Assembly: GCA_963842525.1 (NCBI GenBank)
Contig: CAWJGT010000018.1
Location: forward strand, 1-47,695
Direction of reading: 5' to 3'
Source: an uncultured Holophagales bacterium
GTDB taxonomy: Bacteria; Acidobacteriota; Thermoanaerobaculia; Multivoradales; UBA5704
Length of the DNA: 47,695 bases
In this document: positions 1 through 47,695 of the stretch, in pieces
Layout of the letters: the number at the start of each line of letters is the position of its first letter
Numbering within the stretch: the first letter of the stretch is position 1
Made by a program: the position numbers and the translations under genes
Notes under the pieces: generated by a model
Told to the model about the DNA's origin: nothing
The model's input: only the letters and a program-made list of their open reading frames with translations
Databases searched by the model: none

Positions 1-700
1 GCAGGCCCCGCGCTCGCCAGCACGCCGCGACCGACTCGGCAAAAGGGCGGCCAAGAACCTTTTCACACTTTTCCACCGTCGCTTCGCTGATCCCGTGAAT
101 TGCTAAAAGGTCGTCTCTTGTCGGCCTCTTCAGGTGCGCAATGCTTGTGATTCCTGCTGCGACAAGCCTCCGCGCACAGCCCGGCGTAATCCCCGCTTCG
201 ACCCATAGCCGTGCTTGCGGCACCTTGTCCAGAAACCTAAGAGGCCGCTGGCGCGCCGGCGCAGGTCTGCCGAAATGCAGGAGGTGCTCCACCTGTTTGG
301 TGCCAAGGCCTTTGATTTTCAGAAGGTCCGCGCGCCGTAGGCGCCGGAGCTGCTCCTCGCTGCGTATTCCAGCCACAGCCAGCTTGTGGGAAAGCCGCGC
401 CGATAGGCCACGCTCAATCCAATACGGCGCGTGCGATTCAAATGGCCGCCCCAGGTACCGTTCGAGCCGCTTTACAGTGAGCTCGCCGATCCCAGGAAGT
501 TCGAGCACCTGTTCGCGGGTGAGCCGCTCCACTTCGGCCACAGTGACGCCAGCCCCAGCGAGCCTCTTCGCTACGTCCGCGGGCAGCCGGCGGCGCCGGC
601 CCCATCCGTGCCCCGTCCGTGTCAGTCCGTGCCCGTCCGTGTCCGCCTCACGGCCCCCTGGGCCTCTCGTCGGTTTGGCGCGCATCACTGTCTGGTTCAT
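1..700 (-). CDS. Partial CDS (runs off left edge): protein with at least 3 tandem helix-hairpin-helix / RNAP alpha-CTD-like repeats
   Basis: Not in the ORF track; translated by hand. Open from ATG 700, which overlaps the stop of the upstream ORF (ATGA), to the window edge. Repeats: KRLAGAGVTVAEVERLTREQVLELPGIGELTVKRL / GLSARLSHKLAVAGIRSEEQLRRLRRADLLKIKGLGTKQVEHL / GITPGCARRLVAAGITSIAHLKRPTRDDLLAIHGISEATVEKC. Confidence 0.75.
   Translation of the reverse strand, partial: MNQTVMRAKPTRGPGGREADTDGHGLTRTGHGWGRRRRLPADVAKRLAGAGVTVAEVERLTREQVLELPGIGELTVKRLERYLGRPFESHAPYWIERGLSARLSHKLAVAGIRSEEQLRRLRRADLLKIKGLGTKQVEHLLHFGRPAPARQRPLRFLDKVPQARLWVEAGITPGCARRLVAAGITSIAHLKRPTRDDLLAIHGISEATVEKCEKVLGRPFAESVAACWRARGL
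604..645. repeat. (G)TCCGTG short tandem repeat, copy 1 (in frame inside the HhH-repeat gene)
   Basis: atccgtgccccgtccgtgtcagtccgtgcccgtccgtgtccg; the same motif recurs at 4526-4580 and 6659-6716. Confidence 0.7.
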
Positions 701-885
701 TTGCGAGCGCTCCCGAGCAGGTCCGAGTCCTCGATCACCAGTAACGCCTCTTGCCGGATCGTCGCTGCGCAACTCTCGCACCGTCGCCGCAGCATGTGAG
801 CTACCACTTGCTTGGCCTCTGTCCTCGCCGCTTCGCCCCGGGCGAATCGCTGCAGCACCGCTCTCTCCGGGTGTGTTGACGCCAT
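697..885 (-). CDS. Small stand-alone anti-sigma-like zinc-finger protein (62 aa)
   Basis: AGGAGG RBS 9 nt before ATG 885. HPERAVLQRFARGE...VVAHMLRRRCESC resembles the zf-HC2/ZAS H...CxxC motif. Coupled to the downstream gene. Confidence 0.6.
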   Translation of the reverse strand: MASTHPERAVLQRFARGEAARTEAKQVVAHMLRRRCESCAATIRQEALLVIEDSDLLGSARK

Positions 886-1079
886 GCCAAACATCCTCCT
901 GTCCTGCCGCGCCCCTCCCGCGGCAGGGCGAGGCTAAACCCGTTCATGCCCGCTTTTGGCAACGAATTTCGCAAACACCCCACCCCTGGGGTCCCGACTA
1001 AAATGTCTTTTCCCTTTGTCCCTAAAAAGCCGCCTGCGGCAACCTACTCTTATGGAGGAGAATCCTTGGGAGGAGAGAG

Positions 1080-2543
1080 TTGGAGAATTTGCGCGGAAAC
1101 CCTTCGCAGCTAGGCTTCGCCCTGGAGCTCCTCCTGGGAGCACACGGCTGGACCGGAGCGCGGCTTGCGGACGCTGCGGGTGTGGCCCCCGCCACGATTT
1201 CCGCTTTTGTCAACGCTGGCTTGAGCCGGGAGCGCCTCGAGGGCTCGCAGCGCTCATGGAGCTGGGCCCGGAAGAGGTCGAGCGCGCCGTCCTCGCCGCC
1301 CGGCTGGTAAAGCCGGACCCACCTTCTGCCAGCTCGCCGGTGGACCCCACACCCGAGCAGCGCCGCAGGGCCGAGAAAACCGCGGCCCAGGCGGCCTGCG
1401 AGATGGGTGACTTGGTCCTGGACCTCCGCCTCCAGGAGATCAGGCAGGAAAACGCCCGGGCGGCCCGTGAAGAAGGAAGGAGGCTCGCGCGCGAGCTTCT
1501 GAGCGATGCACCCGCAGACCAGCGGTACCTGGTCGAAAGCGATCCGGCGTATCAGCACTGGGGATTGGCCGTGGTCCTCTGCACCGAAAGCGAGGCCGCG
1601 GCACCGCGCGATCCCCGCCAGGCCCTGGCGCTGGCCGAGCTGGCCCTCTTCGTCGCCGATCACGTGGACGACAGCGTCTTCAAGCCCTGCCTCCAGGGCT
1701 GGTGTACCGGGCACGTCGCGAACGCTCACCGAGTCATCGGCCGCGATCTTCCCGGCGCTGCCACGGCCTTTGCTCGCGTCTGGAGCCTCTGGCACGAAGG
1801 CGAGGACACGGCGGGCCTGCTCTCCGAAGCACACCTGCTCCATTTGGAGGCCTCGCTGCGCAACGATCTGCGGCAAGTTGACGAGGCCCTCCGCCTTCAC
1901 AACGAGGCGCTGAAGAAAGCGCGCCCGGACGAGCGCGGTGCCATCCTGTTGAACAAAGCCTGTATCCTTCAGGTGGCTGGCGAGCACGAAGAGGCGCTTC
2001 AGATCCTCGCACAGGCGGCGCAGGCCATCGATGCCGAGCGCCAGCCGCGGCTGCTCTGTGTAGTGCGTTTCAACGAGGCCGCGAACCTGCTCCTGCTGGG
2101 CCGGGCCCGGGAGGCCGCTCCGATCATTGCCGAAGTACGCCTGCTGGCCGAGCGGCTGCGCAACAGCGAGGATCTTCTGAGAGCCTCTATGGCTGGAAGG
2201 AAACTGCGCCGCCGGCTTGGGCCAGAGGGAGGAAGCGCTCACCAGACTGGAGCAGGTGCGGCGCGAATTCGCAGCACGTGAAAACCCCTTCGACTATGCC
2301 CTGGCGAGCCTGGACATGGCGCTCTGCTATCGCGAGGAAGGGCGCTTTGCGGAAATCAAGGTGCTGGCGGGCGAGATCCTGGAAATCTTCAAGGCCCAGA
2401 AGGTGCACCGCGAGGCCCTCGCCGCGGTGATCCTTTTCCAAGAAGCTGCTGAGAAGGAGCAGGTCACTGGGGGGCTGGTCCGGCGCCTCCAGGGCTACCT
2501 CTCCAGGGCGAGGAGCAATCTTCAGCTTCGCTTCGAGGGCTGA
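1080..2543 (+). CDS. XRE-type HTH plus TPR-repeat regulator, paralogue 1 (apparent frameshifts at ~1243 and ~2185)
   Basis: Joins ORFs 1080..1310 (LGFALELLLGAHGWTGARLADAAGVAPATISAF, HTH), 956..2281 (TPR-like helices) and 2217..2543. The join at ~2185 is confirmed by alignment with paralogue 3026-4524. Confidence 0.8.
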
Positions 2544-2551
2544 GTGGAAAG

Positions 2552-2577
2552 GGGAGGGGTCATGGCGAGCCCCTCCC
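2552..2577. terminator. Hairpin between the convergent TPR gene and the peptide gene
   Basis: gggagggg-N10-cccctccc; no U-tract. Confidence 0.4.
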
Positions 2578-2593
2578 GGCAAGCAGGTCGCTG

Positions 2594-2899
2594 TTAGCTT
2601 CCGGGCACGCAGATGCCATTTGGGTCGAGCATGCAGCCATGGTCCACCGTAGAATGTGGCGCAACTGGCTCGCAAGGGCCATTGGGATCGATCCCACAGC
2701 CATGATCCGTGCAGGCGCCGTAGGGGTCGAGCCCGCAGCCATGCTCCGCCCAGGCGGCCGTGAGGGTGCCCCAGAGGCGTGCGAGGACGTCGAACAGCCG
2801 CGCCTCGGGGGCGGGCCCTGGCGCTGCCCAGGCGGGTGCGCACAACAGGGTGATCATCAGGAAGACGAGGAGGATACGGGCAAGTCGTCGATGGGCCAT
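2594..2899 (-). CDS. Secreted propeptide (101 aa) with three (D/E)HGCxxDPxGxC repeats
   Basis: AGGAG RBS before ATG 2899. Sec-type signal MAHRRLARILLVFLMITLLCAPAWA, a Trp-rich amphipathic segment, then EHGCGLDPYGAC, DHGCGIDPNGPC and DHGCMLDPNGIC. Confidence 0.85.
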   Translation of the reverse strand: MAHRRLARILLVFLMITLLCAPAWAAPGPAPEARLFDVLARLWGTLTAAWAEHGCGLDPYGACTDHGCGIDPNGPCEPVAPHSTVDHGCMLDPNGICVPGS

Positions 2900-3004
2900 A
2901 CCGGCTCCTGTGGAGGAGGCGGCCTTCTGCACGGCCGCCATGGCCGCGGTGGCGCCTCCGGCCTCTCCATGGTGCCCGGACCAGGCGAATATATCCAACT
3001 TCCG

Positions 3005-3020
3005 CCCTCACCGGTGAGGG
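3005..3020. promoter_or_regulatory. Perfect 16-bp palindrome CCCTCACCGGTGAGGG between divergent genes
   Basis: Seen directly; it overlaps the likely RBS of ATG 3026. Function is inferred. Confidence 0.4.
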
Positions 3021-3025
3021 GATCT

Positions 3026-4524
3026 ATGCCACAGGACAGAGGCGATCAGGAGAAGCAGCTTGGCGAGCCGGCGCTTTTTGGTGACTTCATCTCCTTCCTT
3101 CGTTGGCTGCCAGGAGAGTGGTCGCAGGTCCGCCTCGCCACCAAGGCCGGAATCGACCGCAGCGATCTTCGCCGCTATGAGAAGGGGAAGACGCGGCCGA
3201 GGGAGGCGACCTTCCAGTTGATCCGGGAGGCGGTCGGCGTCCCCCAGCGGCTCATCGGCTTTCTCCGCTGGTGCCACCGGCTGGTCCGCGGGGCGCTCGC
3301 CCTGGACGAGGTGCTCGAACCGCCCGCCACACCGGCCCTGACTGAAGCGTCCCGGGCGGCCGTCGTGGACATCGTGGAGAGGGCGCTGGCCCTGGGCCGG
3401 GCGGAGGAGGCGCTGTTGCGGAGCGCGCCGCGCCGGCTCGGCCCTCCTGCGGAGGAGGACCAGCAACGGGTCGAGGCTCTCTTCGAGAGGCTGAAGGCCG
3501 CTCCACCGGACAAGCAGCGCCTCCTCATCCGGCGTGCGCCGTCATACTGCGACCCGCTGCTCTGCCTGCACATCTGCAAGGTGAGTGAGCACATGGCGCC
3601 ACACGCCGCAAAGGAAGCCCTTGCGTTGGCGGAGCTGGCTCTCTTGATCGCCGCGCACGTCGAAGAGAGCGTCGTCAAGCCCCGCCTCCAGGGCTGGTGC
3701 ACCGCACACATTGCGAACGCTGAACGAGTGATCGGCCGCGACTTCCCCGGCGCTTTGGCGACCTTCGCCCGCGCCTGGCGCCTCTGGCACGAAGGGCAGG
3801 ACCCGGCGGGCCTTTTCTCCGAAGCGCACATGCTCCATCTGGAGGCTTCGCTGCGCAACGATCTGCGGCAGTTCGACGCGGCCCTCCGCCTTCACAACGA
3901 GGCACTGAAGAAAGCGCGCCCTGAGGAACGTGGCGGCATCCTGCTGAACAAAGCCTGTATCTTTCAGGTAAAAGGCGACCACGAAGAGGCGCTTCGAACC
4001 CTGGCCCAGGCGGCGCAGGCCATCGACGCCGCGCGCCAGCCGCGGCTGCGTTGCGTCCTCCGGTTCAACCAGGCGTCGAACCTGCTCTTGCTGGGCCGGG
4101 CCGGGGAGGCGGCACCGATCGTGGCCGAGGTTCGGGAGCTTGTCGAGCGACTCCGCAATAGCGAGGATCTTGTGAGGACCCTGTGGCTGGAAGGAAACTG
4201 CGCTGCAGGCCTGGGCAGAGGGACGAGGCTCTGCTCAAGCTGGAGCAGGTGCGGCACGAGTTCGAGGTCCGGGAGAATCCCTTCGACTACGCACTGGCGA
4301 GCCTGGACCTGGCGCTGCTCTACCGCGAGGTCGGCCGTTTCGCGGACATCAAGCTCCTGGCCGCCCAGATGGTGGAGATCTTCAAGGCCCAGAAGGTGGA
4401 CCGGGAAGCCCTGGCCGCGGTGCTTCTCTTCCAGGAAGCGGCGGAGAAGGAGCAGGTCACCGCCGGGCTGGTCCGGCGGCTCCAGGACCAGCTCTCCAAG
4501 GCGCGCGGCAGGGCCACCACATGA
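3026..4524 (+). CDS. XRE-type HTH plus TPR-repeat regulator, paralogue 2 (apparent frameshift at ~4216)
   Basis: WSQVRLATKAGIDRSDLRRYEKGKTRP is an XRE HTH. The C-terminal TPR region is closely similar to paralogue 1 and continues in ORF 4183..4524. Confidence 0.85.
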
Positions 4525-4525
4525 T

Positions 4526-4622
4526 CGTCCGCTCCGTCCGCTCCGTCCGCTCCGTCCGATTCCGTCCGTGCCAGGCCGTGCCGTCCTTTCTGTCCTTGTC
4601 GTCCCTGCTGTCCTTGCTGTCC
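4526..4622. repeat. Tandem short repeats (GTCCGCTCC)x3, TCCGTG and GTCC(C/T)TGCT
   Basis: Seen directly in the region after the TPR paralogue 2 stop. Confidence 0.7.
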
Positions 4623-4692
4623 CCACGCTAAACACTCGCACCGCCTTCCCCGTATACTCCCCTGCGAAGTTCCACCGCGGAAGGGAGCGCTC

Positions 4693-5671
4693 ATGCCTCT
4701 GCGACGCAAGCGGCTTACACCCGCTGAAAGACTGCGGAAGTTGGTGGATTCCGCACGCACAAGCCGCAATCGCGACCTGCCGACCATGCTCAGGCTGTCG
4801 AGCGCAGCCGTTGCTCTCGCTGAAGAGAAGATCGCCGAGCTTCCCGAATGACCTCGTCATCGCCGCATGGACGCAATTCGGGAATGCGCACCGAATCGCC
4901 GGCCGCTACGAGGTTGCGCAGCAAGCGCTGAATCGGGCAGCCGAGCTGCCGACCTCCGACACGGCAACCAAGGTCGCTCTGCTCGAGGTGACGGCCAACC
5001 TCCACCGCGATACAGGCAGGTACGAAAGTGCAGTGCACCTGCTGACCTCTGCCATCGCCGACCAGAAGTTGCTCGGCGACTCCACTGGCGAAGCCCGGTC
5101 TATGCATCTCCTTGGCCTCACCTATCTGGACTCCGGTGAGCCAGAGCGGGCGCTTTGCGCCTTTCAAACCGCCCTCGGCCTCCTGGGCGATGCACCTCTC
5201 GATGTCGTGGCTTCAACCGGTCATAGCCTCTTCAGAGCGCTCATTCAGGCCGGCCGGCTCTCGGCGGCAGCAGCGGCCCTGGAAGTCTTGGAGCCCTTCT
5301 ATCGCCGCCTCGCCTCCGCGCGTCTGGCCGCCAGGTGCGCCTGGGTGCGAGCCCGTCTATGGCGCAACCTGCTGGCGGTTCATCGCCGCCCGGCTTGCCT
5401 GCGAACGAGCCTCTACAAATTTCCCTACCGATTCGCGATCCCCCGAGCCCTCGCCACGGAGGCCCAGGCAACCGTCCCCCCTCTCCCGTTCGGCGTGGGG
5501 AGCGGCGCTCGCACGGGACAGGGGGCCAGTCGGGGAAGGTTCCGCGCGTCCCCCCTCTCCCGGCGGCGGACGGCTGGAAGATCGGAGCGGAGGCCAGGGC
5601 GTGCGGCCTACGCCGTGCTGCGTCCCAGGTCCTGCTCCAGCCGTTCGAGCCGGCTCTCCGTCTCGCTCTGA
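4693..5671 (+). CDS. TPR-repeat protein (apparent frameshift at ~4845; 3' end uncertain)
   Basis: AAGGGAG RBS and ATG 4693 (MPLRRKRLTPAERLRKLV...), then a frame change into AAWTQFGNAHRIAGRYEVAQQAL...EARSMHLLGLTYLDSGEPERALCAFQTAL, which is TPR-like. The last ~70 codons run through REP sequence. Confidence 0.65.
5476..5607. repeat. Two degenerate REP-type palindromic units
   Basis: They align to the units at 8406-8469 and 8276-8332 (ccccctctccc...gggagaggggg ccagggggtgagg). Confidence 0.7.
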
Positions 5672-5982
5672 CGCCCCTCCACGCGGCGGATCGCCTCCGT
5701 CAGCGACCTGATCAGCTCCTCGTCGGAAGGGCTTCGCTCCACCTTGGCTTCCGCAATGCCACCCAGAGCGGTCGCAAGGTCCTGCACCGTAGCCCCGTAG
5801 CCCACGAGCAGACGCCCGAGGTTCTCGAGAGTCGGGCGGGGCTTGTCGTTCTCCCAGCGTGACAGTTGCCCCTTGTCGAAGCCCAGAGCGTCGGACACCT
5901 CCGTTTGCGTCGCAAACCCCGCTCGTGCACGAAGCTGGGCGAGTGCTTTTCCAAGACCTTCGAAAGGGTCGGTCGCATCCAT
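5608..5982 (-). CDS. XRE-family (CI-like) repressor
   Basis: LGKALAQLRARAGFATQTEVSDALGFDKGQLSRWENDKPRPTLENL. C-terminal coiled coil, no S24 peptidase domain. Divergent from the Cro-like gene. Confidence 0.85.
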   Translation of the reverse strand: MDATDPFEGLGKALAQLRARAGFATQTEVSDALGFDKGQLSRWENDKPRPTLENLGRLLVGYGATVQDLATALGGIAEAKVERSPSDEELIRSLTEAIRRVEGRQSETESRLERLEQDLGRSTA

Positions 5983-5989
5983 GGAAGAC

Positions 5990-6018
5990 ATTCTAGATGT
6001 TGCAGAGCGCAAAAGCAA
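5990..6018 (-). promoter_or_regulatory. sigma70-type promoter for the repressor (probably leaderless mRNA)
   Basis: TTGCTT-17 bp-TAGAAT, then 7 nt to ATG 5982; no RBS. Confidence 0.65.
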
Positions 6019-6051
6019 GCCCCTGAGTTGCAGACCAGCCCAATTTCCCTC

Positions 6052-6081
6052 TTGACACTGTTGCTATATGGTGCATACAGT
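6052..6081 (+). promoter_or_regulatory. sigma70-type promoter for the early operon, overlapped by an inverted repeat
   Basis: TTGACA-18 bp-TACAGT, 7 nt to ATG 6089. CACTGT-N15-ACAGTG (6056-6082) spans the promoter. Confidence 0.65.
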
Positions 6082-6088
6082 GCTCTGC

Positions 6089-6346
6089 ATGACAATCGAT
6101 TGCCTCTGCACACAAGCATCCTTTGGTGAGCTGTTGCGGCGCTGGCGCCGCAATCGGGGTCTCAGCCAGGGCGATCTCGGCAAGCTCCTCGCTCCCGAGG
6201 TCCGGCACTCCACCGTGAGCTGCTGGGAAAACGGCGTCCGCCGCCCGTCATGGAAGTTCCTGGGGCAGATCGTCTCGATCACGGGCATTCCCGCGCATCT
6301 CGCTCTCGGGATCGATAGAGCCAGCCAGGAGAGCGGCCACCCATGA
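6089..6346 (+). CDS. XRE-family (Cro-like) regulator
   Basis: FGELLRRWRRNRGLSQGDLGKLL...STVSCWENGVRRPS. Alternative start at 6068. Confidence 0.85.
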   Translation: MTIDCLCTQASFGELLRRWRRNRGLSQGDLGKLLAPEVRHSTVSCWENGVRRPSWKFLGQIVSITGIPAHLALGIDRASQESGHP

Positions 6347-6657
6347 ACCTCGTGCACCTCTCCCTCCGCCGAGGCGAAGCCGTGGCCGAAGCCCGCCAGG
6401 TCGAAGGCTCCGACATCCTCTACTTCTGCGCGAAGGACTGGTGCCCGCATTACCAGGGCCAGCTCGGCATTCTCGCCGGTGCCGAGACCATGCATTGCGC
6501 CCTGATCCAGTACCCGCCCAACCAGATCTGCCAACCCTTCTACCTCGAAGTCGTCGAGGAGCTCGACAAGCAACGGCGAGCCACCTGGGAGCAGCGCCTC
6601 GCCGAAGCCGAGGCCTTCGAATCCGCCGTAGCCGCCGCCGCAGGAGCCACCGCATGA
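6343..6657 (+). CDS. Hypothetical protein (4 Cys)
   Basis: ATGA overlap with the Cro-like gene; AGGAG RBS. Confidence 0.7.
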   Translation: MNLVHLSLRRGEAVAEARQVEGSDILYFCAKDWCPHYQGQLGILAGAETMHCALIQYPPNQICQPFYLEVVEELDKQRRATWEQRLAEAEAFESAVAAAAGATA

Positions 6658-6658
6658 G

Positions 6659-6716
6659 CGTCCGTGTCTTCCATTCGTCCGTGCCAGTCCGTGTTGGTCC
6701 GTGTCCGTCCGTGTTC
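6659..6716. repeat. (G)TCCGTG short tandem repeat, copy 3
   Basis: gtccgtgtc...gtccgtgccagtccgtgttggtccgtgtccgtccgtgtt. Confidence 0.7.
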
Positions 6717-6733
6717 TTCCAGGGGGTGAGGGG

Positions 6734-7399
6734 GTGATCCACCACCAAGCCCCCCTCCCGCCCGGCTGGCACCTCGCCGACGAGGCCACCCTCCCCGGCG
6801 GCAAGTCCATCTCGGGCACCGCCGCCCGCGTCTACAACCTTCTCCTCGAGACGAGCCGGCGTGCCCACCGTTGGCAAGTCGGCCGGCATCACGCTCCCGC
6901 GGGTTGGGTGCCCACCTGGGTCCTGCGAGAGCCCTGGGCCGGGGGAGCCGCCGGAGACCGCCGCCTGCGGGACCTCCGCGAAGAAGGCCTCGCCATCGAA
7001 AGCCAGCGCTTCACCGCGGACGACGACACCCCGGCCTCCGCCTCCTGGCTCTGGCGTCTGGCCTCGCCGGCCAGCAGCTCGCCCCACCGCCCCACGCCGG
7101 CAGCTCAAGCCGCCGCGCCGCTGCAAGGCATCGCCATCCGCTTCATCGCGGCAAGCGAGGCTCCCAGCGCGATGGACATCTCGCCGGGAGCCTCGTCGCC
7201 GCTCGCGCCGTCCTTCGGCGCCTGCGACGACGAAGCGTACCGCCGAGAGCTGCTCGAAGCCTTCCACGCCGGCCGGCTCGTGACCTACCTGAAGGGCCAC
7301 ACCGAATGGCGCCTCTGGGCAGACCCTGCCGCCGCCTACGACCCGCGCCCCGTCCTCCGGAGCGCTCTCTCCAAGCTGGGGGCCACCCTTGGGGCTTGA
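6734..7399 (+). CDS. Hypothetical protein, possibly with an N-terminal winged helix
   Basis: In the operon, with a GTG start after GAGGGG. The segment AARVYNLLLE...GDRRLRDLREEGLAIES resembles phage wHTH proteins (weak). Confidence 0.6.
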   Translation: MIHHQAPLPPGWHLADEATLPGGKSISGTAARVYNLLLETSRRAHRWQVGRHHAPAGWVPTWVLREPWAGGAAGDRRLRDLREEGLAIESQRFTADDDTPASASWLWRLASPASSSPHRPTPAAQAAAPLQGIAIRFIAASEAPSAMDISPGASSPLAPSFGACDDEAYRRELLEAFHAGRLVTYLKGHTEWRLWADPAAAYDPRPVLRSALSKLGATLGA

Positions 7400-8252
7400 G
7401 CACCTCGCCGCCGTCTGGGAGCACTCCTGCCAGAGCGGCTCCCACCTCATCGTCCTCGTCGCCGTCGCCAGCTACTCCGACCACAACGGCGAGTGGACCA
7501 TCGACCAGGCTACGCTGCAGCGCCGCGCCCGCCTCGGCAATCGCCGCGTCCGGCAGATCCTTACGGAGCTGGTCACCGCCGGCGAGCTCGCCATCACCAG
7601 CCACCACGGCCGCGGCAAGCTTTCCACCTACCGCCTTCTGATCGGGAAGGAAAACTGGAAGCAGACAGCCACTTTTCCCGACCAAAAAGAGGAAGCCCGC
7701 AGCCAGTTTTCCGAAGAAAAACTGGAAGCCGACTGCCAGTTTTCCGGCGAGAAACTGGAAGCCCGCAGCCAGTTTTCTGGCGAAAAACTGGAAGCCGACT
7801 GCCAGTTTTCTCACCCCCCGGTCCCCCCTTTTCCCCCAAACCCCCATATCCCCCCTAACCCCCCACAAGAAGAAGCAGAAACAAAAAATCAGGAGACCTT
7901 CGGTCTCCGGCCCCTGTCGGGTCCGCAATCTGCGATCTCTCGAGTGAATTTTCTGCTCGCTGAAGCGGGAGTCCCGCTGCCGAGCCCTGCCCAGATCGGC
8001 GTCTGGTCGAAGACCCTTGGAGGCGTCGAGCCGCTCCTCGTCCTGTTGGGCCGGCTGGTCCAGGCCGGCCTCGCCAACAAGCGCGAGCCCGCCGCCTACA
8101 TCCACCGCGTGGTCATGGAGCAGGCCGCCCGGCGCGAGCCGGCCAGGCCAATGGATGCCCGGGCCGGCCGCGAGCTCCTGAGAGCCGCAGGAGCCGACGA
8201 AACCCGCTGGCAGCAAGCCCTCGAAATCATCAACAACACGGAGGAGTCATGA
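7389..8252 (+). CDS. Phage-type replication initiator (N-terminal HTH) containing origin iterons
   Basis: HLIVLVAVASYSDHNGEWTIDQATLQRRARLGNRRVRQILTELVTAGEL; internal 11-aa repeats; sits upstream of the loader and helicase. Confidence 0.8.
   Translation: MGLEHLAAVWEHSCQSGSHLIVLVAVASYSDHNGEWTIDQATLQRRARLGNRRVRQILTELVTAGELAITSHHGRGKLSTYRLLIGKENWKQTATFPDQKEEARSQFSEEKLEADCQFSGEKLEARSQFSGEKLEADCQFSHPPVPPFPPNPHIPPNPPQEEAETKNQETFGLRPLSGPQSAISRVNFLLAEAGVPLPSPAQIGVWSKTLGGVEPLLVLLGRLVQAGLANKREPAAYIHRVVMEQAARREPARPMDARAGRELLRAAGADETRWQQALEIINNTEES
7651..7810. repeat. Five iterons (period 33-34 bp), putative replication origin
   Basis: AAAACTGGAAGCnnnnnGCCAGTTTT; GGAAGC cores at 7657, 7691, 7724, 7757 and 7790. 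Most units carry the internal inverted repeat AAAACTGG/CCAGTTTT. Confidence 0.85.
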
Positions 8253-9133
8253 CCCACGAAACGATCGGCATGCGTCCCCCCTCTCCCGGCGGGGGGCGGT
8301 CGGAAGATGGGAGAGGGGGCCAGGGGGTGAGGACCCATTCCCCCCTCGCCCGGGCGGAGGGAGTGCGGATGGGAGAGGGGGGCCAGGGGGGTGAGGGTTT
8401 GCCTTCCCCCTCTCCCGTTCGGGGTGGAGGACCGGTGGCCGCACGGGAGAGGGGGCCAGGGGGAGAGGGCTCGTTCGGGGGCCGGCCCTGGATCTGCCGT
8501 CAGTGCGGAGAAGACCAGGTCGCTTTCGGCGCCATCCCCGAAGACCTCCTCTGCCACACCTGCCACGACGCCCAGAGAGCCGCGACCGCCTTCACCGAAG
8601 CCGACGCCGGCATTCCCAAGCTCCTGCGCGGCCTCACCCGCGAGAGCTGGTCCACCCACTTCGAGCGCCCCTGGCCCCAAGCCTTGGAGCACTGGACCGG
8701 CACCCCCCGCTGGGTTGCCATGTGGGGTCCCACCGGCACCGGCAAGACCGGCATCGCCACCATCCTCCTCGCCGAGCACCTGCGCACCGGCCGGCGCGGT
8801 CGCTGGATCTCCGGCCCCGAGCTGGCCAGGCGCATCCAGCGCGACCTCACCACCGCCGAAGAGGTCCTCGCCCCTCTCCTCGTCACCCCGCTGCTCGTCC
8901 TCGACGAGCCCCTCTCCGGCTCCAACGCCGACTGGTACATGGACCGGCTGATCCTGATCACCCGCACCCGCGACGAGAGCTGTCTGGCCACCGTCATCAC
9001 CAGTCAGCTCCTCCCCGAGCTGCTGCGCAATCCCAACGGCGCCATGCCGCCGTCCCTGCTCTCGCGCTGGCTCTCCGGCCTCCACGTCCGCACCGGCGGC
9101 ACCGACGTCCGCCTGAGAAAGGCAAGCCGATGA
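8249..9133 (+). CDS. DnaC/IstB-like ATPase (helicase loader) with a REP-derived N-terminal insert
   Basis: CRQC...CHTC zinc motif, Walker A GPTGTGKT, Walker B LLVLDE; ATGA-coupled on both sides. Confidence 0.85.
   Translation: MTHETIGMRPPSPGGGRSEDGRGGQGVRTHSPLARAEGVRMGEGGQGGEGLPSPSPVRGGGPVAARERGPGGEGSFGGRPWICRQCGEDQVAFGAIPEDLLCHTCHDAQRAATAFTEADAGIPKLLRGLTRESWSTHFERPWPQALEHWTGTPRWVAMWGPTGTGKTGIATILLAEHLRTGRRGRWISGPELARRIQRDLTTAEEVLAPLLVTPLLVLDEPLSGSNADWYMDRLILITRTRDESCLATVITSQLLPELLRNPNGAMPPSLLSRWLSGLHVRTGGTDVRLRKASR
8276..8469. repeat. Three tandem REP-type palindromes inside the DnaC-like CDS
   Basis: Units at about 8276-8332, 8340-8397 and 8406-8469: ccccctc(t/g)ccc-loop-gggagagggggccagggggtgagg. 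Confidence 0.85.
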
Positions 9134-10476
9134 AGCGCAAGCTCGTCCTGCCCCACAGCGAAGAAGCCGAAAAAGCCGTCCTCGGCGCCCTCCTCCTGGA
9201 ACCCATGCGCATCGCCCAGGTGCGCACCCGCCTGGAGCCCCGCGACTGGTTCCTCGAGCGCCATCGCGTCCTCTACCAGGCCCTGCTCGACGTCGCCGAT
9301 ACCGGCACCACGCCCGACCTCCTCACCGTCCAGGCCCACCTCCAGCAGGCCGGAGCCCTGGACACCATCGGGGGCCCGGCCTACCTCGCCACCCTCGACG
9401 TGGACCTGCCCGACCTCGACCGGCTCGACGAATACGCCGAAATCGTCCGCGAGAGGAGCGTCCGGCGAGACCTCATAGCCGGAGCCAAGAAGACCATCAT
9501 CGAGACCGCGACCACGACCCGGCCGGTCGCCGAGCTGCTCACCGGACTGCGCGACACCGCCGACAACCTCCTCGGCCGAGCCGCCCGGGTCCGTTGGACG
9601 GGAGCCGGCAACGTCCTCGACCAACTCCTGCTCGCCATCGAGAACGGCCCGCCCGAGGCCCTCCAGGGACTCACCAGCAGCTACCCGGGCTGGGACCGCC
9701 TCGGACCCGGCTTCCTGCGCGGCGGCCTCTACGTCCTCGCCGGAAGGCCGGGAATGGGCAAGACCTCCCTTGCTCTCGACCTCACCCGCCACGTCGCCGT
9801 GGACCTCCGGCGGCCGGTTGGAGTCTTCTCCCTGGAGATGCGTTCCGACGAGTTGGGCTTGAAGCTCGGCTCCGCCGAAGCCGACATCGCCGCCCGCTAC
9901 ATGAGAGCCGGCCACCTCTCCGGACGGCAATGGCAAGACCTCTACGCAGCCACCCGGCGCATGCTGGACGCCCCTCTGTACCTCGACGACACCCCAGGGC
10001 TCGTCCTGCGCGATCTGGAGGCGAGGGCCTGGTGGCTCAAAGCCCGCCATCCCGACCTCGCGCTCCTGGTCATCGATTACCTCCAGCTCGTCAATACCGG
10101 CATTCGTTTCGAGCAGCGCCGGCTGGAGATCGCCCACATCACCCGCCGCCTCAAAGAGCTGGCCGGTGAGCTGGGCGTGGTGGTCCTCGTCCTCTCCCAG
10201 CTCAACCGAGAGCTGACCCGCCGGAGCGATCCCAGACCCCAGCTCGCCGACCTGGCCGAATCCGGAGCCATCGAGCAGGCCGCCGACCAGGTCGCCTTCA
10301 TCCACCGTCCCGAAGCCTATGACCCCGACAACGAGACCCTGCGAGGCCTCGCCGAGGTCATCGTCGCGAAGCACCGGCACGGGCAGACCGGCACCGTCGA
10401 GCTGGCCTGGACCGGCTCCACCACCTCCTTCCGCAACCGAGTGACCCTGGCCCCGGCCGTCCCGGATCCCTTCTGA
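9130..10476 (+). CDS. dnaB: Replicative DNA helicase DnaB (element-encoded)
   Basis: PHSEEAEKAVLG, AGRPGMGKT, FSLEM, IDYLQL, LSQLNR, DLAESGAIEQAAD, AKHRHG. Confidence 0.97.
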   Translation: MKRKLVLPHSEEAEKAVLGALLLEPMRIAQVRTRLEPRDWFLERHRVLYQALLDVADTGTTPDLLTVQAHLQQAGALDTIGGPAYLATLDVDLPDLDRLDEYAEIVRERSVRRDLIAGAKKTIIETATTTRPVAELLTGLRDTADNLLGRAARVRWTGAGNVLDQLLLAIENGPPEALQGLTSSYPGWDRLGPGFLRGGLYVLAGRPGMGKTSLALDLTRHVAVDLRRPVGVFSLEMRSDELGLKLGSAEADIAARYMRAGHLSGRQWQDLYAATRRMLDAPLYLDDTPGLVLRDLEARAWWLKARHPDLALLVIDYLQLVNTGIRFEQRRLEIAHITRRLKELAGELGVVVLVLSQLNRELTRRSDPRPQLADLAESGAIEQAADQVAFIHRPEAYDPDNETLRGLAEVIVAKHRHGQTGTVELAWTGSTTSFRNRVTLAPAVPDPF

Positions 10477-10892
10477 TGCGCATCCGGCCCGACCAGGCGC
10501 GCGCCGCCCTCTCCCGCGTCAATCCTGCCCGCAGGCGGGCCGGCAGACCCGTGGGGCTGCGCGACTGCGCCATCCTGGCCCTCGCCGCGGCCGGCATGAG
10601 CGCCGAAGAGATCGCCGGAGTGCGTGCCTCCGACATCACCCTGGAGCGGGGAAACCTCCATATCGCGCTGCAGCGCGACGGCATCGTCTGGTACGTCATC
10701 CTGCCCTCCGACCTGGGCGGCCGGTTGTTCGCCTGGCTGACCGAGCGTCGCTTGTGGGCTGCCGACAAGCCGCTCTTCACCGGATTCCGGGGGCGAGGGC
10801 CGTTCTCGGTCAAGCACATCTACGACGTCCTCTACGGCTATGGCGCCCGGCGGACGAGGTCTCGCCGCTACCGGAGGCCGTCCGCATGCTAG
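10476..10892 (+). CDS. Truncated tyrosine-recombinase-like protein lacking catalytic residues
   Basis: GLRDCAILALAAAGMSAEEIAGVRASDI matches XerC/D box I but has Ser where the catalytic Arg lies. It includes ...KPLF... and ends with no HxxR or catalytic Tyr box. Confidence 0.65.
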   Translation: MRIRPDQARAALSRVNPARRRAGRPVGLRDCAILALAAAGMSAEEIAGVRASDITLERGNLHIALQRDGIVWYVILPSDLGGRLFAWLTERRLWAADKPLFTGFRGRGPFSVKHIYDVLYGYGARRTRSRRYRRPSAC

Positions 10893-11737
10893 TCGCCCTC
10901 TATGCCCGCACCGCGGGCACCGGCGAGCAGGTCCTCGCCGACCTGGCCGCCTACGCGGCCCGGAAAGGCTGGATCGTAGCCCTGGAGCACACAGACCAAG
11001 GCCCCTGGCACCAGGGGCCGCGAGACGGCCATAAGCGCCTCGTAGTGGCCGTGAGGGCCAAGGCCGTCCAGGCCGTCCTCGTGCCCACCCTGGGCCACCT
11101 GGCGCGCTCCCTGCGCCATCTGACGGGCCTGGGCCAGCTCCTCGCCGTCCAGGGCGTCGCCCTGATCGCCACCGAAGAAGGCCTCGACACCACCGACCCG
11201 GCCGGGGCCATCCGCTGGCGAGACTGGCTCGACCTCTCCGCCCGCCTCGACCGCCAGCTCCGTGCCGAAGCCGCCAAGCTGGCCCGCCTGCGCACCCCAG
11301 GTGAAACCTGGGGCCGCCCCCAGGCCGCCATCAATCCCGAGGAGCTCCTGGACTGGTGGGAAGGCCGCCGAGGCCGCCACCCGCTCACCCTGAGGGACCT
11401 CGCCCGCAGACTCGGAGTCTCCGAAGCCACCGCCCGCAAGCACCTCCAAGCCCTGCGCCAGGCTGGCCGAGTCGATGACGGAGCCCGCACCCGGGCCCTG
11501 GCCGCCCGAGCCGGCCACCGCCGAGGGGGCCGGACCGCGAACCCCCTCGACGACGTCGTCCTGATCGCCGCCTGGAACCTGCAGCTCCAGGCCGCTCACC
11601 GGCGAGGCACCGAGCCGAGCATCGCCACCCTCGCCCGTCACCTGCACGTCAGCCGGAGCCGCGTCCGCATTCGGCTCCGCGAGCTGGGCCTGCTGGAGCA
11701 GGAGCAAGCTGCCCCCGGAAGTTCCTCCGTGGCGTAA
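10886..11737 (+). CDS. Serine resolvase-like protein with degenerate active site and two C-terminal HTHs
   Basis: GGAGG RBS. VALYARTA (consensus YxRVS), LGHLARS (consensus LDRLxRS), EGLDTTDPAG, WGRP. HTHs LRDLARRLGVSEATARKHL and IATLARHLHVSRSRVRIRL. Confidence 0.8.
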   Translation: MLVALYARTAGTGEQVLADLAAYAARKGWIVALEHTDQGPWHQGPRDGHKRLVVAVRAKAVQAVLVPTLGHLARSLRHLTGLGQLLAVQGVALIATEEGLDTTDPAGAIRWRDWLDLSARLDRQLRAEAAKLARLRTPGETWGRPQAAINPEELLDWWEGRRGRHPLTLRDLARRLGVSEATARKHLQALRQAGRVDDGARTRALAARAGHRRGGRTANPLDDVVLIAAWNLQLQAAHRRGTEPSIATLARHLHVSRSRVRIRLRELGLLEQEQAAPGSSSVA

Positions 11738-11757
11738 ACAAAGCGTGGATTTGTGAT

Positions 11758-11934
11758 ATGATTTCTCTGACTGAGTGCCGTAAGATCCTGGGTGAGGCGG
11801 GGCGCGACCTCTCCGATGCCGAGTTGGAGCACCTCCGCCAGTTTCTTTACGGCCTCGCCGATATTAGCGTCAAGCACTTCCTGGCCAAGAGGAACAAGGC
11901 GGCCCAACCCCCCGACAAGGAGCCTACGGGATGA
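11758..11934 (+). CDS. 58-aa protein coupled to the integrase (candidate accessory or directionality factor)
   Basis: Hand translation: MISLTECRKILGEAGRDLSDAELEHLRQFLYGLADISVKHFLAKRNKAAQPPDKEPTG. Its TGA overlaps integrase ATG 11931. Confidence 0.7.
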   Translation: MISLTECRKILGEAGRDLSDAELEHLRQFLYGLADISVKHFLAKRNKAAQPPDKEPTG

Positions 11935-13452
11935 CCTCACTCCGGGCGATCATCTACTGTCGCGTCAGCAGCAAAGAGCAGACCCAGAACCTCTCCCTCC
12001 CCGTTCAAGAAGAGCAGTGCCGGGCCTTCTGCAGCCAGAGCGGCTGGGAAGTGGACAGGGTCTTCCTGGAGCGCGGCGAGTCCGCCAAGACCGCCGACCG
12101 CACGGAAGCTCCAGGAGGCCCTGACCTACCTGCGTGAGCAGAACAAGCGCTCCGCCAAGATCCACGTCTTTGTGGTCACCAACGTGGACCGGTTTGCCCG
12201 CGACTCCTTCGACCACGCCATCATCCGCCGGCACCTGGCGGCGCTCGGCATCACCCTCAGGGCGGTGAGCCAGCCCATTGACGAGACCCCGGCCGGCAAG
12301 TTTATGGAGGGCATCTTCGCGGCCCTCTCCCAATTCGACAACGAAGTCCGCGGCGGCCGGACCAAAGCCGGCATGCAGGAAGCGTTGCGCCGCGGCCAAT
12401 GGGTCTGGAAACCGCCTCTGGGCTACCTTCCGGACGGCAAGACCATGCAGCTCGACCCCGAGCGGGCGCCGCTCGTACGGCTCGGCTTCGAGCGCTTCGC
12501 CTCGGGCCTCTACACCCGCGTGCAGGTCCTGGAGGACCTCACCACGCGCGGCCTTCGCACCTTGAAGGGCCGCGAGCTGACGGCGCAGAAGTGGGGCGAG
12601 ATGCTCGCGAACCGGCTCTACATCGCCCGGATCTCGCAGTCTGCCTGGGCCATCGACACCGCCGGCAACTGGCCGCCACTGGTAGACGAGGACACCTTCT
12701 GGCGCTGCCAGAGCCTCCTCCGCACGAACGGCCTGATCGTGCCGAAGGAGCGCAACAATCCGGACTTCCCCCTCCGGGGCTTTGCGACGTGTGCCCACTG
12801 CGGGAAGCCGCTCACGGGCTCCTGGTCCCAGGGAACGACCCGGCGCTACGCCTACTACCACTGCCCGCCCAAGGCCCGCTGCCGCCGGACGAACATTCCG
12901 CGTCACGAGTTGGAGGGCCAATTCCTGACCCTCCTTGAGCGCCTCCGTCCCCGCCCCGAGTTCCTGGATCTCTTCCGTTCCATAGTCCTGGACGTCTGGA
13001 AGGGCCAGAAAGACGACGTCGCCGCCCAGAGGGCCGCTGCCGAGCGCAAACTTGCCGAGCTGAAGCAGCGCAAAGAGCTGCTCGTCGAGGCCTTCATCTA
13101 CCAGCGAGCGATCGACCAGGACACCTATCGGCAGCAGCTCGACAAGCTCAGCGAATCCATGGCCCTCGCAGAGATAGGCCGCAACGCCCTGAGGACCGAA
13201 GAGCTGGACATCGAGGCCGTCCTGGACTTCACCGAGAGGGTCGCCCTGAGCGCCTCCCGCCTCTGGCTGGAAGCCGACCTAGAGCAGCGCCAGAGGTTCC
13301 AGTCGCTCCTCTTCCCACAAGGTCTGCAGGTCGAAAATGGAGAGGTTCGAACTCCCGTAAGTCCCTCATTCTTCGAGGACTTACGCCACTTTACACCCCT
13401 CGACGAACGTTTGGTATCCCCAACGGGATTCGAACCCGTGTTGCCGCCTTGA
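11931..13452 (+). CDS. Large serine recombinase (integrase); one apparent +1 frameshift at ~12106
   Basis: IYCRVSSKEQ (catalytic Ser), VDRFAR, PPLGY, recombinase domain, zinc ribbon CAHCG...YYHC...C, coiled coil. The C-terminus VSPTGFEPVLPP is antisense tRNA sequence. Confidence 0.95.
13356..13385. repeat. Inverted repeat CGTAAGTCC-N12-GGACTTACG next to the tRNA 3' end
   Basis: Seen directly; candidate att-arm site or tRNA terminator. Confidence 0.55.
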
Positions 13453-13487
13453 AAGGGCGGAGTCCTAGGCCTCTAGACGATGGGGAC
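13412..13487 (-). tRNA. tRNA-Glu (anticodon TTC), integration site
   Basis: GTCCCCATCGTCTAGAGGCCTAGGACTCCGCCCTTTCAAGGCGGCAACACGGGTTCGAATCCCGTTGGGGATACCA; 76 nt, cloverleaf, encoded CCA. Confidence 0.97.
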
Positions 13488-13522
13488 GAGGCGGGCGGTC
13501 ACCGGCTGGCCGATGGCCGCGC

Positions 13523-16500
13523 CTAATGTACCACAGTTTCGGAGCCCGCCTCGGCTCCGACGGGCGCCTCGGCTTCCGCGGCAGAGCCCGGCGGCGGGGG
13601 CAGAAAGCCGGTGCGGACGAAGTAGTCGAGGTAGATGGTCAGCAGGCCGGCATCGATGTCGGGGCAGGTGATGCCCGAGCCCTCGATGGCGGCGCGGGTG
13701 TTGCGGTCGTCGAAGAAGATCTGCTTCCTCTTGCCGACTCTCCCTTCCTGCTGGGCGATGGCGGCATAGGCTTCGAAGTTCGCCACCACAGGCGCGAAGG
13801 GGGCGAGGGCGTTGTCGGTGTCGGTCTGCAGCCGCTCGACGGCATAGTGCTCCCACTCTCCCGACTTCATCCAGGTCAGCGGATAGCCGTATTCGCGGAG
13901 AAAGGCGAAGACGGTCCGCCAGCGCGGCTGCCGCGGATGCGGGAACTGGTAGACCCGGTTCAACCCCTCTTCCCGTAGGGAGATGTGGATGAGGGCAGCC
14001 GCCACGTAATCGACCGGTGCGATCTCCATGTCCTGCTCGCCGTCGGGCGTCACTCCCATCTGAATACACCCCTTGAGCATGTTCCAGACCATGTCTCGGG
14101 TGTTGCAGACGCCGGTCTTCGTATGGCCCGAGAGGACGGTCGGCCGGTAGATGGAGACCGGGATGCCGCGCGAGCGCGCGATCTTGCAGAGCTGCTCGGA
14201 GACCCACTTGGTCTCGCCGTAGCCGCCGAAGAGGCCGGAAAGGCTGTCGGTCTCGTCGTCCTCGTAGACGGTCGGATCGTCCCGATAGCCGTACTCGACC
14301 TCGGGCACCGCCGTGATGCTGGAGATGAAGTGCATGGGCTTGGTGCGCACCAGGGCGGCCAGACGCAGGGCCTCGACGGTGCCCAGGACGTTGGACGGCT
14401 TCAAGACCTTGTAGGGATAGGTGAAATTGACCCAGGCGCCGTTGTGGTAGACCGCGTCCACCCGGACGGCCAGGTCTAGGAAGGCCTCTTCGGTGAGCCC
14501 GAAGCGCGGCTCGCCTAGGTCTCCCGGAATGGCCACGAGGCGCTCGGTCATTCCATCCCGCCAGACTTCGCGCTCTTCCAGCACGGTCCGCAGCCTGCGG
14601 AAGGCCTGGTCGGCATCGGCCGCACGCACGAGGCAGTGGACGCGGGCCGAGGTCTGCCGCAGCAGCTCGTCGAGCAGGAAGGTGCCGAGGAAACCGGTCG
14701 CTCCAGTCAGGAAGACCTCGGACGGATCGCCGACGGGTACCCGCGGCCCCTCCGGTTGGATCGCCGGGTCGAGCACGGCCTCGGCCCGCAGGTCCATGAC
14801 CTCGCGGGTGGCGGCGAGGGCCTCCATCCCCTCGCGCTGGAGGAGCTCGATCGCCTGGACCAGCTCGGCCACGGTCGGCGCCTCGAAGAGGTGGCGCATG
14901 GGGAACTCGATGCCGAAGGCCTGCCGGAGGCGGACGATGAGCTGCGGCGCCAGCAGGGATTGACCGCCCAGGGCGAAAAAGCTGTCGTGGATGCCGATCG
15001 GCTCGACACCCAAGAGATCCTGCCAGACCTCGACGAGCTGCCGCTCCATCTCGGTACGCGGTGCGGCATAAACATTGCGCAGGTTGGCCGGCCGCTCGTG
15101 GCGGTCGAGGCCAGGCGCCGGGGCCGGCATCTCGGGGTGCCCCTCGGACAGCGGCGCTGCCAGCTTCGGAGTCGGGGGCGCGACCGCCCGCTCGATCCAG
15201 TAGCGCTTGCGCTCGAAGGGATAGGTCGGGAGCCGGAGCTTGCGGCGGTTCTCGTGAGCGGCGAAGCCGGCCCAGTCGATTGGCAGGCCGGCGAGCCAGA
15301 GACGGGCGAGGGCGCCGAGCAGATAGGCGGTGTCCGGCTGCCGGTCGTAGGCGGGCCGGAGGGTGGAGACTGCGACCGGGGCTTCCCTCCCGGCGAGTTG
15401 GAGGGCGAGTGTGGTCAGGCCCTGCCCGGGACCCACTTCGACCAGGACGCGCGCAGGCTCGCGCAGCATCTCGGCCAGGGAGTCGCCGAAACGCACCGGC
15501 TCGACCAGGTGGCGCGCCCAGAAGTCCGGATCGGTGGCCTGTTCGGCGGTGATCCAGGTACCGGTCACGTTGGAGAGATAGGGGATCTCTGGCGCCGATA
15601 GCCGGGTCTGCCGGAGCAGATCGCGCAGCTCGTTGCGCAGCGGCTCCATCATTCGCGAGTGGAAGGCGTGAGTGGTCGGGAGCCGCCGGGTGGCGACACC
15701 TTTCTCCGCCAGCTCGGCGGCCAGAGCGTCGATCGCATCGGGTGGACCGGCGAGCACCGAGACGGCGGGACCGTTGATCGCGGCCAGAGAGATCCGATCG
15801 GAGACCAGACGTCGGGCCTCCTCCTCGAGCAGCGCCACGGAGAGCATGGCGCCGGCCGGAAGCTGGCTGATCTTCTTGGCTCGGCGGGCGACCAGGCGCA
15901 GGGCGTCCTCGAAGGGGAGGACGCCGGCCAGGCAGGCGGCCGTGTATTCACCCAGGCTATAGCCCACCAGGGCACGCGGCAGGATGCCCCACTCCATCAG
16001 CACCCGCGCCAGCGCGTGCTCGACGGCGAAGACCGCCGGCTGGGCGATCTCGGTGCGGTCGAGGGGGCCGGCCGCGGCGATCTCGCCGCTCCGGCCCAGC
16101 ATGGCGCGCAAATCGGGTCCGGAACCGGACGCCTCTTCGACCCCCGGAGGGAAGAGGGCACTCATGAGATCCAGCCCTTCGCCGCGCAGGAGCTGAGCGG
16201 CGCGGTCGAGCTCGGCGCGGAAGGTCGGCTCGTGGCGGTAGAGGCCGAGAGCCATGCCCACATAGTGGTCGCCCAGGCCCGGGAACAGGAAGGTCACCGG
16301 CCGGTCGGCGTTCTCCTGGACGCTCTCCAGGAGGCGCTTCGGATCGCGGGTACGAAGAGCGGCCAGGGTGTCCTCGCGGTCACGGCAGACCAGCACCCTT
16401 CGGTGCGGAAAGGTGCGCCGGCCGGTCTGGATGGTGTGGGCGACGTCCGCAAGACCCGCGTCTGGATGCGCCTCCAGCCACTCCACCAGGTTGTCGGTGG

Positions 16501-17896
16501 TCTTCTCCAGGGCGGTCGGTGTCCAGGCGCTCAGGGGGAGGATCTGCCAGGGGCGCGAAGGGCCGGACGGCTCAGGCCGGGGTGCCTCCTCCAGGATCAG
16601 ATGGACGTTGGTGCCGCCCATGCCGAAGGAGCTGACGCCGGCCCGCCGGGGTGTCTGACTGCGCGGCCACTCCCGGAGCCTGGCGTTGACGTAGAACGGG
16701 CTGCCGTCGAAATCGATCTGCGGGTTCGGCATCTCGAACCAGAGGCTCGGCGGGATAGCCTCGTGCTCCAGGGCGAGGACGGTCTTGATGAGCCCGGCCA
16801 CGCCGGCCGCCGCCTCCAGGTGGCCGACGTTGGTCTTGACCGAGCCCAGAGCGCAGAAGCCGCGCGCCTCGGTGCCGGCCCGGAAGGCCTGGGTCAGGGC
16901 CGCCACTTCGATCGGATCGCCCAACGGCGTACCGCTGCCGTGGGCCTCGACATAGGAGATGGCCTCGGGATCGACGCCCGCCACCGCGTGCGCCAGGGCG
17001 ATGGCCTCGGCCTGCCCCTCGACGCTCGGCGCGGTGTAGCCAACCTTGAAGGAGCCGTCGTTGTTGATCGCCGAGCCGCGGATCACGGCATGGATCGGAT
17101 CGCCGTCGGCGATCGCCTCGGACAGCCGCTTGAGGACGACGGCTCCCACTCCTTCGCCGAACAGGGCGCCTTGGCCTTTCGCATCGAAGGCCCGGCAGCG
17201 GCCGTCAGGCGAAAAGATGCCTCCTTCCTGCCAGTAGTAGCCGCTTTTGTGCGGCACGTAGAGGCGGACGCCACCGGCCACGGCCAGGGTGCATTGGTAG
17301 GCGAGCAGGCTCTGGCAAGCCAGATGGACCGCCACCAGCGAGGTCGAGCAGGCGGTCTGGACGTTGATCGCCGGCCCGCGCAGGTTGAGCTTGTAGGCGA
17401 CCCGGGTCGCGAAGTAGTCGCGGTCGTTGGCCAGCATGAGCTGGAAGTGGCCGAGGGAAGCGGCCAGCTCCGGGTTCATCATGAGGTTGGTCATGAAGTA
17501 GGTCGGGATGCTCACCCCGGCGAAGACGCCGGTCCATCCCGCGTAGGACTCGGAAACGTAGCCGGCGCTCTCCAGGGCCTCCCAGGCGCATTCGAGGAAG
17601 AGGCGGGACTGCGGGTCGAGGACCTCGGCCTCGCGCGGCGAGAAGCCGAAGAAGGCGGCGTCAAACTTGTCGATGTCGTCCACCATCGCGGCGGCCTTGA
17701 CGAAGGTCGGCGGCAGGGTGCCGAGGTCGAATCCGGCCTCCCGCAGGTCGTCATCGGTCAGATCCTGGACACAGTCGACGCCGTCGCGCAGGTTGGCCCA
17801 GAATTCCTCGAGATTCTTCGCTTTCGGGAAGCGCCCCGCCATGCCGATGATGGCGATTGCTTCCGCGGCGTCAGGCGTGTCGTCTTGATGGCTCAT
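13523..17896 (-). CDS. Type I PKS terminal module KS-AT-ACP-R (thioester reductase)
   Basis: KS QTACSTS / EAHGSGT / NVGHLE; AT GYSLG and HAFH; ACP LGGQSL; R domain LTGATGFLG and YGETK. Start MSHQDD at 17896. Confidence 0.95.
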   Translation of the reverse strand: MSHQDDTPDAAEAIAIIGMAGRFPKAKNLEEFWANLRDGVDCVQDLTDDDLREAGFDLGTLPPTFVKAAAMVDDIDKFDAAFFGFSPREAEVLDPQSRLFLECAWEALESAGYVSESYAGWTGVFAGVSIPTYFMTNLMMNPELAASLGHFQLMLANDRDYFATRVAYKLNLRGPAINVQTACSTSLVAVHLACQSLLAYQCTLAVAGGVRLYVPHKSGYYWQEGGIFSPDGRCRAFDAKGQGALFGEGVGAVVLKRLSEAIADGDPIHAVIRGSAINNDGSFKVGYTAPSVEGQAEAIALAHAVAGVDPEAISYVEAHGSGTPLGDPIEVAALTQAFRAGTEARGFCALGSVKTNVGHLEAAAGVAGLIKTVLALEHEAIPPSLWFEMPNPQIDFDGSPFYVNARLREWPRSQTPRRAGVSSFGMGGTNVHLILEEAPRPEPSGPSRPWQILPLSAWTPTALEKTTDNLVEWLEAHPDAGLADVAHTIQTGRRTFPHRRVLVCRDREDTLAALRTRDPKRLLESVQENADRPVTFLFPGLGDHYVGMALGLYRHEPTFRAELDRAAQLLRGEGLDLMSALFPPGVEEASGSGPDLRAMLGRSGEIAAAGPLDRTEIAQPAVFAVEHALARVLMEWGILPRALVGYSLGEYTAACLAGVLPFEDALRLVARRAKKISQLPAGAMLSVALLEEEARRLVSDRISLAAINGPAVSVLAGPPDAIDALAAELAEKGVATRRLPTTHAFHSRMMEPLRNELRDLLRQTRLSAPEIPYLSNVTGTWITAEQATDPDFWARHLVEPVRFGDSLAEMLREPARVLVEVGPGQGLTTLALQLAGREAPVAVSTLRPAYDRQPDTAYLLGALARLWLAGLPIDWAGFAAHENRRKLRLPTYPFERKRYWIERAVAPPTPKLAAPLSEGHPEMPAPAPGLDRHERPANLRNVYAAPRTEMERQLVEVWQDLLGVEPIGIHDSFFALGGQSLLAPQLIVRLRQAFGIEFPMRHLFEAPTVAELVQAIELLQREGMEALAATREVMDLRAEAVLDPAIQPEGPRVPVGDPSEVFLTGATGFLGTFLLDELLRQTSARVHCLVRAADADQAFRRLRTVLEEREVWRDGMTERLVAIPGDLGEPRFGLTEEAFLDLAVRVDAVYHNGAWVNFTYPYKVLKPSNVLGTVEALRLAALVRTKPMHFISSITAVPEVEYGYRDDPTVYEDDETDSLSGLFGGYGETKWVSEQLCKIARSRGIPVSIYRPTVLSGHTKTGVCNTRDMVWNMLKGCIQMGVTPDGEQDMEIAPVDYVAAALIHISLREEGLNRVYQFPHPRQPRWRTVFAFLREYGYPLTWMKSGEWEHYAVERLQTDTDNALAPFAPVVANFEAYAAIAQQEGRVGKRKQIFFDDRNTRAAIEGSGITCPDIDAGLLTIYLDYFVRTGFLPPPPGSAAEAEAPVGAEAGSETVVH
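13525..13533 (-). promoter_or_regulatory. Extended -10 promoter (TGgTACATT) with GC-rich discriminator for tRNA-Glu
   Basis: Lies in the last codons of the PKS gene and is followed by AGGCGCGGCC. Confidence 0.45.
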
Positions 17897-17909
17897 CGGT
17901 GATCCCTTC

Positions 17910-20900
17910 TCATCGGCTGCGACGCAGCCTCTCCATCGCCTGCTTCTGGCGAAGCTGGGCCGACTTCTGGGCGGCCTTCTGCTGATCGGCCAAGGTCTGC
18001 ACCCGCTCGAACGAGGGCTTCCCCTCTTCGCGGCCGAGATGGCGGGCCAACGCCGCCACGGTCGGGAAGCGGAACAAGTCGACGACCGAAAGGTCGCGGC
18101 CGAGCGCCTCGCGCAGCTTCTGGTGGGCCCGCACCACGAGGAGCGAATGCCCGCCCAGGTCGAAGAAGTTGTCATGGAGCCCCACGCGGTCCACCCGCAG
18201 GAGCTCCTGGAAGATCCCGGCGACGGTCCGCTCCAGCACAGTCCCGGGCTCGACGTAGCCGGCCTGCAGGTCGGGGCGCGTCCCCGTAGGCTCGGCGAGG
18301 GTGCGGCGGTCCACCTTGCCGCCCGGTGTGATCGGCAGCGCCGCCAGCGGCACGAAGACGGCCGGCAGCATTGGCTCCGGCAGCCGCTCGCGCAGGAAGG
18401 CCCGCAGCTCGGGCGACCCCGGCGCCTCGGTCCCTTCGCGCGCCACGACCCAGGCGATCAGACGCTTGTCGTCTCCTGCGCCCCTCAGGTCGACCGCCGC
18501 GTCGTGGAGCGCCGGGTGTTGGCGCAGCGCGGCCTCTATCTCCCCCGGCTCTATGCGATAGCCGCGGAGCTTGACTTGGCGGTCGGCGCGGCCCCCGAAC
18601 ATCAGGTCGCCGTCTCGACGGAACCTGGCGAGGTCGCCGGTGCGGTAGAGGCGCGCGCCCGGCGCCCCTCCGAACGGGTCCGGCACGAAGCGCTCGGCGG
18701 TGACGTCCGGCCGGCCCAGATAGCCGCGGGCGAGGCCGACACCGCCGAGCAGCAGCTCCCCAGGCACGCCCGGCGGCACCGGCTCGAAGGACCGGTCGAC
18801 CACATAGACGCGGGCGCCGGGAATCGGACGGCCGATCGGGACGCCGGCCGCCGCATCCACGCCGGCGAGGTCGCGGTGCGTGGCCACGATCGTCGCTTCG
18901 GTCGGGCCGTAGGTGTTGACCAGCCGCACGCTGGGACCGGTCCGCCAGCGCCAGGCGGCCAAGCGGTCGGCCAGCGCCTCTTCGCCGCCGAGGATCACCA
19001 GCCGCAGCCGCGGCGGAAGCTGAAGGTCTTCGGCCTCCAGACCGGCGACCAACTCGTGCCAGAAGGCGGTCGGCAGGTCGAGCACGGTGATGCCCAGCCG
19101 GTCCAGCTCGCGCACGAAATGGGGAATGGCGACCGCCATATCGTCCGGGCGCAGCACCAAGGTCGCCCCCGCGGCGAGGGCCGGATAGATCTCCTCGGCG
19201 CTCGTGTCGAAGCTGACCGAGGCGAACTGGAGGACCCGGTCCGCCGGTCCGATCGCATACCGGGCCAGGGCGCTGCGCGTGTAGGAGGCGATCGATCGAT
19301 GGGAGACCACGACTCCCTTGGGCCTGCCCGTCGAGCCTGAGGTATAGATGACGTAGGCAGCGTTCTCCGGGGCCCCCTCACCCACAGCCCCTCTCCCATC
19401 GCCCTCCCTCTCCCGACCGTCGAGGAGGACGACGCGCGTTGCACCGGCAGCGAACCGGCCTACCAGTCGCTCCTGGGTGAGCAGCACCGAGGCGCCGGCG
19501 TCCTCCAGCATGAAGGCGAGACGGTCCGCCGGCCAGGCCGGATCGAGCGGGAGATAGGCGCCGCACGCTTCGAGGACGGCCAGCATCCCGACCAACATCT
19601 CCGGCGAGCGCTCGACGGCGAGGGCGACCCGCGACTCCGGCCCCACGCCCAAGGTCCGAAGGTGCCGGGCGAGACTGCTTGCCCTCTCGGCAAGCTCGGC
19701 GTAGGTCAACCGTACGCCATCTCCCCCCTCGACCGCGACCGCTCCGGGCGACCGAACTACCTGATCTGCAACGAGGGTGTGCAGGAGCGGCTCCCCTTCC
19801 TCAGCGCCGGTCGGCTGCTCCCCCTGGCTCCAGACCTCCAGGATCTGCGCGCGCTCCGCAGGCCGAAGGAGCGGCAGGCTCCCGACCGGGCGCTCGGGAT
19901 CGGCCACAACGGCCTCGGCGAGGCCGCGCAGCCAGGCGGTCATGCGCTCGATCGTCGCCGCCTCGAACAGATCGGTGGCGTACTCAGCGGCCCCGACTAC
20001 ACCCTCCGGCATCTCGCCCAGCCAGAGGGTGAGGTCGAAATTCGCCTTCTCGCCGGCCACGGACATCGTCTCCAGATGGACCCCCGGTGCCACACCGGTC
20101 GCGACCCGCGGAAAGTTCTGCAGGACGAGCATGGACTGGAACAGCGGGGTGCGCGAGGGGTCGCGCGGCGGCTGGAGGAGGTCGAGGAGCCTCTCGAACG
20201 GGATGTCCTGATGCCCATAGGCGCCAAGCGTCACCTCCCGCACCCGAAGCAGCAGCTCGCGGAAGCTCGGCTCACCCGCGAGATCGGTGCGCAGCACCAG
20301 CGTGTTGATGAAGAAGCCGATCAGGTCCTCCAGCTCCGCCCGGCCTCGGTTGCCGCTGTAGGTGCCGACCGGGACGTCGTCCTCGCCGCTCAGTCGGGAG
20401 AGCAGAGTCTGGAAGAGGGCAAGGAGCGCCATGAAGAGGCTCGCTCCCTCCTCCTGCGCCAGGATGGCGAGCGGCCCGACCACAGCGTCGGGAAGGACGA
20501 GAAGGATGCTTGCGCCCCGGCCGCTGCGCACCGGCGGGCGCGGCCGGTCGGCAGGCAGGTCGAGCCGCGGCGGCATCCCGGCGAGCTGCCGGCGCCAGTA
20601 GGAGAGCTGCTCCTCCAGCACTTCGCCCTCCAGGCGCAGGCGCTGCCAGGCGGCGAAATCCGGATATTGGATCGGCAGCTCCGGCAGCGGCGACGGCGCG
20701 CCGGCCGCGAAGGCCTGGTAGAGGGCGCCCAGCTCATGGGTCAAGATCCCCATGGACCAGCCGTCGGAAACGATGTGGTGCACGGTGAAGAGCACGGCGT
20801 GGTCGGCGGGGCGCAGGCGCACCACGGTGGCGCGCAGGAGAGGCCCGGCCGCGAGGTCGAAGCCGGTATTGACCTCCGCGTACAGACGGCGGTCCAGCTC

Positions 20901-21326
20901 GCGCTCACGCACCTCCTCCGGCAGGCCCGACAGGTCGATGACCGGCAGGGCCATCCGCACCTCGGGGGAGACGATCTGCAGCGGCTCCCCCTCCGGACCC
21001 GCTGCGAACGTGGTGCGCAGCGACTCGTGCCGGCGCACGATCTCGCGGATGCTCCGCTCCAGGACCGGCACGGAGAGCGGCCCCTGCACCCGCATATTGC
21101 CCGGGATGTTGTAGGCCGGGCTTCCCGGCTCCAGGCGGTCGAGGATCCACTCGCGGAGCTGCGAGAAGGAGACCGGATAGGTCGCCGATATTCCCGGCGT
21201 GCGCGGCAGGCGGGGGATCGCCGAAATGGGCGCGGCCGGCGCCTCGGCGCGGCCCAGCCGGCGCAGCAGCAGCTCGCGCTTCTGCGGTGACAGGCCGGCG
21301 AGGCGCTCCCGCAGTTCGGCGCTCAT
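17910..21326 (-). CDS. NRPS, one module C-A-T (basic amino acid predicted)
   Basis: HHIVSDGWS, YTSGSTGRPKG, LGGHSL. Hand-extracted code about DTEDIGTIVK, Lys/Orn/Arg-like (tentative). Confidence 0.95.
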   Translation of the reverse strand: MSAELRERLAGLSPQKRELLLRRLGRAEAPAAPISAIPRLPRTPGISATYPVSFSQLREWILDRLEPGSPAYNIPGNMRVQGPLSVPVLERSIREIVRRHESLRTTFAAGPEGEPLQIVSPEVRMALPVIDLSGLPEEVRERELDRRLYAEVNTGFDLAAGPLLRATVVRLRPADHAVLFTVHHIVSDGWSMGILTHELGALYQAFAAGAPSPLPELPIQYPDFAAWQRLRLEGEVLEEQLSYWRRQLAGMPPRLDLPADRPRPPVRSGRGASILLVLPDAVVGPLAILAQEEGASLFMALLALFQTLLSRLSGEDDVPVGTYSGNRGRAELEDLIGFFINTLVLRTDLAGEPSFRELLLRVREVTLGAYGHQDIPFERLLDLLQPPRDPSRTPLFQSMLVLQNFPRVATGVAPGVHLETMSVAGEKANFDLTLWLGEMPEGVVGAAEYATDLFEAATIERMTAWLRGLAEAVVADPERPVGSLPLLRPAERAQILEVWSQGEQPTGAEEGEPLLHTLVADQVVRSPGAVAVEGGDGVRLTYAELAERASSLARHLRTLGVGPESRVALAVERSPEMLVGMLAVLEACGAYLPLDPAWPADRLAFMLEDAGASVLLTQERLVGRFAAGATRVVLLDGREREGDGRGAVGEGAPENAAYVIYTSGSTGRPKGVVVSHRSIASYTRSALARYAIGPADRVLQFASVSFDTSAEEIYPALAAGATLVLRPDDMAVAIPHFVRELDRLGITVLDLPTAFWHELVAGLEAEDLQLPPRLRLVILGGEEALADRLAAWRWRTGPSVRLVNTYGPTEATIVATHRDLAGVDAAAGVPIGRPIPGARVYVVDRSFEPVPPGVPGELLLGGVGLARGYLGRPDVTAERFVPDPFGGAPGARLYRTGDLARFRRDGDLMFGGRADRQVKLRGYRIEPGEIEAALRQHPALHDAAVDLRGAGDDKRLIAWVVAREGTEAPGSPELRAFLRERLPEPMLPAVFVPLAALPITPGGKVDRRTLAEPTGTRPDLQAGYVEPGTVLERTVAGIFQELLRVDRVGLHDNFFDLGGHSLLVVRAHQKLREALGRDLSVVDLFRFPTVAALARHLGREEGKPSFERVQTLADQQKAAQKSAQLRQKQAMERLRRSR
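19375..19415. repeat. Half or degenerate REP unit in an A domain
   Basis: ccctcacccacagcccctctcccatcgccctcc, just before the A3 motif. Confidence 0.6.
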
Positions 21327-24300
21327 GCCGTCTCCTCCCCTTCTTCCTGGGCGAGCAGCCGCTCGATCTCCTCGTCCGACAGGCCGTCCAGGTCGTCGAG
21401 CATGCGGGCGACCTCGTCGCCGGCCACCTCGCCGGCCCGGCTCTCGGCCACGGCCAGCGCCAGCCCCGCGATGGTCGGCCGGTCGAAGACCTCGCGCACG
21501 GGCAGCTCGACGCCGATCTCGTCCCGCATGGCGGCCATCAGGCGGGTCGCCATCAGCGAGTGGCCGCCCAGCTCGAAAAAGTTGTCGTGGATGCTCAGCG
21601 TCTCGACACTCAGGAGGCGCCGCCAGAGCGCGGCGAGCTGCTCTTCCAAGGCGTCGCGCGGCGGCACCACCTCACGAGCCGGCGCCTCGGGAGCCGGGAG
21701 GGCCGCGCGGTCGAGCTTGCCGTTGGGAGTCAGCGGCAGCCGATCGAGAACGACGATCTGCGGCGGCACCATGTGCTCGGGCAGCCGCGCTGCCAACCAT
21801 GCGCGCAGCTCGGAGAGCCCGGATGTATCCAGGACTGCTGCCGGCTGGGGCACCACGTAGCCGACCAGGCGGCGGTCGCCACCCGCGACCGGTGAGGTCC
21901 CCTCGGTGCGCACCAAGGCGACAGCCTCGCGGACTGCCGGGTGCTGGGCCAGCACGGTCTCGATCTCCCCCAACTCGACGCGGAAGCCGCGGATCTTCAC
22001 CTGGTGGTCGAGGCGACCGAGGAATTCAATCGTGCCGTCGGGCAGGAAGCGCCCGAGATCGCCCGTGCGGTAGAGGCGCGCGCCCGCCGCGCCGAACGGG
22101 TCGGGGACGAAGCGCTCCGCGGTCAGCTCCCGCCGGCCGAGGTAGCCGCCGGCCACCCCGGAACCGCCGATGCACAGCTCGCCGGCCACGCCGATGGGCG
22201 ACGGCCGGCCGCTGTGGTCGAGGACATGGAAGCGCTGATTCTCCATCGGCCGGCCGTAGGGGATGCTCCGCCGTTGCGCGTCCGCCTCCCGGATCGGGTG
22301 GAGGATCGACCAGATCGAGCCTTCGGTGGCACCGCCGAGGCTGACCACACGGCAGCCCGGGACCTGCCGGCGGATGCGGCCCGGCAGTGAGACCGGAATC
22401 CAGTCGCCCGAGAGCAGCGCCAGCCGCAACGTCTCCGGCAGACGCGCTCCGGACTCGACCAGCATCTCCAGCAGCGGGGGCGCCGAGTCCCAAATCGTGA
22501 CGCCGCAGGCCGACAGCCGTTCCGCCCAGACAACGGGGTCGGGCCCCTCGCCCTGCGGCGGCAGAATCACGGTACCACCGGCCGCGAGGGTGCCGAAGAG
22601 GTCCCAGACCGACAGGTCGAAGGAGAGCGCCGAAACGGCGAAGACCCGGTCCCCCGCCCCCACTCCGAAGCGGCGGTTGATGTCGAGGATCGTGTTGACC
22701 GCCTGGCGGTGCTCGATCATGGCGCCCTTGGGCTGACCGGTGGAGCCCGAGGTATAGATGACGTAGGCGAGGCCCCTCACCCCCGGCCCCTCTCCCATCG
22801 CCCCCCCTTCCCCCGGGAGAGGGGAGAACGCCAGGAAGGCCTCGGTCAACACGAGCGACGCCCCCGCATCCTGGACCATGAAGTCCAGCCGCTCCTGTGG
22901 ATAGGCCGGGTCCAGGGGAACGTAGGACGCGCCGGCTTGGAGCACGGCGAGCACCGTCGCGACCCGGTCCGGCGAGGGATGCATCAGGATCGCCACGCGA
23001 TCGCCAGGATGGACGCCTTGAGCGATCAGCCTCCTTGCCAGCTCTTCCGACCGGGCCGCCAGCTCCGCATAGGTCAGGTCCCCGTCGAGGCCCATGACGG
23101 CCACGGCCCCGGGAGTACGCGCGGCCTGCTCCGCGAACAGCTCATGCAGGCAGACCTCCCGCCTCTCCGCCTCGCTGTCGTTCCACTCGGCCAAGGTCTG
23201 ATGGCGCTCGGCAGCCGACAGGAGGGGGAGCTCGGAGAGCCGCAGGTCCGGATCGGCGGCCACGGCTTCGATCAGCCTCCGGAAGCCATCGATCCAGCGC
23301 TGGACCGTGGTGGCGTAGAGAAGCTCGGGCTTGTGCTCCAGCCAGCCGGTCAGCCCGGCGGAGTTCCGGGTGACCGACACCGTGAGGTCGAACAGCGCCG
23401 TCTCGTTGTAGGCCAGGACCGGCGTCAGGGTCAGGTCCCCGGCTTCGAGCGCGCCGGCCGGCGTGTTCTGAAGCACGAACATGGCCTGGAAAAACGGTGT
23501 CTGGCCGAACATGCGCCGCGGCTGCAGCTCCTCGACGATCTTCTCGAAGGGCAAATCCTGATGGGAGTAGGCGTCCAGGGCCGTGCGCCGGACCCGCCCG
23601 ATCAGCTCGCGGAAGGAAGGATCTCCCTTGAGATCGTCCCGCAGAACGAGGGTGTTGAGGAACAGGCCGATCAACCCTTCCGTCTCGCTCCTGCTGCGGC
23701 CGGCCACGGGCGTGCCCACCGAGATATCAGTCTGTCCTGTGACGCGGTGGAGCAGCACCTCGAAGGCAGCCAGCAGAGCCATGAAGACCGTGGCCTCCTC
23801 GCGCCTCCCGAGGGCCTCCAGGGCCTCGATACCGGGGAGAGAGACGTGGACCGTCCGCCGCGCGCCGCGGAAGACGTCGCCCGCGGGACGTGGCCGGTCG
23901 AGGGGCAGCTCCAGCGCAGCCGGCTCGCCACCCAGCTTCTCCCGCCAGTAGGCGACCTGGGACGCAAGCGTCTCGCCGTGCAGCCAGCCGCGCTGCCAAC
24001 GGGCATAGTCGGCGTACTGGACCGGCAGATCCGGCAGCTGAGGCTGCACACCGGCAGCAAAGGCCTGGTAGGAGCGGCCAATCTCCTCGATGAAGACGCC
24101 CATGGACCAGCCGTCCGAGACGATGTGGTGCATGGTGATCAGGAGCACGTGCTCCTCCGCCCCCAGCCGCACCAGGGCGGCGCGCAGGAGCGGACCGGCG
24201 GCGAGGTCGAACGGCAGGCCCGACTCCTCGACGGCCAAGCGGGCCATTTCGACCTCGCGGGTCTCCTTCGGGAGGGCGGAAAGCTCGATCCGGGTCAGCC

Positions 24301-27300
24301 GGAACGGACCGGGCTCGTCCACGACCTGCGTGGGTGCGCCGCCCACCACCGGGAAGCGGGTCCGCAGCGATTCGTGGCGCCGCCGGACCTCGCCGAGAGC
24401 GAGACCAAGAGCCGTCGCGTCCAGCGATCCGCCGAGCCGAACGGCGGTCGGCATGTTGTAGGTCGGCCTCCCGGGCTGGAGCTGATCGATGAACCAGAGA
24501 CGCTCCTGGGCGAAGGAGAGAGGCACGGCCTCACCCGAAACCCGAGCGGCAGGCCGGAGCGGCGGCGCCGCCATCCCCCGCTGCTCACGGCGCACGGCCA
24601 CGACGGCCGCGGCCAGGCGCGACAGGGTCGGCGTCTCGAAGACCTGGCGCAGGGGCAGCTCCACCCCGAAGACCTCGTGCACCCGCGACACGAGCTGTGT
24701 CGCGAGGAGCGAGTGGCCTCCAAGGTCGAAGAAATCGTCGTCCCTCCCCGCCCGCTCGACGCCGAGCAGGCGCAACCAGACGGCAGCGAGCGTCTCCTCC
24801 ACCTCGCCGTTGGGGGCGACCCAGCCGGACGGCTCGGAGCGCGAGCGGTCGGGGGCCGGCAAGGCGCGGCGGTCCACCTTGCCGCTCGGGGTGAGCGGCA
24901 TCGCGGCGAGGAGCACGAAGTCCGAGGGGACCATGTGCTCGGGCAGGCGCTCGCGGAGGAACGCGCGCAGCTCTGGCGCCTGGACGCCCCCGGGCTCGGC
25001 GGGGACGATCCAAGAGACCAAGCGCTTATCAGCCCGCTCCTCGTGCACGCCGACGGCGACGTCCGCAACCGCGGGATGGCGCGCCAGGACCTCCTCGATC
25101 TCGCCGGGCTCCAAGCGGAAGCCGCGGATCTTGACCTGCTGGTCGGCCCGGCCGAGAAACTCCAGAGAGCCGTCCGGCCGCCAGCGCGCCAGGTCGCCGG
25201 TCTGGTAGAGGCGCGCTCCCGGCGCGCGGCCCTCCAGCCCTGCCAACGGATGGGGAAGGAAGGCCGCGGCGGTCAGCTCCGGCCGATCGAGGTAGCCGCG
25301 GGTCAGACCGGTGCCGCCCACGTACAGGCCGCCAGTCACACCCGCCGGGACCGGTTGCAGCGCCGCGTCGAGCAGATAGACCTCGGCGCCGCCGAGCGGC
25401 CGGCCCAGAGGCGCACCGAGAACGGACAGAGCGGCCACCTCGTGTGCGGCAAGGGTGAAGACGGTGGTGGTGATGGTGGCCTCGGTCGGTCCATAGGAGC
25501 TGAGGAACAGGCTGTCGGCGTCCACCGCGCCCGCCCACTGCCGCAGGGCGTCGAGCGACAGGCTCTCGCCGCCGGTCAGCCAGGCCCGCACGGGAGGTCT
25601 GGATGCGGCGCCGCCGGCCAGCTCCTGCACCATCTGGCGCCAGAGCGCTCCCGGCAGGTCGAGCACGGTCACCGCCTGCTCCTCGCAGAAGGCCAGCAGC
25701 TCTGCCGGGGAGAGCGCGGTCGGATCGGGATGGAGGACCAGGGTGGCGCCGCTCAGAAGGGTCGGGAAGATCTGCACCGCCGAGGCGTCGAACGAGGGTG
25801 AGGCGAATTGGAGGAACCGGTCGCCCGGGCCGAGGCCCAGGGAACTCGCCATGGCGAGGCTGAAGGTTGCGAGGCCGGTGTCGAGGGCCACGACTCCCTT
25901 GGGGCGGCCGGTGGAGCCGGAGGTGTAGATGACGTAGGCGGAGCCCTCACCCCCCTGGCCCCCCTCTCCCATCCGCACTCCCAATCCCCCGGGAGAGGGG
26001 GGAAGGGGCATTGTCACGAGAATCCTCCCCTCTCCCGGGGGAAGGGAGTGCGGATGGGAGAGGGGCCGGGGGTGAGGGTCCGTGACCACCACCCTCACCC
26101 CCGAATCCGCCAACATCCATTCAATCCGCTCCGTCGGATAGGACGGATCGATCGGCACATATGCTCCGCCAGCCTTCAAGACGCCAAGGAAGGCCACGAT
26201 CAGCTCGGGCGAACGCTTCAGGGCCACCGCCACCCGCACCTCGGGCCCTACGCCCAAACCGCGCAGCCGGCCAGCCAGCCGGTCCGACAGCTCGTCCAAC
26301 TCGCTGTATTTGATCCGCTCGTCGCCGAACACCAGCGCCAAGCCGCCCGGGGTCCGGGCCACCTGCTCCGCGAAAAGCCGCTCTACCGAATCCGCCCGAG
26401 GTACTGCGGTGCCGCGCACCCATTCGTCGAGGAGCTGGTGCCGTTCAGCCTGGGTCAGCAGAGGCAGATCGGACAGCGGCCGGTCCGGCTCGGCGACGAT
26501 GCCGTGCAGGAGGGTCTCCAGATGCCCTGCCATCCGCTCGACGGTCGTCGCCTCGAAGAGGTCCACGTTGTAGTCGAGTTGGCCGAAGAGCCCGGCCGGG
26601 CCTTCTGTTACTGCCAGGGTGAAATCGACCTTGGCGGCCACCTCCGCTCCCGACGGGAAGGGCGCGAGGGTGAGATTCGGCAGCCGCAGCACCCCGGCCG
26701 CGACGTTCTGGAGCACGAAGAGCACCTGGAAGAGCGGCGTGCGCGACAGGTCCCGCCCGGGCTGCACCTTCTCCACGATCTTCTCGAAGGGCACGTCCTG
26801 GTGGGCGAAGGCGGCCACCGTGGCCTCCCGCACCCGCGCCAGCAGGTCGCAGAACGCCGGGTCCCCGGAGAGGTCGTTGCGCAGCACCAGGGTGTTGACG
26901 AAAAGGCCGATCAGCCCTTCGAGCTGCACCCGGTTGCGGCCGGCCACGGGCGAGCCGATCGAAACGTCATCCTGGCCGGTCCAGCGCCGCAGCAACACCG
27001 CCAGCGCCGCGAGGAGTGTCATGAACAGGGTGGCGCTCCGGCTCTGGCCGAGGGAGGTCAGCGCACCGGCAAGCTCGGGCGGCAGCATGAAGGCGTGCGC
27101 GGCGCCGCGGAAGGTCTGCACCGGCGGGCGCGGCCGGTCGGTCGGGAGCTGGAGGACGGCGGCGTCCGTGAGAGCCCCGCGCCAGAACGCGAGCTGGCGC
27201 TCCAGCTCCTCTTCCCGCAGCCACTCCCGTTGCCAGCGCGCATAGTCGGCGTACTGGACCGGCAGCTCGGGCAGGGGCGACAGGCGCCGTTCGGCAAAGG

Positions 27301-30300
27301 CTGCATAGAGGCCGGTCAGCTCGCGGGTCAGCACGCCGATGGACCAGCCGTCGCCCACGATGTGGTGCAGGTTGAAGGCGACGGCGTGCTCCTCCGCATC
27401 GAAGCGCAGGAGCGTGGCCCGCAGCAGAGGGCCACGGGTCAGGTCGAACGGACGGACCGCATCCTCGGCGGCGAGGCGCCGGGCTTCGGCCTCGCCCCGC
27501 TCCCGGCCAAGCGCCGCGAGGTCGACTACAGGGAGGGAGAACAGCGCGGACGGCGCGATCACCTGGGCGGGCCGGCCGTCCAGCGCGGCGAAGGAGGTGC
27601 GCAGGGCCGCATGGCGGCGGACGATCTCGGTGAGAGTGCCCTGCAGCGCCGGGACGTCCAGCCGTCCGGTGAGGCGCAGGGCGGACGGAATGTTGTAGGT
27701 CGCGCCCGCGCCGTCGAGCTGGTCGAGGAACCAGAGGCGCTCCTGGGCGAAGGAGAGGGGGATCGCCTCGCCCGGCGTCCAGTCATAGGAGGCCAGGGGC
27801 GGCGCACCAGCGGTCGAGAGGTGGGGGTGCTCGCGCTCCAGCCAGGCCGCCAATCCGGCCACCGTCGGCGTCTCGAAGATCACCACCACCTGGAGCGGCT
27901 GCCCGAGCGCCTCCTGGAGCTGGTTGACCAGGACCGCGCCGCTGATGGAGCTGCCGCCGAGCGCGAAGAAGTCGTCGTGGATGCTCACGCTTTCGAGGTG
28001 GAGCGTCTGGCAGAAGAGGCTTGCCAGAAGGCGCTCCAGCTCCGTGCGCGGCTCCACCCGATCGATCTCGACCGCGGTCCGCTCCGGTTCCGGCAGCGCC
28101 CGCCGGTCCACCTTGCCGTGAGCGGTCAGCGGCAGCGACGGAAGCACCATCAGGGCGGATGGCAGCATGTAGTCCGGCAGGCTCGCGGCGGCAAGCTCGC
28201 GCAACTCGCCCAGCGATGGCTCCGCGCCCTCTCCTGCCACCACGTAGGCCACGATCCGCGGCTCCGCGCCCGCCACCGGCCGCGCCAGCACCACGGCCTC
28301 CCGCACTGCCGGATGCCGGGACAGCGCCGCCTCGATCTCGCCCAGCTCGATACGGAAGCCCCGCACCTTGACCTGGTGATCGATCCGGCCCAGGTATTCC
28401 AGGTCGCCGTCCGGGAGCCGCCGTGCGAGGTCCCCGGAGCGGTACAGCCGCGCGCCCCGGTTACCACCGAACGGGTCCGGCACGAACCGCTCAGCCGTCA
28501 GGGCCGGCCGGTTCAGATAGCTCTGCGCCACGCCCTCTCCGCCGACGCAGATCTCCCCCGCCACCCCGACCGGCACCGGCTGGAAGCTCCGGTCCAGGAC
28601 ATGGAGCGACAGATCCAGGATCGCTCGGCCGATGACGCTCCCCAGTCCTTCCGCCGCGTCCTCGCGCCGCAGCGGCCGGTGGGTGACGTGCACCGTCGTC
28701 TCGGTGATGCCGTACATGTTGACCAGCGTGGGACAGGCATCGCCGTGCCGCTCGATCCACGGACCGAGGCTCGCCGGCTCCAGGGCCTCGCCGCCGAAGA
28801 TCACGAGGCGGAGGGAAAAGGAGTCCTCACCCCCTGGCCCCCTCTCCCATCTCCCACCCGCCCAGCCCCGGGAGAGGGGGGACGTCGTTGATGCCTCTGT
28901 GGCGAGCTCGCGGAAGGGCTCCGGATGCGTTCCCCCTCTCCCGGCGGGGGGTGGAAGGGAGATGGGAGAGGGGGACAGGGGGTGAGGACCCCGCTCCTCC
29001 GCCCACCCAAGCTGCCGGAAAGCCGACGGCGTCTGGTTGAGCACCGTCACCCGCTCCGCCGCCAGCAGCCGGTAGAAGTCGTCCGGCGAGCGGCTCACCC
29101 AGTAGGGCACCACGACCAGCCGTCCGCCATAGAGCAGCGCCCCCCAGATCTCCCAGACCGAGAAGTCGAACGCGTAGGAGTGGAACAGCGTCCAGACGTC
29201 CCCAGCTCCGAAGCCGTACCACCGGTCGGTCGCGGAGAACAGGCGCGCCACATTGGCGTGGGTGACCACCACCCCCTTGGGTCTCCCCGTTGAGCCCGAG
29301 GTGTAGATGACGTAGGCCGGATCGTCAGGTGTGGACAGGCTCTCCGGATCGTCCTCGCGCGCCGGCAGGGCTTCCTCGTCCAGCAGCACCCTCCGGCAGA
29401 AAACCTCCGGCAACCGCGACACCACGGCACTCTGGGTGAGCAGCACCGGCACCCGACTGTCCTCCAACAGCCAGGCGATCCGTTCGGCCGGATAGTCCGG
29501 ATCGATCGGCACGTAGGCCGCTCCGGCCTTGAGCACGGCGAGAATCGCCACGACCTGATCGAGAGAGCGCTCCAGGCAGAGGCCCACCCGCTCGCCCGGC
29601 CCGATCCCCCAGGAGCGCAGCGCATGGGCCAGCCGGTTGGCCCGGCGGCTCAGCTCGCCATAACCGAGCGTCTCGCCCTGGAACGTCACCGCCGGGGGGT
29701 CCGGGTGCTCCGCCGCCCGCTGCGCGAAGCGCTCGTGCAAGCAGAAAACGTCTCCGCTCGGCCCCGCCGCGCTCCATTCTGTGATTTGCCGCCGCTCTCT
29801 CTTGGGCAGCAGCGGCAGCTCGGCGAGACGGCGGTCCGGGTCCGCGGCGATCCCCTCCAGCAGCATGCAGAAGCACGCGGCCATGCGCTCCACGGTCGAC
29901 CGGTCGAACAGGTCGGTGGCGTACTTCCAGGTCCCGACGAATCCTCGCGGGGTGTCGAAGAAGCTCACGACGAGGTCAAACTCGACCGTCTCGCCCGGCA
30001 TCTCGACCGGCGCCAGCATGAGCCCGGGCAGGTCCAGCGCGGAGACCGGAGCGTTCTGCACCTGGAACAGGACCTGGAAGAGCGGCGAGCGGGCGAGGTC
30101 GCGCTTCCTGCCCAGCTCGGCGACCAGCCGCTCGAAGGGGAGGTCCTGATGCGCATAGGCGTCCAGCGTCGACCGGCGCACCCGGGCCAGCAGCTCGCGG
30201 AACGGCGGATCGCCGTGCAGGTCGGCGCGCAGCGCCAGGGTGTTGACGAAGAGCCCGATCAGCCCTTCCAACTCGCTGTGCCGCCGGTTGGCGATGGTCG

Positions 30301-31206
30301 TGCCCACCACCAGGTCGTCCTGGCCGCTCCAGCGGTGGAGGAGGACCTCGAAGGCGGCGAGCAGGCCCATGAACGGGGTCGCCCCTTCGCGCTGGAAGAT
30401 CTCGCGGACGCGGTGGCTGACCTCCGGCGTCACGGCCGAGCCGAAGTAATCGCCACGGAAACCCTGGACGCCCCGCCGGCGGCGGTCGGTGGGGAGCTCG
30501 AGGGCCGGCGCGTCCTCCAGCCGCTCGCGCCAGAAGGCGATCTGCTCGGCGAGCCGCTCGCCGCTCAGCCAGTCCCGCTGCCATTCGACATAGTCGAGGT
30601 ACTGGACCGGCAGCTCGGGGAGCGGGGACGGCTTCCCCTGGGAGAAGGCCGTGTAGAGGAGCGCCACCTCGCGCACCAGCACGCCGATCGACCAGGCGTC
30701 GCTGACGATGTGGTGCATGGCGAAGAGGGCCACGTGCTCCCGCCCGCCCAGACGGAGCAGGGTAGTCCGCAGCAGAGGCCCCTGTTCCAGGTCGAACGGG
30801 CGCCGGGCCTCGGACGCGGCCAAGCGCAGGACCTCGGCCTCGCGTTCCACGCCGGGGAGGGCGCCGAGGTCCACCAGCGGGAGGGCGACGTCCAGCACCG
30901 GCGTCAGGACCTGGACCGGCTCGTTGTCCTCCACCTGGAAGACGACCCGCAGCGCCTCGTGCCGCCGGACAACCTCGTCGAGGGCCCGGCGCAGGGCTTC
31001 GCGGTCCAGCGCGCCGGTGAGGCGCAGGGCGGTGGGCAGGATGTATGCCAGGTTGCCCGGCTGCAGGCGGTCGAGGAACCAGAGCCCGCGCTGGGCATAC
31101 GACAAGGGCAAGGCCTCGGGCTCCGCCTCCTCCTGGAGCAGCAGCTCGAGCAGCTCCCGTTTCTCGGGGCTGAGCTCCGCCAGGTCGTCCGGGAGGAGAA
31201 GCTTGC

Positions 31207-31210
<4 letters not shown>
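21323..31210 (-). CDS. NRPS, three modules (C-A-T)x3: Thr, unknown, Cys
   Basis: Start MSKLLL at 31210 (ATGA overlap). Codes DFWNIGMVHK (Thr), DAVDLGSITK (unassigned) and DLWDLSLIWK (Cys-type, with SGDWIP and SLGGATE). All C domains have HHxxxD. Confidence 0.95.
22773..22826. repeat. REP unit in frame in the Cys A domain
   Basis: cccctcacccccggcccctctccc...gggagaggggag. Confidence 0.85.
25944..26078. repeat. Inverted REP pair in frame in an A domain
   Basis: Units 25944-26002 and 26026-26078 in opposite orientation. Confidence 0.85.
28825..28987. repeat. Inverted REP pair in frame in the Thr A domain
   Basis: Units 28825-28881 and 28932-28987. Confidence 0.85.
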
Positions 31211-37972
<6,762 letters not shown>

Positions 37973-37976
<4 letters not shown>

Positions 37977-40900
37977 GAGGGCCGCTCCTCCGGCATCTTC
38001 CGGCGCGCCAGCGCCGCCTCCTTCTCCGCGCCCGACATGCCGCGCAGGCGCAGCAGCACGCGAGCGACGGACTCGCTGCGCCCGGGCGTGGCCTCGCGCG
38101 CCAGCACCTGCCGCGCAAAGGCGGAGACCGTGGGCGATTCGAAGAGAGCGCGCAGGGGCAGCTCCGCCTGGAACGTTCCGCGCACCCGGGAGATGAGCTG
38201 GGTGGCCAGCAGCGAGTGCCCGCCCAGCTCGAAGAAGTTGTCGTCCGCGCCAACCCGCTGCCCCCCCTCCTGATCACCCAGCCCGAGCACCTCGGCCCAG
38301 AAGCCGGCCAGAAGCTCCTCGACCGCGGTCCGCGGCGGCACATAGTGCCGATCGGGACCGGCGAGGTCCAGCCGCTCCTCCAGCGCCTGGACGCCCAGGC
38401 GGGCGAGGGCCTGCCGGTCCACCTTGTCATGCGGGGTCAGGGGCAGCGCGTCGAGCAGCAGGCCCACCGCGGGGATCATCGGCTCGGGCAGCCGCTCGCG
38501 CAGGAAGGCGCGGAGGGCGGGCCAGGTGGGGACCCCCGCGCTCCGCCGGGGCACGACCAGGGCGACCAGGCTCGCCTCGCCGCGGCGGTCCCTGGGCACC
38601 GCCACCACGGCCTCGCCGACCTCGGGATGGGAGGCCAGGGCCGCTTCGACCTCCGCCGGCTCGACGCGGAAGCCGCGCACCTTGACCTGCTGGTCGATCC
38701 GCCCCAGGAACTCGACCGGCCCGCCGGGCCGCCGCCGCACCAGGTCGCCCGTGCGGTAGAGGCGCTCACCCGGCGCGTCGCTCTCCCCCGCGAACGGGCT
38801 CGGCACGAACCTCTCGGCGGTCAGGTCCGGCCGGCCCAGGTAGCCGCGCGCCAGCCCCGGGCCGCCGGCGAGCAGCTCGCCCGGAGCCCCCGGGGGGACC
38901 GGCTGCAGCCAGCGGTCGACGATGTAGATCCAGGTGCCGGCGATCGGCCGGCCGATCGGCACCGACCGGCCCGGCGGGATCGGCTCCCGCACCGTGTGGC
39001 AGCAGGTGTAGGTCGTGTTCTCCGTCGGGCCGTAGCCGTCGATCATCCGGCAGCCGGGCAGCTCCGCGAGCACCCGGTTCACCGCCTCGCGCGACAGGAC
39101 GTCGCCTCCCGCGAGGAGCTGGCGCACACCGCGCAGGGATTCGATCCGGCCCTCGGCCACGCGGTGGAACAGGCCGGCGGTCAGCCAGAGCATGGTCACG
39201 CCGTGCCGCGCCAGAATCGCGTCGAGCTCTTCGAGCGACGGCGCCTCCGGCGGGGGGAGGACCAGGCGGCCACCGTTGAGCAGCGCGCCCCAGATCTCGA
39301 CCGTGGCGACGTCGAAAGCCGGCGCCGAGAGCTGCAGGATCACCTCCTCCGGCCCGAAATCCGCGTAGTCGGCGCCCCGCACCAGCCGCACGATGCCGTC
39401 GTGGTCGATCCCCACCGTCTTGGGCCGCCCGGTCGAGCCGGAAGTGAACATCGCATAGGCCAGACGGCCGACGTCCGGACCCGGCAGGTCGGTCTCCGCC
39501 TGAGAGGGTGTTTGGAAAATTCTGCTGCCGACGTCGCCTTGGACCCTCACCCCCGACCCCTCTCCCATCCGCACTCCCTTCCCCCGGGAGAGGGGAGAAA
39601 ATGCACTGTCAGAAAGCGTCCCGGTGGAGGCTCCCCTCGCCCGGGCGGGTGTGAGTGCGGATGGGAGAGGGGTCGGGGGTGAGGGAACAGGGCTCGCGCA
39701 GATCCCCTCGTCCTCGTCGAGCAGGAGCGGCGCCGGCAGCTCCGGCAGGCGCTCCAGCCAGCGCCGCTCCGTGATCACCAGCGGGATGCCGGCCTCGCGC
39801 ACCAGCTCGTCGACGCGCTCGCGCGGCCAGTTGGGATCGAGCGGCACATAGGCTCCGCCCGCCTTGAGGACTGCGAGGAAGGACTCGACCAGGGCGGTCG
39901 AGCGCTCCAGGGCCACCCCCACGAGGGCCTCGGGGCGCAGGCCCTCCGGCTTCCCGCCCAGAAGGCGCCTCAGGTGGCGGGCCAGGCAGTTGGCCCGCGC
40001 ATTGAGCTCCGCGAAGGTCACCTCCAGCCCGTCGCTCGCCACCAGCGCGGTCCGTAGCGGCGTCCGCCGCGCCTGCTCCTCGAAGAGGCGATGGACCGGC
40101 GTGCCGAGCGGCGCCTCCGACGGCTCCGCACCCGACTCGTCGAGGATCTGGCGGCGCTCCGCAGCGCTCAGCAGGGGCAGCTCCGACAGGCGCCGCTCCG
40201 GATCGGCGGCGATCTCCCCGAGCAGGGCGGCAAAACTGTCCCCCATCCGCGCGATCGTGCTCGCCGTGAACAGGTCGCGGCTGTACTCCAGATCGACCAG
40301 CAGGCCCCAGGGTTCCTCGATCGCGGTGGCGCTGAGCTCGAACTTGGCCGTCCCCGAGTAGACCGGCAGCGACTCGAAGAGGAGACCGGCCGCGTGCAAC
40401 CGCGACCCAGGCATGTTCTGCAGCACGAGCATCGCCTGGAACAGAGGCGAACGCGCGGTGCGGTCGGGCCGCAGCTCCTCGAGGAGCCTCTCGAACGGGA
40501 GGTCCTGGTGGGCGTAGGCGCCGAGCGCCACACCCCGCGCCTGCCGCAGCAGCTCGCGGAAACCGGGATCGCCCGACAGGTCGAGGCGCAGCACCAGCGT
40601 GTTGATGAAGAAACCGATCAGGCCGGAGGTCTCGGCGTGGGTCCGGTTGGCCACGACCGTGCCGACCGGCACGTCCTCCTCGCCGCACCAGCGGGAGAGG
40701 AGCAGGCCGAAGGCGGCCAGGAGGACGACGAACAGCGTCGTTCTCTCCTCGCGGGCGAGGGCCTGCAACGGCTCCATGACATCGCCGCCGACGCGGAGCC
40801 GGCTGCGGCCGCCGGCCGGCGTAGGGACGGCCGGCGGCGGGAAGTCGGCCGGCAGCCGCAGCGCCTCGGGCGCGCCCGCAAGCTGCTCCTTCCAATAGCC

Positions 40901-41620
40901 GAGCTGCTTTTCGACCACCTCGCCCTGGAGCCACTTGCGCTGCCACAGTGCGAAATCAGCGTACTGGATGGGCAGTACCCGCAGCTCGGCCGGCCTCCCT
41001 TCGGCGGCTGCGGCGTAGAGCTCCGTCATCTCGCTCACCAGAACGCCCATAGACCAGCCGTCGCTCACGATGTGGTGCATGCCGATCAGCAGGGCATGGT
41101 CCTCGCGGCCGAGCCGCACCAGCGTCGAGCGCACCAGAGGCCCCACGGCGAGGTCGTACGGCCGCTTGGCGTCGGCCAGCAGAAGGCGCTGGAGCTCGGC
41201 GTCCCGGACGCCTGAAGGAAGAGCCGCCAGGTCGACCAGCGGCAGCGCGAAGGCGAGGCGGGGCGCGATCACCTGGACCGGTTTCCCGTCCTCGTCCCGG
41301 AACGTGGTGCGGAGCGACTCGTGGCGGTCGGAGACGGCCTGGAGCGCCGCGGCCAGGGCCGCCGGCCGCAGCGGACCGGTAATGCGGAAGCTGACCGGCA
41401 GGTTGTAGGTCGACTGGCCCGGATCGAGCTGGTCCAGGAACCAGAGCCGCTGCTGGGCAAACGACAGCGGAATGGAAGCCGGCCGGATACGGGGCGTGAT
41501 CCGATAGCCCCGATCGCCGCCCGCAGGCTCGCTCCCGCGCTTCTCCCGCAGCCGCTGGAAGAGCAGAGCGCGCTCCTCCCGCGACAGCTTGGAGATCCGT
41601 TCGTTCAGCACCTCGGGCAT
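37973..41620 (-). CDS. NRPS, first gene, C-A-T (aliphatic, Val-like residue predicted)
   Basis: GAGGAGG RBS and start MPEVLNE at 41620. HHIVSDGWS, FTSGSTGRPK, LGGHSL. Code about DVVWLGGTYK (tentative). Confidence 0.95.
39544..39685. repeat. Inverted REP pair in frame in the first A domain
   Basis: Units 39544-39596 and 39632-39685. Confidence 0.85.
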
Positions 41621-41745
41621 CGTGTCCTCCTCAAAAAACCCGCCACAAGAGTAAGTGCCACATCCGGCCTGGAGGGTGTCTCGACAGCCGCCCGGCAACC
41701 GGGGGGACTGACGGGAAGGCCTCGTTCCCAATTCCCCGGGAAAGG

Positions 41746-41779
41746 CCCCCTGGGAGGCGCGTTTGCACCCCCCAGGGGG
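41746..41779. terminator. GC-rich hairpin upstream of the NRPS/PKS operon
   Basis: ccccctgggaggcgc-gttt-gcacccccca ggggg; no U-tract. Confidence 0.35.
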
Positions 41780-41859
41780 GGTAGGTTAGACTACAGGCTG
41801 TCTCACGTCCGTGAAGCGGACGCCGGGGTCGTTGCAGGCGACTCCGGTGTCCTCCTCCC

Positions 41860-42231
41860 TCAGCCCAGCCCGCCGGCAAAGGCGATCAGGCCATCCACCA
41901 GCCGCGGATCGCGCCGCGAAAACACCCGGAGCACGACCGCGAGCTGCTTGCCGGAAAGCTGCACATGGACCGGCAGCCGCAGCGCGGACGCGAGCTCCGA
42001 GACATAGCCCGAGTAGGCCGAAGCCACTCGCGCCTCCGGGAACTCGCGGAGCCGCCGTATCACCTGACCGCCCTGCGTCAGGCTCCAGCCGGCCTCCAGC
42101 AGCTCCTGCACCCGCTCGGCCTTCAGCCGGCCATGGGTCTCCCCAATCGCGGCGAGCGCCTCCTGCACCCTCTCGGCCTTCAAACCGAGAGGATTGGGGG
42201 ACGGCTTCTGACACACCTGTTCTGCTTTCAT
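41860..42231 (-). CDS. Pterin-4a-carbinolamine dehydratase/DCoH-fold-like protein, probably non-catalytic
   Basis: AAGGAGG RBS. GWSLTQGGQVIRRLREFP...AYSGYVSELA resembles PCD, but the HHP motif is absent. LKAERVQE is duplicated. Confidence 0.55.
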   Translation of the reverse strand: MKAEQVCQKPSPNPLGLKAERVQEALAAIGETHGRLKAERVQELLEAGWSLTQGGQVIRRLREFPEARVASAYSGYVSELASALRLPVHVQLSGKQLAVVLRVFSRRDPRLVDGLIAFAGGLG

Positions 42232-42534
42232 CTCGAACCTCCTTGGCGCAAGCACCCGGCACCTTCATTGGCACCGGCAAGGCAGAGACTAGGCGAGCCC
42301 TTCCTCTTTGTCAACACATTTGATGCTCGAATCGCATCGAAGAATCTGCGGATGATCCAAGAAAGTCCTTGCGTCTACTCTGGACCAGAGCCTGAACGTC
42401 GGCTGGCCCGAGGGAGCGCAGGCGTGGGACAATCCCCCGGACACGAGGTTGAAGCCCTGCGACACTGAGTCTCTGTTGCCTACGGACCGCCGGGCCACGG
42501 AGGCTCGGCTGCGCTTCGTGGGAGGGAGGATCTG

Positions 42535-42825
42535 ATGTCTCAGCGAATCGTCGGTCGTCTCGTCGGCGCTGGAATCCTGGCCGCAGCCCTCACTTTCGCC
42601 GGGCCCGTTCGGGCGGAAGGCCGGGGCTTCCAGGACCCCTCGGATGTCCTGCAGTGGCTCACCCAAGCCTGGCGGAGCGGCGTGTCCCAGCTCTGGTCGT
42701 GGAGCGGCAGCCTGACACCGTGGAACCAGGGGCCGTGCACCAACCCGGACGGCTCTGCGTGCCCGGACAGCTCGACGGCAGGAGATCCGGGCGACCAGGG
42801 ATTCGGGGCCGATCCAAACGGCTAG
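42535..42825 (+). CDS. Secreted propeptide (96 aa) with NQGPCTNPDGSAC and C-terminal DQGFGADPNG motifs
   Basis: GGAGGGAGG RBS; signal peptide ...LAAALTFAGPVRA; Trp-rich segment; same architecture as 2594-2899. Confidence 0.8.
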   Translation: MSQRIVGRLVGAGILAAALTFAGPVRAEGRGFQDPSDVLQWLTQAWRSGVSQLWSWSGSLTPWNQGPCTNPDGSACPDSSTAGDPGDQGFGADPNG

Positions 42826-42835
42826 GCCTTACCCG

Positions 42836-42863
42836 GGCCTGGGGCGGCACGCCGCCCCGGGCC
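42836..42863. terminator. Strong hairpin just after the peptide gene
   Basis: ggcctggggcggc-ac-gccgccccgggcc. Confidence 0.5.
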
Positions 42864-42877
42864 TCGCTTGTGCGAGA

Positions 42878-44210
42878 ATGGCGGCGCCTAAAAGGAGACA
42901 CGCGAGTGTGCATCACTCTTGAGGGGCTCAGCAGTCCTCTTGCGTCCGAGAGGGGGCGGGTGCTCCTCACCCACTTCCTCCAGGGCTGCGAGACATGCTG
43001 CGACGCCGTCTGGCGGGGTTGTCTCCGGCCGGTTTCGTTCGAGCCGCCCACGCCCGAGCAGGACGCCGCGTACGACTCCGCCCTAGATCGCGCTTCCAGC
43101 CGCCCTGCGGGCCGATGCCCTCCTGCCCGAAGACCGGGAACAGTTCTCCAGAGCCCTCCCCCTCCTCGCCTCGGGCCGCGGCATCCTCGTCCTCACGCTG
43201 GAGGCCGATATCGACGTGGAGGGCCTCGGCGTCTACGAGGCGCTCCTCGCCCGGAGCTGGTCCGTCCGCTTCGACAACCCGCAGGAGATGTACCACCTGG
43301 CCAGGAGCGCCGTCGAAATCGCGAAGAGCCTCGACCCGCTGGTCCTTGGGGTCCGGGAGGTTGCGGACTACCAGGCGCGGGCCTGGGGAGAAGCTCGGCA
43401 ACGCCTACCGCGCCGCGGACGAGCCCAGTCGGCGGAAGGAGCCTTCGGCCAGGCGTTCGCGCTCGCCAGGCAAGGCACCGGGAACCGGCTGCTGAAGGCT
43501 CGCCTTCTCGATCTCCAGGCCTCGTTCTATGGAACCATTCGAGAGGTCCCGCTGGCCCACGACACGCTGAGGACCGTCGCGGCCCTCTACCAGCAAGAGG
43601 GCGAAGAGCATCTCGCCGTCCGCACTCTGGTCACCACGGCTCTCTATACATTCTACTCGGGCAAGGCCGAGGAAGCCCTGAGCCTGAACCAGCAGGCACT
43701 TGACCGCATCGATCCGGAACGTCAGTCCGCACTGATGACCACAGCCCTCCAGAATCAGCTCATGTTCCTGACCGAGCTGGGCCGTTTCCGGGAGGCCAGG
43801 AAGCTCCTCTTCAAGAGCCGGCCCCGCTTCCTCCGTGCGGGCCGGGTCAACCAGGTGAAGATCCAGGGCATCGAGGGCCAGATCTACTATGGCCTGGGGA
43901 AGTTCGTTGCCGCTGAGGTAATCCTTCGTGAGGTCAAGAACGATCTCGACGCCTTGGGGCTGGGCTTCGCCTCCGCCCTCGCCGCCCTTGAGTCGGCCTG
44001 GCCCTCCTGCGCCAGCACCGGATCGACGAGGCGGAGCAGGAGGTCCTCGGGGCCGCGGCGGTCTTCGTGTCCCTGAACATCCGGCGCGAGATCCTGAACT
44101 GTGTGGCCGCCCTCGAAGAAGCCTTCCGGCTGCGGCTGGTGACCGTGGAGATCATGGAAAACGCGGTCTTGTACATCCGCAAGAAGGCGGCCGAGCACGG
44201 GTTCAGGTAG
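42878..44210 (+). pseudogene. Zn-finger (H...CxxC) plus TPR-repeat protein with several frameshifts (pseudogene or sequencing error)
   Basis: Fragments in different frames: LLTHFLQGCETC...YDSALDRA; ALLARSWSVRFDNPQEM; QARAWGE|LGNAYRAAD; ARLLDLQAS; these are related to the TPR proteins at 1080-4524. Confidence 0.7.
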
Positions 44211-44216
44211 GCCGGC

Positions 44217-44673
44217 TCAACCGCCGCTCTTGGCCTTCGGCTTGTCCCGCTTGTCCAGGATCTCCGCCATCACCTCGCGCACCGCGCTTTTCACCGCCTC
44301 GGTATCGGCGGCGGCCGTCGCCGCCGCCGCCCTCTCCTCGCGGGGCTGCGGCCCCGGGACCGCGCCGGCCTGGACCCTCGGCGGATCAGGCCCTCCAGCA
44401 TGGCGCGGATCCTCTGGGCCGCGGGGCTCCATCGCTCCGGAACAGGCCGCTCGGGATAGAGGAGCTGAAGAGCTGGGAGACTCGAGACCGATCGCCCGCG
44501 CGATCCCCAGCACCACCTCCAGCTTGGCCTCCACCTGCCCGCTGTACAACCGGGTCAGGAAGCTCGGAGGAGACCAGACGCCGTTCAACCTCGCGGTTGG
44601 AGATCCCCATCATCCGACTGAGCGTCCTTAGTACATCGAGAGTGCGCCGTACCTCGTCCATGTCTTTGTTCAT
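44217..44673 (-). CDS. XRE-like HTH regulator (frameshifted)
   Basis: EVRRTLDVLRTLSRMMGISNREVERRL|SFLTRLYSGQVEAKLEVVLGIARAIGL across two frames. Confidence 0.7.
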
Positions 44674-44858
44674 AGGGGGTAGTCTACCTCAGTCTCTCAA
44701 AGACAGCAGGTTTGTCCCCAAAGATGCATCTTCACGGCGTCCAATCCTCTGATGTAGAAACAGCAAGGAAGCCGCGCTGTTGCGGGCGAGGGAAACTTTA
44801 AACCGTGCCGGGACGACCGGGGAAAGACCTCAGGCGGTCCGGCGGGAGGAGGAATTCC

Positions 44859-45355
44859 ATGGATCGAGCATCGATGCCGAGCAGCGCCTTTTCGCCGGAG
44901 TACCTGGCCTTCCTTCGCGAGAGGAACGAGCCGGACGCGCCCTGGGCCGGCGAGGACACGGGGCCGTTCGTGATCCGGGAGATCGGAGACGGCTTCGGGC
45001 TCTTCCGCCCCTGGCAGAGCCCCGAGGCGGGCGACGGGCCGGAGGGGGTCTTCAAGAGCCACGAAGACGCCCGGCTGGCGCTGACAGCCCGGGCGGCCCT
45101 GCGGCGCGCGCGCTACTACCGGCTGCAGGAAGTGGACGCTTCGCGGCCGGGCGGCGGCTATGCGGTGGAGCGGGATGGGGCCGTGATCGGGCACGTGCGC
45201 TCCTACGATCCCAAATGGATCTTCGCCTGCCACGTCCTGGCCTGCGCCGCCCAACCGCCGAGCACTTCGCCACCCTCCTCGATGTCGCCGGCTCCGCAAC
45301 CCAGGAAGAGGTCGGGGACATCCTGGGGAGGGAGGTGAAGGCCGCGGGGGCGTGA
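44859..45355 (+). CDS. Hypothetical protein (frameshift at ~45257)
   Basis: GGAGGAGG RBS; globular-looking ORF 44805..45338 continuing as EHFATLLDVAG... to 45355. Confidence 0.55.
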
Positions 45356-45490
45356 GAAAAGACCACGGCCGCCTTTATCTCTACTATGGGTGGCCGTGGT
45401 TGTTTCGGGAAGGTGCCCTCAGGTCGTGCCCGTTTCGCCTCAAGCCGCTTATAATGCATTGAGGCCGATGCACCAAAGGGGAGGCCAACG

Positions 45491-45743
45491 ATGACGCGCG
45501 TCCAAGTGGAATTCGACTCCACGTTTTTGCGACCTTGCGGAGATCTCCGGAGGAGGTTGTCCAGGAGATGCGCTTGGCGGCAGCGGTCATCTGGCATGCC
45601 CAGGGTCGTGTCTCCCAGGGTCGTGCTGCGGGGTTCGCGGGCGTGAAGTTGGGCCGGGTCTCATCCATGCCCTGTCGGCGAGCGGCGTCTCGGCTTGCCA
45701 GGAGACGCTGGAGGATCTCGACGAGGTCCTGGCGCGTGGATAA
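45491..45743 (+). pseudogene. UPF0175-family antitoxin-like gene, frameshifted
   Basis: LRRSPEEVVQEMRLAAAVIWHAQGRVSQGRAAGFAGV. Confidence 0.7.
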
Positions 45744-46212
45744 GGCCCTGGTCGTCAACGCTTTGCCGTTCATTCTCCTCGCCCATCGAGCGTCTCATCT
45801 CCGGCTTCCCTCGCAAAGCTCCTTGTCGTACCAGAGGCCGTGATCCGGGAGATCCAAGCAGGGTCCATCGCGACGGGACGGCCCACCAGAGAAGGACTCC
45901 CCTCGATACTTCAAATTCAGATTCGACCGGTTCCCGATCCGATCGGCTTCTGGAACTTGGGGGCTGGCAATCCCAAGTTCTTGGCCCACGGACTTAACGG
46001 CCAGGATCGGAGGTCGTCTTGAATGATCTGGCGGCACGTCGCTGCGCATGCAGTCTGGGCCTTTCCATCGTAGGGACTTTGGGCGTTGTCGTTTCCGCCG
46101 CGATCGCGGCGTCATCAGCGCAGCAAGACCTGTCATCAAGACGCTTCGCGAGGCCGGGCTGCGCCTGAAACCGGCATTGATGGACGAAGCGTTGACGAAA
46201 GTGGGCGAGTAA
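45736..46212 (+). pseudogene. DUF3368-like PIN-domain toxin, frameshifted
   Basis: Fragments LVVNALPFILLA, VPEAVIREI, WNLGAG, AARRCA, IVGTLGV, LREAGLRL...EALTKVGE; overlaps the antitoxin stop. Confidence 0.7.
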
Positions 46213-46314
46213 GCTTCTCGCCCGCCGCGGCCGAGAGCACCATTCTACACACAGCGTTCAGGCGGGCCCCGGCCTCGAGGGTCCTGCCGAGACACCTGCG
46301 GGCGGGAGGTCGTC

Positions 46315-47192
46315 ATGCCCAGTTTCCACTTCTGTTGCTTCGGCTCGCTTGGACGGCGGATTACGAATCTCTCCGCCTCGCCCAATGGCCAGTACCTGGC
46401 GTGCAAGGGGTGCGCTACGAATCCGTCTGCGGGTCGCTGTCGCTTGATACGCCTCCCGCGCGGCTCCGGCGCGGCGTTTTGGTGCCCGTGGCTCTGGGTG
46501 CGCCGCCGTGGGTCGGCACACGCGCGGCGCGCGAGTGCGAAGCGTTGCAAAAGATCATCCTGCCGCTTGCCATGAAGGCTCCTGGAGTCCGCGGTTCACG
46601 CCGGCCGCAGCCCGCTGGCTTGATGAACAAACGCGCCATCCAGATCGCATCGGGCGAGATGCTGCTGAACATCCATGATGACCCGCATGCGGATCGTTCT
46701 GGCAAAACACGACCGCGCTTCCACGTGATGTCGCTTGATAATATCTACGCCGAGTCCAGCACAGGCGAGAATGGCCATTTTGAGCTGCGGGGCATGAATA
46801 ATCTCGACGCGCCGGGCGTCCTGCGCTGCCCGAGCACCTGCGGCGGCAGCACCGGCAGCTTTCTGCCCGGCGGCAAAGCCCGGCCCCTGCACGGCCCAGG
46901 GCGGCGTGATCGTAGTCGACTGTGCGGTAGAGCATCGCGCCGCGGGGGCAAAGTCCGTACGCTTCCAGAATCGGGCGGTGGCACCTATTGGGAAATCAGC
47001 GACTGCCTGTCGTTTCAAAGTCCTGAAGGTCAGTCCGTAGCGATTGGAAGCGCAGAAGAGGTTCCCTCTATTCGCCTGACAGACCCGAATCCGCCTCAAA
47101 GGCTTCAGCATCTCGCGCCACCGATTGGGCAGTCCGACTCGAGCCGCAGGGTTATGCCGCTCAAAATTCAGCCTCTTTTGGCCATCGCTTAA
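46315..47192 (+). CDS. Hypothetical coding region, frame and start uncertain
   Basis: Long ORF 46086..47192 and a GGAGG-ATG at 46315 in a different frame; no recognisable motif. Confidence 0.25.
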
Positions 47193-47695
47193 ATCTGTGG
47201 GGCAAGACGCCCATGAGTCTTTTTATGTTCTGCGATAACCTTGCAAGGGTCTCTGCGATTCCCTTGTTTGCTGCAGCTACATCTGTCAGGAATCCCGTGT
47301 GCGCCGTGTATATTCTTTCCTTAAGGGAGGAAATTTGCTCCCCCAACGCATTCCCCTCGTCCCCGGCAAAATCTTTCCGAAACTGACTGCTTAAACCGTT
47401 AATTTGCTCAACTAGGCCCAGGTTGCTTCGAATTATTGTTAGCTGAGCATACAATAGCGAATACAGTTCTCCGAGTAGCTCGCTCGAATCGTACAAGGTG
47501 TCTCGCAGAGCAGGTGTCCTTTCTAGGAGAACGACTTCATGCGCCAGCTGAAGAGCCTCCTCCAAGAAGGGTATTAGCTTATCCAACTCCGTCAACATAG
47601 CCTCACACGCATTTTTAGTCTCAAGAGGGTTAGGCAAAAGTCCATAGATCGCTCTGTACCTTATTGTCACTATGGCGTGGAGCGCAAACCATCTG
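47161..47695 (-). CDS. Partial hypothetical helical protein, AT-richer, open to the right edge
   Basis: ORF 47161..47670 has no in-frame stop up to the window end; base composition is visibly lower in GC. Confidence 0.55.
   Translation of the reverse strand, partial: RWFALHAIVTIRYRAIYGLLPNPLETKNACEAMLTELDKLIPFLEEALQLAHEVVLLERTPALRDTLYDSSELLGELYSLLYAQLTIIRSNLGLVEQINGLSSQFRKDFAGDEGNALGEQISSLKERIYTAHTGFLTDVAAANKGIAETLARLSQNIKRLMGVLPHRFKRWPKEAEF

Follow-up and report, generated by a model that had tools for sequence, protein, structure and literature searches.

The locus described here, which lies in a 47,695-nt stretch of DNA from an uncultured Holophagales bacterium (the window), represents an autonomous cassette of three genes that is RRNPP-like in layout and specific to the Thermoanaerobaculia/Holophagales, a group of bacteria from soil and sediment. 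The cassette is real and conserved, and it is probably new. Its exported peptide and its helix-turn-helix (HTH) and tetratricopeptide repeat (TPR) regulators very probably constitute a functionally coupled module. For the full mechanism, in which the peptide would signal to these regulators as ligand to receptor, we put the probability at about 0.4. The features of the window locus are collected in Table 1.

Table 1. Features of the peptide-regulator cassette and its surroundings in the window (positions in nucleotides unless given as residues).
Feature	Position	Strand	Remarks
G1, XRE-HTH and TPR regulator, convergent (C-type) partner	1080-2543	+	Stop faces the stop of the peptide gene
GC-rich 9-bp hairpin	2552-2577	.	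Within the 50-nt spacer between convergent stops
Peptide precursor gene	2594-2899	-	101 aa; translated from the window sequence
Sec-type signal peptide of precursor	residues 1-25		AWA/A cleavage; from sequence
Conserved helix of precursor	residues 32-53		Contains W43 and W50
Cys-loop cassettes of precursor			Three copies of (D/E)HGCx(L/I)DPxGxC
Tandem repeat at the DNA level, corresponding to the Cys-loop cassettes	2684-2766	-	Period 39 nt, 2.1 copies
Divergent control region, peptide gene/G2	2900-3025	.	From the window sequence
GGCACCATG box	inside 2900-3025		
GC dyad GCGGCCA-TGG-CGGCCG	inside 2900-3025		
AT-rich box TGGATATATTCGCC	2984-2997	-	Single occurrence in the window
Perfect 16-bp palindrome CCCTCACC/GGTGAGGG	3005-3020		Closely precedes the G2 start
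G2, XRE-HTH and TPR regulator, divergent (D-type) partner	3026-4524	+	From translations, HTH_3 and the AF2 model of P0012
Third TPR gene, frame-broken	4693-5671		Between G2 and the CI/Cro-like pair
Divergent HTH_31 pair, CI/Cro-like	5608-6018 and 6068-6346	- and +	1.08 kb past the G2 stop

The secreted protein of 101 aa with a signal peptide and three Cys-loop cassettes, which the initial annotation had picked out, was confirmed in translation. In the window copy the precursor reads MAHRRLARILLVFLMITLLCAPAWA / APGPAPEARLFDVLARLWGTLTAAWA / EHGCGLDPYGAC-TDHGCGIDPNGPC-EPVAPHSTV-DHGCMLDPNGIC-VPGS, and an AGGAG motif stands 5 nt upstream of its ATG. In the AF2 model of the precursor only the signal peptide and the helix are confident (pLDDT 77-83 for the helix), with the Cys-loop region at a low pLDDT of 44-59. 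A profile made from the window precursor and its four closest relatives retrieved 1007 cluster representatives at E<=1e-3, 268 of them at E<=1e-10, and thus the peptide ORF lies far beyond chance. The family is unannotated: no match was found in Pfam or NCBIfam, and the ESM Atlas matches are exclusively Acidobacteriota clusters without names. Across the family, precursors have a length of about 90-160 aa and carry the conserved helix together with 2-5 Cys-x7-Cys DPxG loops; 69 of 72 members have a hydrophobic stretch at the N-terminus, and an AxA-type cleavage motif is kept. The strongest conservation in the precursor falls on the post-signal helix, in which W43 and W50 are nearly invariant, not on the Cys-loop cassettes.

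Variation within the Cys-loop cassettes has a distinct pattern. The residue that follows Gly-Cys (x1) is hypervariable from gene to gene and concerted inside one gene, i.e., among 198 precursors the identity at x1 was 0.098 between genes vs 0.442 within a gene. The same behavior can be seen in a single metagenome-assembled genome with two copies of the three-gene cassette that share 89% DNA identity: at each of the three x1 positions, a CAC codon (His) has changed to AAC (Asn), whereas the neighboring x2 residues vary among the Cys-loop cassettes. Histidine occupies x3 in 156 of 576 Cys-loop cassettes and x1 in 50 of the 576.

The two genes that flank the peptide gene, G1 and G2, are paralogues. 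That two XRE-HTH and TPR genes stand there, as had been claimed, is correct in that both are present; what was overlooked is that neither is a continuous ORF. The window copy of G1 changes frame near 1243 and near 2188, and that of G2 near 4216; consistent with this, the family HMM matches G1 in three frames (1098-1253, 1241-2188 and 2187-2537). Near-identical public copies exist for both genes: the copy of G2 (P0012, 499 aa) is intact, and that of G1 (P0050, 400 aa) has the break at 2188 only, so that no fewer than two of the three occur in the window sequence only. An intact orthologue of G1 has 487 aa (P0048). Judged by these copies, the private frame breaks of the window genes may be assembly errors. 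G2 scores 29.5 bits against Pfam HTH_3 (cut-off 23 bits), and TPR matches in the window copies of both genes fall below threshold; among 60 regulator homologues, TPR_12 and HTH_3 were each found in 59. Hydropathy reached 1.6 over a 19-residue window in only 2 of the 60, so no membrane segment is evident in the regulators. The AF2 model of P0012 (pLDDT 89) is composed of an HTH domain (residues 14-70), a helical linker (74-158) and a TPR superhelix (161-495). Asn231, Asn308 and Asn348 are nearly invariant in the regulators and recur at intervals of the TPR period; peptide-binding TPR proteins, Rap, NprR and PlcR among them, typically contact the peptide backbone through a ladder of Asn residues. 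A complex prediction with P0012 residues 140-499 and precursor residues 26-101 scored 0.01 against a mark of 0.32, with the fold of the partner uncertain, and we counted it neither for nor against binding.

The linkage of peptide and regulators was assessed from the peptide side. A peptide-only pattern derived from a 15-sequence alignment found 60 loci in 38 Acidobacteriota assemblies (Thermoanaerobaculia/Holophagales). An HTH-TPR homologue directly adjoins the peptide gene on the opposite strand in 58 of these 60 independent loci, so that the linkage check proposed in the initial annotation came out decisively on the side of linkage; with tandem arrays counted, 53 of the 60 have an HTH-TPR homologue on both sides. 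The two partners are not equally constant. Of the 57 loci whose sequence continues for over 700 nt on the convergent side, 56 have a full-length partner there, whereas the divergent partner is full-length in about half of the loci and is HTH-only or short, without TPR, in the rest. The D-type and C-type regulator clades branch in parallel. Sixteen assemblies carry 2-4 copies of the three-gene cassette each, and the residues of the Cys-loop cassettes differ from copy to copy. The 104 flanking ORFs of 12 loci comprise unrelated housekeeping or sensory genes (ATP synthase, purine synthesis, GatB and others), and no recurrent maturase, protease, other enzyme or transporter was found among them. 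The statement that no modifying enzyme lies nearby holds for the window as well, over about 5 kb on either side. The tight linkage, taken together with the unrelated housekeeping flanks, shows that the peptide-regulator cassette is autonomous. In one paralogue pair (L007/L009), dN/dS is 0.25-0.35 throughout and receptor differences concentrate in residues 276-425; because dS is also high there (0.71), positive selection on the receptor was dropped and the pattern is read as a recombination mosaic. A defence-system reading was likewise rejected, since PADLOC returned generic HTH matches only (capH, RmrA and HTH_VI).

The intergenic regions of other loci contain the same elements as the divergent control region of the window, in the same order. 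The palindromes are positionally conserved, and a 5-bp dyad can pair in 31-37 of 37 sequences. A sigma-70 promoter scan of positions 850-4750 gave a single site, at 4629-4658, and no site in the divergent region; nor did the interval yield a convincing terminator. The hairpin between the convergent stops folds at -28.1 kcal/mol (z = -1.5), a value that 16 of 200 shuffles equaled and that is not significant alone; it may possibly serve as a bidirectional terminator. An RNA element in the peptide leader was considered and rejected: only a GC dyad of 4-5 bp is conserved, and the window leader folds no better than its shuffles (z = -0.35).

The proposal that this is an RRNPP-analogous system in another lineage stands as to the layout and the lineage, which is the non-Firmicute phylum Acidobacteriota, and does not extend to the receptor, where no sequence homology to RRNPP proteins was found. 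In common with PlcR-PapR, NprR-NprX, Rap-Phr, PrgX and Rgg-SHP, the cassette combines a cytoplasmic receptor made of an XRE-type HTH and a TPR-type superhelix with an adjacent small gene for an exported precursor, and several paralogous pairs can occur per genome, sometimes on mobile elements. The differences are also clear. An RRNPP propeptide of 15-60 aa yields a linear 5-10-mer, whereas the precursors of the present family are longer and carry DPxG loops together with a helix; in addition, the peptide gene of the cassette is bracketed by two opposite-strand regulators, and its host phylum is Gram-negative. Two sources describe RRNPP systems for Firmicutes (PMC10075063; PMC9765709). No RRNPP-specific Pfam or NCBIfam family matched the window receptor at E<=1, and none was among the best 25 of 35 Pfam families for the 60 homologues. 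A profile search of the PDB gave generic HTH (HipB, C.BclI) and TPR matches, and the sole RRNPP-related match, RapH (E=4e-4), covers about 90 residues of generic TPR. When the model of P0012 was compared by Foldseek, RapJ-PhrC (4gyo) appeared at rank 6 (E 1e-5, TM 0.64 by target), so that peptide-bound Rap structures, 8rst and 4i9c also among them, belong to the top matches; ranks 1-5, above Rap, are eukaryotic LGN/Pins TPR domains, and no PlcR, NprR, AimR or PrgX chain is among the matches listed. The similarity appears to be generic, and among the matches listed the predicted receptor fold agrees with Rap-pheromone complexes no better than with LGN TPR domains.

Two known systems offer closer comparisons for particular features of the cassette. 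In Streptococcus pyogenes, the short hydrophobic pheromones (SHP) are common to two paralogous regulators, Rgg2 and Rgg3, of which one activates and the other represses, and they are encoded divergently beside these. By analogy, this arrangement could be a model for the D-type/C-type pair, although in the cassette a single peptide gene lies between both regulators and the peptide chemistry differs. As for the repeats, PMC11343458 describes Rap-Phr systems with several pheromones per propeptide, and the tandem Phr propeptides of phage Rap systems resemble the present precursors in holding several candidate signals in one exported protein; there, extracellular proteases set linear peptides free in Bacillus, whereas the repeats of the cassette are Cys-x7-Cys loops.

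In the mechanism that we favor, the TPR domain would have the exported product, either whole or cut between Cys-loop cassettes, as its cognate ligand. By binding the palindromes of the divergent promoter region that they share with the peptide gene, the regulators would control both its expression and their own, and the outcome would be a circuit of peptide and receptor, for feedback or for signalling between cells, whose logic resembles that of RRNPP systems. The x1 residue would determine specificity, in which case several orthogonal copies of the cassette could coexist in one genome. This reading draws on the linkage, autonomy and multiplicity of the cassette, the parallel branching of the regulators, the x1 pattern, the features of the receptor, the conserved palindromes and the precedent for propeptides with several pheromones. 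Acidobacteriota are Gram-negative, so that Sec export delivers the precursor to the periplasm. This destination, together with the finding that the flanks of the 12 loci show no conserved exporter, protease or importer, was counted against the signalling mechanism, as were the lack of sequence homology to RRNPP receptors, the generic fold similarity, the divergent partners that have no TPR in roughly half of loci, a precursor 2-3 times the length of an RRNPP propeptide with a Cys-loop region of low-confidence fold and a helix better conserved than its loops, the dN/dS of the L007/L009 pair, and the frame-broken receptors of the window. A literature search returned no experiment or paper on the family, nothing joining RRNPP to Acidobacteria and nothing joining XRE, tetratricopeptide and Acidobacteriota; records that pair Thermoanaerobaculia with peptide quorum sensing are microbiome surveys by their titles and the opening lines of their abstracts.

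The same module can also be read with the peptide as its output. The Cys-loop mini-protein would then be a regulated exported effector, antimicrobial, metal-binding or surface-active, with the HTH(-TPR) pair as its dedicated activator and repressor and the TPR domain sensing some other cue. We regard this as possible, without thinking it likely. The export signal found in nearly all members fits such a product, as do the paired cysteines, which would suit disulfide formation in the periplasm, and the amphipathic Trp helix, which could be membrane-active; a divergent partner that often has no TPR is what a plain repressor would look like, and fast diversification with several paralogues per genome is also seen in bacteriocin-like loci. 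Many Cys-loop cassettes are rich in His, Cys and Asp, but His is not conserved across them, and therefore metal binding cannot be general. Furthermore, no immunity, export or processing gene is conserved alongside in the 12 loci, and the full-length TPR sensor, which is kept in all but one of the assessable loci and co-diversifies with the peptide, exceeds the need of a simple repressor. A product that requires maturation, i.e., a RiPP precursor whose enzymes are encoded elsewhere in the genome, is very unlikely. Repeated core-like units do follow a conserved helical 'leader', but a signal peptide of the Sec type, as this precursor bears, is not typical of RiPP precursors, and maturases are absent from the sampled neighborhoods and from the surroundings of the window locus described above; the NRPS/PKS genes of the window (13.5-41.7 kb) lie past an integrase and a tRNA and are absent at other loci. 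The regulators might instead read export flux, with the TPR domain binding the unexported precursor in the cytoplasm through its signal peptide or Trp helix. TPR chaperone/co-activator pairs of type III secretion (IpgC/MxiE) follow a similar logic, and such a secretion-feedback switch suits a Gram-negative host in that it involves neither crossing of the outer membrane nor re-import; it would also make use of helix 32-53, which within the precursor is the segment of highest conservation and of most confident prediction. It leaves the repetition of the Cys-loop cassettes, the conservation of their scaffold and the within-gene concertedness of x1 unexplained, and we consider it unlikely.

The surroundings of the window locus raise a further possibility, namely that the cassette serves a temperate phage or an integrative element in arbitrium-like decisions, in which it would report element density and bias a CI/Cro switch. 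A CI/Cro switch had been noted about 1 kb away, and the divergent HTH_31 pair (Table 1) bears this out. Beyond that pair follow an O-like initiator, whose 33-nt iterons are at 7651-7810, then a DnaC-like loader, a DnaB helicase and an invertase, together with a serine integrase that abuts tRNA-Glu, and related CI/Cro or DnaB modules adjoin the cassette in three further loci (L020, L031 and L007). The resemblance to AimR-AimP-AimX of Bacillus phages lies in an HTH-TPR receptor and a secreted propeptide beside a lysis-lysogeny region; the cassette differs in being chromosomal in most loci, in having no AimR homology and in that no AimX equivalent was identified. Proximity in the window is therefore the part of the arbitrium-like claim that stood, and the role itself did not gain from the wider sample: CI/Cro-like or replication neighbors occur in only 3 of the 60 loci, plus the window, the orientation of the cassette in L020 is inverted relative to the CI/Cro block, and all 12 other loci sampled have chromosomal housekeeping flanks. 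Moreover, PHROGs identified no virion genes in the window, L007, L020 or L031, and tblastn searches with receptor and peptide gave no match in 50,697 phage records or in 72,556 plasmid records. We judge an arbitrium-like role to be distinctly improbable.

When the parts of the peptide-receptor reading are joined, the cassettes would represent the first family of encoded peptide pheromones and cytoplasmic receptors in a Gram-negative phylum, with an origin independent of RRNPP. Several 9-residue DPxG loops, closed by disulfides, would come from each precursor, x1 would set the pherotype and the two HTH(-TPR) paralogues would act antagonistically; duplication of the cassettes would give orthogonal channels, and integrative elements would at times carry them, with a possible bias on CI/Cro. 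We offer this joint reading tentatively and consider it less likely than not. Signalling by peptides that act on TPR receptors in the cytoplasm counts as a hallmark of Firmicutes and their phages, Gram-negative bacteria are regarded as dependent on small-molecule autoinducers, and the Acidobacteriota are an abundant and poorly cultured soil phylum. If the joint reading is true, the strategy arose independently, a new disulfide-loop signal chemistry would be added to it, and the question would be raised of how a peptide crosses two membranes. Even if the peptide is an effector, these exported mini-proteins, which lack annotation and have their own dedicated regulators, make up some 1000 clusters or more and merit definition as a family. 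The cassette is conserved, multi-copy and lineage-wide in Acidobacteriota, and it is small, self-contained and directly testable.

The 101-aa precursor encoded by the peptide gene begins with a Sec-type signal peptide (MAHRRLARILLVFLMITLLCAPAWA/A), followed by a helix predicted by AF2 at residues 32–53 (pLDDT about 77–83), three Cys-loop cassettes (EHGCGLDPYGAC, DHGCGIDPNGPC and DHGCMLDPNGIC) and a short tail; the ATG follows an AGGAG at a distance of 5 nt, and the cassettes appear in the DNA as a 39-nt tandem repeat. Word-based search returned only 4 close relatives. We built a profile from the window protein and these 4 relatives and scored it against 1.84 billion cluster representatives, 1007 of which matched at E<=1e-3, with 268 of these reaching E<=1e-10. 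All 149 proteins fetched from the listed matches (P0124–P0272) carry cassette motifs (2 in 16, 3 in 93, 4 in 36 and 5 in 4), and all except three are shorter than 170 aa; their common plan is a signal peptide, an 'L..LW..LT..W' helix and then cassette repeats, for which the family consensus is (D/E/N/K)-x-G-C-x-(I/L)-D-P-x-G-x-C. This is a large, unnamed family, with no model in Pfam or NCBIfam, and represented in the ESM Atlas by unnamed Acidobacteriota clusters only. The profile search also yielded P0220, a 783-aa protein with cassette-profile matches in 8 stretches and dozens of Cys-poor x-(I/L/M)-DP-(N/D)-G-(K/R) repeats, which implies that the DPxG turn unit is in wider use than the small Cys-loop family.

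Genomes were scanned with the peptide pattern alone (GCx[IL]DP[HN]G[GIV]C, tblastn-confirmed), giving 60 peptide loci in 38 assemblies. All 60 are labelled Acidobacteriota (Thermoanaerobaculia, Thermoanaerobaculaceae, Thermoanaerobaculum, Holophagales, or unclassified), a phyletic range that is a lower bound, as the scan covered one peptide pattern and species representatives. When six-frame ORFs of these loci were searched with regulator-family and peptide HMMs, a regulator homologue directly adjoined the peptide gene in 58/60, on the opposite strand every time, bearing out the linkage to HTH-TPR genes proposed in the initial annotation. Regulators stand on both sides in 53/60 loci, counting L029, with three tandem peptide genes (7045–8327), and L042 and L047, with tandem modules. 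Among the other seven, the contig ends 5–223 nt from the peptide gene in five (L019, L033, L041, L054 and L056), and L019 also has no divergent partner, though 8 kb of sequence lies on that side; L060 has on one side only a more distant partial regulator copy, and L058 is a degenerate 51-aa ORF with one cassette and no regulator. Entire modules can also be arranged head to tail, an additional peptide gene then lying past the divergent regulator (L003, L031, L042 and L047). The convergent, G1-like partner is full-length in nearly all of the 60 loci and the divergent, G2-like partner in 25, being elsewhere a shorter HTH protein (about 110–275 aa) or frame-split. The gap between convergent ends is 20–135 nt in most loci, and that between divergent starts 84–280 nt.

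A Pfam survey of 104 flank ORFs in 12 loci found unrelated functions (ATP synthase, purine synthesis, GatB, histidine kinases, various peptidases and others) and no recurrent enzyme, protease or transporter: the three-gene module is autonomous and mostly chromosomal. In the window, an HhH/RNA-polymerase-alpha-CTD-like protein adjoins the convergent regulator, and similar proteins neighbour that regulator in 6/60 loci (L004, L007, L013, L014, L031 and L042). A TPR_12 protein far from the module, with no peptide gene beside it, shares 42% identity with an ORF of L029 (3335–4786).

Features of the window
Feature	Position	Strand	Remarks
HhH/RNA-polymerase-alpha-CTD-like protein	2–781	-	tandem repeats
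9–10-nt tandem repeats	605–643; 4526–4622; 6677–6715		GTCCGTGTCA and CGTCCGCTC types, intergenic
G1	1080–2543	+	paralogue of G2; convergent with peptide gene
Peptide gene	2594–2899	-	101-aa product, four parts
AT-rich near-palindrome TGGATTAATTCACC	2984–2997		sole occurrence in window
TCAC-N-GTGA-type palindrome CCCTCACC/GGTGAGGG	3005–3020		just upstream of divergent regulator start
GGCACCATGT box			divergent intergenic region
Short GC dyad GCGGCCA-N-GGCCGC			divergent intergenic region
AAGGAG ribosome-binding site			divergent intergenic region
G2	3026–4524	+	paralogue of G1; divergent from peptide gene
Third TPR protein	4693–5671	+	no HTH; between module and CI-like gene
Element-like region	5608–13487		
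CI/Cro-like HTH pair	start of 5608–13487		divergent
O-like initiator	7389–8252		33-nt iterons within, 4.8 copies, 7651–7810
DnaC-like loader, DnaB helicase, invertase	within 5608–13487		
Large serine integrase	11935–13452		gene end overlaps tRNA-Glu(ttc)
tRNA-Glu(ttc)	13412–13487	-	
Hybrid NRPS/PKS gene cluster	13523–41731	-	
KS-AT-ACP-reductase	13523–18175	-	
C-A-T module	17910–21326	-	
C-A-T, three modules	21323–31561	-	
PKS/NRPS hybrid	31207–37893	-	
C-A-T module	37973–41731	-	
TPR_12 protein	43216–44076	+	

The divergent intergenic regions of different loci have an ordered set of elements in common, running from the TCAC-N-GTGA-type palindrome beside the divergent regulator through the AT-rich near-palindrome, the GGCACCATGT box and the GC dyad to the ribosome-binding site, and these are plausible candidate operator and promoter elements; RNA structure in the divergent control region found no support. 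One of the 9–10-nt repeat tracts lies directly 3' of the G2 stop, and these repeats may represent REP-like or terminator-associated elements.

The TPR character of the regulators is clear at the family level, with TPR_12 in 59/60 homologues and HTH_3 likewise in 59/60 (Pfam); G2 itself scores above the HTH_3 cut-off. The AF2 model of an intact public G2 copy (mean pLDDT 89) has an HTH at residues 14–70 joined by a helical linker to a TPR superhelix at 161–495. Asn231, Asn308 and Asn348 are nearly invariant and stand at TPR spacing. Asn ladders contact peptide backbones in Rap, NprR, PlcR and other TPR or ARM binders, and by this analogy the ladder is a lead toward putative peptide binding. Neither regulator is a single ORF in the window: G1 has frame shifts near 1243 and near 2188, and G2 near 4216. 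The near-identical public G2 copy P0012 is unbroken (499 aa) and also has one D/N substitution; the public G1 copy P0050 is a 400-aa truncation that has only the 2188 break in common with the window and an intact HTH end, and the G1 orthologue P0048, on another contig, is unbroken (487 aa). Several of the breaks are single-base, as judged against near-identical or homologous public proteins. Frames overlap also in the third TPR gene (break near 4850) and in the PKS/NRPS ORFs (e.g. 36408–38273 against 31207–37968), the latter suggesting further breaks. Because the overlaps are spread over all these genes, indel errors are possible, and the breaks may be either such errors or recent real decay.

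Within the window's subfamily, divergent and convergent regulators group as sister clades whose branching runs in parallel; outside it they pair by locus, which points to recurrent duplication or conversion and to a module that evolves as a unit. Sixteen assemblies hold 2–4 modules each, with cassette residues differing from copy to copy. In the 198 precursors that have two or more strict cassettes, variation between genes is greatest at x1, the position following Gly-Cys (identity 0.098), yet identity there reaches 0.442 within a gene; the normalised score is 0.38–0.40 for x1 and the –2 position and 0.21–0.27 for other variable positions, a modest contrast in within-gene sharing. Between L007 and L009, two modules of one MAG with 89% identical DNA, 3/3 x1 codons change from CAC to AAC, while the neighbouring x2 residues differ among cassettes, which counts against simple homogenisation. 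Their receptors have 40 of 67 differences within residues 276–425. Positive selection on these receptors was rejected, since this cluster also has a high dS (0.71), with dN/dS at about 0.25 everywhere, indicating instead a recombination mosaic under purifying selection.

Downstream of the module, the window looks to hold a small integrative replicative element, and the proximity of the CI/Cro switch had led to the suggestion of an arbitrium-like role. Relatives of the CI/Cro pair lie beside the module in L020, where the module is inverted relative to the CI/Cro-DnaC/DnaB block, and in L031; relatives of DnaC/DnaB do so in L007 and L020. A search for virion genes in the window, L007, L020 and L031 was negative, and tblastn gave no match to the regulator in phage or plasmid records, nor to the peptide in phage records. 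With CI/Cro- or DnaC/DnaB-like neighbours in only 3/60 loci altogether, such a role is unlikely to be general in the family, and for this element it is possible at long odds. The third TPR protein accompanies the CI/Cro block, not the peptide module, in L020 (11528–12412) and L031 (about 12484–13368). The window also carries the large NRPS/PKS cluster.

The module resembles RRNPP systems in layout and domain logic, namely an HTH-TPR cytoplasmic receptor with an adjoining exported precursor; however, the receptor has no detectable sequence homology to RRNPP families and the taxonomy is different, and on both grounds it falls outside them. Passages of PMC10075063 and PMC9765709 describe RRNPP as a Firmicute feature, and full-text searches turned up no work that connects Acidobacteria with RRNPP or with XRE-TPR regulators. 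Several pheromones per precursor occur in phage Rap-Phr systems (PMC11343458). In the fold search with the modelled receptor, LGN/Pins TPR domains came first and RapJ-PhrC (4gyo) sixth, above the phi3T Rap-pheromone and RapF-PhrF complexes, so that its similarity to RRNPP receptors appears generic.

The loci thus hold a conserved, self-contained, multi-copy module of an exported Cys-loop repeat protein and one or two soluble HTH(-TPR) regulators with a shared control region. Its exported product may act as a ligand of the regulators, a reading whose chief weaknesses are the Gram-negative envelope, the lack of a conserved importer or protease, and the highly conserved helix. The main rival, in which the Cys-loop protein acts as an effector while the regulators sense a different stimulus, we consider only somewhat less likely. 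The ligand reading, to which we give a probability of roughly 0.4, would have the exported product, or fragments of it, bind the TPR domain and so close a loop of feedback or cell-cell signalling in which x1 is the putative specificity residue.

What the first reader, a model, noticed from the sequence alone, without database searches (positions are those of the whole stretch)
42535..44673. Second, independent peptide-TPR locus with the same GxxxD/NPxG motif
Seen: signal peptide, Trp-rich helix, then NQGPCTNPDGSAC and terminal DQGFGADPNG, matching the DHGCxxDPNG cassettes 40 kb away. It is followed by a related TPR gene with an anti-sigma-like Zn finger instead of an HTH, and a convergent XRE gene. 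Recurrence with a different output domain supports a modular family with variable specificity residues. Its position at the head of the BGC raises possible density control of the metabolite (inference).
Basis: partly seen in the sequence, partly recalled or inferred. Interest (0 to 1): 0.78.

Follow-up and report, generated by a model that had tools for sequence, protein, structure and literature searches.

The report
Secreted DPNG peptide–TPR receptor cassette
A small exported peptide gene sits beside a cytoplasmic repeat-protein gene, one of about sixty such pairs in this soil acidobacterium; they look like peptide signal-and-receptor sets, a design so far described only in Gram-positive bacteria.

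Summary
Window 42535-42825 encodes a 96-aa pre-peptide: signal peptide, Trp-rich helix, terminal ...GDQGFGADPNG-stop. A TPR gene with an anti-sigma-like H/C-x2-C N-terminus follows (42906-44210), then a convergent XRE gene (44217-44673).

Both larger genes are frame-broken in the window. The window's ends duplicate other contigs, and the C19 copy removes all but one break, so most breaks are assembly indels.

33 of 37 motif peptides lie within 1 kb of a TPR paralog (random mean 1). 66 of 94 TPR loci carry such a peptide (random loci 0-2).

HTH-type and Zn-type receptors share one TPR domain (hhalign E 1e-65). The family fills a clade of Thermoanaerobaculia, with 25 to over 50 matches per genome. 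The peptide profile finds 3,469 unannotated clusters.

Best reading (0.45): RRNPP/Rap-like peptide signalling, with a Zn anti-sigma-like output domain in place of an HTH. Binding, processing and import are not shown.

The proposed BGC control gets no support: only 1 of 94 receptor loci lies near any of 33 NRPS/PKS regions.

The parts
42535..42825 (+). Pre-peptide gene, 96 aa plus stop. GGAGG lies 7 nt upstream.
   Evidence: Identical in the C19 copy. Relatives at 84% and 71% identity. No Pfam or NCBIfam family.
42535..42615 (+). Sec-type signal peptide, aa 1-27, ending VRA before E28.
   Evidence: Read from the translation. The same n/h/c layout appears in 54 paralogous peptides. No signal-peptide predictor was available.
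42640..42723 (+). Trp-rich amphipathic segment, aa 36-63.
   Evidence: W56 is invariant among 8 close relatives.
42724..42762 (+). Internal degenerate module NQGPCTNPDGSAC, aa 64-76.
   Evidence: Not conserved in P0002, which has NPDD.
42790..42822 (+). Terminal module GDQGFGADPNG, aa 86-96, directly followed by the stop codon.
   Evidence: G89, D93, P94, N95 and G96 are invariant. 77 of the 145 short proteins among the listed best relatives end exactly at DPxG.
42906..44210 (+). Receptor gene: Zn anti-sigma-like N-terminus, long helix, about 330-aa TPR superhelix. In the window it is read in four frame pieces.
   Evidence: The C19 copy has one remaining break near window 43380. TPR_12 E 6.9e-9.
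42972..42998 (+). H23-x4-C28-x2-C31 zinc-motif codons.
   Evidence: H, C and C are invariant in 18 of 18 aligned N-termini. They align to the H...C..C of ChrR, DdvA and RslA with one extra residue.
44217..44673 (-). Convergent small XRE-family HTH gene. 153 aa in the C19 copy; frame-broken in the window.
   Evidence: (HTH_3 E 1.3e-5).
42256..42534 (.). Divergent intergenic region between the peptide gene and the first ORF of the NRPS-PKS operon.
   Evidence: No sigma-70-type promoter match.
2594..2896 (-). Cys-type peptide of the first cassette, with three xHGCxxDP[YN]G modules. It lies between two HTH-TPR genes (956-2543 and about 3020-4524, +).

Best explanation
The locus is one copy of a lineage-wide, heavily duplicated two- or three-gene signalling cassette that works like an RRNPP/Rap-Phr system.

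Proposed steps (all inferred unless marked):
1. The 96-aa pre-peptide is exported by Sec and its signal peptide is removed.
2. One or more short peptides ending in ...x-x-[A/I/L/M]-D-P-N-G are released. The last copy already has the free C-terminus.
3. The peptide re-enters the cell and binds the concave groove of the TPR superhelix of the adjacent cytoplasmic receptor.
4. Binding changes what the N-terminal module does. In HTH-type paralogs that is DNA binding. In this Zn-type copy it is the hold of an anti-sigma-like zinc domain on a partner: a sigma factor, or here perhaps the convergent XRE protein.
5. Specificity would lie in the two or three variable residues before the invariant DPNG.

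Shown here: gene order, linkage, the domain swap, the spread across the clade, and the fold class.
Not shown: export, processing, import, binding, and target genes.
For: Linkage.
- 33 of 37 motif peptides lie within 1 kb of a receptor paralog; random mean 0.96, maximum 6 in 2000 trials.
- 66 of 94 receptor loci have a signal-peptide ORF with DPxG within 1 kb, giving 54 distinct peptides. Random loci gave 0-2 of 94 in 10 replicates.
- The pair recurs in other genera: 6 of 9 loci inspected.

Receptor.
- No signal peptide or membrane helix was seen in the N-terminal sequences or the all-helical model.
- TPR by Pfam in 10 of 11 rows.
- AF2 model pLDDT 89, a superhelix.

Modular output.
- XRE HTH and Zn domain sit on one homologous TPR domain. 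This parallels HTH-bearing RRNPP members versus Rap.
- One paralog (C34:43373-45853) is a sigma gene overlapping a Zn-TPR gene, followed by a peptide gene.
- The XRE partner recurs: 15 of 24 homologs lie within 1 kb of a receptor locus, by my count of the rows, and the ones I checked are convergent.

Peptide.
- 17 of 54 peptides in this genome, and 77 of the 145 short proteins among the listed best relatives, end exactly at DPxG.
- 2-4 module copies in 140 of 145. [quoted passage not shown]
- Cassettes co-diverge.
- There is fast turnover within the genus, as I recall for Rap-Phr repertoires.
- Three Opp-type binding-protein genes are present.
Against: - No evidence of processing, import or binding exists.
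- No RRNPP-specific Pfam or NCBIfam model matched; only generic TPR models did.
- The conserved module has six fixed positions out of ten. That is more than known pheromones keep, and fits a structural or ion-binding loop as well.
- Four long proteins carry dozens of such modules in tandem.
- The Trp-rich helix is conserved and has no role in this model.
- The organism is presumably diderm (taxon; envelope type is general knowledge), so a Sec-exported peptide reaches only the periplasm.
- 28 of 94 receptor loci have no detected peptide.
- The focal receptor keeps one frameshift in both contig copies and lacks the first His of the zinc site, so this copy may be defective.
- No sigma gene is adjacent here.
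Confidence: 0.45

Rival explanations
1. Regulator plus product. The TPR protein (with the XRE protein) controls transcription of the neighbouring small gene. The exported peptide is an extracellular or periplasmic effector in its own right, for example an ion-binding, surface-active or antagonistic peptide, and not the receptor's ligand.
For: - The module has six conserved positions, and tandem arrays of dozens of modules occur in long secreted proteins. That looks like a structural or ion-binding repeat.
- A conserved amphipathic Trp helix is present.
- Cys-type modules C-x-x-D-P-x-G-x-C could form disulfide loops after export (inference).
- Tight linkage and co-divergence are equally expected for a regulator and its target.
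Against: - Sixty-odd dedicated regulators, each with a large ligand-binding-type TPR domain, for 90-aa products would still need an input signal.
- No immunity, transport or modification genes recur next to the pairs among the 61 neighbour ORFs scanned.
- The stop codon placed exactly after DPxG in about half of the relatives suggests a recognised free C-terminus.
Confidence: 0.25
2. This particular copy is decaying. The focal receptor gene is a pseudogene and the cassette is not functional, whatever the family does.
For: - One frameshift, in a TGGGGA run near window 43380, is shared by both contig copies.
- The focal N-terminus lacks the family's otherwise conserved first His.
- No ortholog above 49% identity in the five congeners searched.
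- The nearest paralog locus (C19:105.7-106.8 kb) is fragmentary and sits beside an IS110 transposase.
Against: - Both copies come from one assembly that clearly makes single-base indel errors: 59 gap columns in 10.5 kb of overlap. A homopolymer miscount is the simpler reading.
- Both reading-frame pieces are full-length and align along the whole family without further stops.
- The peptide is intact and conserved in two metagenome relatives.
Confidence: 0.2
3. Secretion-coupled sensing. The cytoplasmic TPR protein binds the not-yet-exported pre-peptide, as TPR chaperones of secretion substrates do. It is freed to act on its partner when export proceeds, so it reports export flux rather than cell density.
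For: - The receptor is cytoplasmic and the peptide is made in the same compartment, so no re-import step is needed. That suits a diderm cell.
- The conserved Trp helix could be the bound element.
- TPR chaperone-coactivator pairs are known in type III secretion (recalled, not tested).
Against: - Sec substrates of 90 aa are not known to need dedicated chaperones.
- The sequence diversity and copy number have no obvious purpose in this model.
- The exact C-terminal DPxG is left unexplained.
Confidence: 0.07

Closest known systems
RRNPP/RRNPPA peptide quorum-sensing systems of Bacillota and their phages (Rap-Phr, NprR-NprX, PlcR-PapR, Rgg-SHP, PrgX, AimR-AimP)
   Same: - An adjacent small gene for an exported propeptide plus a cytoplasmic TPR-type receptor.
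- HTH-bearing and HTH-less receptor forms occur on one TPR scaffold.
- Propeptides with several candidate mature peptides.
- Many divergent paralogs per genome.
- Rap and NprR structures are the best bacterial matches to the models.
   Different: - No sequence-family match.
- The host is a presumably diderm acidobacterium. Papers read describe RRNPP systems as a feature of Firmicutes (PMC10075063 abstract and one passage; PMC9765709 abstract).
- The peptide has a conserved ten-residue module and a Trp helix.
- The output module is a zinc anti-sigma-like domain.
- There are 60-90 copies per genome.
- Processing, import and binding are untested.
Zinc-binding anti-sigma domains (ChrR, RslA, DdvA; RsrA recalled)
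   Same: - N-terminal His ... H-x-C-x2-C pattern in a short helical domain.
- These are the top four PDB hits of the N-terminal profile.
- One paralog is translationally overlapped by a sigma-70-family gene.
   Different: - H-x4-C instead of H-x3-C.
- E-values are marginal (0.0024-0.6), and Pfam zf-HC2 is not hit.
- No membrane span; fused to a 330-aa TPR domain.
- No sigma gene next to the focal copy or next to the 20 loci scanned.
- Only 3 of 42 sigma genes lie within 1 kb of a receptor locus, by my reading of the coordinates.
LGN/Pins TPR domain (eukaryotic polarity proteins)
   Different: Eukaryotic, 15-18% identity, no regulatory N-terminal module. The resemblance is one of fold class.
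Multi-copy secreted pheromone and hormone precursors (yeast alpha-factor type; recalled, not tested)
   Same: Signal peptide followed by tandem copies of a short conserved unit. The long relatives P0004, P0005 and P0014 have dozens of units, often followed by K or R.
   Different: There is no evidence of cleavage. The short bacterial forms have only 1-4 units.

Membership tests
RRNPP/RRNPPA | Cytoplasmic receptor with a C-terminal TPR-type peptide-binding domain | tested here: met
   TPR_12/TPR_10 on the focal C piece. TPR_12 in 10 of 11 family rows. AF2 superhelix, pLDDT 89. No signal peptide or membrane helix seen in the sequences or the model.
RRNPP/RRNPPA | Adjacent small ORF encoding an exported propeptide | tested here: met
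   42535-42825, 81 nt upstream on the same strand. Genome-wide linkage. The signal peptide was judged by eye and a crude rule, not by a predictor.
RRNPP/RRNPPA | N-terminal HTH (or, in Rap, a helical effector-binding domain) | tested here: not met
   The focal receptor has no HTH; its N-terminus is Zn anti-sigma-like. HTH_3 is present in type-1 paralogs. The Rap analogy is functional only.
RRNPP/RRNPPA | Sequence homology to a known RRNPP family model | tested here: not met
   Only generic TPR models matched in Pfam and NCBIfam at E up to 0.05-0.1. PDB profile hit to RapF only at E 0.087.
RRNPP/RRNPPA | Structural similarity of the TPR domain to solved RRNPP receptors | tested here: inconclusive
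RRNPP/RRNPPA | Mature peptide is processed, imported by an oligopeptide permease, and binds the receptor | not testable with these tools
   Three SBP_bac_5 genes are present, which is only permissive. Processing and binding need experiments.
Zinc anti-sigma factors (ZAS / zf-HC2) | H/C ... H-x3-C-x2-C zinc motif in an N-terminal anti-sigma domain | tested here: inconclusive
   H, C, C invariant in 18 of 18, the first His in 17 of 18, but the spacing is H-x4-C. Top PDB hits are ChrR, DdvA, RslA and Fin at E 0.0024-0.6. Pfam zf-HC2 not hit. The focal copy has Cys2 in place of the first His.
Zinc anti-sigma factors (ZAS / zf-HC2) | Co-transcribed cognate ECF sigma factor | tested here: not met
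   No sigma domain among the focal neighbours or the 61 neighbour ORFs of 20 paralog loci. Met only in a paralog at C34:43373-45434.

The most novel reading that the evidence does not exclude
A whole class-level clade of soil Acidobacteriota (Thermoanaerobaculia) uses genetically encoded, exported oligopeptides ending in DPNG as intercellular signals. These are read by cytoplasmic TPR receptors. It would be the first RRNPP-style peptide communication outside Bacillota. There are dozens of private channels per genome. One receptor class is in effect a soluble, peptide-gated anti-sigma factor, with a free C-terminal ...D-P-N-G-COOH recognised by a conserved Asn/Arg set in the TPR groove.
Probability: 0.3. 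Interest if true: 0.9.

Novelty: new variant of a known kind. Interest (0 to 1): 0.72.

Why it matters
Peptide signalling through cytoplasmic TPR receptors is treated as a hallmark of Gram-positive Firmicutes and their phages. The papers I read present it so: PMC10075063 (abstract and one passage) and PMC9765709 (abstract and two passages).

Here the same gene logic appears, without detectable sequence kinship, in uncultured soil Acidobacteriota.
- About 60 peptide-receptor pairs and 94 receptor loci in one genome.
- 25 to over 50 receptor matches in each of the 18 other family members searched.
- 3,469 peptide clusters in public data, none named among those I looked up (5 proteins).

If the peptides are ligands, this opens an unexplored communication system in one of the most abundant soil phyla. 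It also gives a new input type for anti-sigma-like regulators, and a large natural library of orthogonal peptide-receptor pairs.

If they are not ligands, the family is still a very large unannotated secreted-peptide family with a sharply defined ten-residue module.

My searches found no paper that joins RRNPP with Acidobacteria, Acidobacteriota with quorum sensing and propeptide, or describes such cassettes in Thermoanaerobaculia.

Tried and rejected
- Complex prediction of the nearest intact receptor (L002, 454 aa, with alignment A4) with residues 60-103 of its cognate peptide gave no verdict: score 0.01, mark 0.32. It is no evidence either way.
- No RNA run holds the stretch. Four soil DNA runs were listed, with shares up to 0.16.
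- Laying two of those runs gave only scattered 150-nt contigs. None covers the G run near 43380, so the remaining frameshift could not be checked.
- The sigma-70 promoter and terminator scan of 41700-44900 found 0 promoter-like sites, and 1 terminator-like site inside the receptor gene. That is below the shuffled expectation.
With a single protein it returned only 2 loci. These served to name the lineage: 'Thermoanaerobaculia bacterium' MAG.
- The ESM Atlas gave only unnamed Acidobacteriota clusters.
- Pfam found nothing on the four long tandem-module proteins.
- RiPP-precursor reading: the 61 neighbour ORFs of 20 loci showed no recurrent radical-SAM, cyclodehydratase, lanthipeptide or transporter gene. 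One LanC-like gene and one SnoaL gene appeared once each. I gave this reading low weight.
- RTX-type calcium repeat reading: the nine-residue period in P0004 does not fit the GGxGxDxUx pattern. This was judged by eye against a recalled pattern.
- Synteny test of the BGC link: there is no close ortholog in the five congeners searched.
- The 131-aa ORF 41863-42255 looked like a pterin-4a-carbinolamine dehydratase to me, but it has no Pfam hit at E 0.001.
Full report
WHAT IS AT THE COORDINATES

Window 42535-42825 (+) encodes a 96-aa product. A GGAGG lies 7 nt before its ATG. The product has:
- a basic n-region, a hydrophobic core and ...VRA before E28, which is a typical Sec signal peptide by eye;
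- a Trp-rich segment (aa 36-63);
- a degenerate module NQGPCTNPDGSAC (aa 64-76);
- a terminal GDQGFGADPNG followed directly by the stop.

Eighty-one bases downstream, after AAAAGGAG, a GTG at 42906 opens a gene that ends at 44210. Its product begins with an H-x4-C-x2-C motif and continues as a TPR protein. A small XRE-type HTH gene runs towards it from 44673 to 44217 on the minus strand.

SEQUENCE QUALITY

The window is a complete 47.7-kb contig (C18) of a 9.95-Mb, 34-contig, 68% G+C assembly.
- Bases 1-7001 duplicate the start of contig C9 at 99.66% identity.
- Bases 37201-47695 duplicate the end of contig C19 at 98.4% identity, with 166 differing columns, 59 of them gaps.
- Between 42400 and 44800 there are 15 differences. 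Nine of them are single bases missing from the window.
- These account for three of the four frame changes needed to read the receptor gene in the window, and for all breaks in the XRE gene.
- On C19 the XRE gene is intact at 153 aa. The receptor gene has one remaining break, in a TGGGGA run near window 43380.

I therefore worked with the C19 copy (locus L001) as two in-frame pieces and never joined them. The last break is either a homopolymer miscount or a real lesion. I could not settle which, because the soil runs that share words with the locus do not cover it.

The second HTH-TPR gene of the window's first cassette (about 3020-4524) is likewise broken in the window but reads as one open frame on C9.

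IS THE PEPTIDE-TPR PAIRING MORE THAN CHANCE?

- The loose motif G...[DN]P[NDY]G occurs in 108 of 146,848 stop-to-stop frames of 30 aa or more.
- I defined peptides as frames with at least two [DNG]P[NDYSH]G in the last 75 residues, the last within 12 residues of the stop. After dropping the duplicated C18 ends this gave 37 non-redundant frames.
- tblastn with six receptor pieces gave 94 non-redundant receptor loci.
- 33 of the 37 peptides lie within 1 kb of a receptor locus. Random placement gave a mean of 0.96 and a maximum of 6 in 2000 trials.
- The four exceptions: one is a false positive without a signal peptide; one sits 750 bp from a contig end; two are orphans.
- From the receptor side, 66 of 94 loci (59 of the 74 that are 600 nt or longer) have a signal-peptide-bearing ORF of at most 170 aa with DPxG near its end within 1 kb. 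That makes 54 distinct peptides.
- The same rule on 94 random loci gave 0-2 hits in ten replicates.

Linkage is therefore not refuted. It is overwhelming.

TWO CASSETTE TYPES ON ONE RECEPTOR SCAFFOLD

Receptors with an XRE HTH N-terminus mostly pair with Cys-bearing peptides (G-C-x-x-D-P-x-G-x-C ... C-x-P-G-S). These peptide genes lie between or convergent to the receptor genes, as at the window's start.

Receptors with the H...C-x2-C N-terminus have the peptide gene upstream on the same strand in 24 cases. That peptide often ends exactly at DPxG.

The two receptor types are clearly homologous over the whole TPR part. hhalign of a 17-row Zn-type alignment against a 12-row HTH-type alignment gives probability 100, E 1.4e-65, 355 columns and 28% identity. 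Only the N-terminal 100-130 residues differ.

THE N-TERMINAL MODULE

- In 18 aligned Zn-type N-termini the H, C and C are invariant. An upstream His, 25 residues before, is present in 17. The exception is the focal protein, which starts M-C and has Cys2 there.
- Pfam zf-HC2 does not match.
- A profile of these N-termini finds zinc anti-sigma domains as its best four PDB hits: ChrR (E 0.0024), DdvA (0.044), M. tuberculosis RslA (0.048) and Fin (0.61). The His and the H...C..C are aligned, with one extra residue in our family.
- From memory, ChrR binds zinc through two His and two Cys with the same first spacing, and RsrA uses a Cys in the first position. That is a recalled lead, not a test.
- Sigma genes are not neighbours of the focal copy or of the 20 paralog loci scanned.
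- By my reading of the coordinates, 3 of the genome's 42 sigma-70 region-2 hits lie within 1 kb of a receptor locus.
- One paralog is telling. At C34:43373-45853 a sigma gene overlaps the start of a Zn-TPR gene by 35 nt, and a family peptide gene ending ...IDDNG follows. At least some Zn-type receptors are thus wired like anti-sigma factors.

THE XRE GENE

The convergent XRE protein is a recurrent third part, not an accident.
- Its homologs at four other loci align along the HTH and beyond, at 19-39% identity.
- Of 24 tblastn hits in the genome, 15 lie within 1 kb of a receptor locus by my count of the rows, and 10 lie within 300 bp. The ones I checked are convergent on the receptor's 3' end.

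FOLD

- AF2 on the nearest intact paralog (L002, 38-46% identical to the focal pieces) gives pLDDT 89. The model has a small helical N-domain, a 40-residue helix, and a superhelix of about nine helical hairpins.
- The HTH-type model (pLDDT 85) gives LGN 22.7 and RapJ-PhrC 21.7, which is a tie.

SPREAD

- The receptor profile matches 29 of 31 related genomes at E 1e-10 or better.
- In a phylum-wide sample it matches 9 of 201 genomes, G000 included, all in the same class. None of the genomes from other classes matched at E 1e-20.
- Related contigs are titled 'Thermoanaerobaculia bacterium' MAG.
- In 6 of 9 loci from other genera a signal-peptide, Trp-helix...IDP[ND]G peptide lies next to the receptor.
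- A profile of 19 peptides finds 3,469 clusters at E 0.001 or better, and 423 at 1e-10 or better, among 1.84 billion representatives.
- Of the 150 best listed, 145 are short. 140 of these have 2-4 modules, and 77 end exactly at DPxG.
- The module consensus is [DEK]-x-G-x-x-[IML]-D-P-[ND]-G.
- No Pfam or NCBIfam model matches the peptides.
- Names found for relatives are 'hypothetical protein' or none.

EVOLUTION

- Receptor and peptide similarities correlate across 31 pairs: Mantel r 0.37, with 0 of 2000 permutations as high. Within the HTH type r is 0.60 (0 of 2000). Within the Zn type r is 0.19 (68 of 2000). This shows co-duplication as units. It does not by itself show co-evolution of contacts.
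- The focal receptor has no relative above 49% identity in the five congeneric genomes searched.
- Two metagenome proteins are 84% and 71% identical to the peptide. They keep G-D-x-G-[FY]-G-A-D-P-N-G-stop, while the internal NPDG is lost in one.

THE BGC IDEA

- The window carries a 28-kb NRPS-PKS operon on the minus strand (13526-41731), with C-A-T modules, KS-AT modules and a terminal reductase.
- A 131-aa ORF (41863-42255) precedes the operon. The peptide gene lies divergently 279 bp beyond it.
- However, the genome has 33 NRPS/PKS regions covering 1.17 Mb, and the focal locus is the only one of 94 receptor loci within 3 kb of any of them.
- Random placement gives 13.1 +/- 3.3. Counting only the 3-kb flanks, my estimate is about 2.
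- Neighbours of the other cassettes are diverse: a LytTR two-component pair, a gas-vesicle gene, peptidases, aminotransferases, an acyl-CoA ligase.

The adjacency is thus compatible with chance. Control of this BGC remains an untested possibility for this copy only.

MECHANISM

The anatomy fits an RRNPP/Rap-like circuit best:
1. an exported propeptide;
2. a cytoplasmic TPR receptor encoded next to it;
3. alternative output modules on one sensor scaffold;
4. several candidate mature peptides per precursor, as reported for AimR, PlcR, Rap and NprR propeptides (PMC9765709, passage read);
5. many fast-diverging paralogs.

The stop codon placed exactly after DPxG in half of the family suggests that a free C-terminus next to an Asp is recognised. 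The receptors' invariant N177, R180, S218 and R224 are candidates for this, by analogy with TPR carboxylate clamps. That analogy is recalled and is inference.

Three Opp-type binding proteins are encoded. Two of them lie 2-4 kb from receptor loci. By my estimate that happens by chance about 2 times in 100, which is weak.

Points against this reading:
- Six fixed positions in ten is unusual for a pheromone.
- The Trp helix has no role in the model.
- Long proteins exist with dozens of tandem modules.
- A Sec substrate in a diderm cell reaches only the periplasm.
- Nothing shows processing, import or binding.

I put the signal-receptor reading at 0.45, and a regulator-plus-secreted-product reading at 0.25. 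Separately, I give 0.2 that this particular receptor copy is defective.

COMPARISON AND NOVELTY

It works like RRNPP on the evidence of gene logic and fold class. It is not a demonstrable member: there is no family-model match, no HTH in this copy, and a different phylum.

Its N-terminus resembles zinc anti-sigma domains but fails the strict motif and the sigma-neighbour test at this locus.

My literature searches found:
- no paper holding both RRNPP and Acidobacteria;
- none holding Acidobacteriota, quorum sensing and propeptide together;
- nothing relevant under Thermoanaerobaculia with tetratricopeptide;
- nothing relevant among RRNPP papers that mention other phyla.

The paper on BGC-rich soil Acidobacteria has no occurrence of tetratricopeptide, quorum or sigma (PMC9723581, term search of the text). 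Supplements were not read.

I rate the finding a new variant of a known kind, with a real chance of being the first such system outside Bacillota.

Noticed in passing
window 1-7001 and 37201-47695: Both ends of the window duplicate other contigs: C9:7002-1 at 99.66% and C19:534190-523703 at 98.4%. There are many single-base indels, rising to 60 differences per 500 bp near 46500-47000. Genes in these stretches look frame-broken in the window but are mostly intact on the other contig.
   Followed up: yes
window 39495-39702: A roughly 200-bp element is 88-93% identical to at least nine other places in the genome. It lies in frame inside the NRPS gene 37973-41731, between adenylation-domain segments. 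A similar Gly/Glu-rich translation occurs at 8249-8450.
   Followed up: no
proteins P0004, P0005, P0014, P0019: Secreted proteins of 640-780 aa from metagenomes. Each has a roughly 200-aa N-domain, then dozens of tandem G-x-x-[ILMV]-DP[ND]G-[KR] units, often with period 9. They also carry C-terminal repeats of about 11 residues with a D/S-E-W core, most ending in KR. No Pfam hit. They look like polyprotein precursors or a new repeat fold.
   Followed up: partly
G000 C34:43373-47870: A sigma-70-family gene overlaps a Zn-TPR receptor gene by 35 nt. A family peptide gene ending IDDNG follows, then a second sigma gene and a second (frame-broken) TPR gene. This is the only place where the anti-sigma-like receptor sits in a sigma operon.
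   Followed up: partly
G000 C9:423700-438100: A tandem cluster of six receptor paralogs with variant peptides (single C-I-D-P-[MQ]-G module, or V-I-D-P-N-G-C) and two XRE partners.
   Followed up: no
G000 C9:403765-404823 and C1:375359-376348: Two of the genome's three Opp-type (SBP_bac_5) binding-protein genes lie 2-4 kb from receptor loci.
   Followed up: no
window 5608-13449: A mobile-element-like block lies between the first cassettes and the BGC. It holds an XRE/CII-like repressor, an IstB-like ATPase, a DnaB helicase, and two serine-recombinase genes (10754-11734, 12172-13449). Parts are 80-94% identical to C3, C1 and C27.
   Followed up: no
L003:4886-5314, L021:886-1395; window 41863-42255: Small pterin-4a-carbinolamine-dehydratase-like ORFs (Pfam Pterin_4a, E 3e-6 and 1e-5) lie near two paralog cassettes. 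The 131-aa ORF in the same position at the focal locus has no Pfam hit.
   Followed up: partly
whole genome G000: 33 NRPS/PKS regions total 1.17 Mb, about 12% of the genome.
   Followed up: partly
L017:3-2006, L006:3978-5999, L011:2-1765: Peptidase genes (prolyl oligopeptidase/DPP-IV family S9, M1, M10-like) directly flank three of the 20 cassettes scanned. A post-proline peptidase would cut within D-P|N-G. Enrichment was not tested.
   Followed up: no
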